64,000 nucleotides of DNA, taken from NCBI GenBank assembly GCA_964016885.1, contig OZ024764.1:7378001-7442000 (forward strand). The letters are read 5' to 3'. The notes under the pieces were generated by a model. It did no database searches. It was not told the DNA's origin and was given only the letters and a program-made list of their open reading frames with translations. The stretch's first letter is position 1, and every line of letters starts with the position of its first letter. This document shows positions 1 to 64,000 of the stretch, in pieces. Made by a program: the position numbers and the translations under genes. Source of the DNA: Eledone cirrhosa (taxonomy: Eukaryota).

Positions 1-1592
1 TACTTGCCTTCACTACCAACTACCATCTAGTTACACCACGTTTACTTGCCTTCACTACCAACTAGTTACACCACGTTTACTTGCCTTCACTACCAACTAG
101 TTACACCACGTTTACTTGCCTTCACTACCATCTAGTTACACGTTTACTTGCTTTCACTACCAACTAGTTACGCCACATGTTTACTTGCTTTCACTACCAA
201 CTAGTTACACCACATTTACTTGCCTTCACTACCAACTAGTTACACCACGTTTACTTGCCTTCACTACCATCTAGTTACACGTTTACTTGCCTTCACTACC
301 AACTAGTTACACCACGTTTACTTGCCTTCACTACCATCTAGTTACACCACGTTTACTTGCTTTCACTACCAACTAGTTACGCCACATGTTTACTTGCTTT
401 CACTACCAACTAGTTACACCACGTTTACTTGCTTTCACTACCAACTAGTTACACCACGTTTACTTGCCTTCACTACCAACTAGTTACACCACGTTTACTT
501 GCCTTCACTACCAACTAGTTACACCACGTTTACTTGCCTTCACTACCAACTAGTTACACCACGTTTACTTGCCTTCACTACCAACTAGTTACACCACGTT
601 TACTTGCCTTCACTACCAACTAGTTACACCACGTTTACTTGCCTTCACTACCAACTAGTTACACCACGTTTACTTGCTTTCACTACCAACTAGTTACACC
701 ACGTTTACTTGCCTTCACTACCAACTAGTTACACCACGTTTACTTGCCTTCACTACCAACTAGTTACACCACGTTTACTTGCCTTCACTACCAACTAGTT
801 ACACCACGTTTACTTGCCTTCACTACCAACTAGTTACACCACGTTTACTTGCCTTCACTACCAACTAGTTACACCACGTTTACTTGCCTTCACTACCAAC
901 TAGTTACACCACGTTTACTTGCTTTCACTACCAACTAGTTACACCACGTTTACTTGCCTTCACTACCAACTAGTTACACCACGTTTACTTGCCTTCACTA
1001 CCAACTAGTTACACCACGTTTACTTGCCTTCACTACCAACTAGTTACACCACGTTTACTTGCCTTCACTACCAACTAGTTACACCACGTTTACTTGCCTT
1101 CACTACCAGCTAGTTACACCACGTTTACTTGCCTTCACTACCAACTAGTTACACCACGTTTACTTGCTTTCACTACCAACTAGTTACACCACGTTTACTT
1201 GCCTTCACTACCAACTAGTTACACCACGTTTACTTGCCTTCACTACCAACTAGTTACACCACGTTTACTTGCCTTCACTACCAACTAGTTACACCACGTT
1301 TACTTGCCTTCACTACCAACTAGTTACACCACATGTTTACTTGCCTTCACTACCAACTAGTTACACCACGTTTACTTGCTTTCACTACCAACTAGTTACA
1401 CCACATGTTTACTTGCCTTCACTACCATCTAGTTACACCACGTTTACTCGCCTTCACTACCATCTAGTTACACCACATGTTTACTTGCCTTCACTACCAT
1501 CTAGTTACACCATGTTTACTTGCCTTCACTACCATCTAGTTACACCACATGTTTACTTGCCTTCACTACCATCTACCAACTAGTTACACCAC
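1..1592. repeat. 35-bp tandem repeat (TACTTGCCTTCACTACCAACTAGTTACACCACGTT), ~45 copies, runs off the window start
   Basis: Register recurs at 601 and 1021 (420 = 12 x 35). A single monomer occurs at ~21632-21672. Confidence 0.97.
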
Positions 1593-1624
1593 ATCTTCAC
1601 TTGATAACCACTATTATTACCATG

Positions 1625-1745
1625 ACGCATAGAGTTACAGCCCTTGCCATTCTGAGTTCAAATCGCGCCGAGGTTGACTTTGCCTTTCATCCTTACGGGG
1701 TCGATAAAATAAAGTACCAGTAATGTGCCAAATGTAGAAACAATT
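1625..1745 (+). mobile_element. tRNA-derived SINE fragment (family A)
   Basis: B-box-like GAGTTCAAATC followed by CCGAGGTTGACTTTGCCTTTCATCCTTACGGGGTCGATAAAATAAAGTACCAG, which recurs many times in the window. Confidence 0.8.
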
Positions 1746-1981
1746 ATTACCATTTAATCTACAAAGTGTCAGCACAAATCTTAGATGTTCTCCTTTGTCC
1801 AATTATTCCTGAGAGGGTTGTGCGGATAGAGCCCTCAAACACTTCTTCTAGTGGGTCCTGTCAGAAACCGTCTTCAAAAGATCTCACTGGAGTTCCAAAA
1901 GAGACCAGCCAAGCTCACAGATGTTCTCCAACTATCTTGCTCATAGCTCTCTTGCTAGTTTGTTTTGCCCCCAAAATCTGT

Positions 1982-3320
1982 CCAGATTCTTTCCTGAGAC
2001 ATTCTAACCACATGTCTGTAGTATCAGAGCTGTGATCTCTCAATTCAGAGATTCTTTCCTCAGACATTCTAACCACATGTCTGTAGTATCAGAGCTGTGA
2101 TCTCTCAATTCAGAGATTCTTTCCTGAGACATTCTAACCACATGTCTGTAGTATCAGAGTTGTGAATCTCAATTCAGAGATTCTTTCCTGAGACATTCTA
2201 ACCACATGTCTGTAATATCAGAGCTGTGATCTCTCAATTCAGAGATTCTTTCCTCAGACATTCTAACCACATGTCTGTAGTATCAGAGCTGTGATCTCTC
2301 AATTCAGAGATTCTTTCCCCAGACATTCTAACCACATGTTTGTAGTATCAGAGCTGTGATCTCTCAATTCAGACATTCTTTCCCCAGACATTCTAACCAC
2401 ATGTCTGTAGTATCAGAGCTGTGATCTGTCAATCCAGAGATTCTTTCCTCAGACATTCTAACCACATGTCTGTAGTATCAGAGCTGTGATCTCTCAATTC
2501 AGAGATTCTTTCCTCAGACATTCTAACCACATGTCTGTAGTATCAGAGCTGTGATCTCTCAATTCAGAGATTCTTTCCTGAGACATTCTAACCACATGTC
2601 TGTAGTATCAGAGCTGTGATCTCTCAATTCAGAGATTCTTTCCTCAGACATTCTAACCACATGTCTGTAGTATCAGAGCTGTGATCTCTCAATTCAAAGA
2701 TTCTTTCCCCAGACATTCTAACCACATTCTGTAGTATCAGAGCTGTGATCTCTCAATTCAGAGATTCTTTCCTGAGATATTCTAACCACATGTCTGTAGT
2801 ATCAGAGCTGTGATCTCTCAGCTCAGAGATTCTTTCCCCAGACATTCTAACCACATTCTGTAGTATCAGAACTGTGATCTCTCAATTCAGAGATTCTTTC
2901 CTCAGACATTCTAACCACATGTCTGTAGTATCAAAGCTGTGATCTCTCAATTCAGAGATTCTTTCCTGAGATATTCTAACCACATGTCTGTAGTATCAGA
3001 GCTGTGATCTCTCAGCTCAGAGATTCTTTCCTCAGACATTCTAACCACATGTCTGTAGTATCAGAGCTGTGATCTCTCAATTCAGAGATTCTTTCCTCAG
3101 ACATTCTAACCACATGTCTGTAGTATCAGAGCTGTGGTCTCTCAATTCAGATTCTTTCCTCAGACATTCTAACCACATGTCTGTAGTATCAGAGCTGTGG
3201 TCTCTCAATTCAGAGATTCTTTCCTGAGACATTCTAACCACATGTCTGTAGTATCAGAGCTGTGATCTCTCAATTCAGACATTCTAACCACATGTCTGTA
3301 GTATCAGACCTGTGGTCTCT
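1982..3320. repeat. 65-bp satellite derived from an RTE LINE 3' region, ~20 copies
   Basis: Unit ATTCTAACCACATGTCTGTAGTATCAGAGCTGTGATCTCTCAATTCAGAGATTCTTTCCTCAGAC; RTE-like flank at ~1790-1985; same unit at 7.4-9.2 kb and 21.8-22.4 kb. Confidence 0.93.
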
Positions 3321-3551
3321 CATACTGATGTTAAAGTAATGTTCTCAAAATAAATAATATCAAAATCTTATAGATTCAATATTATGTGAGGTAAAGACTT
3401 TACCGTGAAAATATAACATATATATATATATATATATGCAAGCGTGGAACACGGACGTTAAACGTTGATGATGATGATGATGATGATATATATATATATA
3501 TATATAAGTGAATAGAGAAAGAAAGCACATTTGCTAATATTGAAAGTTTCA

Positions 3552-3557
3552 TTTATT
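3552..3557 (-). terminator. Putative polyadenylation signal of ZNF copy 1
   Basis: TTTATT (AATAAA on minus) ~720 bp past the stop; conserved in the paralog at 22641-22646. Confidence 0.5.
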
Positions 3558-3649
3558 GAATACTGGAAAGTCTTACACATCTTTCAATATGTCTTATCAG
3601 CCTAAGGAATCTACATTATATAATCCAATATTCTACACTACTTCTTCAG

Positions 3650-4155
3650 AAGAGCAAGCCTTCTATAAGGGCAGTCACTCCAAATAAATATGACTACACA
3701 GGGTAAAACTGGGCTCCATAGACCACAGGCAAATCAACCCCTCTAGGAGGGCAATTACTATATAAGCCACAGAGAAGGCAGCCCCTCTAGGAGGGCAGTC
3801 ACTTCATAAGCCACAGGCAAGGCAGCCCCTCTAGGAGGGATATTACTCTGTAAGCCTCAGGGAAGGCAGCCATCTCTAAGAGGGCAGTCACTTCATAAGC
3901 CACAGGCAAGGCAGCCCCTCTAGGAGGGATATTACTCTGTAAGCCTCAGGGAAGGCAGCCATCTCTAAGAGGGCAGTCACTTCATAAGCCACAAGGATGG
4001 AAGCCCATCTAAAAAAGCAGCCACTCTAGAAGGGCAGTCGTTCAATAAGCCACAGTGAAAGCAGCCCCTCTAGGAGGGCACTTACTCCAAATAAATAAGA
4101 CTACACAGGGTAGACATGGGCTCTGTAAGCTACAGGCAAGGCAGCCCTCAAGAAG
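3650..4155. repeat. Degenerate 44-bp repeats in the putative ZNF 3' UTR
   Basis: AGCCACAGGCAAGGCAGCCCCTCTAGGAGGGCAGTCACTTCATA variants, partly as 88-bp dimers. Confidence 0.85.
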
Positions 4156-4278
4156 TGTAGTTAATCAGAATAAATATGACTGCATGGGCTGGAAAAGAAC
4201 AGTCCAGCCCAAGCAAGCAGGGAAAGGTGAATGTAAATGGATGATGATATGATACCACAAATTTTAACTCTGTTTCAG

Positions 4279-5896
<1,618 letters not shown>

Positions 5897-6344
5897 TTCT
5901 TCAAGTAAAATATATCTGTCAACTTTCTCACAAACTATTCTCCTCTCACCACAATATGTGGTTATTTTTCTTCTTTACAATTTAAAATTATATCACAAGC
6001 AAATATTCCTTCTGGTTTATTTCCTTCAACTTTGATCTTTGTTGATATCTGAAGAGGCTGGAAACTGTTTTGTAAATTTATCCAACTAGAAATGTCTATG
6101 TGAATGTCATCTGATATTCTGAAATAACAGAGAAATATCGTGAGACATGTAGAATGTAGAGAAACAACTGTGAACAATTTTCCTATATTTTTAAACAGTA
6201 TCACTTCATATTTCATGTTAAAAACAACAATTTTTCAAAGGATGTCATTCTAATTCAGTTTTAACCAATGTTGGTGGGCCATGTCTTATCTGAAAAACCA
6301 TGTGTGGTGACAAGTTAGGGGACCAAATATCACACTAAAGAATG

Positions 6345-7105
6345 TCCTTGAAGATGACACCAGGTTTACTGATGATCTAATCATCATAGCTGAAACTGTG
6401 GGAGTGTTAGAGACAAAATTCAAAGCAAGGAAGAAAAACCTAAGATAAATCTAGCAATGAGACAACACTTTGCAATATTTATTAGTTTCTATTCTTTACA
6501 TCAACATCATCATCACCGTTTAATGTCCATTTTCCATGTTAGCCTGGGTAGGACGGGCAGTCCCTTTGTGAGAAATCAGGTCAAAGGACCTTGAAGATTA
6601 CACCAGGTTGGAGGTAACTTCACATGGCAATGATGTGTGAGCCGGAGGTGGAACTTTATCATGGCACCAGTAACAGATGTGTAAGAAGAGATAGAATAGA
6701 CTTTATCAATAGTAAACCTATTCCAATGACAGGTAAGATCCATAGAAGTGGTTGATAGCTTTTGCTACCTGGCTGATATAATTAACAGTGGAGGAGAGTG
6801 CTTCGAGAGTGCAGTAGCTAGAATAAGAATAGGATGGAAGAAGTTCAGGGAACTACTCCCTCTGTTGACAACAAAAGGGTTCTCCCTACAAATGTGTGTG
6901 ATGTGTGATACTACATGGTAGTGAAACATGGGCAGAAACTGCTGGAGAGAAATAAAGCAAGCATGCTTTGATGGATGTGCAATGTTACTGTGCATGAACA
7001 ACAAAGCATAAGTGAACTGAGAGATAAACTAGGTATAAGAGGAATCAGAGGTAGTGTGAAAGAGGGATGACTGTGCTGGTATCGACACGTGATAAACATG
7101 GATGA
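6345..7105 (+). mobile_element. Degraded RTE LINE RT/C-terminal fragments with a nested SINE piece
   Basis: Reads DDLII, IEVVDSFCYL, RIRIGWKKFRELLPLL, HGSETW and ELRDKLGIRGI across frames. Confidence 0.8.
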
Positions 7106-7249
7106 TACATATATTTTGTATTGAAACTGTAGCTAAGGCCTTAAAGTCAGATTCATGGCTGCATTCTGAACAAAATACACTTTTATAACAAAAGATAGAA
7201 ACTAATTGATAATATCTTTAAAAATCTCAATCAAACAACAAGATTATTT

Positions 7250-9275
7250 CCTTCATCTTCTTCAGCCACTTATTCTTGAGAGGATCGCGGGAGCAAAGCG
7301 GGTCCTGATCTGGCTGGGTCCACAAGTGAGACCACCCAAGCTCATGGATGTTATCCAACCATTTTGCTTGGGGTCTACCCCTGGGTCTCTTGTCAGTTGG
7401 TTTTGCTTGTAAAATATGTCCAGAGATTTTTTCCTGAGACATTCTAACCACATGTCTGTAGTATCAGAGCTGCGGTCTCTCAATTCAGAGATTCTTTCCT
7501 CAGACATTCTAACCACATGTCTGTAGTATCAGAGCTGTAATCTCTCAATTCAGAGATTCTTTCCTCAGACATTCTAACCACATGTCTGTAGTATCAGAGC
7601 TGTGATCTCTCAATTCAGAGATTCTTTCCTGAGACATTCTAACCACATGTCTGTAGTATCAGAGCTGTGATCTCTCAATTCAGAGATTCTTTCCTCAGAC
7701 ATTCTAACCACATGTCTGTAGTATCAGAGCTGTGATCTCTCAATTCAGAGATTCTTTCTTGAGACATTCTAACCACATGTCTGTAGTATCAGAGCTGTAA
7801 TCTCTCAATTCAGAGATTCTTTCCTCAGACATTCTAACCACATGTCTGTAGTATCAGAGCTGTGGTCTCTCAATTCAGAGATTCTTTCCTCAGACATTCT
7901 AACCACATGTCTGTAGTATCAGAGCTGTGATCTCTCAATTCAGAGATTCTTTCCTCAGACATTCTAACCACATGTCTGTAGTATCAGAGCTGTAATCTCT
8001 CAATTCAGAGATTCTTTCCTCAGACATTCTAACCACATGTCTGTAGTATCAGAGCTGTGATCTCTCAATTCAGAGATTCTTTCTTGAGACATTCTAACCA
8101 CATGTCTGTAGTATCAGAGCTGTAATCTCTCAATTCAGAGATTCTTTCCTCAGACATTCTAACCACATGTCTGTAGTATCAGAGCTGTGGTCTCTCAATT
8201 CAGAGATTCTTTCCTCAGACATTCTAACCACATGTCTGTAGTATCAGAGCTGTGATCTCTCAATTCAGAGATTCTTTCCTCAGACATTCTAACCACATGT
8301 CTGTAGTATCAGAGCTGTAATCTCTCAATTCAGAGATTCTTTCCTCAGACATTCTAACCACATGTCTGTAGTATCAGAGCTGTGATCTCTCAATTCAGAG
8401 ATTCTTTCCTGAGGCATTCTAACCACGTCTATAGTATCAGAGCTGTGATCTCTCAATTCAGAGATTCTTTCCTCAGACATTCTAACCACGTCTATAGTAT
8501 CAGAGCTGTGATCTCTCAATTCAGAGATTCTTTCCTGAGACATTCTAACCACATGTCTGTAGTATCAGAGCTGTGATCTCTCAATTCAGAGATTCTTTCC
8601 TCAGACATTCTAACCACATGTCTGTAGTATCAGAGCTGTGATCTCTCAATTCAGAGATTCTTTCCTCAGACATTCTAACCACATGTCTGTAGTATCAGAG
8701 CTGTGTTCTCTCAATTCAGAGATTCTTTCCTCAGACATTCTAACCACATGTCTTTAGTATCAGAGATGTGATCTCTCAATTCAGAGATTCTTTCCTGAGG
8801 CATTCTAACCACGTCTATAGTATCAGAGCTGTGATCTCTCAATTCAGAGATTCTTTCCTCAGACATTCTAACCACATGTCTGTAGTATCAGAGATGTGAT
8901 CTCTCAATTCAGAGATTCTTTCCTCAGACATTCTAACCACGTCTATAGTATCAGAGCTGTGATCTCTCAATTCAGAGATTCTTTCCTGAGACATTCTAAT
9001 CACATGTCTGTAGTATCAGAGCTGTGATCTCTCAATTCAGAGATTCTTTCCTCAGACATTCTAACCCCATGTCTGTAGTATCAGAGCTGTGATCTCTCAA
9101 TTCAGAGATTCTTTCCTCAGACATTCTAACCACATGTCTGTAGTATCAGAGCTGTGATCTCTCAATTCAGAGAAGTAGCAGCTTTATCTGGAGTGACTCT
9201 CTGATCTTCAAATTACGCATTTTGGCCACTTGTATTCGTGATTGTATTCTTTTTGCCATTACCCACAATTCATAC
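7250..9275 (-). mobile_element. RTE LINE 3' fragment hosting the 65-bp array
   Basis: Flanks translate ELWVMAKRIQSRIQVAKMR...KIRESLQI on one side and VRMSQEKISGHILQAKPTDKRPRGRPQAKWLDNI on the other. Confidence 0.8.
7421..9173. repeat. 65-bp satellite, ~27 copies
   Basis: Period 65 (7441 to 7506). Confidence 0.96.
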
Positions 9276-9418
9276 TTAGGTAAAAGAAAAAAAATACACC
9301 ACACTGATTGACAACTTACGTACAAAGAGTTGACAAAGATTTATTTTAAATCTGTAACAAAGTGTGTAGTTAATATAATTGTGTGAAGCTTTCAAGGTTA
9401 CAATAATTATATACTCAC

Positions 9419-9570
9419 TTGGCAGTATCAGTAGAGGGTTGGACGCCATGCTTTGTAGCATAGGGTTACACCCTTTTACGTTCTGAGTTCAAATCCCACG
9501 AGGTCGATAAGATAAAGTACCAGTAATACACTGGGATAATTGCTGGCCTTGTGCCAAAAGTACAAACATT
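9419..9570 (+). mobile_element. SINE family A copy
   Basis: A-box-like TGGCAGTATCAG and B-box-like GAGTTCAAATC; tail GCTGGCCTTGTGCCAAAA. Confidence 0.75.
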
Positions 9571-9744
9571 TATATACTCCCAGGTCTCAAATAATCGCTT
9601 CCCACCCTCCCTGCTTATTAATTTTGCTAATCTACCACTGGTGAAATTGTATTTTAACTGCTAGCACTCTGACAATAATTAATTATATTTAGACATTAAA
9701 AAACATTATACATAAAAAAAAGAACATTAGAAAACATCCCATGT

Positions 9745-9990
9745 TATACGAGATGCTGACTGAATTACCCTCCTTTTCGATTGGCACGCAGATGGATAAT
9801 GATAGCCTGCTAATTGGGGTTTCCCTGAGGCTTGGCCTCTGGATCTGCAACACAAACAAATGTCGCGATGGATCGACCGTTGACTCTCTTGACCTCCACC
9901 CACTCTCCTGTCATTACAGTCATGGACACCTTCCACACCATGCTGCTCTCAATGAAGTCATAAAACATGGCTTAGATGCTGCAGGCTTCC
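9745..9990 (+). mobile_element. CRE-like (RLE-type non-LTR) fragment
   Basis: IGVSLRLGL...C...HPLSC...HAALNEVIKHGL zinc-knuckle region typical of CRE-clade elements. Confidence 0.7.
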
Positions 9991-10288
9991 TCTTATATAT
10001 TCGTGTACAGATATTTTTGCATACACAATAACAAAATATAAACAAACGTATTTATTTCACGAGGCTCGACAGCAGCAAAAACAACAACAAAAAAGGAGAG
10101 GGAACGCAATTACATGCTTTTGAAAAATCTTAATGGAAAATTATTTGCCTATTCACCCAAGGTGACTTCACTTTTTATTAGGACTTCTGCTTCAATTGGT
10201 GAACATATGACAAAACTGTTTCAGAAAGGAGGGATAAACATGCCAATCTATGTTTAGAATCCCGAGCAACGCCGGGCCATTCTGCTAG
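9991..10288 (+). mobile_element. Non-autonomous Helitron-like element
   Basis: Starts TCTTATATA; ends in hairpin CCCGAGCAACGCCGGG followed by CTAG|T. The same 3' end is inverted at 59281. Confidence 0.6.
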
Positions 10289-11179
10289 TTATAACTAAAC
10301 GACTAATTCTGAGTTTTTAAACCAAGGGAGACAACCTAGAAAGATTATCGTTTTTACAACTTGACACCCCTCTTATTATAGAGTACCTTGGTCTATATAT
10401 AAGAATATCCAAGAAAATATAATAGTCAATATAATTTAAAGTTAGCAGATAACAAAAACACTAATATTTTCCAGTTAATTATTATAAATTCAGACGTGGC
10501 AACCTCTAAAATCCCAATCGAAGAATACCATGAAAAAAGTGCTTCAAAACGGGGAGAAATGAGGCAAAATTGTAAGATTTTACATAATAAAAGCTATACC
10601 TATTTTTACAAGAGAAGACGTGTGTTACCCACTTCAGAGTGGGTGGGAGATCTCCCTGTCGGACGGGGAGAGTTGACAGGTCTGGAAATTTATTAGTAGA
10701 TACTCTAAGATGGTGTTAGATATACAATTTATACATCGTAATTTAGAATAAAGTTGTTGACTTGTGTTGTTGTTAAAATATGTTTAATCTGTGATATTTG
10801 AGACAATATACTGGACAGTGGAATTAATATTAAACATGCTATGTAGCTGGTAAACTCTAAAAGAACACAACACATCGCTATAGCGTTTCACCAGCCCCTT
10901 CCTGTATGTGTATATGTAGGTTTACACCTCTCTTGTCTCTATCTGTCTATATATTTACCTGTAGATGTGTGTATATGTAGGTTTACACCTCTCTTGTCTC
11001 TATCTGTCTTATATATTTACCTGTAGATAATAATGAAATTATCGTGTAAAGTGCTCAGGTGCACTACCACTCGTCAAAGGTGTATGTATAGTACATAGAA
11101 TAAAACACAAATGTCAGGGAAGTGAATAGTGTATGAGTCATGGTATACATGTGTGTATGTGTATGGAGGGGAACATTAG

Positions 11180-14100
11180 GTGTAGTCTTGCTGAGTGATG
11201 CTAAGACACCCTCGGCCCTTTTGACAATTTTAGAGACGTGCTTCGTCCAACACAAATCGCTGCTGACCGTAATGCCCAGGTCACGTTCACAAGACTTCTT
11301 GATATTAGTGCTGTGGAGGGAGTATGTGGACGCTGGGTTTTTTCTCCCAAAATGCATGTCCACAGCTAGCTTGAGTTGCCAGTCTGATATCCATTGTTGC
11401 ATTGTGTCCAGGTCAGACTGCAAGCAAGATCTATAGTGTTCAGGATCTGTCCTTTTTATCTCAAGGTACAGCTTGATGTCGTCTGCGTACTTTAGCACTG
11501 TGGCATTCCTTAAGTTGGCATCTATATCATTAATATATGCCACAAACAAAAGGGGGCCAAGAACAGATCCCTGTGGTACACCAGATGACATCTCATATGG
11601 TGAGGAATGCTGTCCCAGAACCGTGACTACCTCTCTTCGACTGAGAATGAAGGACTTCAACCAGTTAAAAAGATCATCCTTCACACCCATTGCAGAGAGT
11701 TTTGCCATAAGTCTTTTGTGTGGCACAGAATTGAAGGCTTTCGCAAAGTCAAGGTAAACAACATCCACCCATGAGCCGCCATCAGTGATCCGGGTGATGT
11801 CCTCAAGAAACTCTATAAGTTGATCACAGCAGCTGGAGTTGGGGATAAATCCAAATTGCGAGGGCCGGATAAGACTGTGAGAGCTCCAGAAGTTCCAAAG
11901 TGTTTCTCTGACACAGGATTCCATCAGTTTGGCGATGCAACTAGTAAGACTGACTGGACGATAGTTCACAGGTAATGTGCGGTCACCCTTTTTGAACAGA
12001 GGAATGACACTGGCAGTTTTCCACTGTTCTGGAGTAGCACCGTTGTTCAGACAGAATTGGAAGAAGCGTGATAACTGGTGCAGAAGGAAATACCCACCAC
12101 GTTTAAGAAGCATGTGCGTAACACCATCAAGACCAGGAGAGACATGGTTGCGTTTATTTTTTAGGTGACGTCGCAGCATTGCAGGTGTAAATTCCATGGT
12201 TGTAATAGAGTCCGGAGTCATAGGTGGTGGAGATGGTACACTCTGGTCTTCAACAGTGAAAATGCCTGCATAGCATTCAGCAATGGGCTCTGCGCATTCT
12301 TTGGGGTTGTCAGTAACCTAGCTTTGTGTGGGGATTGCGAAGAGGACCAACTGGAGAGTGAGGCCTCTGCTTTGAGTGAACATACTTCCAGAACACCTTA
12401 CTGTCAGGGCTGGTTGCTATGCGCTGCTCAAATTGAAGCACTGCCTTTTTTGTCACCTGTTTGAGGTGGTTGGACGATCTATTTCGCCTCTTCCTATTAA
12501 TGTCTGATTTGTGAAGTTTGTACTCACGTTCAGCATTGCGCCGTTCTTTTCTGGCAAGACGGACTGCTGCAGTCTCCCAAATTGCACTTTTGGGATGTTT
12601 TTTCCGCTTACGTGGCACCGATGCTGCACATGCTGTCCATATTGAGCTCAGGATGTTCTGGAGTACAGTGTTGACATCTCCAGAGTCGTTGAACTCAAGC
12701 CAGTTTGGCCGTTGCAACTCGATGCAGTAACAGTTCCAGTCTGCTTTATTCCAGTCAAAGTGAGCAGTTTGGAGATGGTTGTGGTTCTTGTTACTGCCCA
12801 TGAGGGATAGATTGGCAATGATCATAGCATGATCAGAGTCACCTAAAGGTTCCTCAGCAGTAACATTAATGACCGTTTCAGGAGTAGTGGTGAAGAGTAG
12901 GTCCAAAGTGTTGTCACCTCTTGTTGGGGAGGTGACCATTTGTGACCAACTCGAGTCCAGCACTAACTCAAGGAAGTCATTTGCACTTGGCGGCCAACGA
13001 AAGGTCTCCCAGTCAATCTCAGGGTGATTGAAGTCTCCTGCAATGAAAACATAAGTGGCTGTCTTCCTGGCAGCAGCTCTGAGGATATCACAAAGTTGAG
13101 TGTCCTGATGGTAATTTGGGGGACGGTAAACGACTCCAAGTAGCAGTGTTAACATGGTCATACGTATATCGCAGAAAAAAAACTTCCTGCTGTGATTGAT
13201 TCAAATCAACACAAGGAATTGCCGACAGATTTGACCGAACATAGACCATTACACCACCACCACGATTAATGCAGTCTTTACGAAACAGGCTGTAGCCAGT
13301 CATGCTGAAAACCCCATCACAGAGTAAGGATGTGCCCAAGTTTCCGTGACTGTAATGAAGTCAGGGTTGATACCTTTGACGTAGGAGTCAAAAAGATGAA
13401 TCTTATTGCATAGACTATGTGCATTCAAGGACAACAATTTGTACCTTGATTCCAGTCTATGATTATGTGCAGGGGATGGCAGGTTGTTCTGATTTAGTTT
13501 CCCAGAGTTTTTTCAGTTTCTTTATTGTCAGTTGTTGTGGGTACAGTGTTTTCAGATCAGCTGGTGTCTCTTTTCCATGTTTCGCCAGCCTTAACAAACT
13601 TCCATATCTGCCCATCATCTCGTAGGCTGAAGCTTTCATGTTCTGCCGAGCTGCGGTTTAAGGAAGCTGCAGCACGCAACTTTGGGCGGACATCAGGTGG
13701 AAGACTAGGGCGTGTTCGGAAAGCAATCCGACTTTCACGCCTAGCTTTATCAGAGGCTACAAGGTATGAACGTGCCTCAGTTGAGTTTGAAAACGACAGT
13801 CTAATTAGCCTGGGTTTCGGGCCTGGTCGGCCAAGGCGTAGAGCACCCTTTGCGAGAGCACAGCCCAAGTCTTTGGATGAACTGGCAGCAAATGCCTGAA
13901 GATCAACTATGTCTTCTGGTACACCAATGGAATCACTTCGTGGTTTGCAGATTCAGTGGCATTCTCAATGCGTCTAGGTTCAACATGAGGTACACGGAGA
14001 TTTTTTAACAAGGCACTCCGGTAAGATCCCTCATTGTGGGGTTCTACACGAACGCTTGATTTTATTCCCGTTATTTCTCGGCTTAAAGCGGAAATCATTT

Positions 14101-14800
14101 GCCTTATTTCCTCAAACTCCGTATTGACGGTCGGTTTTTGTTGTTGTTCTTCTCCTTCAACAGGCATGGTAGGGGAAGACACAGTCGTCGGTTGTTGTTG
14201 TTGAAAAGTAACGGGTGAGGAAGACATGGGTTGCTGTTGTTGATGAAGTCCTTCAACGGGGGGGGGGGGGGTAGTAGTAGCAGAAGCTACGGTCGTTGGT
14301 TTTTGCTGTTGTTCAGGAACAATGGTAGAGGAAGACACGATCCTCGGTTTTTGTTGTTGTTGTTCGGGAACAATGGTAGAAGAAGACACGATCTTCGGTT
14401 TCTGTTGTTGTTCCGCAGCAATGGGAGAGGCAGGCATACTGTCCAGGCACTGAAAGGACCAATTTGTTTGCTGGACCATCTGCCAGAGTCTATCCATCGT
14501 AGCAATATGATGTTTCTTGAGTTGGCCTGGGTTCTTCCGGAAGCCTGTGGCGCATTGAAGGCAGACAGAGATGTGACAGGTTCCACATTCGACCCAACGT
14601 TTACGGAACGAGTTTTCGGGTTCCGTACAGATATGGCAGATGTGATCTTCTGGACAATGTTCTATTTAGGAATATCGACCAGTTTTATCGTATACTTCAT
14701 CGATGGATATCACCATGGCAATTTTGTTATTTCTACCCATCCGTAGAAAAACACAGAATGTAAACAATTTCGGTTTAGCGCACTTGATTACGATAGAAAT
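11180..14800 (-). mobile_element. CR1-clade LINE, 3'-truncated and frameshifted (ORF1 ~13.5-14.7 kb, APE ~12.3-13.45 kb, RT 11.2-12.2 kb)
   Basis: VVYRPP, GDFNHP, TRGDNTLDL, SDH (APE); YRPVSLTS, VYLDFAKAF, GVPQGSVLGP, KYADD, ERDLG (RT). Confidence 0.93.
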
Positions 14801-15051
14801 AAAATGTCTGTTTTTCTTTGTGTATTTTGTTTCCGTTTTCCTAAATGTTGTGTGTGTGTGTGTGTGTGTGTTTGTGTGTGTGTACAGAAGAGTCTGTGCA
14901 TGTAAACAAATAAATATGCTGCGTAAGTTAAATGAAACGTACTGTAGAAGGCAACAGTTTATTAACAGCGAAATAACGTTTTTTACCTGATACTGCTTCT
15001 TTATAATAAACTTTCAATAATATTTTTCAAATTATTAACTTTCAGCTGCTA

Positions 15052-15100
<49 letters not shown>

Positions 15101-15579
15101 TATATAATTAAAAGGTGTATGTGGGTTAGAAGCGAAGTCAATGTTCAGAGATATTTTACCAATGTACGTAAGATTGGCCGGTATAGTGTCTCACACGAAA
15201 TAGTGTGGCTTCTTTTCACGTGTGTGTGTATATGCATGTGGTATGTATCTGTATATAAATCTGTGTGTATATTGTTGTTTATATGTTTTGTGAAGTACTT
15301 AATGCGATCCCTAAGGGATGTAGTGATTTGTTTTTTTTCCCCTTTTCCCCCGTCCATGTCCACACGTGGTTTGTTGGCGAAAATCAAGTCAAATTAAATA
15401 TACTTCGTTAAAATAATTCTGTTGAAGCTGGTACTAGTTGTCAGGGAACAGTCAGAGTAATTGTAATAATGAATATTCGAATCTATCTGACATGTGTTTA
15501 AAGGGCAGTTTTTAGTGAAAATATATTTTGTTTGGTCAAGACGTGGTCAAGCGACCCTCCTTGTCGCCATTTTGGCCGG

Positions 15580-15822
15580 GTGTATATGTAGCTTTACACC
15601 TCTCTTGTCTCTATCTGTCTATATATCTACCTGTAGATGTGTGTATATGTAGGTTTACACCTGTCTTGTCTCTGTCTATATATCTGCCTGTAGATGTGTG
15701 TATATGTAGGTTTACACCTCTCTTGTCTCTGTCTATATATCTGCCTGTAGATGTATGTATATGTAGGTTTACACTTCTCTTGTCTCTATCTGTCTCTATA
15801 TTTACCTGTAGATGTGTGTAGG
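15580..15822. repeat. 61-bp repeat family (short array; more copies at 10905-11030)
   Basis: ACCTGTAGATGTGTGTATATGTAGGTTTACACCTCTCTTGTCTCTATCTGTCTATATATTT. Confidence 0.9.
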
Positions 15823-16729
15823 TAACTAAAGTGTAACATATGTTACCAATGGACGACTAAATTATTTTAACTTGTTTTTTAAACAATTTATGGTGGAAAA
15901 GATTTCAAATTATCTCAACTCTGGCAGCAACTCCTGGTGTCTGACACTCTTACCGGCTACATAGCCTCTTCCTAGTAAAAGCTGTAAGATTGTATTACAT
16001 TTCTAAACATTTATACATCGTAATTTAAATAATCAAGAATAAAGTTGTTTATTTGTGTTGTTGTTAAAATCTGTTTAAGCTGAGATATTTGAGACAATAT
16101 ACTGGACAATGGAATATCAATGTCTGACTTGCAACAACTAAAGTTTTCACTTTAATTAAAGGTGGGTTAATTACACATGATCACCATAACGAAAGAAATA
16201 ATGAAAGAAATACGAAAATATATTTGAGATGTGAGAAGTTTTAACATAAATCTACAATATTTGTAGACATAATACCTCCTCCATCTCTCTAACGTACACC
16301 AGGTCCCAACACGGAAGGGCCGAACCCCCACTGTCATCACCTCCATCTCTCACTCGTACACCAGGTCCCAACACGGAAGGACCCAACTCCCTCTGTCATC
16401 ACCTCCATCTCTCTCGCCACCCCATATCTCACTCGTGAGAAGTTTTAACATAATTCTACAATATTTGTAGACATAATACTTACATTATTTCATACTTTCA
16501 AGTCTTTAAAACTTACAGACATTTTCTACACCACGTTGTGTTGAAAGGCAACTACTTCCGGTGGAGTAGTCTACCACTGCGCATGGGCACTGACAACACA
16601 ATTGTGTCTGCTTTTGGCACAAGGCCAGCAATTTAAGGGCAGTTGGAGTCGACTATATCGACCTCAGTGCGTTACTCGATACATGGTATAGTAGAGTATG
16701 AAAATATACTCTTGACAGGCGTAATGTGT

Positions 16730-17065
16730 TCGAACACGGAAGAGCCGAACTCCCACTGTCATCACCTCCATCACTCTCGCCCTTCCCATCTCTCACACGT
16801 ACACCAGCTCCGAACACGGAAGAGCCGAACTCCCACTGTCATCACCTCCATCTCTCTCGCCCTTCCCATCTCTCACACGTACACCAGCTCCGAACTCCCA
16901 CTGTCATCACTCTCGCCCTTCCCATCTCTCACACGTACACCAGCTCCGAACACGGAAGAGCCGAACTCCCACTGTCATCTCTCTTGCCCTCCCCATCTCT
17001 CACACGTACACCAGCTCCGAACACGGAAGAGCCGAACTCCCACTGTCATCACCTCCATCTCTCTC
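16730..17065. repeat. ~80-bp degenerate tandem repeat next to a CRE fragment
   Basis: CGAACACGGAAGAGCCGAACTCCCAC at 16731, 16811, ~16947, ~17018; single inverted homolog at ~30745-30815. Confidence 0.85.
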
Positions 17066-17069
17066 TATT

Positions 17070-17365
17070 ATGAGCAAATGGGGGCCCCACAGCCCTGGCA
17101 GACAGAATGGAGAAGGTTTTTTCCCCGGAGGATGGTAAGAGTGATGCACTGGTAGAACCATTCCAACTCGCTAGGCTCACATCTGCAACTGGCCAGCTCA
17201 GCGCCTATGGTGGTGAGTGAGGAGGTAGCCCTAGGGTCAAGGATACCAGAAGTCTCCGCTGCCAAGAGCACAACTGCAAACCTGTCAGAGAGCGACCAGT
17301 ACTTGGAGAGTTTGGCCTCCTCAGCCCAAAGTGCAGCAGAACCTAGGTTAGTCACAGACTACACC
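17070..17365 (-). mobile_element. CRE-like restriction-like endonuclease C-terminal fragment
   Basis: AEEAKLSKY...FAVVLLAAETSGILDPRA...WFYQCITLTILRG. Confidence 0.75.
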
Positions 17366-17479
17366 AGGTTGAGAAAGTGTCGCTCTAAGTGCGTTACTGG
17401 TAGTTTATTTTATTGATCTCGGTGGGATTTTAACTCAGAAACATTATCTATATAATATTTATCTATCTAGGGAGGGTAA

Positions 17480-17734
17480 AATTCCTGAGATCCATGGATA
17501 AGTTTTCTCCTGCAGTTTCTGTCGTTCATCATCGCCACCATGTCCTGTATCTCCCAGAGACCAGTGTCTGCCTTTAGGGCATCAACATACGTCATTCTCA
17601 ATCTCCCAAATCAAGTGTGACCATGTAGGGGTTCCCACAGGACCACTGAGTGTAGTATCAACTGTGAATGCCAGTGAGCATGTCCAGCTAACCTCAGTCT
17701 CCTCTGTGACACTTTCAAACTTTACATATATGTG

Positions 17735-17765
<31 letters not shown>

Positions 17766-17815
17766 TAATGTTCAGAGCCATCCTCAGCATTCTCGTGTAA
17801 CACCCATTCACCATC
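17480..17815 (-). mobile_element. RTE LINE C-terminal fragment
   Basis: GCYTRMLRMALNI, RRLRLAGH, LWEP across frames. Confidence 0.65.
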
Positions 17816-18075
17816 TGAGCGAAATCTTTCCACACCTTGGCCCCTGGGTGACATTTAACGGTCAAATTCTGGGTTACCTCCTTTTTGGCGTAAACAAATC
17901 TGTGTGGGTGATCTCTCGAGGTCACCCCGGCCGTTCTCAAGGCAGGGGCCAGAGGAAGCGGCAGATATAGATAGCCTGTCTTAGACCAAACGAAAGGAAG
18001 TTCGGAGCATTTCCTGATAGAGTAACGCTGTAAAACATTTGCTTACTACAGACCCCTTGGGGTCTACAAACTATT
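17815..18075 (-). other. Unidentified coding-like module, copy A
   Basis: Reads NVLQRYSIRKCSELPFVWSKTGYLYL...HRFVYAKKEVTQNLTVKCHPGAKVWKDFA; homologs at 30830-31075 (-) and 35405-35650 (+). Confidence 0.5.
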
Positions 18076-18369
18076 ACTCTCTCCCTCTCTCTCACCTAAT
18101 CTTTATTTCTTGGCCCCTCTCTTAGCCAAGACAGTGAAGTTCAGGAAGTTTTCTTGGTAAATACAATTTAATTCTACTTTTAAAAACAAACAAATAATGT
18201 CCATACTTCTGTGTATTTTTAATACAGCTCCGGCGTGAGTTATTTTCAATAAATTAATAACATAACAGTTTGGTGTCATCGTCGTTCATTTATATATATT
18301 CATTTTCTGTGTGATCAAGGAACTATCATATCATCTTATTGAACACTCACTCACCTGCTAACATACAAC

Positions 18370-20716
18370 CTCTCGTCTCACTGTATCACACCACAGTGAC
18401 CACACCACACAGCAAGCTACCAGACATACAACCTCTGGTCACACCACAGTGACCACACCACACAGCAAGCTACCAGACATACAACCTCTGGTCACACCAC
18501 AGTGACCACACCACACAGCAAGCTACCAGACATACAACTTCTGGTCACACCACAGTGACCACACCACACAGCAAGCTACCAGACATACAACCTCTGGTCT
18601 CACTGTATCACACCAGTGACCACACCACACAGCAAGCTCTCGTCTCACTATCACACCACAGTGACCACACCACACAGCAAGCTCTGGTCTCACTGTATCA
18701 CACCACTGACCACACCACACAGCAAGCTCTGGTCTCACTGTATCACACCACACAGCAAGCTCTGGTCTCACTGTACCACACCACAGTGACCACACCACAC
18801 AGCAAGCTCTGGTCTCACTGTATCACACCACAGTGACCACACCACACAGCAAGCTCTCGTCTCACTATCACACCACAGTGACCACACCACACAGCAAGCT
18901 CTGGTCTCACTGTATCACACCACTGACCACACCACACAGCAAGCTCTGGTCTCACTGTATCACACCACAGTGACCACACCACACAGCAAGCTCTGGTCTC
19001 ACTGTATCACACCACAGTGACCACACCACACAGCAAGCTCTGGTCTCACTGTATCACACCACAGTGACCACACCACACAGCAAGCTCTCGTCTCACTGTA
19101 TCACACCACAGTGACCACACCACACAGCAAGCTCTGGTCTCACTGTATCACACCACAGTGACCACACCACACAGCAAGCTCTGGTCTCACTGTATCACAC
19201 CACAGTGACCACACCACACAGCAAGCTCTGGTCTCACTGTATCACACCACACAGCAAGCTCTGGTCTCACTGTATCACACCACAGTGACCACACCACACA
19301 GCAAGCTCTGGTCTCGCTGTATCACACCACAGTGACCACACCACACAGCAAGCTCTGGTCTTACTGTATCACACCACAGTGACCACACCACACAGCAAGC
19401 TCTGGTCTCACTGTATCACACCACAGTGACCACACCACACAGCAAGCTCTGGTCTCACTGTACCACACCAGTGACCACACCACACAGCAAGCTCTGGTCT
19501 CACTGTATCACACCACAGTGACCACACTACACAGCAAGCTCTGGTCTCACTGTATCACACCACAGTGACCACACCACACAGCAAGCTCTCGTCTCACTGT
19601 ATCACACACCACAGTGACCACACCACACAGCAAGCTCTGGTCTCACTGTATCACACCACAGTGACCACACCACACAGCAAGCTCTGGTCTCACTGTATCA
19701 CACACCACAGTGACCACACCACACAGCAAGCTCTGGTCTCACTGTATCACACCACAGTGACCACACCACACAGCAAGCTCTCGTCTCACTATATCACACC
19801 ACAGTGACCACACCACACAGCAAGCTCTGGTCTCACTATCACACCACAGTGACCACACCACACAGCAAGCTCACGTCTCACTGTATCACACCACAGTGAC
19901 CACACCACACAGCAAGCTCTGGTCTCACTGTATCACACACCAGTGACCACACCACACAGCAAGCTCTGGTCTCACTGTATCACACCACAGTGACCACACC
20001 ACACAGCAAGCTCTGGTCACACTATATCACACCACAGTGACCACACCACACAGCAAGCTCTGGTCTCACTGTATCACACCACAGTGACCACACCACACAG
20101 CAAGCTCTGGTCTCACTGTATCACACCACAGTGACCACACCACACAGCAAGCTCTGGTCTCACTGTATCACACCACAGTGACCACACCACACAGCAAGCT
20201 CTGGTCTCACTGTATCACACCACAGTGACCACACCACACAGCAAGCTCTGGTCTCACTGTATCACACCACAGTGACCACACCACACAGCAAGCTCTGGTC
20301 TCACTGTATCACACCACAGTGACCACACCACACAGCAAGCTCTGGTCTCACTGTATCACACCACAGTGACCACACCACACAGCAAGCTCTCGTCTCACTG
20401 TATCACACCACAGTGACCACACCACACAGCAAGCTCTGGTCTCACTGTATCACACCACAGTGACCACACCACACAGCAAGCTCTGGTCTCACTGTACCAC
20501 ACCACAGTGACCACACCACACAGCAAGCTCTCGTCTCACTGTATCACACCACAGTGACCACACCACACAGCAAGCTCTGGTCTCACTGTACCACACCACA
20601 GTGACCACACCACACAGCAAGCTCTGGTCTCACTGTATCACACCACAGTGACCACACCACACAGCAAGCTCTGGTCTCACTGTACCACACCACAGTGACC
20701 ACCACACAGCAAGCTC
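18370..20716. repeat. 47-bp satellite, ~48 copies
   Basis: GCAAGCTCTGGTCTCACTGTATCACACCACAGTGACCACACCACACA, period 47 (20101 to 20148). Confidence 0.96.
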
Positions 20717-20724
20717 CAGGTTAG

Positions 20725-21625
20725 CCCATCTTTTTGTCATGTGCTCAATGACTAATTTTGGAGAGACTCGACTGCTCGGTCAATGTCAGACTCTCTCCAG
20801 AGTGCTGTGATCAGGCTGCGTTGCCCAAGCGATCTGGTGGCCTTGGTCTTTGTAAATTCTCGTCCCTCCCTCGCTTCTTTTCCTCCATCCTGGTGAGCAA
20901 TATCTTCTCCTCTCCCCCATGGACTAGTTCCAAGAGGGAGATGGATGAAGCTCTTCTGCTATGGAGTGAGTTGGGCCTGTCTGTTCCTGAAAAGGTGGAG
21001 GACAGTCAAAGTCAGAGAGCTTGGGACAGCATAAGTTTGAAGGCCACCTTTGACTCTCTCTTCTTCCAGTCAGGTCAGTTTTCAAGGTGTCGCTTACTGT
21101 CTGCTAGCATGAAATATTCAGGTGACTGGGTTGATGCCTTACCTATGGCTAACATTGGTGGCCTACTCAGCTTGGATGAGCTTCGTGTCTCCATTGCCCT
21201 CAGTCGGAGCCGACATCTGTATGGGTCTGAAATGTAAGTGTGGTAGGCTGCTCAACTGCACAGGCCTACACAGACTATCTTGCCACCTGAACACCGATTG
21301 CTTCACACATCACACTGAGTTAAAACTCATCAAGAAAGCTTTGGCCTGGGCAAACACCCCCTCAATTCTGGAACTGTCTGGGTTGTCCAGAATTGATGGG
21401 AAAAGGCCTGACAGTCTTACCCTGTGTCCCTGGATAAGAGACAGGTGTCTCATCTGGGTCATCACAGTTAGTAACTCTTGTGCTTCTTCCCACATCCTGG
21501 ATGCTGTGGTTAGGGTGAGAGCCACAGCTTTTACAGCCGAACAGAACAAAATTCTGAAATACCGTGATCCAGCCAACTACCTTTTCTAGCCCGTGGTGTT
21601 TGAGATGTTTGGGTGAGTTGAACTG
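20725..21625 (+). mobile_element. CRE-like non-LTR retrotransposon relic (post-RT, zinc knuckle, RLE)
   Basis: QAALPKRSGGLGL, WVDALP, CKCG...LHRLSC, GLSRIDGKRPDSLTL, LIWVITV; frameshifted. Confidence 0.85.
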
Positions 21626-21704
21626 TGAGGTTCTTGCCTTCACTACCATCTACCAACTAGTTACACCACGTTCACTAGATAGCTACCATTACTCCCATTT
21701 AATG

Positions 21705-21800
21705 GCCGTGGATTGGCAGTATCGGTGGAGAGTTGGACGCCATGCATTGTAGCATAGGGTTAGTCCTTTATGATCTGAGTTCAAATCCTGCCGAGGTTAA
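21705..21800 (+). mobile_element. SINE family A head
   Basis: TGGCAGTATCGG and GAGTTCAAATC boxes. Confidence 0.75.
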
Positions 21801-22436
21801 CTGTAGTATCAGAGTTGTGATCTCTCAGTCCAGAGATTCTTTCCTCAGACATTCTAACCACATGTCTGTAGTATCAGAGCTGTGATCTCTCAATTCAGAG
21901 ATTCTTTCGTCAGACATTCTAACCACATGTCTGTAGTATCAGAGCTGTTATCTCTCAATCCAGAGATTCTTTCCTGAGACATTCTAACCACATGTCTGTA
22001 GTATCAGAGCTGTGGTCTCTCAATTCAGAGATTCTTTCCTGAGACATTCTAACCACATGTCTGTAGTATCAGAGCTGTGGTCTCTCAATCCAGAGATTCT
22101 TTCCTGAGACATTCTAACCACATGTCTGTAGTATCAGAGCTGTTATCTCTCAATTCAGAGATTCTTTCCTGAGACATTCTAACCACAGGTCTGTAATATC
22201 GGAGCTGTGATCTCTCAATTCAGAGATTCTTTCCTCAGACATTCTAACCACATGTCTGTAGTATCAGAGCTGTGATCTCTCAATTCAGAGATTCTTTCCT
22301 GAGACAATCTAACCACATGTCTGTAGTATCAGAGCTGTGGTCTCTCAATTCAGAGATTCTTTCCTCAGACATTCTAACCACAAGTCTGTAGTATCAGAGC
22401 TGTGATCTCTCAATTCAGACATTCTAACCACGTCTG
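21801..22436. repeat. 65-bp RTE-derived satellite, ~10 copies
   Basis: Same unit as 1982-3320. Confidence 0.95.
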
Positions 22437-22739
22437 TTGTAAGGTCAGCTGTATGATGCCTGTGTGAGATGCGGCCACTCATACTGATGTTAAAGTAATG
22501 TTCTCAAAATAAATAATATCAAAATCTTATAGATTCAATATTATGTGAGGTAAAGACTTTACCGTGAAAATATAATATATATATATTTATATATAAGTGA
22601 ATAGAGAAAGACAGCACATTTGCTAATATTGAAAGTTCCATTTATTGAATACTGGAAAGTCTTACACATCTTTCAATATGTCTTATCAGCCTAAGGAATC
22701 TACATTATATAATCCAATATTCTACACTACTTCTTCAGA

Positions 22740-23800
22740 AGAGCAAGCCTTCTATAAGGGCAGTCACTCCAAATAAATATGACTACACAGGGTAAAACTG
22801 GGCTCCATAGACCACAGGCAAGTCAACCCCTCTAGGAGGGCAATTACTCCATAAGCCACAGAGAAAGCAGCCCCTCTAGGAGGGCAGTCACTTCATAAGC
22901 CACAGGCAAGGCAGCCCCTCTAGGAGGGATATTACTCTGTAAGCCTCAGGGAAGGCAGCCATCTCTAAGAGGGCAGTCACTTCATAAGCCACAGGCAAGG
23001 CAGCCCCTCTAGGAGGGATATTACTCTGTAAGCCTCAGGGAAGGCAGCCATCTCTAAGAGGGCAGTCACTTCATAAGCCACAGGCAAGTCAATCCCTCTA
23101 GGAGCAATTACTTCATAAGCCACAGGTAAGGCAGCTCCTCTAGGAGGGCAGTCACTTCATGAGCTACAGGCAAGGCAGCCCCTCTAGGAGGGCAGTCACT
23201 TCATAAGCCACAGGCAAGTCAATCCCTCTAGGAGCAATTACTTCATAAGCCACAGGTAAGGCAGCTCCTCTAGGAGGGCAGTCACTTCATGAGCTACAGG
23301 CAAGGCAGCCCCTCTAGGAGGGCAGTCACTTCATAAGCCACAGGCAAGTCAATCCCTCTAGGAGCAATTACTTCATAAGCCACAGGTAAGGCAGCTCCTC
23401 TAGGAGGGCAGTCACTTCATGAGCTACAGGCAAGGCAGCCCCTCTAGGAGGGCAGTCACTTCATAAGCCACAGGTAAGGCAGCTCCTCTAGGAGGGCAGT
23501 CACTTCATAAGCCACAGGCAAGTCAACCCCTCTAGGAGGGCAATTACTCCATAAGCCACAGGGATAGCCCCTCTAGGAGGGCAGTCACTTCAGAAGCCAC
23601 AGGGAAGGAAGCCCATCTAAAAAAGAGTCACTTCATAAGCCACAGGGATGGAAGCCTATCTAGGAAGGCAGCCCTCAAGAAGGGCAGTTGCTCAATAAGC
23701 CACAGTGAAAGCAGCCCCTCTAGGAGAGCAATTACTCCAAATAAATAAGACTACACAGGGTAGACATGGGCTCTGTAAGCTACAGGCAAGGCAGCCCTCA
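22740..23800. repeat. 44-bp repeats in the putative 3' UTR of ZNF copy 2 (expanded)
   Basis: Same unit as 3650-4155, roughly twice as long. Confidence 0.88.
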
Positions 23801-23939
23801 AGAAGTGTAGTTAATCAGAATAAATATGACTGCATGGGGTAGACGTGGGCTGGAAAAGAACAGTCCAGCCCAAGCAAGCAGGGAAAGGTGAATGTAAATG
23901 GATGATGATATGATACCACAAATTTTAACTCTGTTTCAG

Positions 23940-24824
23940 TTATAGTTCTGTATGAATACCTACATGCCTCGTCAAATGACTTTTGCGAGTGAATGATTTA
24001 CCACAGATGTCACAGTGATAGGGCTTCTCTCCTGTATGAATGTGTTTGTGTATAATCAATTGACTATTTTGAGAGAATGATTTACTACAGATATCACAGT
24101 GATAAGGCTTCTCTCCTGCATGAATATGTTTGTGGGTAGTTAAATTACTACTTCCAGAGAAAGATTTACTACAGATATCACAGTGATATGGTTTTTCACC
24201 TGTGTGAATATGTTTGTGAACAGCTAATTCACTATTTTGAGAGAATGATTTTCCACAGATATCACAGTGGTATGGCTTTTCTATTGTATGAATACGTTTG
24301 TGAGTAGTTACATGATCTTTTTTAGAGAACGATTTACCACAGATATCACAGTGATATGGCTTTTCTCCTGTATGGACACGTTTGTGCCTAGTCAGATCAC
24401 CACTTCCAGAAAACGATCTACTACAGATATCACAGTGATATGGTTTCTCTCCTGTATGAAGACGTTTGTGTTTACTTAAGTCACTACTTCTAGAGAATGA
24501 TTTACCACAGATATCACAAAGATATAGCTTCTCTCCTGTATGAACACGTTTGTGTTTAGTTAAGTCCCCACTTCCAGAGAATGATTTCTCACAAATATCA
24601 CAGTGATATGGCTTCTCTCCTGTATGAATACGTTTGTGAGTAGTTAAGTGATCTTTTTTAGAGAATGATTTCTCACAGATATCACAGTGATATGGCTTCT
24701 CTCCTGTGTGAATACGTTGGTGAGTAGTTAAATGATCTTTTTTAGAGAATAATTTACCACAGATATCACAGGAATGTGATGATTTTCCTGTCCCTTTCGG
24801 CATCTCTTCGGGGAAATACATCAA
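23940..24824 (-). CDS. C2H2 zinc-finger protein, 10 tandem fingers, 294 aa, single coding exon
   Basis: Uninterrupted ORF with ten C-x2-C-x12-H-x3-H fingers and TGEKPY linkers; candidate splice acceptor TTATTTCAG at 25090-25098; AATAAA downstream. Confidence 0.9.
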
Positions 24825-25190
24825 TCCATTAAGTTTCTCACATAATTTTCTCCTTTCACCACATTATATGTTTATTTTCCTTCTTTACAATTTAAGTAGT
24901 GAAGTGATCATTTTTTGAGAATAATTTACCAAAGATATCAGTCATATGATAATTTTCCAATCACTTTCGGCATCTCTTCCCGAGATTTATATATAAACAA
25001 GGTTATATCTTTAGTCTTTAAATGATGATAAATATTGATGATACATCTGATGTAAAAAGCATTCTTTTATTCCAATATAATATGACATTCTGAAATAATA
25101 AAGAAACAATATAAGATATTAGAGAATACTTAAAAATTAACAGTGAAAATTTCAGTAAAATTCTATATTGATAAACTTAACCATTTAGCA

Positions 25191-25840
25191 TTTACATTAC
25201 TCTATATATACTATTATATTTTCACAGTAAAGGCTTTACCTCACATAATATCTCACATAATATTTACATTACTCTATATATACTATTGTATTTTCACAGT
25301 AAAGGCTTTACCTCACATAATATCTCACATAACATTTACATTACTCTATATATACTATTGTATTTTTACAGTAAAGGCTTTACCTCACATAACATTTACA
25401 TTACTCTATATATACTATTGTATTTTCACAGTAAAGGCTTTACCTCACATTATATCTCACATAACATTTACATTACTCTATATATACTATTGTATTTTCA
25501 CAGTAAAGGCTTTACCTCACATAATATCTCACATAACATTTACATTACTCTATATATACTATTATATTTTCACAGTAAAGGCTTTACCTCACATAATATC
25601 TCACATAACATTTACATTACTCTATATATACTATTGTATTTTCACAGTAAAGGCTTTACCTCACATAATATCTCACATAACATTTACATTACTCTATATA
25701 TACTATTATATTTTCACAGTAAAGGCTTTACCTCACATAATATCTCACATAACATTTACATTACTCTGTATATACTATTGTATTTTCACAGTAAAGGCTT
25801 TACCTCACATAATATCTCACATAACATTTACATTACTCTC
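25191..25840. repeat. 72-bp AT-rich tandem repeat, ~9 copies
   Basis: 24-aa periodicity in ORF 25143-26066. Confidence 0.93.
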
Positions 25841-26080
25841 ATCATCATCATTTAACATCCATCTTCCACGCTTGCATGGGTTTGGACGGGAATTTTCCCA
25901 CTTGAGGCAAGATTGGTTGTGTTGCTCGTATAGGACTGTCTGGCGGGTTTTCTACGGCTGGATGCCCTTCCTAACACCAACCACGTTTACAGTGTGGACT
26001 GGGAGGTTTTTACCGTGTTACCTACATGTCCACATTACAGCGTGGACTGTGTGTTTTTTGTCGTGACACATACACGACCT
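25840..26080 (-). mobile_element. SINE family B (RTE-type tail)
   Basis: (CAT)n tail, GGATGCCCTTCCTAACACCAACC core; inverted homolog at 39830-40055. Confidence 0.65.
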
Positions 26081-26690
26081 CATTTCTTTAGGACTGGATG
26101 TTGTGGTACCAACATAACTTTACATAGAAAGGGTGGTGTGGATGGGGTGGGGGTAGTGGGATGGGGGTGTATTTTTGTTAAGAGGTGCCTACTGACTGTA
26201 GGTTTCGCTTTGTACTTAGGCAAGGCAGATATATACTAATGTATTTTCACAGTAAAGGTTTTACCTCACATAATATAGAATCTATGAGATTTTGATATTA
26301 TTTATTTTAAGAACAATACCTTAACATCAGTATGAGTGGCTTGTTACAGCCAGTTTGAACAGAAAGAAGTGAGAGAATTCTGGCAGGATATAGCAGGCTT
26401 AAATGCTAAAGGGTTAAATAGGAAAACTGAACCAAACTAATTTATAACTTACTTTGTAATTTGTTATTAGAGTTATATCATACAATCCTGTGTGAAGACT
26501 ACATATTTATAAATCGCAGCTACACTTGTAGATTTCATATTATATACATACATACGCACAAACACACACACATATATATATATAAATATATAAACATACA
26601 CATATATACACACATAATACAGACACACACACATATATATATATACACACACACACATATATACACACATACACACACACTTTTAAATAT

Positions 26691-26744
<54 letters not shown>

Positions 26745-26748
<4 letters not shown>

Positions 26749-27968
26749 AGACAACTACAAGAGAGGTTCTTAGAGAAAAATAAGCCACTATATTTAGCTT
26801 TTGTTGACCTAGAGAAGGCCTTTGATAGGGTACCCTGATCTGTTATCTGGTGTTCCCTAAGGAAACTAGGTGTAGAGGAGTGGCTTGTGAGGACAGTGCA
26901 AGCTATGTACAGAGGTACTCTCAGTAAAGTGAGAGTAGGAATGGAGTTTAGTGAGGAATTCCAGATACAAGTAGGAGTACATCAGGGTTCGGTCCTCAAC
27001 TCACTCTTATAGTCCTCCAAGCCATAACCCATGGGAACCTCTCTATGCTGACGATCTGGTTCTTATAACAGAATCAGTAGAGGAGCTAGAGAATAAATTC
27101 TGGCTATGGAAACAGCAGTTGGAAGCAAGAGGACTGAGAGTGAACCTAGCTAAGACTAAAGTGTTGATAAGTAGAAAAGAGGACAAAACTCTATGTTTGA
27201 TATGCAGAAAAGGAGTTGGCATAAATTCTATAGAATGCACACAATGCAGATCCTGGGTACACAAGAGATGTTGTGGGATAGCAGGAAAACTACATACGCA
27301 GCTAGATGTTCAGGGAAATTTGACAGTAGAAATCGCAGTGATAGACACATTTTTCAAATGGAGGTAAGATCTATAGAAGTGGTTGATAGCTTCCGGTACC
27401 TAGGTGATCAGATTAGCATGGGAGCGGGGTGTTTCCGAGGCCATAGTATCTAGAATAAGGAAGGGTTGGAAGAAGCTTAGGGAGCTGCTATGAATGAAAG
27501 GCTGGTTATATGATGTCTGTGTGAGATGCGCGATGCTGCATGGTAGTGAGACATGGGCAGCAACTGCAGAGGATATGTGATGGATGGAGAGAAATGAAGC
27601 AAGCTTGCTCCGATGGATGTGCAATGTCAATGTGCGTGAACAACCAAGGATAGACAAGTTGAGAGAGAAACTGTGCATAAGAGGGATAAGTTGTAGTGTG
27701 CGGGAGAGAAGACTGAGATGGTATGGACATGTGATGTGCATGGAAGATGACCGCTGAGTGAAGAAGTGCCAAGAAATCCTGGTAGAAGGATGACGCAGTA
27801 GAGAAAGACAACAAAAAATGGGCGGAGGTGGTGAGAGTAGACCTCAGATCTCTGAAGCTCACGGAAGAGATGACGAAGGACCATGACAAGTGGAGAGATG
27901 CTGTGCTGGATAGGATCTGTCCCACCCTTGCAAGCAAGGTAAAGCGGCTGTAAAATGATGATGATGAC
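26745..27968 (+). mobile_element. RTE LINE 3' part with degraded RT
   Basis: RQLQERFLEKNKPLYLAFVDLEKAFDRVP, GVHQGSVL, LYADDL, HGSETW, RLRWYGHV, (GAT)n tail. Confidence 0.92.
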
Positions 27969-28159
27969 TATATATGCATATATATATATAGTTCCACACA
28001 GTAAACGGGGTCGGTGATAGAAAGGGCATGCAGCTGTAAAAATCCCAGCCAAAGTAGTTCTGTTCAAGAAAGGTATGGTCAACTGGCCCAACCTGTATCA
28101 TAATGTGGATGAGCAGTCTAACATATGCAAGCATGGAAAATAGATGTTAAACTGTGATC

Positions 28160-28340
28160 TTCTTTTTGTCACGTCCACAAGAGTCTCAGCTACAAAGCTT
28201 GGCTAGATGTGATGTGGTTCCACTTCAGCTGAACACATTGCTGTCCTTTCTCATTAAACTCTGCCAAGTCCACTGCTGTGCAGGGGTATTCTAGCAGGGG
28301 ACATATCAGGAAGTGCTGTGTAGTCTGTGGTTCGATGATA
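28160..28340 (-). mobile_element. Non-LTR 3' end fragment (I/Ingi/Nimb-like)
   Basis: EPQTTQHFLICPLLEYPCTAVDLAEFNEKG followed by an A-rich tail. Confidence 0.45.
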
Positions 28341-28562
28341 TTAAACTTCAGAATATTGTTACTGTGGAATTTCCTCTATGTACTCACAGCATCATCGAAT
28401 ATGACTGTATTGTCTTATGTCCTTGTGAGCACACAGGAGAAACTCTACAATAAACTCAAACTTAGCCTTAATAAAGACTATATATGCATGTGTGCGTTAG
28501 TTGGTAAACCCTACAGGGATGCAACACACATCGCTATAGAGTTTCACCTGCCCCTTCCTTCT

Positions 28563-29322
28563 ATTGTCTCTATATTTACCTGTAGATGTATGTATATGTA
28601 GGTTTACACCTCTCTTGTCTCTATCTGTCTATATATCTACCTGTAGATGTGTGTATATGTAGGTTTACACCTCTCTTGTCTCTATCTGTCTATATATTTA
28701 CCTGTAGATGTGTATATATGTAGGTTTACACCTCTCTTGTCTCTATCTGTCTATATATCTACCTGTAGATGTGTGTATATGTAGGTTTACACCTCTCTTG
28801 TCTCTATCTGTCTATATATTTACCTGTAGATGTGTGTATATGTAGGTTTACACCTCTCTTGTCTCTATCTGTTTATATATTTACCTGTAGATGTGTGTAT
28901 ATGTAGGTTTACACATCTCTTGTCTCTATCTGTCTATATATTTACCTGTAGATGTGTATATATGTAGGTTTACACCTCTCTTGTCTCTATCTGTCTATAT
29001 ATAGGTTTACACCTCTCTTGTCTCTATCTGTCTATATATCTACCTGTAGATGTGTGTATATGTAGGTTTACACCTGTCTTGTCTCTATCTGTCTATATAT
29101 CTGCCTGTAGATGTGTGTATATGTAGGTTTACACCTCTCTTGTCTCTATCTGTCTATATATAGGTCTACGCCTCTCTTGTCTCTATCTGTCTATATATCT
29201 ACCTGTAGATGTGTGTATATGTAGGTTTACACCTGTCTTGTCTTTATCTGTCTATATATCTGCCTGTAGATGTTGGTTTACACCTCTCTTGTCTATATAT
29301 CTACCTGTAGATGTGTGTAGGT
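28563..29322. repeat. 61-bp repeat array, ~12 copies
   Basis: Same family as 15580 and 32497. Confidence 0.95.
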
Positions 29323-29510
29323 AACTAAAGTGTAACATATGTTACCAATGGACGACTAAATGATTTTAACTTGTTTTTTAAACAATTGATGGTGGAAAAG
29401 ATTTCAAATTGTCTTAACTCAGGCAGCAACTCCTGGTGTCTGACATTCTTACCGGCTACATAGCCTCTTCCAAGATAAAAAGCCAAATAAAACACTGCAA
29501 GACAGTTAAA

Positions 29511-29607
29511 CATATACGCGCGACCTTAGGTTTCGGTGTCCAGTTATAGCTACCACTATAAGTGGTGGCCATATCTGGACTCAGAAATCTGTGGTCGAGC
29601 ATACATG
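29511..29607. other. Long imperfect hairpin (47-bp arms, 3-nt loop)
   Basis: 36/47 Watson-Crick matches by manual alignment, plus wobble pairs. Confidence 0.85.
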
Positions 29608-29752
29608 TTAAGTGCATAGAATTTTAATTATACTATATATATACACGTATATATATATATATATATATAGGAAAAGTAAATAACAACAAGAAGTACAGTT
29701 ACGAAAGGTGTTAGTTAATAGGTTAACGCTTGAGTGGGGATATATATATATA

Positions 29753-29868
29753 GAAAAAGAGTCAGGACACCGACGGCTGAGCTCCAGCTGTTTCGACATC
29801 TAGATCTCAGTTCAGATCAAGCTGTCGAAATGGCCGGAGCTCAGCCGTCGGGGTCCTGACTCTTTTCC
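29753..29868. other. Long hairpin (55-bp arms, 6-nt loop)
   Basis: 48/55 matches by manual alignment; the arms extend to GAGTGGG/CCCACTC beyond a (TA)n run. Confidence 0.9.
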
Positions 29869-29947
29869 TATTACCCACTCTACTACCCTAAATATTGAGT
29901 ACTCTGGTGCGTTATGGTCCATCTGGTTCCTTACCACACTTCCTTCG

Positions 29948-29985
<38 letters not shown>

Positions 29986-30524
29986 TTAGAAGGTGTAGAT
30001 GTTTGAAAATAACTGTAACCACAGTTGACTGGTATAAACAATAGCTTAGAATTCGGGTGAAAGAAGACGAGGGCAAAAGAATACAAAAGAAATATATATT
30101 TAAAATGTACTAAACTGGTGAAAAGATATAACAAAGATTAAAAAATCGGTAGAATATAGTTGAAATACCTGGAAAATATGAAATCTAAGAGGTGGAGTTG
30201 AGAATAAGTGGAGACAAGAAGTACAAGATAGCTGAAAATGACAAAGGCGGATTGTAGTAGAGTCACATGAGAGTGACCTCCCTTGTCTGGTACTCTTTCG
30301 TCTTTATTAAATAGAAAAAGAAACACCTTCTCCATTCTGTCCGGCGGGGCTGTGGAGCGGCCAGCACGTTGGACTCCATTTGCTGACAATACAGAGAAAG
30401 GGAGGCGATGACAGTGGGGGTTCGGACACATTGCACCTGTCATGTGGATAATGTGATAATTTCATTTTATCATTTTGAATATATTCACTCCCCGGACATG
30501 TATAACTCCTGACTTCCAACCATA

Positions 30525-30730
30525 TCCCGGTCGCTCTACGACAAGTTTGCGGTCGTGCCTTTGGCAGTGGAGACTTCTGGTGTCCTTGGCCCTAGGGCTA
30601 CCTCCCATCTTACCACCATAGGCGCAGAGCTGGTCAGCCGCAGGTGTGAGCCTCGCGAGATGGAATGGCTCTTCCAGCGCATCCCCCTTACCATCCTCCG
30701 TGGCTGTGGGAAGGCCAGCACGTGGGACCC
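30525..30730 (+). mobile_element. CRE-like RLE C-terminal fragment
   Basis: FAVVPLAVETSGVLGPRA...EWLFQRIPLTILRG; homologous to 17070-17365. Confidence 0.78.
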
Positions 30731-30829
30731 CATTTGCTCACAATACAGAGAAATGGGGTGGGCGAGAGAGATGGGGGCGATGGCGGTGGGAGTTCGGCTC
30801 TTCCACGTTCGGACACATTGTACCTGCCA

Positions 30830-31075
30830 TGTGGATCTGTAGCGAAATCTGTCCACACCTTGACCCTTGGGTGACACAGAAGGTCATAGTCTGGGTCACC
30901 TCCTTTTCGAGGTAAACAAGTCTATGCGTGGGCGACGGTCCCTCGAGGCGCGAGACGGGAAGCGACAGATATAAATAGCCTGAATCAGACCAAGCAAAAC
31001 CAGACAGATCCGAGCAGTACATGAGAGAATAGCTATGTAAAACATTCACCTCTAACTACAGGCCCCTTGGGGTCT
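30830..31075 (-). other. Unidentified coding-like module, copy B (diverged)
   Basis: NVLHSYSLMYCSDLSGFAWSDSGYLYL...HRLVYLEKEVTQ, then after a frameshift CHPRVKVWTDFAT. Confidence 0.5.
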
Positions 31076-31089
31076 ACATGGGTCAACCG

Positions 31090-31990
31090 ACTTCTACAGA
31101 CCCTTACTCTCTCTACAGGGAGTCTACAGACTGCTAGAGTCCCTTACTCACTCTACAGACCCTTATTCTATCTACAGTTCCTTACTCTCTACAGGGATCT
31201 ACAAGCCCTTACTTTCTCTACAGGGGTCCACAGACTCTTACTCTCTCTACAAGGGGTCTACAGACTGCTAGAGTCCCTTACTCTCTCTACAAGGGTCTAC
31301 AGTCTCTTACTCTCTCTACAGTCCTTTACTCTCTCTACAGGGGGGTCTACAGACTGCTAGAGTCCCTTACTCACTCTACAGACCCTTACTCTCTCTCTAC
31401 AGACCCTTACTCTCTCTACGAGGGTCTACAGTCCCTTACTCTCTCTACAGACCCTTACCTTCTCTACAGGGGTCCACAGACTCTTACTCTCTCTACAGGG
31501 GTCTACAGACTGCTACAGTCCCTTGCTCTCTCTACAAGGAGTCTACAGACTGCTAGTCCCTTACTCTCTCTACAAGGGTCTACAGTCCCTTACTCTCTCT
31601 ACAAGGGGTCTACAGACTGCTAGAGTCCCTTACTCTCTCTACAAGGGTCTACAGTCCCTTACTCTCTCTACAGACTTCTACAGGAGTCTACAGACTGCTA
31701 CAGTCCATTACTCTCTCTACAGGAGTCTACAGACTGCTACAGTCCATTACTCTCTCTACAGGGGGTCTACAGTCCGTTACGCTCTCTGCAGGAGTCTACA
31801 GACTGCTACAGTCCATTACTCTCTACAAGGGTCTACAGTCCCTTACTCTCTCTATAGGGGTCTACAGACCCTTACTCTCTCTACAGTATGTCTACAGATT
31901 TCTACAGACCCTTGCTCTCTCTACAGACTGCTACAGTCCCTTACTCTCTCTCCTGGTCTACAGACTTCTCACCTTCTCTGGTCACAGACT
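31090..31990. repeat. Irregular array of CCCTTACTCTCTCTACA / GGGTCTACAGACTGCTA motifs
   Basis: Dozens of shuffled 15-50 bp submotifs. Confidence 0.85.
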
Positions 31991-32149
31991 ACACCGCAAT
32001 AACGAAGTAACAAAAAAAAAAAAAAAACATTGTCAACCTTTATAGCTTGTAGTAACTTATTCTTTCTTCATTTATTAACTGAAGTGAAGTAAATTTTATA
32101 TCAAAATGAAACCATTTTGTGTTTTTTCTGTGGGTATGGTATGGTGTGG

Positions 32150-32365
32150 TGTGCAGTGGTCGGAAGCTGGGGAGTGCTTGACCGGAAGGGTGCTTGGCCG
32201 GAAGGGCCAGCAAGTCAGCCCCTCTCTAGCGGTGATCAGGAACGGTGTGGACGCGAGTTTTGGCAGCTCTCAGTCGTAATGAGTTTGATTGTACGCACTT
32301 GGAAGAGGAGAAACCAGCAATGGGATTTAGCGGCGCCTATGAAAAGCGGGAAGTGAGGTAGCTTT
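32150..32365. promoter_or_regulatory. GC-rich promoter-like patch with ETS-type motifs
   Basis: CGGAAG at ~32161, ~32183 and ~32199 plus GCGGGAAGTG at ~32346, in an AT-rich background. Confidence 0.3.
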
Positions 32366-32496
32366 TTCTACCCACAATTTCACCCCAACAACATTTACTA
32401 ACTTTGTCTTCACTTCACATCATGTAATAATTTCATTTTACTTGTCATTACTCACCGGATTGTGAGTGTGTATATATATATATATATATATGCATT

Positions 32497-33655
32497 TACC
32501 TGTAGATGTGTGTATATGTAGGTTTACACCTCTCTTGTCACCATCTGTCTATATATTTACCTGTAGATGTGTGTATATGCAGGTTTACACCTCTCTTGTC
32601 TCTATCTGTCTATATATTTACCTGTAGATATGTATATATGTAGGTTTACACCTCTCTTGTCTCTATCTGTCTATATATCTACCTGTAGATGTGTGTATAT
32701 GTAGGTTTACACCTCTCTTGTCACCATCTGTCTATATATTTACCTGTAGATGTGTGTATATGTAGGTTTACACCTCTCTTGTCTCTATCTGTCTATATAT
32801 TTACCTGTAGATGTGTGTATATGTAGGTTTACACCTCTCTTGTCTCTATCTGTCTATATATTTACCTGTAGATGTGTGTATATGTAGGTTTACACCTGTC
32901 TTGTCTCTATCTGTCTATATATTTACCTGTAGATGTGTGTATATGTAGGTTTACACCTCTCTTGTCTCTATCTGTCTTATATATTTACCTGTAGATGTAT
33001 GTATATGTAGGTTTACACCTGTCTTGTCTCTATCTGTCTATATATTTACCTGTAGATGTGTGTATATGTAGGTTTACACCTGTCTTGTCTCTATCTGTCT
33101 ATATATTTACCTGTAGATGTGTGTATATGTAGGTTTACACCTCTCTTGTCACCATCTGTCTATATTTACCTGTAGATGTGTATATATGTAGGTTTACACC
33201 TCTCTTGTCACCATCTGTCTATATATTTACCTGTAGATGTGTGTATATGTAGGTTTACACCTCTCTTGTCTCTATCTATCTATATATTTACCTGTAGATG
33301 TGTGTATATGTAGGTTTACACCTCTCTTGTCTCTATCTGTCTATATATCAACCTGTAGATGTGTGTATATGTAGGTTTACACCTCTCTTGTCTCTATCTG
33401 TCTATATATCTACCTGTAGATGTGTGTATATGTAGGTTTACACCTCTCTTGTCTCTATCTGTCTATATATTTACCTGTAGATGTGTGTATATGTAGGTTT
33501 ACACCTCTCTTGTCTCTATCTGTCTATATATTTACCTGTAGATGTGTGTATATGTAGGTTTACACCTGTCTTGTCTCTATCTGTCTATATATCTACCTGT
33601 AGATGTGTGTATATGTAAATTTACACCTCTCTTGTCTCTATCTGTTTATATATTC
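32497..33655. repeat. 61-bp repeat array, ~19 copies
   Basis: Period 61 (32761 to 32822). Confidence 0.96.
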
Positions 33656-33908
33656 TACTGACTTTCTAACCATAAACTGTTGATGGTAAAGAGCGAATGG
33701 AATTTTGGTTGTATCTATTGCTTGAATGATCGAAAGAAGACATTTATAATCATAAAGCCTGACCACTTCAATAGGCATTTTGTATGTTACAGAACTACTC
33801 CCTTCCTCCTGTTTATATATATAAATATGTGTGTATGTGGAAATATCCATAGATGCGAAAAAGGAAAACTGCTCAATCGGAAGGAAAGCTAATATATTAT
33901 ATTATCTA

Positions 33909-34798
33909 CAGGGTGTGGACGATATTTGTTCGCAATTTTCAACTGGTAATTTTATGCATATTTTTTAAAACTTCCGTTGTCACTCTTGTCTCCATAAAAA
34001 CAGTGACTATATTTCCATTATTTATTTTCAGAATAATTGATTATGAATAATTTTGAACCTCCAAATTTGTGGGAGACACGGAGTTCTTCTTGGAATCCGC
34101 GCCGGGAGGACGAATAAGACCAGGAGATCAACTCCCAGAAGAACAAGTAGCTCGCTGTCTCATCGAAAGACGTACCCAGAGTCATGCAGACAAAGTTTCC
34201 AGCGACAACATTGGTCTTAGGTGTCGTCAGCAGTCAAGGTGACGTCATGCCACCTCACTTCTTCCTGAGGGCCTCAAGCTGAACACCGATGGCTACATCT
34301 GCGTTCTGAGCAAGGTAGTAAAGCCCTGGATCGACCAGGTAGCTGCAGGTAGGCCGTACATGTGGCAGCAAGACTCAGCGCCCTGCCATACCAGCCGAAA
34401 GACCCAAGCCTGGCTGTCAGAGAACTTCGTCGACCACACTTCACCTGACATCTGGCCTCCCAGCTTGCCTGATTGCAACCCCCTCGACTTCTTTGTGTGG
34501 GGCGCAGTGGAACGAGACGCCAACAGATCTAGCTGCAATACGAAAGACGATCTGAAGGCCTGGATCACAAGTGTCTTTAGAGGACTAAGTCGGGAGACAG
34601 TGACGAAGGCCTGTAGCCGGTTCCGAGGCCGCCTTGAGGCTGTCATCAAAGCCAATGGCGGGTTTATCGAGTGAGATCGAAAGAACAAGTCATGAAGACA
34701 AACTGACCCAAGTTTGATAAATATATCTTAAAAAATAAAACTTCTGTGTTATTTTTTCCTAGACAGTAATCTTGCGAACAAATATCGTCCGCACCCTG
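33909..34798 (+). mobile_element. Internally deleted Tc1/mariner element of the DD37D (maT) type
   Basis: TIRs CAGGGTG(T/C)GGACGATATTTGTTCGCAA, TA on both sides; WQQD-x37-D spacing counted in ORF 34360-34674. Confidence 0.92.
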
Positions 34799-34887
34799 TA
34801 TTTATGTTCATATAGAGCAGTAATTTGTTGCTCAATGTTGGCAGTGGATTGTGTTGTGGTGTTGATTCGATTGTTGTGTGTGTGCTC

Positions 34888-35400
34888 ACCTGTAGCTTGC
34901 TGTGTGGTGTGATACAGTGTAACCAGAGGTTGCTGTGTGGTGTGGTCACTGTGGTGTAATACAGTGTGACCGGAGCTTGCTCTGTGGTGTGATACAGTGT
35001 GACCAGAGGTTGCTGTATTGTGTGGTCACTGTGGTGTGATACAGTGTGACCGGAGCTTGCTGTGTGGTGTGGTCACTGTGGTGCGACCAGAGGTTGTATG
35101 TCTGGTAGCTTGCTGTGTGGTGAGGTGTGGTCACTGTGGTGTGACCAGAGGTTGCATGTGTCAGGTAAGTGAGTAAGTGTTCAATAAGAAGATGATATGA
35201 TAGTTCTTTGATCACACAGACTTTGAAAATAACTCACGCCGGAGCAATACTAAAAATACACAGAAGTATGGACGTTATTTGTTTGTTTGTAAAAGTAGAA
35301 TTAAATTCTATTTACCAAGAAAACTTCCTGAAATTCACCGTCTTGGCTAAGAGAGGGGCCAAGAAATAAAGATTAGGTGAGAGAGAGAGAGAGAGAAAGT
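34888..35400 (-). repeat. Inverted duplicate of ~18080-18800, with only a few 47-bp units
   Basis: The reverse complement matches 18090-18600 (e.g. AAAATAACTCACGCCGGAGC, GATATGATAGTTC). Confidence 0.85.
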
Positions 35401-35404
35401 AATA

Positions 35405-35650
35405 GTCTGTAGTAAGTAAATGTTTTACATCGTTACTCTATCAGGAAATGCTCCGAATTGCCCTTTGCTTGGTCTAAGACAGGCTATTTAAATCTGCTGC
35501 TTCCTCTGGCCCCTGCCTTGAGAACCGCCGGGGTGACCTCGAGAGATCACCCACACAGATTTGTTTACGCCAAAAAGGAGGTAACCCAGAATTTGACCGT
35601 TAAATGTCACCCAGGGGCCAAGGTGTGGAAAGATTTCGCTACACATGCAC
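35405..35650 (+). other. Unidentified coding-like module, copy C
   Basis: NVLHRYSIRKCSELPFAWSKTGYLNL...CHPGAKVWKDFATHALNK. Confidence 0.5.
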
Positions 35651-35882
35651 TGAACAAAAGCGTTAGCTAAGATTTCAAGGCCCAATATTTATGATATGTC
35701 CAGAATATAAGAGGGAACAATGGAAAAGTGCTCCCTATCGAGTTAAAAGAGAACTATTGACCTTCAGGAGAAGCAGCGACCCCTGATTGCATTCAACAAC
35801 CAAAACAAATATGAAGTACACCAAATCCAATGATCCTAGGGACGGCACTGGTTCCTCTTATTTGCGGATGCCCTTCCTATCA

Positions 35883-38120
35883 CCACCACCATTTTACAGC
35901 ATGGACCGGGTGGTTTTATTTGTGCCACCAGCAATAGAGAGGTTGTCTTACTGGACTCAGGGGCCCTCTCTACCCCATACTTTGGTATGGTTTTTAATAG
36001 CTGAATGCTACTACCATTTCCTCCATTTTACAGCATGGACCGGGTGGTTTTATTTGTGCCACCAGCAATAGAGAGGTTGTCTTACTGGACTCAGGGGCCC
36101 TCTCTACCCCATACTTTGGTATGGTTTTTAATAGCTGAATGCTACTACCATTTCCTCCATTTTACAGCATGGACCGGGTGGTTTTATTCGTGCCACCAGC
36201 AATAGAGAGGTTGTCTTACTGGACTCAGGGGCCCTCTCTACCCCATACTTTGGTATGGTTTTTAATAGCTGAATGCTACTACCATTTCCTCCATTTTACA
36301 GCATGGACCGGGTGGTTTTATTTGTGCCACCAGCAATAGAGAGGTTGTCTTACTGGACTCAGGGGCCCTCTCTACCCCATACTTTGGTATGGTTTTTAAT
36401 AGCTGAATGCTACTACCATTTCCACCATTTTACAGCATGGACCGGGTGGTTTTATTTGTGCCACCAGCAATAGAGAGGTTGTCTTACTGGACTCAGGGGC
36501 CCTCTCTACCCCATACTTTGGTATGGTTTTTAATAGCTGAATGCTACTACCATTTCCTCCATTTTACAGCATGGACCGGGTGGTTTTATTTGTGCCACCA
36601 GCAATAGAGAGGTTGTCTTACTGGACTCAGGGGCCCTCTCTACCCCATACTTTGGTATGGTTTTTAATAGCTGAATGCTACTACCATTTCCTCCATTTTA
36701 CAGCATGGACCGGGTGGTTTTATTTGTGCCACCAGCAATAGAGAGGTTGTCTTACTGGACTCAGGGGCCCTCTCTACCCCATACTTTGGTATGGTTTTTA
36801 ATAGCTGAATGCTACTACCATTTCCTCCATTTTACAGCATGGACCGGGTGGTTTTATTTGTGCCACCAGCAATAGAGAGGTTGTCTTACTGGACTCAGGG
36901 GCCCTCTCTACCCCATACTTTGGTATGGTTTTTAATAGCTGAATGCTACTACCATTTCCTCCATTTTACAGCATGGACCGGGTGGTTTTATTTGTGCCAC
37001 CAGCAATAGAGAGGTTGTCTTACTGGACTCAGGGGCCCTCTCTACCCCATACTTTGGTATGGTTTTTAATAGCTGAATGCTACTACCATTTCCTCCATTT
37101 TACAGCATGGACCGGGTGGTTTTATTTGTGCCACCAGCAATAGAGAGGTTGTCTTACTGGACTCAGGGGCCCTCTCTACCCCATACTTTGGTATGGTTTT
37201 TAATAGCTGAATGCTACTACCATTTCCTCCATTTTACAGCATGGACCGGGTGGTTTTATTTGTGCCACCAGCAATAGAGAGGTTGTCTTACTGGACTCAG
37301 GGGCCCTCTCTACCCCATACTTTGGTATGGTTTTTAATAGCTGAATGCTACTACCATTTCCTCCATTTTACAGCATGGACCGGGTGGTTTTATTTGTGCC
37401 ACCAGCAATAGAGAGGTTGTCTTACTGGACTCAGGGCCCTCTCTACCCCATACTTTGGTATGGTTTTTAATAGCTGAATGCTACTACCATTTCCTCCATT
37501 TTACAGCATGGACCGGGTGGTTTTATTTGTGCCACCAGCAATAGAGAGGTTGTCTTACTGGACTCAGGGGCCCTCTCTACCCCATACTTTGGTATGGTTT
37601 TTAATAGCTGAATGCTACTACCATTTCCTCCATTTTACAGCATGGACCGGGTGGTTTTATTTGTGCCACCAGCAATAGAGAGGTTGTCTTACTGGACTCA
37701 GGGGCCCTCTCTACCCCATACTTTGGTATGGTTTTTAATAGCTGAATGCTACTACCATTTCCTCCATTTTACAGCATGGACCGGGTGGTTTTATTTGTGC
37801 CACCAGCAATAGAGAGGTTGTCTTACTGGACTCAGGGGCCCTCTCTACCCCATACTTTGGTATGGTTTTTAATAGCTGAATGCTACTACCATTTCCTCCA
37901 TTTTACAGTATGGACCGGGTGGTTTTATTTGTGCCACCAGCAATAGAGAGGTTGTCTTACTGGACTCAGGGGCCCTCTCTACCCCATACTTTGGTATGGT
38001 TTTTAATAGCTGAATGCTACTACCATTTCCTCCATTTTACAGCATGGACCGGGTGGTTTTATTCGTGCCACCAGCACTAGGGAAGTCATCTTACTGGTCT
38101 TAGGGGGCTTCTCTACCCCG
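35883..38120. repeat. 134-bp near-identical satellite, ~16.5 copies, derived from a SINE family B-like element
   Basis: ORF track repeats every 134 bp; the left junction reads GGATGCCCTTCCTATCACC. Confidence 0.96.
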
Positions 38121-38207
38121 CACCAATTTATTCGGAGTGGTAGCGTTCCTAGACGGGTTGCCTACACTACGGCTTACGGAGCCACCATCCGCCGTGTGTG
38201 TGTGTGC

Positions 38208-38538
38208 GAAGGCACATGGCTTAGTGGTTAGAGCATTGGGCTTGCAATCGAAAGGTTGTGAGTTCAATTCTCAGGCTGGGTGATGTGTTGTTTCCTTGAG
38301 CAAGACACTTTATTTCACATTGCTCCAGTTTACTCAGCTGTAGAAATGAGATGATAGGGACTGGGGTCCCTATCATTCCACTGTAAAGTAGTCGTGGAGG
38401 TGCCATGGCAAAAAAGCACCCAGCACTCGCTGTAAATGAGGTTGGTGTTAGGAAGAGCATCCAGCTGTAGAAATCAAGCCAGAATCAGTTCCCGTCCCAC
38501 CCTTGCAAGCAGGGAAAAGCGGATGTAAAATGATGATA
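38208..38538 (+). mobile_element. tRNA-derived SINE(s): CORE-like head plus family B body
   Basis: TGGCTTAGTGG and GAGTTCAATT boxes, TCCTTGAGCAAGACACTT, AGGAAGAGCATCCAGCTGTAGAAA, (TGA)n tail. Confidence 0.75.
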
Positions 38539-38829
38539 TATGGTGAGAAAGCTTTACCTAGTGAAACAGGTACTTTTGTTAAAAACAGTGATTTAAATAG
38601 ATACAAAAGAACACACACTGGACAAAAACCCTGTCACTGTAACATGTGGGAATCTAGTCTTGTTAACCACATGTAGTCACACTGGAGAAAAACCCTGTCA
38701 TTGTGACATGTGGGAAATCTTTTGTATGTAAGTCACTTAAATAGACACAAATACACCCTGGAAAGAAACCATATCACTGAGACATGTGAGAAGTCTTTTA
38801 GACAGAATATTAATCTTGAATATTAATAA

Positions 38830-39015
38830 TTGTTTCTGCTTTTGGCACAAGGCCAGCAATTACCCAGTGCATTACTGGTACCTTATTTTATCGACCCCCG
38901 TAAGGATGAAAGGCAAAGTTAACCTCGGCGGGATTTGAACTCAGACTATAAAGGGCCGTAACTCTTTGCTGCAAAGCATGGCGTCCGACCCTCTACCGAT
39001 ACTGCCAATCCACTG
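38830..39015 (-). mobile_element. SINE family A, near full length
   Basis: Reverse complement carries A box, B box, core and tail. Confidence 0.85.
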
Positions 39016-39470
39016 AGGCAGACTGTATGATGTGTGCATACAAACAGCAATGTTACATGGTAGTGAGATCTGGGCGCTGTGTGCAGAAAACTTGCGCAGA
39101 TTAGAAATAAACGAAGCTTGCTTGCTCCGATGGATGTGTAATAGTAATACACGCGAACGGCAAAGCATAAACGAATTGAGAGAGAGACTGAGCATAAGAG
39201 GAATCAAATGGTGTGTACAGGAGAGGAGATTACATTGGTATGGACATGTGATGCATATGAAGGATGACAGCTGCATAAAAAGGTGCAAAGAACTAGAAGT
39301 CGATGGAAGCCGTGGAGTGGGGAAACTCAAGAAGACCTGGGATGAGCTGATAAAAGCTGACCTTGCCCAATTGGACCTCTCAAAGGCGATGACACAGGAT
39401 CGAGACCTCTGGTGTCACGCAGTAATACAAAAGACCCGACTTCCCACAGGTACAAGCCGAAGCTGAAGCA
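39016..39470 (+). mobile_element. RTE LINE 3' fragment
   Basis: MLHGSEIW...ERRLHWYGHVMHM...KKTWDELIKADL...DRDLW. Confidence 0.88.
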
Positions 39471-40296
39471 TAAAGACAATATGCCACCACCCCCTCCCAC
39501 TGCAAAGTGGTCGTGTAGGTGTCACGACAAAAAAAACACCCAGTCCACACTGTAAAGTGGACGTGGAGGTGTCATGGTAAAAAAGGCACCCAGCACTCAC
39601 TGTAAATGAGGTTGGTGTTAGGAAGGGCATCCAGCCGAAATCGGTTCCCTTATGAGCAAGACAAGGTCAGCCGATCGGGCACTGCCTACAACAGGACAAC
39701 CCGTCCAACCCATGCCAGCGTGGAAGAATGGACATAAAACGGTGATGATGATGAAGTCAGACCAGAGAACTCTTTCATATGTGAGAAATCCTTAGTTAAT
39801 TTTAGTTTTCTATATCACATAAAAAAAACACATAGTCCACGCTGTAATGTGGCCGTGTAGGCAACACGGTAAAAACCTCCCAGCCCCACACTGTAAATGT
39901 GGTTGGTGTTAGGAAGGGCATCCAGCTGTAGAAAACCTGCCAGACAGTCGTATGCGAGCAAGACAACCACTCTTGCCTCAAGTGGGAAAACTCCCGTCCA
40001 AACCCATGCAAGCATGGAATGTGGGCGTTAAACGATGATGATGATGATGATGATGAATCACACTGAAGTAAAAAAACCTACTGTGAAATATGTGGGACAT
40101 CTTTTGTCTCCCCCAGTCACTTAAATAGACAAAAACAAACACATGCTGGTAGGGGAAACCTTTGAAATATGAGAACCCCTTCACTTACAGACCTAAGCTT
40201 ATTGTCCACCACCAAGTAGACATTGGAGAACATTTGAATGAATGGTGAATTCTTCATTTGCGAAGATCAGTGGGAAGAATTGTCCTGTTCCGTGGA

Positions 40297-43200
40297 GTGG
40301 ACAATCCTGGACCTACAGGCTCTGGTACAGCTGGGGAAGGTGTGTACCTGGTCAGTTGGTGGTCAATCCTGGAGCTGCAGGCTCTGGTACAGCTGGGGAA
40401 GGTGTGTACCTGGTCAATTGGTGGTCAATCCTGGAGCTGCAGGCTCTGGTACAGCTGGGGAAGGTGTGTATCTGGTCAATTGGTGGTCAATCCTGGAGCT
40501 GCAGGCTCTGGTACAGCTGGGGAAGGTGTGTACCTGGTCAATTGGTGGTCAATCCTGGAGCTGCAGGCTCTGGTACAGCTAGGGAAGGTGTGTACCTGGT
40601 CAATTGGTGGTCAATCCTGGAGCTGCAGGCTCTGGTACAGCTAGGGAAGGTGTGTACCTGGTCAATTGGTGGTCAATCCTGGGCCCACAGGCTCTGGTAC
40701 AGCTGGGGAAGGTGTGTACCTGGTCAGTTGGTGGTCAATCCTGGGCCCACAGGCTCTGGTACAGCTGGGGAAGGTGTGTACCTGGTCAGTTGGTGGTCAA
40801 TCCTGGACCCACAGGCTCTGGTACAGCTGGGGAAGGTGTGTACCTGGTCAGTTGGTGGTCAATCCTGGACCCACAGGCTCTGGTACAGCTGGGGAAGGTG
40901 TGTACCTGGTCAGTTGGTGGTCAATCCTGGGCCCACAGGCTCTGGTACAGCTAGGGAAGGTGTGTACCTGGTCAGTTGGTGGTCAATCCTGGACCCACAG
41001 GCTCTGGTACAGCTGGGGAAGGTGTGTACCTGGTCAGTTGGTGGTCAATCCTGGGCCCACAGGCTCTGGTACAGCTGGGGAAGGTGTGTACCTGGTCAAT
41101 TGGTGGTCAATCCTGGGCCCACAGGCTCTGGTACAGCTGGGGAAGGTGTGTACCTGGTCAGTTGGTGGTCAATCCTGGACCTACAGGCTCTGGTACAGCT
41201 AGGGAAGGTGTGTACCTGGTCAGTTGGTGGTTGAGTGGTGGTCAATCCTGGAGCTGCAGGCTCTGGTACAGCTGGGGAAGGTGTGTACCTGGTCAATTGG
41301 TGGTCAATCCTGGCGCTGCAGGCTCTGGTACAGCTGGGGAAGGTGTGTACCTGGTCAATTGGTGGTCAATCCTGGGCCCACATGCTCTGGTACAGCTAGG
41401 GAAGGTGTGTACCTGGTCAATTGGTGGTCAATCCTGGGCCCACAGGCTCTGGTACAGCTAGGGAAGGTGTGTACCTGGTCAGTTGGTGGTCAATCCTGGA
41501 CCCACAGGCTCTGGTACAGCTGGGGAAGGTGTGTACCTGGTCAGTTGGTGGTCAATCCTGGACCCACAGGCTCTGGTACAGCTGGGGAAGGTGTGTACCT
41601 GGTCAGTTGGTGGTCAATCCTGGTCCCACAGGCTCTGGTACAGCTAGGGAAGGTGTGTACCTGGTCAGTTGGTGGTCAATCCTGGACCCACAGGCTCTGG
41701 TACAGCTGGGGAAGGTGTGTACCTGGTCAGTTGGTGGTCAATCCTGGGCCCACAGGCTCTGGTACAGCTGGGGAAGGTGTGTACCTGGTCAATTGGTGGT
41801 CAATCCTGGGCCCACAGGCTCTGGTACAGCTGGGGAAGGTGTGTACCTGGTCAGTTGGTGGTGAATCCTGGACCTACAGGCTCTGGTACAGCTAGGGAAG
41901 GTGTGTACCTGGTCAGTTGGTGGTTGAGTGGTGGTCAATCCTGGAGCTGCAGGCTCTGGTACAGCTGGGGAAGGTGTGTACCTGGTCAATTGGTGGTCAA
42001 TCCTGGAGCTGCAGGCTCTGGTACAGCTGGGGAAGGTGTGTACCTGGTCAATTGGTGGTCAATCCTGGGCCCACATGCTCTGGTACAGCTAGGGAAGGTG
42101 TGTACCTGGTCAATTGGTGGTCAATCCTGGGCCCACAGGCTCTGGTACAGCTAGGGAAGGTGTGTACCTGGTCAGTTGGTGGTCAATCCTGGACCCTCAG
42201 GCTCTGGTACAGCTGGGGAAGGTGTGTACCTGGTCAGTTGGTGGTCAATCCTGGGCCCACAGGCTCTGGTACAGCTGGGGAAGGTGTGTACCTGGTCAGT
42301 TGGTGGTCAATCCTGGACCCACAGGCTCTGGTACAGCTGGGGAAGGTGTGTACCTGGTCAATCCTGGACCCACAGGCTCTGGTACAGCTAGGGAAGATGT
42401 GTACCTGGTCAGTTGGTGGTCAATCCTGGACCCACAGGCTCTGGTACAGCTGGGGAAGATGTGTACCTGGTCAGTTGGTGGTCAATCCTGGGCCCACAGG
42501 CTCTGGTACAGCTAGGGAAGGTGTGTACCTGGTCAGTTGGTGGTCAATCCTGGGCCCACAGGCTCTGGTACAGCTAGGGAAGGTGTGTACCTGGTCAGTT
42601 GGTGGTCAATCCTGGACCCTCAGGCTCTGGTACAGCTGGGGAAGGTGTGTACCTGGTCAGTTGGTGGTCAATCCTGGGCCCACAGGCTCTGGTACAGCTG
42701 GGGAAGGTGTGTACCTGGTCAGTTGGTGGTCAATCCTGGACCCACAGGCTCTGGTACAGCTGGGGAAGGTGTGTACCTGGTCAATCCTGGACCCACAGGC
42801 TCTGGTACAGCTAGGGAAGATGTGTACCTGGTCAGTTGGTGGTCAATCCTGGACCCACAGGCTCTGGTACAGCTGGGGAAGATGTGTACCTGGTCAGTTG
42901 GTGGTCAATCCTGGGCCCACAGGCTCTGGTACAGCTAGGGAAGGTGTGTACCTGGTCAGTTGGTGGTCAATCCTGGGCCCACAGGCTCTGGTACAGCTAG
43001 GGAAGGTGTGTACCTGGTCAGTTGGTGGTCAATCCTGGACCCTCAGGCTCTGGTACAGCTGGGGAAGGTGTGTACCTGGTCAGTTGGTGGTCAATCCTGG
43101 ACCCTCAGGCTCTGGTACAGCTGGGGAAGGTGTGTACCTGGTCAGTTGGTGGTCAATCCTGGGCCCACAGGCTCTGGTACAGCTGGGGAAGGTGTGTACC

Positions 43201-46200
43201 TGGTCAATCCTGGACCCACAGGCTCTGGTACAGCTAGGGAAGGTGTGTACCTGGTCAGTTGGTGGTTGAGTGGTGGTCAATCCTGGACCCACAGGCTCTG
43301 GTACAGCTGGGGAAGGTGTGTACCTGGTCAGTTGGTGGTCAATCCTGGGCCCACAGGCTCTGGTACAGCTGGGGAAGGTGTGTACCTGGTCAGTTGGTCG
43401 TCAATCCTGGGCCCACAGGCTCTGGTACAGCTAGGGAAGGTGTGTACCTGGTCAATTGGTGGTCAATCCTGGACCTACAGGCTCTGGTACAGCTAGGGAA
43501 GGTGTGTACCTGGTCAGTTGGTGGTCAATCCTGGGCCCACAGGCTCTGGTACAGCTGGGGAAGGTGTGTACCTGGTCAGTTGGTGGTCAATCCTGGACCC
43601 ACAGGCTCTGGTACAGCTGGGGAAGGTGTGTACCTGGTCAGTTGGTGGTCAATCCTGGGCCCACAGGCTCTGGTACAGCTGGGGAAGGTGTGTACCTGGT
43701 CAGTTGGTGGTCAATCCTGGACCCACAGGCTCTGGTACAGCTGGGGAAGGTGTGTACCTGGTCAGTTGGTGGTCAATCCTGGGCCCACAGGCTCTGGTAC
43801 AGCTGGGGAAGGTGTGTACCTGGTCAGTTGGTCAATCCTGGACCCACAGGCTCTGGTACAGCTGGGGAAGGTGTGTACCTGGTCAGTTGGTGGTCAATCC
43901 TGGACCCACAGGCTCTGGTACAGCTGGGGAAGGTGTGTACCTGGTCAGTTGGTGGTCAATCCTGGGCCCACAGGCTCTGGTACAGCTGGGGAAGGTGTGT
44001 ACCTGGTCAGTTGGTGGTCAATCCTGGACCCACAGGCTCTGGTACAGCTGGGGAAGGTGTGTACCTGGTCAGTTGGTGGTCAATCCTGGACCCACAGGCT
44101 CTGGTACAGCTGGGGAAGGTGTGTACCTGGTCAGTTGGTGGTCAATCCTGGGCCCACAGGCTCTGGTACAGCTAGGGAAGGTGTGTACCTGGTCAGTTGG
44201 TGGTCAATCCTGGACCCACAGGCTCTGGTACAGCTGGGGAAGGTGTGTACCTGGTCAGTTGGTGGTCAATCCTGGGCCCACAGGCTCTGGTACAGCTGGG
44301 GAAGGTGTGTACCTGGTCAATTGGTGGTCAATCCTGGGCCCACAGGCTCTGGTACAGCTGGGGAAGGTGTGTACCTGGTCAGTTGGTGGTGAATCCTGGA
44401 CCTACAGGCTCTGGTACAGCTAGGGAAGGTGTGTACCTGGTCAGTTGGTGGTTGAGTGGTGGTCAATCCTGGAGCTGCAGGCTCTGGTACAGCTGGGGAA
44501 GGTGTGTACCTGGTCAATTGGTGGTCAATCCTGGAGCTGCAGGCTCTGGTACAGCTGGGGAAGGTGTGTACCTGGTCAATTGGTGGTCAATCCTGGGCCC
44601 ACATGCTCTGGTACAGCTAGGGAAGGTGTGTACCTGGTCAATTGGTGGTCAATCCTGGGCCCACAGGCTCTGGTACAGCTAGGGAAGGTGTGTACCTGGT
44701 CAGTTGGTGGTCAATCCTGGACCCTCAGGCTCTGGTACAGCTGGGGAAGGTGTGTACCTGGTCAGTTGGTGGTCAATCCTGGGCCCACAGGCTCTGGTAC
44801 AGATGGGGAAGGTGTGTACCTGGTCAGTTGGTGGTCAATCCTGGACCCACAGGCTCTGGTACAGCTGGGGAAGGTGTGTACCTGGTCAGTTGGTGGTCAA
44901 TCCTGGACCCACAGGCTCTGGTACAGCTGGGGAAGGTGTGTACCTGGTCAATCCTGGACCCACAGGCTCTGGTACAGCTAGGGAAGATGTGTACCTGGTC
45001 AGTTGGTGGTCAATCCTGGACCCACAGGCTCTGGTACAGCTGGGGAAGATGTGTACCTGGTCAGTTGGTGGTCAATCCTGGGCCCACAGGCTCTGGTACA
45101 GCTAGGGAAGGTGTGTACCTGGTCAGTTGGTGGTCAATCCTGGGCCCACAGGCTCTGGTACAGCTAGGGAAGGTGTGTACCTGGTCAGTTGGTGGTCAAT
45201 CCTGGACCCTCAGGCTCTGGTACAGCTGGGGAAGGTGTGTACCTGGTCAGTTGGTGGTCAATCCTGGACCCTCAGGCTCTGGTACAGCTGGGGAAGGTGT
45301 GTACCTGGTCAGTTGGTGGTCAATCCTGGGCCCACAGGCTCTGGTACAGCTGGGGAAGGTGTGTACCTGGTCAATCCTGGACCCACAGGCTCTGGTACAG
45401 CTAGGGAAGGTGTGTACCTGGTCAGTTGGTGGTTGAGTGGTGGTCAATCCTGGACCCACAGGCTCTGGTACAGCTGGGGAAGGTGTGTACCTGGTCAGTT
45501 GGTGGTCAATCCTGGGCCCACAGGCTCTGGTACAGCTAGGGAAGGTGTGTACCTGGTCAGTTGGTGGTCAATCCTGGACCCACAGGCTCTGGTACAGCTG
45601 GGGAAGGTGTGTACCTGGTCAGTTGGTGGTCAATCCTGGGCCCACAGGCTCTGGTACAGCTAGGGAAGGTGTGTACCTGGTCAGTTGGTGGTCAATCCTG
45701 GACCCACAGGCTCTGGTACAGCTGGGGAAGGTGTGTACCTGGTCAGTTGGTGGTCAATCCTGGACCCACAGGCTCTGGTACAGCTAGGGAAGGTGTGTAC
45801 CTGGTCAGTTGCTGGTCAATCCTGGACCCACAGGCTCTGGTACAGCTAGGGAAGATGTGTACCTGGTCAGTTGGTGGTCAATCCTGGGCCCACAGGCTCT
45901 GGTACAGCTGGGGAAGGTGTGTACCTGGTCAGTTGGTGGTCAATCCTGGACCCACAGGCTCTGGTACAGCTGGGGAAGGTGTGTACCTGGTCAATTGGTG
46001 GTCAATCCTGGGCCCACAGGCTCTGGTACAGCTGGGGAAGGTGTGTACCTGGTCAATTGGTGGTCAATCCTGGGCCCACAGGCTCTGGTACAGCTGGGGA
46101 AGGTGTGTACCTGGTCAGTTGGTGGTCAATCCTGGGCCCACAGGCTCTGGTACAGCTGGGGAAGGTGTGTACCTGGTCAATTGGTGGTCAATCCTGGAGC

Positions 46201-47430
46201 TGCAGGCTCTGGTACAGCTGGGGAAGGTGTGTACCTGGTCAATTGGTGGTCAATCCTGGGCCCACAGGCTCTGGTACAGCTGGGGAAGGTGTGTACCTGG
46301 TCAGTTGGTGGTCAATCCTGGGCCCACAGGCTCTGGTACAGCTAGGGAAGGTGTGTACCTGGTCAGTTGGTGGTCAATCCTGGACCCACAGGCTCTGGTA
46401 CAGCTGGGGAAGGTGTGTACCTGGTCAGTTGGTGGTCAATCCTGGGCCCACAGGCTCTGGTACAGCTGGGGAAGGTGTGTACCTGGTCAGTTGGTCGTCA
46501 ATCCTGGGCCCACAGGCTCTGGTACAGCTAGGGAAGGTGTGTACCTGGTCAATTGGTGGTCAATCCTGGACCTACAGGCTCTGGTACAGCTAGGGAAGGT
46601 GTGTACCTGGTCAGTTGGTGGTCAATCCTGGGCCCACAGGCTCTGGTACAGCTGGGGAAGGTGTGTACCTGGTCAGTTGGTGGTCAATCCTGGACCCACA
46701 GGCTCTGGTACAGCTGGGGAAGGTGTGTACCTGGTCAGTTGGTGGTCAATCCTGGGCCCACAGGCTCTGGTACAGCTGGGGAAGGTGTGTACCTGGTCAG
46801 TTGGTGGTCAATCCTGGACCCACAGGCTCTGGTACAGCTGGGGAAGGTGTGTACCTGGTCAGTTGGTGGTCAATCCTGGGCCCACAGGCTCTGGTACAGC
46901 TGGGGAAGGTGTGTACCTGGTCAGTTGGTGGTCAATCCTGGACCCACAGGCTCTGGTACAGCTGGGGAAGGTGTGTACCTGGTCAGTTGGTGGTCAATCC
47001 TGGACCCACAGGCTCTGGTACAGCTGGGGAAGGTGTGTACCTGGTCAGTTGGTGGTCAATCCTGGGCCCACAGGCTCTGGTACAGCTGGGGAAGGTGTGT
47101 ACCTGGTCAGTTGGTGGTCAATCCTGGACCCACAGGCTCTGGTACAGCTGGGGAAGGTGTGTACCTGGTCAGTTGGTGGTCAATCCTGGGCCCACAGGCT
47201 CTGGTACAGCTGGGGAAGGTGTGTACCTGGTCAGTTGGTGGTCAATCCTGGACCCACAGGCTCTGGTACAGCTGGGGAAGGTGTGTACCTGGTCAGTTGG
47301 TGGTCAATCCTGGGCCCACAGGCTCTGGTACAGCTGGGGAAGGTGTGTACCTGGTCAGTTGGTGGTTGAGTGGTGGTCAATCCTGGAGCTGCAGGCTCTG
47401 GTCAGTTGAGGAAGGTGTGTACCTGGTTGA
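40297..47430. repeat. 62-bp satellite, ~115 copies, derived from an RTE (BovB-like) C-terminal Cys/His motif
   Basis: Unit CAATCCTGGACCCACAGGCTCTGGTACAGCTGGGGAAGGTGTGTACCTGGTCAGTTGGTGGT. The minus strand reads HTFPSCTRACGSRIDH; the flank reads IKTTAATFEEGRKAAAEDKHQRRK. Confidence 0.93.
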
Positions 47431-47557
47431 GTGGCAGACAGCTTTCTTCTTTGATGCTTGTCTTCAGCTGCCGCCTTCCTGCCCTCCTCAAAGGTGGCTG
47501 CAGTTGTTTTGATGGTCACTCCATTTCTCAGTGTCTTCTGCCAGGTGTTCCCATTCC

Positions 47558-47808
47558 TCGGACCTGCTGGAGTTTCTGCCTCGGACCTGCTGGAGTTTCT
47601 GACTCGGACCTGCTGGAGTTTCTGCCTCGGACCTGCTGGAGTTTCTCCCTCGGACCTGCTGGAGTTCCTGCCTTGGATCTGCTGGAGTTTCTCCCTCGGA
47701 CCTGCTGGAGTTCCTGCCTTGGACCTGCTGGAGTTTCTGCTGGAGTTTCTGCCTTGGACCTGCTGGAGTTCCTGCTGGAGTTTCTGCCTTGGACCTGCTG
47801 GAGTTTCC
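47558..47808. repeat. 23-bp tandem repeat (GGACCTGCTGGAGTTTCTGCCTC)
   Basis: About 10 units, seen directly. Confidence 0.9.
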
Positions 47809-48489
47809 ACACCAAAACTCAGACCGTAAAGGGACGTAACTATGCTAGAAAGCATGGCGTCCGACCCTTTACAGATACGGCCAATCCACCGCCCTTTTTG
47901 AAACATAATGAAACACTCATACATACATATATATATAAACAAGAAGTGTAAGTCAACAGGTTAAAATTAAGTTTGTTTACTCATATTCACTGTTATATAT
48001 ATTCCGTGATAACCATCAGTCAACAGACACACTCATGAAATACACTTCATCAACACACATATAACAGTCCCAGTGACAGACCTTCCACCTTGACATCCTC
48101 CCCCTCCAAGTCCGGTATCAGAATCCATAAATATAAATAATTGAGGAAAAAAAAAAAAAAAATTTAATTAATTTACAAAATTAACAAAGCCAACGAAGTA
48201 GTAGTAGCAGTTGTACCAGCAGCAACAATAGTAATATTAGTAGTAGTAGTAGTAGTAATAGTTCATCTGTTGCTGTATGTAGATTATCGGAATGCCGTAA
48301 CGTCTATAGAGAGCAGATGATATAAAGCTAAACATTTGGCCAAATTCCAATGAAACGCCAAGTAGTCTGTGTTCTTACTTATATTTACATATTTTATATA
48401 AAGACAAGATGGACATATAACAGTCCCAGTGACAGACCTTCCACCTTGACATCCTCTCCCTCACGTTAGACTAAATGCCTGCCCTCCTC

Positions 48490-51400
48490 AATCATCATCA
48501 TTTTACATCCACTTTTCCATGCTTGGAAGGGTGGAATGGATCCTATTCAGCACAGATTCTCTCCACTTGTCCACGGTCCTTTGTCATCTTCTTCGTGAGC
48601 TTCAGCGATTTAAGGTCAGCTCTCACCACCTCCGCCCATGATTTTCGTGGTCTTCCTCTACTGTGTCTTGCTTCTACTGGGATTTCTTGGCACTCCTTTA
48701 CCCAGTGGTCATCCTCCATGCGCATCACATGTCCATACCATCTCAGTCTTCTCTCCCACACACCACAACGTATCCCTCTTATACCCAGTTTCTCTCAACA
48801 CATCACATGTCCATACCTTCTCAGTCTTCTCTCCCACACACTACAACTTATCCCTCTTATACCCAGTTTCTCTCTCAACACATCACATGTCCATACCATC
48901 TCAGTCTTCTCTCCCACACACCACAACTTATCCCTCTTATACAGTTTCTCACTCAACACATCACATGTCCATACCATCAGTCTTCTCTCCCACACACTAC
49001 AACTTATCCCTCTTATACAGTTTCTCTCTCAACACATCACATGTCCATACCATCTCAGTCTTCTCTCCCACACACTACAACTTATCCCTCTTATACCCAG
49101 TTTCTCTCTCAACACATCACATGTCCATACCATCTCAGTCTTCTCTCCCACACACCACAACTTATCCCTCTTATACAGTTTCTCACTCAACACATCACAT
49201 GTCCATACCATCAGTCTTCTCTCCCACACACCACAACTTATCCCTCTTATACAGTTTCTCTCTCAACACATCACATGTCCATACCATCAGTCTTCTCTCC
49301 CACACACTACAACTTATCCCTCTTATACAGTTTCTCACTCAACACATCACATGTCCATACCATCAGTCTTCTCTCCCACACACTACAACTTATCCCTCTT
49401 ATACCCAGTTTCTCTCTCAACACATCACATGTCCATACCATCTCAGTCTTCTCTCCCACACACTACAACTTATCCCTCTTATACCCAGTTTGTCTCTCAA
49501 CACATCACATGTCCATACCATCTCAGTCTTCTCTCCCACACACTACAACTTATCCCTCTGATACAGTTTCTCTCTCAACACATCACATGTCCATACCATC
49601 TCAGTCTTCTCTCCCACACACCACAACTTATCCCTCTTATACACAGTTTCTCTCTCAACACATCACATGTCCATACCATCTCAGTCTTCTCTCCCACACA
49701 CCACAACTTATCCCTCGTATACACAGTTTCTCTCTCAACACATCACATGTCCATACCATCTCAGTCTTCTCTCCCGCACACCACAACTTATCCCTCGTAT
49801 ACACAGTTTCTCTCTCAACACATCACATGTCCATACCATCTCAGTCTTCTCTCCCACACACCACAACTTATCCCTCTTATACGCAGTTTCTCTCTCAACA
49901 CATCACATGTCCATACCATCTCAGTCTTCTCTCCCGCACACCATAACTTATTCCTCTTATACACAGTTTCTCTCTCAACACATCACATGTCCATACCATC
50001 TCAGTCTTCTCTCCCGCACACCATAACTTATTCCTCTTATACACAGTTTCTCTCTCAACACATCACATGTCCATACCATCTGTCTTCTCTCCCACACACC
50101 ACAACTTATCCCTCTTATACAGTTTCTCTCTCAACACATCACATGTCCATACCATCTCAGTCTTCTCTCCCACACACCACAACTTATCCCTCTTATACAG
50201 TTTCTTTCTCAACACATCACATGTCCATACCATCTCAGTCTTCTCTCCCACACACCGCAACCTATCCCTCTTATACCCAGTTTCTCTCTCAACACATCAC
50301 ATGTCCATACCATCTCAGTGTTCTCTCCCACACACCACAACTTATTCTTCTTATACACAGTTTCTCTCTCAACATATCAAATGTCCATACCATCTCAGTC
50401 TTCTCTCCCATACACCACAACTTATCCCTCTTATACACAGTTTCTCTCTCAACACATCACATGTCCATACCATCTCAGTCTTCTCTCCCACACACCACAA
50501 CTTGTCTCTCTTATACACAGTTTCTCTCTCAACACATCACATGTCCATACCATCTCAGTCTTCTCTCCCACACACCACAACTTATCCCTCTTATACACAG
50601 TTTCTCTCTCAACACATCACATGTCCATACCATCTCAGTCTTCTCTCCCACACACTACAACTTATTCCTCTTATACACAGCTTCTCTCTCAACACATCAC
50701 ATGTCCATACCATCTCAGTCTTCTCTCACACACACCACAACTTATCGCTCTTTTACACAGTTTCTCTCTCAACACATCATATGTCCATACCATCTCAGTC
50801 TTCTCTCCTGCACACAACTTATCTCTCTTATACACAGTTTCTCTCTCAACACATCACATGTCCATACCATCTCAGTCTTCTCTCCCACACACCAAAGCTT
50901 ATCCCTCTTATACACAGTTTCTCTCTCAACACATCATATATCCATACCATCTCAGTCTTCTCTCCTACACACAACTTATCCCTCTTATACACAGTTTCTC
51001 TCTCAACACATCACATGTCCATACCATCTCAGTCTTCTGTCCCACACACCACAACTTATCCCTCTTATACACAGTTTCTCTCTCAACACATCACATGTCC
51101 ATACCATCTCAGTCTTCTCTCCCACACACTACAACTTATTCCTCTTATACACAGTTTCTCTCTCAACACATCATATGTCCATACCATCTGTCTTCTCTCC
51201 CACACACCACAACTTATCCCTCTTATACAGTTTCTCTCTCAAAACATCACATGTCCATACCATCTCAGCCTTCTCTCCCACACACCACAACTTATCCCTC
51301 TTATACGCAGTTTCTCTCTCAACACATCACATGTCCATACCATCTCAGTCTTCTCTCCCGCACACCATAACTTATTCCTCTTATACACAGTTTCTCTCTC

Positions 51401-54020
51401 AACACATCACATGTCCATACCATCTCAGTCTTCTCTCCCACACACCACAACTTATCCCTCTTATACAGTTTCTCTCTCAACACATCACATGTCCATACCA
51501 TCTCAGTCTTCTCTCCCACACACCACAGCTTATCCCTCTTATACACAGTTTCTCTCTCAACACATCACATGTCCATACCATCTCAGTCTTCTGTCCCACA
51601 CACCACAACTTATCCCTCTTATACACAGTTTCTCTCTCAACACATCACATGTCCATACCATCTCAGTCTTCTCTCCCACACACTACAACTTATTCCTCTT
51701 ATACACAGTTTCTCTCTCAACACATCATATGTCCATACCATCTGTCTTCTCTCCCACACACCACAACTTATCCCTCTTATACAGTTTCTCTCTCAAAACA
51801 TCACATGTCCATACCATCTCAGCCTTCTCTCCCACACACCACAACTTATCCCTCTTATACGCAGTTTCTCTCTCAACACATCACATGTCCATACCATCTC
51901 AGTCTTCTCTCCCGCACACCATAACTTATTCCTCTTATACACAGTTTCTCTCTCAACACATCACATGTCCATACCATCTCAGTCTTCTCTCCCACACACC
52001 ACAACTTATCCCTCTTATACAGTTTCTCTCTCAACACATCACATGTCCATACCATCTCAGTCTTCTCTCCCACACTACAACTTCTTCCTCTTATACACAG
52101 CTTCTCTCTCAACACATCACATGTCCATACCATCTCAGTCTCTCGCACACACCACAACTTATCCCTCTTATACAGTTTCTCTCTCAACACATCACATGTC
52201 CATACCATCTCAGCCTTCTCTCCCACACACTACAACTTATCCCTCTTATACACAGTTTCTCTCTCAACACATCACATGTCCATACCATCTCAGTCTTCTC
52301 TCTCACACACTACAACTTATTCCTCTTATACACAGTTTCTCTCTCAACACATCACATGTCCATACCATCTCAGTCTTCTCTCCCGCACACCACAACTTAT
52401 CTCTCTTATACACAGTTTCTCTCTCAACACATCACATGTCCATACAATCTCAGTCTTCTCTCCCGCACACCACAACTTGTCTCTCTTATACACAGTTTCT
52501 CTCTCAACACATCACATGTCCATACCATCTCAGTCTTCTCTCCCACACACCACAACTTATCCCTCTTATACAGTTTCTCTCTCAACACATCACATGTCCA
52601 TACCATCTCAGTCTTCTCTCCCACACACTACAACTTATTCCTCTTATACACAGCTTCTCTCTCAACACATCACATGTCCATACCATCTCAGTCTTCTCCC
52701 CCACACACTACAACTTATCCCTCTTATACACAGTTTCTCTCTCAACACATCACATGTCCATACCATCTCAGTCTTCTCTCCTGCACACCACAACCTATCT
52801 CCCTTATACACAGTTTCTCTCTCAACACATCACATGTCCATACCATCTCAGTCTTCTCTCCCACACACCACAGCTTATCCCTCTTATACCCAGTTTCTCT
52901 CTCAACACATCATATATCCATACCATCTCAGTCTTCTCTCCTACACACAACTTATCCCTCTTATACACAGTTTCTCTCTCAACACATCACATGTCCATAC
53001 CATCTCAGTCTTCTGTCCCACACACCACAACTTATCCCTCTTATACACAGTTTCTCTCTCAACACATCACATGTCCATACCATCTCAGTCTTCTCTCCCA
53101 CACACCACAACTTATCCCTCTTATACTCAGTTTCTCTCTCAACACATCACATGTCCATACCATCTCAGTCTTCTCTCCCACACACTACAACTTATTCCTC
53201 TTATACACAGTTTCTCTCTCAACACATCATATGTCCATACCATCTCAGTCTTCTCTCCCACACACCACAACTTATCCCTCTTATACAGTTTCTCTCTCAA
53301 CACATCACATGTCCATACCATCTCAGTCTTCTCTCCCACACACCACAACTTATCCCTCTTATACAGTTTCTTTCTCAACACATCACATGTCCATACCATC
53401 TCAGTCTTCTCTCCCACACACCGCAACCTATCCCTCTTATACCCAGTTTCTCTCTCAACACATCACATGTCCATACCATCTCAGTGTTCTCTCCCACACA
53501 CCACAACTTATTCTTCTTATACACAGTTTCTCTCTCAACACATCAAATGTCCATACCATCTCAGTCTTCTCTCCCATACACCACAACTTATCCCTCTTAT
53601 ACACAGTTTCTCTCTCAACACATCACATGTCCATACCATCTCAGTCTTCTCTCCCACACACCACAACTTATCCCTCTTATACACAGTTTCTCTCAACACA
53701 TCACATGTCCATACCATCGCAGTCTTCTCTCCCACACACCACAACCTATCTCTCTTATACACAGTTTCTCTCTCAACACATCACATGTCCATACCATCGC
53801 AGTCTTCTCTCCCACACACCACAACTTATCCCTCTTATACAGTTTCTCTCTCAACACATCACATGTCCATACCATCTCAGTCTTCTCTCCCACACACCAC
53901 AACTTATCCCTCTTATACACAGTTTCTCTCTCAACTCATCCATGCTTAGTTGTTCACGCACATCCAACGAAATATGCTTGCTTCATTTCTCTCCAGCCGT
54001 TGCATATCCTCCGCAGTTGC
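48490..54020 (-). mobile_element. RTE LINE 3' fragment hosting the 80-bp array
   Basis: Downstream flank LRWYGHVMRMEDDHWVKEC...RGRPRKSWAEVVRADL and (GAT)n tail; upstream flank EDMQRLERNEASIFRWMC. Confidence 0.9.
48722..53940. repeat. 80-bp satellite (76-80 bp variants), ~66 copies
   Basis: Period 80 (49621 to 49701); the minus strand encodes LREKLCIRGISCGV.ERRLRWYGHVM. Confidence 0.97.
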
Positions 54021-54721
54021 AGAAAAGTAATGTCGGAATATGTAAATGTCTCTAATTAGAGTTAAGTTTGACTTTTTTCTGTCATTTAATGACAGAAATA
54101 TGACAATAATTAAATATAAATTAACAACATGTTGCCAATGGAATCTCTACATTTTATTTTGTCTCACTTGGAAAACTATTTCGATGTGAAGGGAAAGGTT
54201 TAATTTGTCGTCTGTTTGACAGGGTCTTTATTGAGGGGGGTGCAAGAGAGAGATATAAAAACAGCAAGAGAAAGAGGGAACGAGAGACAGAAAGAGACAG
54301 GGAGAGAGAGAAAGGGAAAGATCAAGAGACAGAAAAAGAGAGAGAGAGATATCAAGAGAACGATAGGAGAGAAGGTTCAAGAAAGAACGATAAAGAGACA
54401 GGAAAAGAATGAGAGAGAGAGAGGGAGGGAACAAGAGAGAGGAAGACAGTAAGAGAGTGAGAGTGTAAAAGAGGGCAAGTGAGAGAGGAAGAAAGAGTGA
54501 AAGAGAGTGGGAGAGTTTGAGAAATTCGTATCTGTTACCCCTCTTAGATTCTTGTATTAAATGAATACAGATTGTTAATTCACACACACACATATATATA
54601 GACAGATACACATACATACATACATACATAAAGCCGATGTAGCAGTAAGGGTAGAGACTTGACCTTAGGGGAGTTTGAGACATAATTGTTTTTACCTTTG
54701 GCACAAGGCCAGCAATGACAC

Positions 54722-54950
54722 AGGTGCGACCTCGGCTACGTTTAACGAGCGCTGGTATAACCACAAAAGCTCCTTTAAACACAGGCCCAAACGATCCCAA
54801 ACCAGACTGGCGGACTTGATCTGGGACCTCAAAGACAAGAACATGGAATACCAGATCAAATGGTCAGTTAAAAGACGCGTGGCCCAACTCCCCAATGACA
54901 GAAACCACTGCAGGTTGTGCCTGGCTGAGGCGGCTGAGATCATTAAATTG
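54722..54950 (+). mobile_element. Penelope-like GIY-YIG endonuclease fragment
   Basis: GATSATFNERWYNHKSSF...LADLIWDLKDK...IKWS...CRLCLAE. Confidence 0.8.
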
Positions 54951-54959
54951 AAATCAGCC

Positions 54960-55445
54960 ATAATAATTGTTTCTACGTTAGGCACAAGGCCAGCAAATTA
55001 CCCAGTACATTACTGGTACTTTATTTACCACAAAAGTTATAATAATAATAATTGTTTCTACTTTTGGCACAAGGCCAGCAATAATCTCGGTGTATTACTG
55101 GTACTTTATGTTATCGACCTCTTAAGGATGAAAGGCAAAGTTAACCTCGGCGGGATTTGAACTGAGACCGTAAAGGGACGTAACTATGCTGGAAAGCATG
55201 GCGTCCGACCCTCTACTGATACTGCCAATTCCCTGCCCTTTGAAACATAATTGTCTCTACTTTTGGCACAAGGCCAGCAATTACCCAGTGCATTACTGGT
55301 ACTTTGTTTTATCGACCTCGTAAGGATGAAAGGCAAAGTTAACCTCGGCGGGATTTGAACTGAGACCGTAAAGGGACGTAACTATGCTGGAAAGCATGGC
55401 GTCCGACCCTCTACTGATACTGCCAATTCCCTGCCCTCTTTGAAA
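54960..55445 (-). mobile_element. Cluster of tandem SINE family A copies
   Basis: Two near-identical copies (55050-55245, 55250-55440) plus fragments. Confidence 0.85.
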
Positions 55446-55752
55446 CATAATGAAACACACACACATACATATATATATAAACAAGAAGTGTAAGTCAACA
55501 GGTTAAAATTAAGTTTGTTTAATCATATTCACTGTTATATATATTTCGTGATAACCAATATTCAACAGCTATGACCTCATCAGGCAGCTAGAACTTGAAA
55601 CAGAAAAAAATAGAAAAACAATGATGGAACCAAGTTTACCTCCGTTATTTCGATCTTTTGATATGCCCAGTCCCGAAGTATGATGTTGTTTTCTATGACA
55701 AAAATTGCATTATATTTTGACTCACCCGTGTATGTGTGAGAATGTGAGTGTG

Positions 55753-55786
<34 letters not shown>

Positions 55787-55787
55787 T

Positions 55788-55824
<37 letters not shown>

Positions 55825-55842
55825 TGTGTGTGTATATATATA

Positions 55843-56800
<958 letters not shown>

Positions 56801-56954
56801 TGTGTGTGTGTGTATATATATATATAGGCATACATGACTTTTAACGGTCTGAAAAATGAAAGTAAATTTATTTTCATTTTCAACGTCATGAAAATGAAAC
56901 TACATTTAATGTCATTAATTGTTTTCATTTTTGATTGTAAATGTTGTTGATACT

Positions 56955-57183
56955 GTCCATTCTGTTATGGCTTGATTCAAGCCATAATAGAATGGACTGG
57001 GGTCATAAAAAGGGCAGAGAATGAGAACGGATTGGGGTCAGAAGGGCAGAGAATGAGAACGGATTGGGGTCAGAAGGGCAGAGAATGAGAACGGATTGGG
57101 GTCAGAAGGGCAGAGAATGAGAACGGATTGGGGTCAGAAGGGCAGAGAATGAGAACGGATTGGGGTCAGAAGGGCAGAGAATA
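56955..57183. repeat. 43-bp palindrome followed by five 32-bp direct repeats
   Basis: GTCCATTCTGTTATGGCTTGA-T-TCAAGCCATAATAGAATGGAC, then (GAAGGGCAGAGAATGAGAACGGATTGGGGTCA)n. Confidence 0.9.
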
Positions 57184-57239
57184 GTCTTTATTTAAAACAA
57201 AGCACCACAGGGCATGATTTTACTACAATCTCATAGCAA

Positions 57240-57659
57240 ATGTCTGGACGAGTATATGGACGCATTACCGTAGCTGATGATCTTTTCGATACAAATGATA
57301 TACTTAATCATAATGAAACCATATATACACTAATACCTGCGATACCACTCAGTCCAGACTTCATTAAACATTTTCATGGAATGGCTTAAACACCACCACA
57401 TTGATCACAAAAAATTTGCACAAGAGACTTTCGAAGTGTGCCACAAGATCAATCCGAAAATCAGCGGTCTGCACATAACTGGAGTTTCAAATTCTGATAA
57501 ACCTTACGTCCTGAGATCTATACGGAATGGACTCATTAACAGTGGAAAAATGCGATGCCAGGCAGCCGACAGCTTCACGTTCGGTAGTTGTGCGGATAAA
57601 CGGCTAATCTATACTGACGAGATGTGGTTCACCAACAATAACATCGAGGAGGGTAAATG
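57240..57659 (+). pseudogene. Endogenous parvovirus-like NS1 SF3 helicase fragment
   Basis: PKISGLHITGVSNSDK (Walker A with G to D), FTFGSCADKRLIYTDE (Walker B), NNIEEGKC (start of motif B'). Confidence 0.78.
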
Positions 57660-58045
57660 TGTAGTGACCTACATTCCGCGGGCTCACATACATTCTCTGT
57701 GCGTGATTTGGCTCAGTTCAGCCAATCAGCGCCAGTAGAAGAGGATGTCTCCCTACGCGCCCTGAGGAAGAAATTCCCCGCGAAGATTTGAAGAATCTCT
57801 CTCTTGTACTAGAAACTTCGAGCCAGCAACACGCATAATGTAGCAGTGAGATATTGCACCACTAGCCTCGCTGGCTTAACGGCGCAATGGCACATTCCCT
57901 TTTGTAACCTCTTTTTATCTGTAACTTCAACCATATAAATAAACAAAGATTTCATCTCTAATTACTGCGGTTGAAGTCGTTATGTTACTCGTGTCTCAAT
58001 AACAACTTTAATCCATGCTGCTGGAATTGGCGACCTGACGAAAGG
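57660..58045 (+). mobile_element. LTR-like repeat interrupting the NS1 fragment
   Basis: Starts TGTAGTG, AATAAA at ~57938, PBS-like TGGCGACC at ~58028; inverted partial copy at 60130-60288. Confidence 0.55.
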
Positions 58046-58074
58046 AATATTGTAAATAGATGGTAAATAGATCG

Positions 58075-58620
58075 AGGGACCTTCCCTCACGTCTATGTCA
58101 ACAAGATAATCCAACGAGGATACTATCACTTACCACACTGGCAACTAACGACCACTGATACTACCACCCTGCTAAAGTGGCGACTACTCTATAACTAATA
58201 CTGCTAAAAATGTATCCTGGAGGGTACTGAAACCTACATTAATGTCAAGCATCAGCAAGAACGTATACTTAAAAGAACTCCAAGCCTATCAACCAGTAAT
58301 ACAGATCCCAGTAGATAAAACTGAAGAGGAAGAAAATACGGGTAGATCACATCTAACACAGTTTCCTATAAATCCATCAAATCCTCCACCAATAGCTACT
58401 TTAGACTCAGTACCTATATTAGATTCACAAAATAACCCATCAAAAATATCATTTATGATAACGATAACTTATTATTCAGAAGTAGATTTCGAATACATAT
58501 CGGGAAGTCCTCAAACAATGGGTTGGATGGCTTGGGGTACAGCTAACGCAACAATAATGAATTCAGCTAAAACTAACTTATGTAAATGGCCACAAGATTT
58601 ACGTAATTATGAAATAACTT
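58075..58620 (+). pseudogene. Putative parvoviral capsid C-terminal fragment
   Basis: PPPIATLDSVPILDSQNNPSKISFMITITYYSEVDFE resembles the terminal jelly-roll strands of densovirus VP; lies among NS1 pieces. Confidence 0.45.
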
Positions 58621-58624
58621 TTTA

Positions 58625-58805
58625 TACTTTTGGCACAAGGCCAGCAATTACCCAGTGCATTACTGGTACTTTATTTTATCGACCCCGTAAGGATGAAAGG
58701 CAAAGTTAACCCCGGCGGGATTTGAACTCAGAATGGAAAGGGCCGTAACTCTATGCGTCAAAGCATGGAGTCCGACCCTCTATCGATACTGCCAATCCAC
58801 AGCCC
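58625..58805 (-). mobile_element. SINE family A copy
   Basis: Same sequence as 38830-39015. Confidence 0.85.
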
Positions 58806-58929
58806 TTTCCTATAAATCTATCAAATCCTCCACCAATAGCTACTTTAGACTCAGTACCTATATTAGATTCACAAAATAACCCATCAAAAATATCATTTAT
58901 GATAACGATAACTTATTACTCAGAAGTAT

Positions 58930-59280
58930 ATGAAATAACGAGAGTTGGTAAAACTCGCCAAGCACATCGTTAAAGTAGTATTACAATGTAACCATTTTCC
59001 ATTTCAGAACGTTGGGCACAAATTATACATGTGCATCTATCCATGGATAGACACAAACGATTACTATTGGGACAAAGGATTAGTGCCCATAAAACATTTC
59101 CAACTGAACATAAACGAATACAACGACGACGAAACCCGAAAAAACATCTCCCAAATAAGCAGCAATTACAAATTGAAGGAGTTCATTCACTGTCAGGGAG
59201 CGACAGTCATATACCATCCGAAAAATAACATAATATGCCAAAAGAAAGAGTGGAATGCGTTTAACCACTTTCATATAATA
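58930..59280 (+). pseudogene. Putative NS1 N-terminal HUH endonuclease fragment
   Basis: Open frame ending NHFHII (HUH followed by hydrophobic residues), cut by a Helitron end. Confidence 0.5.
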
Positions 59281-59460
59281 CTAGCAGTAAAGCCTGGCGT
59301 TGCTCGGGGTCGCTCAGTAGCTGTGTTAAAGTTACAATGTTAAGTTTCTTTTTTGGCTTAAAGTCTGTCTGCACGACTGTCTGTCTGCACGCCTAACGAA
59401 ATTTACAGATACATATATTTTAAATAAACTTATATAATTTTTGCTTTTTTTTACGAAATA
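59281..59460 (-). mobile_element. Helitron-like 3' end
   Basis: A|CTAGCAGTAAAGCCTGGCGTTGCTCGGG is the reverse complement of hairpin + CTAG; CTGT repeats follow. The far boundary is uncertain. Confidence 0.6.
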
Positions 59461-60129
59461 TTTGCTTGTTTTACGTAGTCTTTAAATAGACTTGTTTTCA
59501 AGTAAAAATATTGTTTTAAAAGGCTTTTAAATGGAAATGAAGCAAAACGGAAGCTTAGTGTTCGAACTGATGAATTTTGCAGGTCAAAATTTTGCTGGCT
59601 CGACAACTGTTCGTGTATTGTGTTAATGTCATTTTAAACGCTGAGAAAGCCAGCGTAATTTTTTTAATTATTGCACGCAGAAAATGTAAACAGAACAAAG
59701 GGAAATAACTCGTCACTTACGTTCAAAAATCGATACATTAGATTCGACCAGGAGAAAATCAATATGTATTGTATTTTTATTATTAAAAAAACAAAAAAGA
59801 CTGGGGAAAGGAGGAACTGAATCCACTTATGTGGTTAACAGTATGTAAGCCATTTATCGACAAGTATTTAGCAGAAGTATATTTAGAAGTTGTAATGTTG
59901 CCACGAGGAACCACCTTTGGTAGAAAGATATGATAGGAATAAGGACAACAACTTTAGCATGTTTTACATTATTTATTAACAAAGGTTGAGCTGGCATGCC
60001 AAGAGAAATAAAACAAACGAATTAAGATTTCAGAAAGGCACGGTCTACTGGCTGTTCAAGTTTTGCCAGGCCGTGGTTAAATTGTTGTGTTACATATTGG
60101 CTAGTGATTTCACGGCGAAAGAAAAGTAG

Positions 60130-60288
60130 TCGGTCGAGCTGCAAGAGAGAGATTCTTCAAATCTTTGCGGGTAATTTCTCCCTCAGGACGCATAGGGATA
60201 CATCCTCTTCTACTGGCGCTGATTGGCTGAGCTGAGCCAAATCACGCACAGAGAATGTATGTGAGCCCGCGGAATGTAGGTCACTACA
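60130..60288 (-). mobile_element. Inverted partial copy of the LTR-like repeat
   Basis: Reverse complement of 57660-57820. Confidence 0.75.
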
Positions 60289-60651
60289 AGTATATTGACC
60301 ACAAATATACTGAGATATATACTGCTGTAAATACAACACCAGACTCCACTCTGTACACTATAATACCTTCTGATTTCGACTCACCGAAAACTAAGAGTCA
60401 CGTCAACAGAGTAAAGAGAAAATTAGATAACAGTATCACAAGGAGCACTGGGAAACCCCTCTAATAATTTTTGAGGCAACCCAGCATGGGCAACGCAGAC
60501 GGTTCCAAGATTGAGAGGATGTTTGCTAGGGCCAAAGCTCTCTTGAGAATAAGGGTTAGCTCTGTGTGATGCGTGGAGCAAGAGTAAATATTTATATTTA
60601 GCTTTCTTTAAAATATTTTCATTATTTAGAAATATTTTTAAAGGTAATAGG

Positions 60652-60960
60652 ATCATCATCATCATCACCGTTTTACGTCCGTTCTTCCACGCTAGCATGG
60701 GTTAGACGGGTTGTCCTGTTGTGTGCAGTGTCTGGTCGGCTGACCATGCCTTGCTCATACAGGAACTGATCTGGCTTGATTTCTACAGCTGGATGCCCTT
60801 CCTAACACCAACCTCATTTACAGTGAGTGCTGGGTGCTTTTTCGTGGCGCCTACACGTCCACTTTACAGTGTGGGCTGGGTGCTTTTTTGCCGTGGCACC
60901 TCCACGACCACCTTGCGGTGGGGGGTGTGGGGGCATATTGTTTATATGCTTCAGCATGTA
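60652..60960 (-). mobile_element. SINE family B / RTE-tail element
   Basis: Inverted homolog of 39460-39755; (CAT)n tail. Confidence 0.7.
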
Positions 60961-61111
60961 CCCATGGGAGGATATATATATATATATGAACAGCTAAAAT
61001 AGAGAATTTATCTGGAGCAAAAGCAGGTTTACAGATAAAGGATAACATAACTGATAAGAAACTACATGAAGCTGTTTCATAGTAAGTTTACAACAATTAT
61101 TTCTATTACCA

Positions 61112-61420
61112 ATGTATCAGGTGATGTTCCTGGTGGTGAGGCTGCTTAGCTATTCCAGTCTTGATAACTACTTTCGACCTGAGCAGCCTAACAATACTGA
61201 TAATAGCGTGGATAATAATATGGCTAGCATGGGGACGGATGACGGAGGTGGTGGATGGGGTGGTACAGCACATGGTCAAGGTGCTACCATACCTCCACCT
61301 ACAGGACCTTACAGAAAAACGATCACATTCACTCGAAAGTATCATAACTGTGTGAAAAGCACAGATATGAATAAAGCAGTAGGTAAATTCGAAGTGTTAC
61401 AATTAGCACAAGACGATTAG
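61112..61420 (+). pseudogene. Putative parvoviral capsid N-terminal fragment
   Basis: MASMGTDDGGGGWGGTAHGQGATIPPPTGPYRKTITFTRKY: Gly-rich tract followed by a beta-B-like strand. Confidence 0.6.
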
Positions 61421-61645
61421 CACAAGATATATAAAATAATATTACCGGTTTCGATGTTATCCATCTTATCAAATATTAAAAATCAAGAGTTGAAGTAGGT
61501 CTGTTCATATTTTGTGTTGGGATGGTGAATATATATACATATATATAGTCTATTGGATATGGTCACTAATATAAAATTAAAAAAAACACTGATACCACAA
61601 CAAATTCGAACAGAGCCTGAAAATAACTAATTCCACCACAGCCAA

Positions 61646-62258
61646 GTACAATCTTATAACCAGAATATAGAAAGGCTATGCAAAAACATTGAGAAATGTT
61701 TTAGCGAACTGGGTCTGAAAATAACGAATGAGTACAATCTTATAACCAGAATATAGAAAGGCTACGCAAAAACATTGAGAAATGTTTTAGCGAACTGGGT
61801 CTGAAAATAACGAATGAGTACAATCTTATAACCAGAATATAGAAAGGCTACGCAAAAACATTGAGAAATGTTTTTGCGAACTGGGTCTGAAAATAACGAA
61901 TGAGTACAATCTTATAACCAGAATATAGAAAGGCTACGCAAAAACATTGAGAAATGTTTTAGCGAACTGGGTCTGAAAATAACGAATGAGTACAATCTTA
62001 TAACCAGAATATAGAAAGGCTACGCAAAAACATTGAGAAATGTTTTAGCGAACTGGGTCTGAAAATAACGAATGAGTACAATCTTATAACCAGAATATAG
62101 AAAGGCTACGCAAAAACATTGAGAAATGTTTTAGCGAACTGGGTCTGAAAATAACGAATGAGTACAATCTTATAACCAGAATATAGAAAGGCTACGCAAA
62201 AACATTGAGAAATGTTTTAGCGAACTGGGTCTGAAAATAACGTATGAGTACAATCTTA
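61646..62258. repeat. 86-bp tandem repeat, 7 copies, from a Penelope RT
   Basis: Period 86 (61646 to 61732); encodes QNIERLRKNIEKCFSELGLKIT. Confidence 0.94.
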
Positions 62259-62422
62259 AAGAAGTGAATTTTCTAGACGTAACTCTTAATTTGAAGCCAG
62301 GATTGATACGGCCCTTCCACAAGATAAACGAGAACCTTACCTATATTAATTACAACTCAAATCATCCACTTTCCATGATTAAATCGGTTCCTCGTAGTAT
62401 TTCTCTCAGAATCTCTCGCCTA
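62175..62422 (+). mobile_element. Penelope-like RT fragment
   Basis: GLKITYEYNLKEVNFLDVTLNL...YINYNSNHP...VPRSISLRISRL. Confidence 0.82.
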
Positions 62423-62520
62423 GTGTGCTCAATGTTGGTTTCTCGGCTTGAAAGACATCCATTTTTGCATCGACTCATTACGTATGATGAGAAATGGATA
62501 CTCTTCGATAACAGCATGAG
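62423..62520 (+). mobile_element. mariner transposase fragment
   Basis: PFLHRLITYDEKWILFDN (first catalytic Asp motif). Confidence 0.75.
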
Positions 62521-62558
62521 CAGGGGGGGGGGGGGGGTAGAGGGTCTAAAACAAAATA

Positions 62559-64000
62559 CCTCACTACATCTGGCCTGATTGTGGAGCAGACGTGAATAGT
62601 AGGGATGTTGAGGGTAACACCTCACTACATCTGTCCTGACTGAGGAGCAGACCTGAATATTGGGGATGTTGAGGGTAACACCTCACTACATCTGTCCTGA
62701 CTGAGGAGCAGACCTGAATATTGGGGATTTTGATGGTAACACCTCACTACATCTGACCTGACAGAGGAGCAGACCCGAATATTAGGGATTTTTAGGGTAA
62801 GACCTCACTACATCTGTCCTGACTGAGGAGCAGACCTGAATATTGGGGATGTTGAGGGTAACACCTCACTACATGTCCTGACTGAGGAGCAGACCTGAAT
62901 ATTGGGGATGTTGAGGGTAACACCTCACTACATCTGGCCTGAGGAGCAGACCTGAATATTGGGGTTTTTGAGGGTAACACCTCACTACATCTGGCCTGAG
63001 GAGCAGACCTGAATATTGGGGATGTTGAGGGTAACACCTCACTACATCTGTCCTGACTGAGGAGCAGACCTGAATATTGGGGATGTTGAGGGTAACACCT
63101 CACTACATCTGTCCTGACTGAGGAGCAGACCTGAATATTGGGGATGTTGAGGGTAACACCTCACTACATCTGTCCTGACTGAGGAGCAGACCTGAATATT
63201 GGGGATGTTGAGGGTAACACCTCACTACATCTGTCCTGACTGAGGAGCAGACCTGAATATTGGGGATGTTGAGGGTAACACCTCACTACATCTGTCCTGA
63301 CTGAGGAGCAGACCTGAATATTGGGGATGTTGAGGGTAACACCTCACTACATCTGGCCTGACTGTGGAGCAGACCTGAATATTGGGGATTTTGAGGGTAA
63401 CACCTCACTACATCTGACCTGACAGAGGAGCAGACCCGAATGTTAGGGATTTTGAGAGTAAGACCTCACTACATCTGTCCTGACTGAGGAGCAGACCTGA
63501 ATATTGGGGATGTTGAGGGTAACACCTCACTACATCTGGCCTGAGGAGCAGACCTGAATATTGGGGATGTTGAGGGTAACACCTCACTACATCTGTCCTG
63601 ACTGAGGAGCAGACCTGAATATTAGGGATGTTGAGGGTAACACCTTACTACATCTGTCCTGACTGAGGAGCAGACCTGAATATTGGGGATGTTGAGGGTA
63701 ACACCTCACTACATCTGGCCTGACTGAGGAGCAGACCTGAATATTGGGGATTTTGAGGGTAACACCTCACTACATCTGTCCTGACTGAGGAGCAGACCCG
63801 AATATTGGGGATGTTGAGGGGTAACACCTCACTACATCTGGCCTGACTGTGGAGCAGACCTGAATATTGGGGATTTTGAGGGTAACACCTCACTACATCT
63901 GACCTGACAGAGGAGCAGACCCGAATGTTAGGGATTTTGAGGGTAAGACCTCACTACATCTGTCCTGACTGAGGAGCAGACCTGAATATTAGGAATTTTG
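62559..64000. repeat. 61-bp satellite, ~23 copies, runs off the window end
   Basis: CCTCACTACATCTGTCCTGACTGAGGAGCAGACCTGAATATTGGGGATGTTGAGGGTAACA, period 61 (63061 to 63122). Confidence 0.96.

What the first reader, a model, noticed from the sequence alone, without database searches (positions are those of the whole stretch)
57240..61420. Scrambled endogenous parvovirus/densovirus-like element
Seen: four plus-strand coding fragments in the order SF3 helicase (GVSNSDK...LIYTDE), VP-like C-terminus, HUH-motif fragment (NHFHII), Gly-rich VP-like N-terminus, separated by LTR-like, SINE and Helitron insertions. Known: parvovirus NS1 has an N-terminal HUH nuclease and a C-terminal SF3 helicase, and VP starts with a Gly-rich tract. 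Inference: this is a fossil of an invertebrate parvovirus, possibly Hamaparvovirinae-like. The permuted order fits a head-to-tail concatemer (helicase..VP-C | HUH..VP-N) with deletions. I know of few characterised cephalopod parvoviruses.
Basis: partly seen in the sequence, partly recalled or inferred. Interest (0 to 1): 0.75.

Follow-up and report, generated by a model that had tools for sequence, protein, structure and literature searches.

The report
Patchwork of capsid-first parvovirus fossils
This 4-kb stretch is a patchwork of broken pieces from two, likely three, different parvoviruses, and their relatives elsewhere in the same animal genome carry the capsid gene in front of the replication gene, the reverse of the textbook order, in one lineage likely inside an intron of it.

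Summary
The parvoviral origin is confirmed; the concatemer and Hamaparvovirinae readings are not. The stretch is the C-terminal half of one NS1 gene (lineage A), cut by two solo LTRs. About 27 of its codons are replaced by a piece of a second parvovirus (lineage B: capsid end plus NS1 start). A capsid N-terminus, likely from a third virus, follows. The capsid-end-to-HUH order is native, not scrambled: other copies in this genome show 26 capsid-end-to-NS-start junctions and no same-lineage reverse junction. Lineage B has terminal hairpins left of the capsid gene and right of NS1. It also has an 18-codon leader with a splice donor before the capsid ATG and an in-frame acceptor after the capsid stop, so the capsid gene likely lies inside an NS1 intron. 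Both lineages carry PLA2. Over about 31 kb all coding fragments found (15 viral, 12 transposon hits) share one strand, as in a unistrand piRNA cluster; no RNA data tested this. Cephalopod parvovirus fragments were listed in 2016; ten searches found no report of this gene order. The scan noted a similar one-way archive elsewhere in this genome.

The parts
56826..57339 (+). Host DNA-transposon remains with hairpins; not a viral telomere
   Evidence: 56826-57010 has 364 candidate copies, often in inverted pairs; 57104-57345 matches L091 and the sequence upstream of an ISXO2/Merlin-like transposase ORF in L030
57340..57659 (+). NS1 of lineage A (A2 type), SF3 helicase first part; Walker A motif degenerate, Walker B present
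   Evidence: 79% aa to L013 NS1; Pfam Parvo_NS1 E 0.014 alone, below cut-off; relatives E 1e-16
57660..58208 (+). Solo LTR (Gypsy-type inferred from a primer-binding-like sequence after 3 of 8 copies viewed), 4-nt target duplication AATG
   Evidence: 97% to many copies, 2155 candidates; ends and duplication
58213..58308 (+). Same NS1, helicase second part
   Evidence: 86% aa to L013 residues 367-402; Parvo_NS1 E 0.0014
58309..58617 (+). Capsid C-terminal part of lineage B, including the last jelly-roll strands; near-blunt join to NS1-A
   Evidence: 95% DNA to L040/L043, 22 other places in the genome; 72% aa to L014 VP; corresponds to model residues 274-373, structurally aligned to 342; join
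58618..58805 (-). SINE inserted in the capsid end (strand inferred from a recalled tRNA B-box)
   Evidence: 26 near-full-length hits in the stretches held; alignment to L078
58806..58931 (+). 126-nt duplication of 58362-58487 next to the SINE
   Evidence: 98% identical
58929..59007 (+). Last capsid codons and stop (58973), then a conserved pyrimidine tract and CAG: predicted splice acceptor of NS1-B
   Evidence: CAG invariant in 11 of 11 aligned copies; acceptor pattern in 17 of 17 capsid ends found by the pattern
59008..59280 (+). NS1 N-terminal part of lineage B with HUH-type motif (NHFHII)
   Evidence: 66% aa to P0020, E 1e-36; no significant match to lineage A NS1, E 0.72
59281..59747 (-). 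Helitron-like non-autonomous element, 5'-truncated, inserted inside NS1-B
   Evidence: 98-99% to many copies, 1695 candidates; 3' CTAG followed by T in 8 of 8 copies viewed
59742..59795 (+). Last codons of the NS1-B piece (about 59742-59765), then AT-rich filler
59796..59866 (+). NS1-A resumes about 27 codons after the point where it broke off
   Evidence: 75-79% DNA to five A-type copies; alignment
59867..60288 (-). Second, related solo LTR, target duplication AGTA
   Evidence: 147-nt 95% inverted match to the first LTR; ends
60289..60440 (+). NS1-A C-terminal part
   Evidence: 60% aa to L013 residues 451-495, E 3e-16
60441..61158 (.). Host repeats: 60441-60640, 60652-60971, and a Helitron-associated piece 60972-61158 with an 81-nt deletion
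61160..61412 (+). Capsid N-terminal part with Gly-rich tract and first strand, A1-like sublineage; PLA2 part absent
   Evidence: 83% DNA and 84% aa to L124; 47-64% aa to seven other A1-type copies, 34% to A2-type L022; alignment

Best explanation
The locus is a non-functional mosaic of two, likely three, endogenous parvoviruses of an unclassified group whose genomes run left hairpin, capsid gene, NS1 gene, right hairpin on one strand, and in lineage B the capsid gene likely sits inside an intron of the NS1 transcript. Shown: a lineage-A NS1 half-gene lost about 27 codons where a piece of lineage B (capsid end and NS1 start in native order) was joined in with near-blunt or filler joins; two solo LTRs, a SINE and a Helitron-like element then inserted into the pieces; a capsid N-piece of another A sublineage lies 0.7 kb further on. 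Inferred: the joins arose by end-joining repair that captured viral DNA. Inferred: lineage B uses one left promoter; spliced RNA joins an 18-codon leader to the NS1 body across the capsid gene, and unspliced RNA gives the capsid protein. Inferred, and least certain (about 0.5): all pieces face one way because the 31-kb tract is read from the opposite strand as a piRNA precursor, so antisense viral pieces are kept.
For: Two lineages: NS1 tree split 100/100, about 20-30% aa identity between them; HUH piece matches B, not A. NS1-A is collinear on both sides of the foreign piece. Native order: among 52 stretches, 9 A-type and 17 B-type capsid-end-to-NS-start junctions outside the window; the reverse only in L014 and only across lineages. 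Telomeres: imperfect hairpin before the B capsid gene (z -4.0), perfect palindrome after NS1, both beside the same short reiterated motif, seen upstream of B capsid genes in 9 stretches; head-to-head and tail-to-tail arrays in L082-L085. A conserved 150-200-nt palindrome-bearing stretch precedes A1 capsid genes in 6 of 11 copies. Splice: leader of exactly 54 nt, phase 0, with GT donor in 15 of 17 leaders found; acceptor in 17 of 17, phase 0 to NS1; 8 of these 17, the window among them, have Leu where others have the first Met. Parvoviral identity: PLA2 above Pfam cut-off in 3 of 3 capsid ORFs scanned; capsid model pLDDT 74.5, Z 19.8 to a chapparvovirus and 19.5 to AAV capsids; NS1 profile best to AAV Rep, E 7e-20. 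Strand: 15 of 15 viral and 12 of 12 transposon-coding hits on + between 54 and 86 kb; four other multi-piece clusters co-oriented with their transposons, while two single-virus loci (C18, C19) are unbiased.
Against: No RNA of any kind was examined, so splicing and piRNA production are predictions. The leader donor could instead serve a shorter capsid isoform. The central A-to-B join (58309) and the B-to-A join were not seen bridged by any listed contig. Short non-coding inserts are mixed in strand (LTR1 +; LTR2, Helitron, SINE -). The 31-kb boundaries were chosen afterwards, and the next 100 kb lean the other way (8 - to 2 +), so strand runs may be common here. The helicase tree is short (107 columns) and unsettled; the third source rests mainly on capsid identities. 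No free virus with this order was seen: scans of viral and metagenome contigs were empty. No right telomere was found for lineage A. HUH identity rests on the motif only.
Confidence: 0.8

Rival explanations
1. One reading: one ordinary NS-VP parvovirus integrated as a head-to-tail concatemer and then lost internal parts.
For: Order helicase, capsid-C, HUH, capsid-N is as a concatemer would give; concatemer-like arrays of lineage B do exist elsewhere in the genome. In the window NS1-A end precedes a capsid N-piece.
Against: Pieces belong to different lineages; NS1-A resumes after the HUH piece; only 34 nt lie between capsid stop and NS1 acceptor, with no telomere; telomeres lie left of the capsid gene; host repeats separate NS1-A end from the capsid N-piece.
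Confidence: 0.03
2. The mosaic and gene order are as described, but the one-way orientation is not a piRNA archive: the tract is an intron or 3' read-through zone of a minus-strand gene (zinc-finger exons flank it) in which sense-oriented inserts are purged, or a repair hot spot.
For: Minus-strand C2H2 zinc-finger exons at 4.3-5.9 kb, 24.2-24.7 kb and 91.1-91.5 kb; non-coding inserts are mixed in strand; strand runs also occur beside the tract.
Against: Repeated capture of several unrelated viruses at the same few co-oriented tracts (C25, two on C12, C2, C841, C7) is not explained by purging alone.
Confidence: 0.4
3. The A-B chimera formed between co-infecting viruses (template switching during rolling-hairpin replication, or chimeric cDNA made by a host retroelement) and integrated as one piece.
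For: Same strand, near-blunt and filler joins; cross-lineage tandem junctions also in L014, L023, L040, L126.
Against: Each mosaic has different breakpoints and no second copy of the window's join was found among 24 matches; the joins do not distinguish this from capture in the chromosome.
Confidence: 0.25
4. Lineage-B NS1 is expressed from an internal promoter in the capsid gene, as seems likely for lineage A; the leader donor serves capsid isoforms only, so the capsid gene is upstream but not intronic.
For: TATA-like sequences at or just after the capsid stop in A copies (by eye); donors just before VP1 start codons are common in parvoviruses (own knowledge).
Against: An invariant acceptor after the capsid stop, in the same phase as the donor, in 17 of 17 cases, and conserved codons upstream of the first NS1 Met.
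Confidence: 0.2
5. The joins are an assembly artefact.
For: The two cross-lineage joins were not bridged in the listed contig pieces.
Against: The joined sequences share no homology; LTR target duplications are intact; contigs identical to 57250-57664, 58986-59325, 58896-58977 and 61118-61479 exist in public runs, which may be the assembly's own source.
Confidence: 0.05

Closest known systems
Cephalopod parvovirus-related sequences of Francois et al. 2016 (PMC5013282; main-text passages and supplement rows and passages seen)
   Same: NS fragments from Octopus bimaculoides, Sepia and Euprymna and a VP fragment from O. vulgaris are listed; one octopus sequence is marked as genomic beside a transposon. 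By eye, the printed Euprymna/Sepia pieces share lineage-A motifs and an octopus piece shares lineage-B motifs. The paper says marine mollusc sequences branch outside known genera.
   Different: In the parts seen they are short fragments, with no gene order, telomeres, splice pattern or multi-virus clusters described. The match to my lineages was not computed.
Parvovirinae and monosense Densovirinae (e.g. Dependoparvovirus, Iteradensovirus)
   Same: HUH-type motif plus SF3 helicase, PLA2 in the capsid N-terminus, Gly-rich tract, jelly-roll capsid, hairpin ends, both genes on one strand.
   Different: Gene order is reversed. A 2024 review states that all parvoviruses have NS on the left and VP on the right (PMC11357303 passage). 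Predicted nesting of the capsid gene in an NS1 intron.
Penaeus monodon metallodensovirus (Metalloincertoparvovirus; PDB 6WH3) and Syngnathus scovelli chapparvovirus (PDB 9NEK)
   Same: Best sequence matches of the B capsid core among solved structures (E 8e-9 and 0.003); 9NEK is the top structural match, tied with AAV.
   Different: PmMDV lacks PLA2 (PMC11357303 passage), as do hamaparvoviruses (PMC10267136 passage); identity is only about 17%. The PmMDV genome paper was not held, so its gene order was not checked.
Unistrand piRNA clusters holding non-retroviral endogenous viral elements (Drosophila flamenco, Aedes clusters; recalled, not read here)
   Same: Fragments of unrelated viruses and transposons packed on one strand.
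   Different: No small-RNA evidence; short non-coding inserts are mixed in strand.

Membership tests
Parvoviridae | NS1 with SF3 helicase of parvoviral type | tested here: met
   Parvo_NS1 above cut-off in 5 of 6 NS-type ORFs and proteins scanned at near or half length; profile best to AAV Rep and parvovirus NS1, then papillomavirus E1
Parvoviridae | N-terminal HUH endonuclease domain | tested here: inconclusive
   H-F-H motif aligned in both lineages; no Pfam or PDB match for this part; not folded
Parvoviridae | Single jelly-roll capsid protein of parvoviral fold | tested here: met
   Model of lineage-B capsid, Z 19.8, rmsd 3.6, 273 aligned to 9NEK; all 50 listed BFVD rows that carry a name are parvoviral but one
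Parvoviridae | Linear genome of about 4-6 kb with hairpin telomeres | tested here: met
   For lineage B relatives: hairpins at both ends about 4 kb apart. Absent from the window itself; only a left-end candidate for lineage A
Parvoviridae | NS cassette left, VP cassette right (descriptive rule, not a formal criterion) | tested here: not met
   26 capsid-end-to-NS-start junctions, no same-lineage reverse; rule as stated in PMC11357303
Parvoviridae | ssDNA packaged in T=1 particles | not testable with these tools
   Only endogenous copies available
Hamaparvovirinae (old sense; now Hamavirinae, Penbrevirinae, Hepanvirinae) | No PLA2 domain in the capsid protein | tested here: not met
   PF08398 above cut-off in A1, A2 and B capsid ORFs; rule from PMC10267136 and PMC13426907 passages
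Any ICTV subfamily or genus | Monophyly in an SF3 tree with named reference viruses | not tested
   All homologues returned were unnamed; no reference NS1 set was available
Head-to-tail concatemer of one virus | All pieces from one genome, telomere at the capsid-to-NS junction | tested here: not met
Unistrand piRNA cluster | One-strand bias of transposon and virus fragments | tested here: met
   27 of 27 coding hits on + in 54-86 kb, about 12 independent inserts, boundaries chosen afterwards
Unistrand piRNA cluster | Precursor transcript and 1U-biased piRNAs from one strand | not testable with these tools
   No RNA run was available to lay
Helitron (insert 59281-59747) | 3' CTAG with subterminal hairpin, inserted before T, no target duplication | tested here: met
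   8 of 8 copies viewed; the 5' TC end was not checked and is lost here

The most novel reading that the evidence does not exclude
An undescribed group of mollusc (likely cephalopod) parvoviruses breaks the family's gene order: the PLA2-bearing capsid gene comes first, and in one lineage it is nested inside an intron of NS1, so one promoter and one splice choice switch between replication and capsid proteins. These viruses have entered this host's germline dozens of times, some very recently, and their fragments are piled up in one-way tracts that would serve as piRNA-based antiviral memory in a mollusc.
Probability: 0.5. Interest if true: 0.85.

Novelty: new variant of a known kind. Interest (0 to 1): 0.7.

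Why it matters
A review states that all parvoviruses put NS left and capsid right; these copies show the reverse in both lineages, backed by telomeres in one. A capsid gene inside an NS1 intron would be a new expression strategy for the family and can be tested with a single splice-junction read. The group combines PLA2 with a capsid core closest in sequence to PLA2-less aquatic parvoviruses, which bears on how often PLA2 was gained or lost. Cephalopod parvoviruses are known only as fragments in what I could read, and this genome records many infections. Multi-virus one-way tracts make antiviral piRNA memory testable outside arthropods. The window's own element is a dead fossil.

Tried and rejected
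Helitron 3' transduction of the B piece: rejected, the Helitron sits inside NS1-B and virus sequence continues beyond it. Hairpins at 56855-56997 as a viral telomere: rejected, host transposon. 60990-61100 as a PLA2 tail, and 60972-61158 as a spliced host mRNA: both rejected, it is a Helitron-associated repeat with an 81-nt deletion that does not fit the splice sites. A shared left end at 58309 marking a mobile unit: rejected, other copies run on into the full capsid gene. The B piece as a copy of L078, which has a SINE at the same site: not supported, that SINE is 88.6% identical, mid-range among 26 hits, and the NS flank is only 71%. Direct PDB sequence searches with the two window capsid pieces found nothing; homology came through full-length relatives. 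First capsid model (10 sequences, pLDDT 38.7) was not used. Six scans of viral contigs and one of metagenome contigs gave no locus. No RNA holder listed. Runs of two other organisms covered the host repeats but not the unique viral pieces, which shows nothing about orthologues. Exact-match laying left 58228-58285 and 59794-59900 without cover. Literature searches found no report of capsid-first or nested order; two papers were not held; PMC6950620 passages held nothing relevant.
Full report
Observation. The four plus-strand pieces and the three kinds of insertion are there. The helicase piece alone scores weakly against Pfam (Parvo_NS1 E 0.014, below cut-off) but finds 19 proteins at E 1e-27 or better, 17 of them carrying Parvo_NS1, and 29 matches in the 3.0-Gb host genome. 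These genomic relatives, some with long open frames, served as references to map the window.

Corrected anatomy. Virus begins at about 57340; upstream is a host DNA transposon. A 549-nt solo LTR with a 4-nt target duplication splits the helicase, which continues at 58213-58308 in another frame. At 58309 the sequence switches, with about one shared base, to the capsid end of a different virus. A SINE and a 126-nt local duplication interrupt the last capsid codons. After the capsid stop come 34 nt and the NS1 start of that second virus, with the HUH-type motif; a truncated Helitron-like element lies inside it. After a short AT-rich filler the first NS1 resumes at 59796, about 27 codons past where it broke off, is cut by a second solo LTR, and ends near 60440. 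Host repeats follow, then a capsid N-piece at 61160-61412.

How many viruses. NS1 proteins fall into lineages A and B, about 20-30% identical and split 100/100 in a tree of 34 helicase segments (107 columns, bootstrap not settled; matches under 70 residues were left out). The window helicase is A; the HUH piece is B (66% to P0020, nothing significant to A). Within A, the helicase is closest to copies that sit beside A2-type capsids (79% to L013) and lies outside the starred A1 group. The capsid N-piece is A1-like (84% to L124, 34% to A2-type L022). So there are two sources for certain and likely three. A one-virus concatemer is excluded.

Parvoviral identity. Capsid ORFs of A1, A2 and B carry PLA2 above the Pfam cut-off (3 of 3). 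A model of the B capsid core from 83 sequences (pLDDT 74.5) matches parvovirus capsids: Z 19.8 to 9NEK and 19.5 to AAV, effectively tied. The window's capsid C-piece covers the last two strands of that fold. The NS1 profile ranks AAV Rep (7e-20) and parvovirus NS1 above papillomavirus E1 (4e-8), with no CRESS or host protein among 15 hits. The HUH part is supported by motif only. PLA2 argues against the Hamaparvovirinae reading (PMC10267136 and PMC13426907, passages). No named reference set was available, so subfamily placement was not tested.

Gene order is reversed and native. Among 52 stretches (51 fetched, some adjacent or overlapping, plus the window), a capsid end is followed on the same strand within 1.5 kb by an NS1 start at 9 A-type and 17 B-type junctions outside the window. 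The reverse occurs only in L014 and only between lineages. The window's own NS1-A end and capsid N-piece escape that test because the capsid start is missing; they are separated by host repeats and belong to different sublineages. In lineage B an imperfect hairpin precedes the capsid gene and a perfect palindrome follows NS1. Both lie beside the same short reiterated motif, which also stands upstream of B capsid genes in 9 stretches. Head-to-head and tail-to-tail arrays, as rolling-hairpin intermediates would give, occur in L082-L085. In lineage A a conserved palindrome-bearing stretch precedes the capsid gene in 6 of 11 copies; no shared right end was found in 10. A review states that all parvoviruses have NS left and VP right (PMC11357303, passage).

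Predicted expression. In B, a TATA-like box is followed by an 18-codon leader ending at a GT donor 7-10 nt before the capsid ATG. In 15 of 17 leaders found the exon is exactly 54 nt, phase 0; two have a mutated donor. Nine distinct leaders differ most at third codon positions (196/135/260). After the capsid stop a pyrimidine tract and CAG occur in 17 of 17 cases found by the pattern, phase 0 to NS1, and the window keeps this acceptor at 59007. The simplest reading is that the capsid gene is an intron of the NS1 message. This is inferred; the donor could also serve capsid isoforms. In A, TATA-like sequences at the capsid end suggest an internal promoter (by eye).

Why the pieces are together. 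More A1 and B pieces lie 10-17 kb further on. From 54 to 86 kb (window scale) all 15 viral and 12 transposon-coding hits are on +, about 12 independent inserts. That is roughly 1 in 2000 for coin flips by my arithmetic, uncorrected for choosing the limits afterwards. Other clusters behave alike: transposon hits on the viral strand number 7 of 7 and 11 of 14 (two on C12), 10 of 11 (C2) and 5 of 5 (C7), against 6 of 14 and 6 of 10 at two single-virus loci and 3 of 6 around 14 B-type stretches; C841, C23, C1, C3 and C6 had three hits or fewer and point both ways. Against: short non-coding inserts are mixed, the next 100 kb lean to the other strand, and minus-strand zinc-finger exons flank the tract, so intronic purging remains possible. 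I put the piRNA role at about 0.5.

Reality of the joins. Public contigs identical to 57250-57664, 58896-58977, 58986-59325 and 61118-61479 exist, possibly from the assembly's own source. The two cross-lineage joins were not among the listed pieces. Misassembly is unlikely because the joined sequences share no homology.

What is known. Cephalopod parvovirus-related fragments were listed in 2016 (PMC5013282; passages and supplement rows), and by eye they carry motifs of both lineages, so their existence is not new. Ten full-text searches found no capsid-first or nested order. Figures, most subscription papers and the PmMDV paper were out of reach, so an earlier case among unclassified metagenomic genomes (PMC9896142, passages) is not excluded. 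All homologues returned were unnamed; several come from contigs of 3.8-4.5 kb whose gene order I could not read. The host's identity was not tested.

Verdict. A real, dead, multi-virus fossil. Its value is that it leads to a parvovirus group with reversed gene order and a predicted nested capsid gene. New variant of a known kind; interest 0.7.

Noticed in passing
L082-L085 (contigs C998, C14, C10, C5): Lineage-B copies 98-100% identical to one another at four places, in inverted and tandem arrays: a very recent burst of integration, or material from an infected animal.
   Followed up: partly
L033/L014/L034 (C12), L040/L025/L041/L091 (C2), L023/L024 (C841), L019 (C7), L127/L030 (C12), L126 (C23): Further clusters in which pieces of several parvoviruses all lie on one strand.
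   Followed up: partly
L015:7626-10000, L016:1-6489 (10-17 kb past the finding): A1-type capsid and NS1 pieces and a B-type left end with capsid start, same strand as the finding; the NS1 holds a tandemly amplified segment.
   Followed up: partly
window 58618-58931 and L078:4575-4760: The same SINE family inserted at the same capsid site in two different viral copies; the window's has an extra 126-nt copy of nearby sequence at its 5' end.
   Followed up: yes
L089:4919-5479: The same solo-LTR family as at window 57660 also inserted into another lineage-B capsid end.
   Followed up: no
window 4288-5884, 24192-24683; 91.1-91.5 kb on the window scale (L032): Minus-strand C2H2 zinc-finger exons flank the tract.
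   Followed up: no
window 40297-47366, 48723-53944, 62558-63990: Long minisatellite arrays (62-, 80- and 61-nt units) that give long spurious open frames.
   Followed up: no
window 11067-13200: LINE endonuclease and reverse-transcriptase ORFs on the minus strand.
   Followed up: no
L141-L143 (C26, C27): A multi-copy element with Helitron-like helicase ORFs and a 585-aa ORF; a piece of it lies at window 60972-61158.
   Followed up: partly
P0023 and P0065: B-like NS1 and capsid proteins each recorded on a 4017-nt ENA contig, possibly one free-virus genome; P0064 and five cluster members lie on one 1.1-Mb contig, possibly another host's cluster.
   Followed up: no
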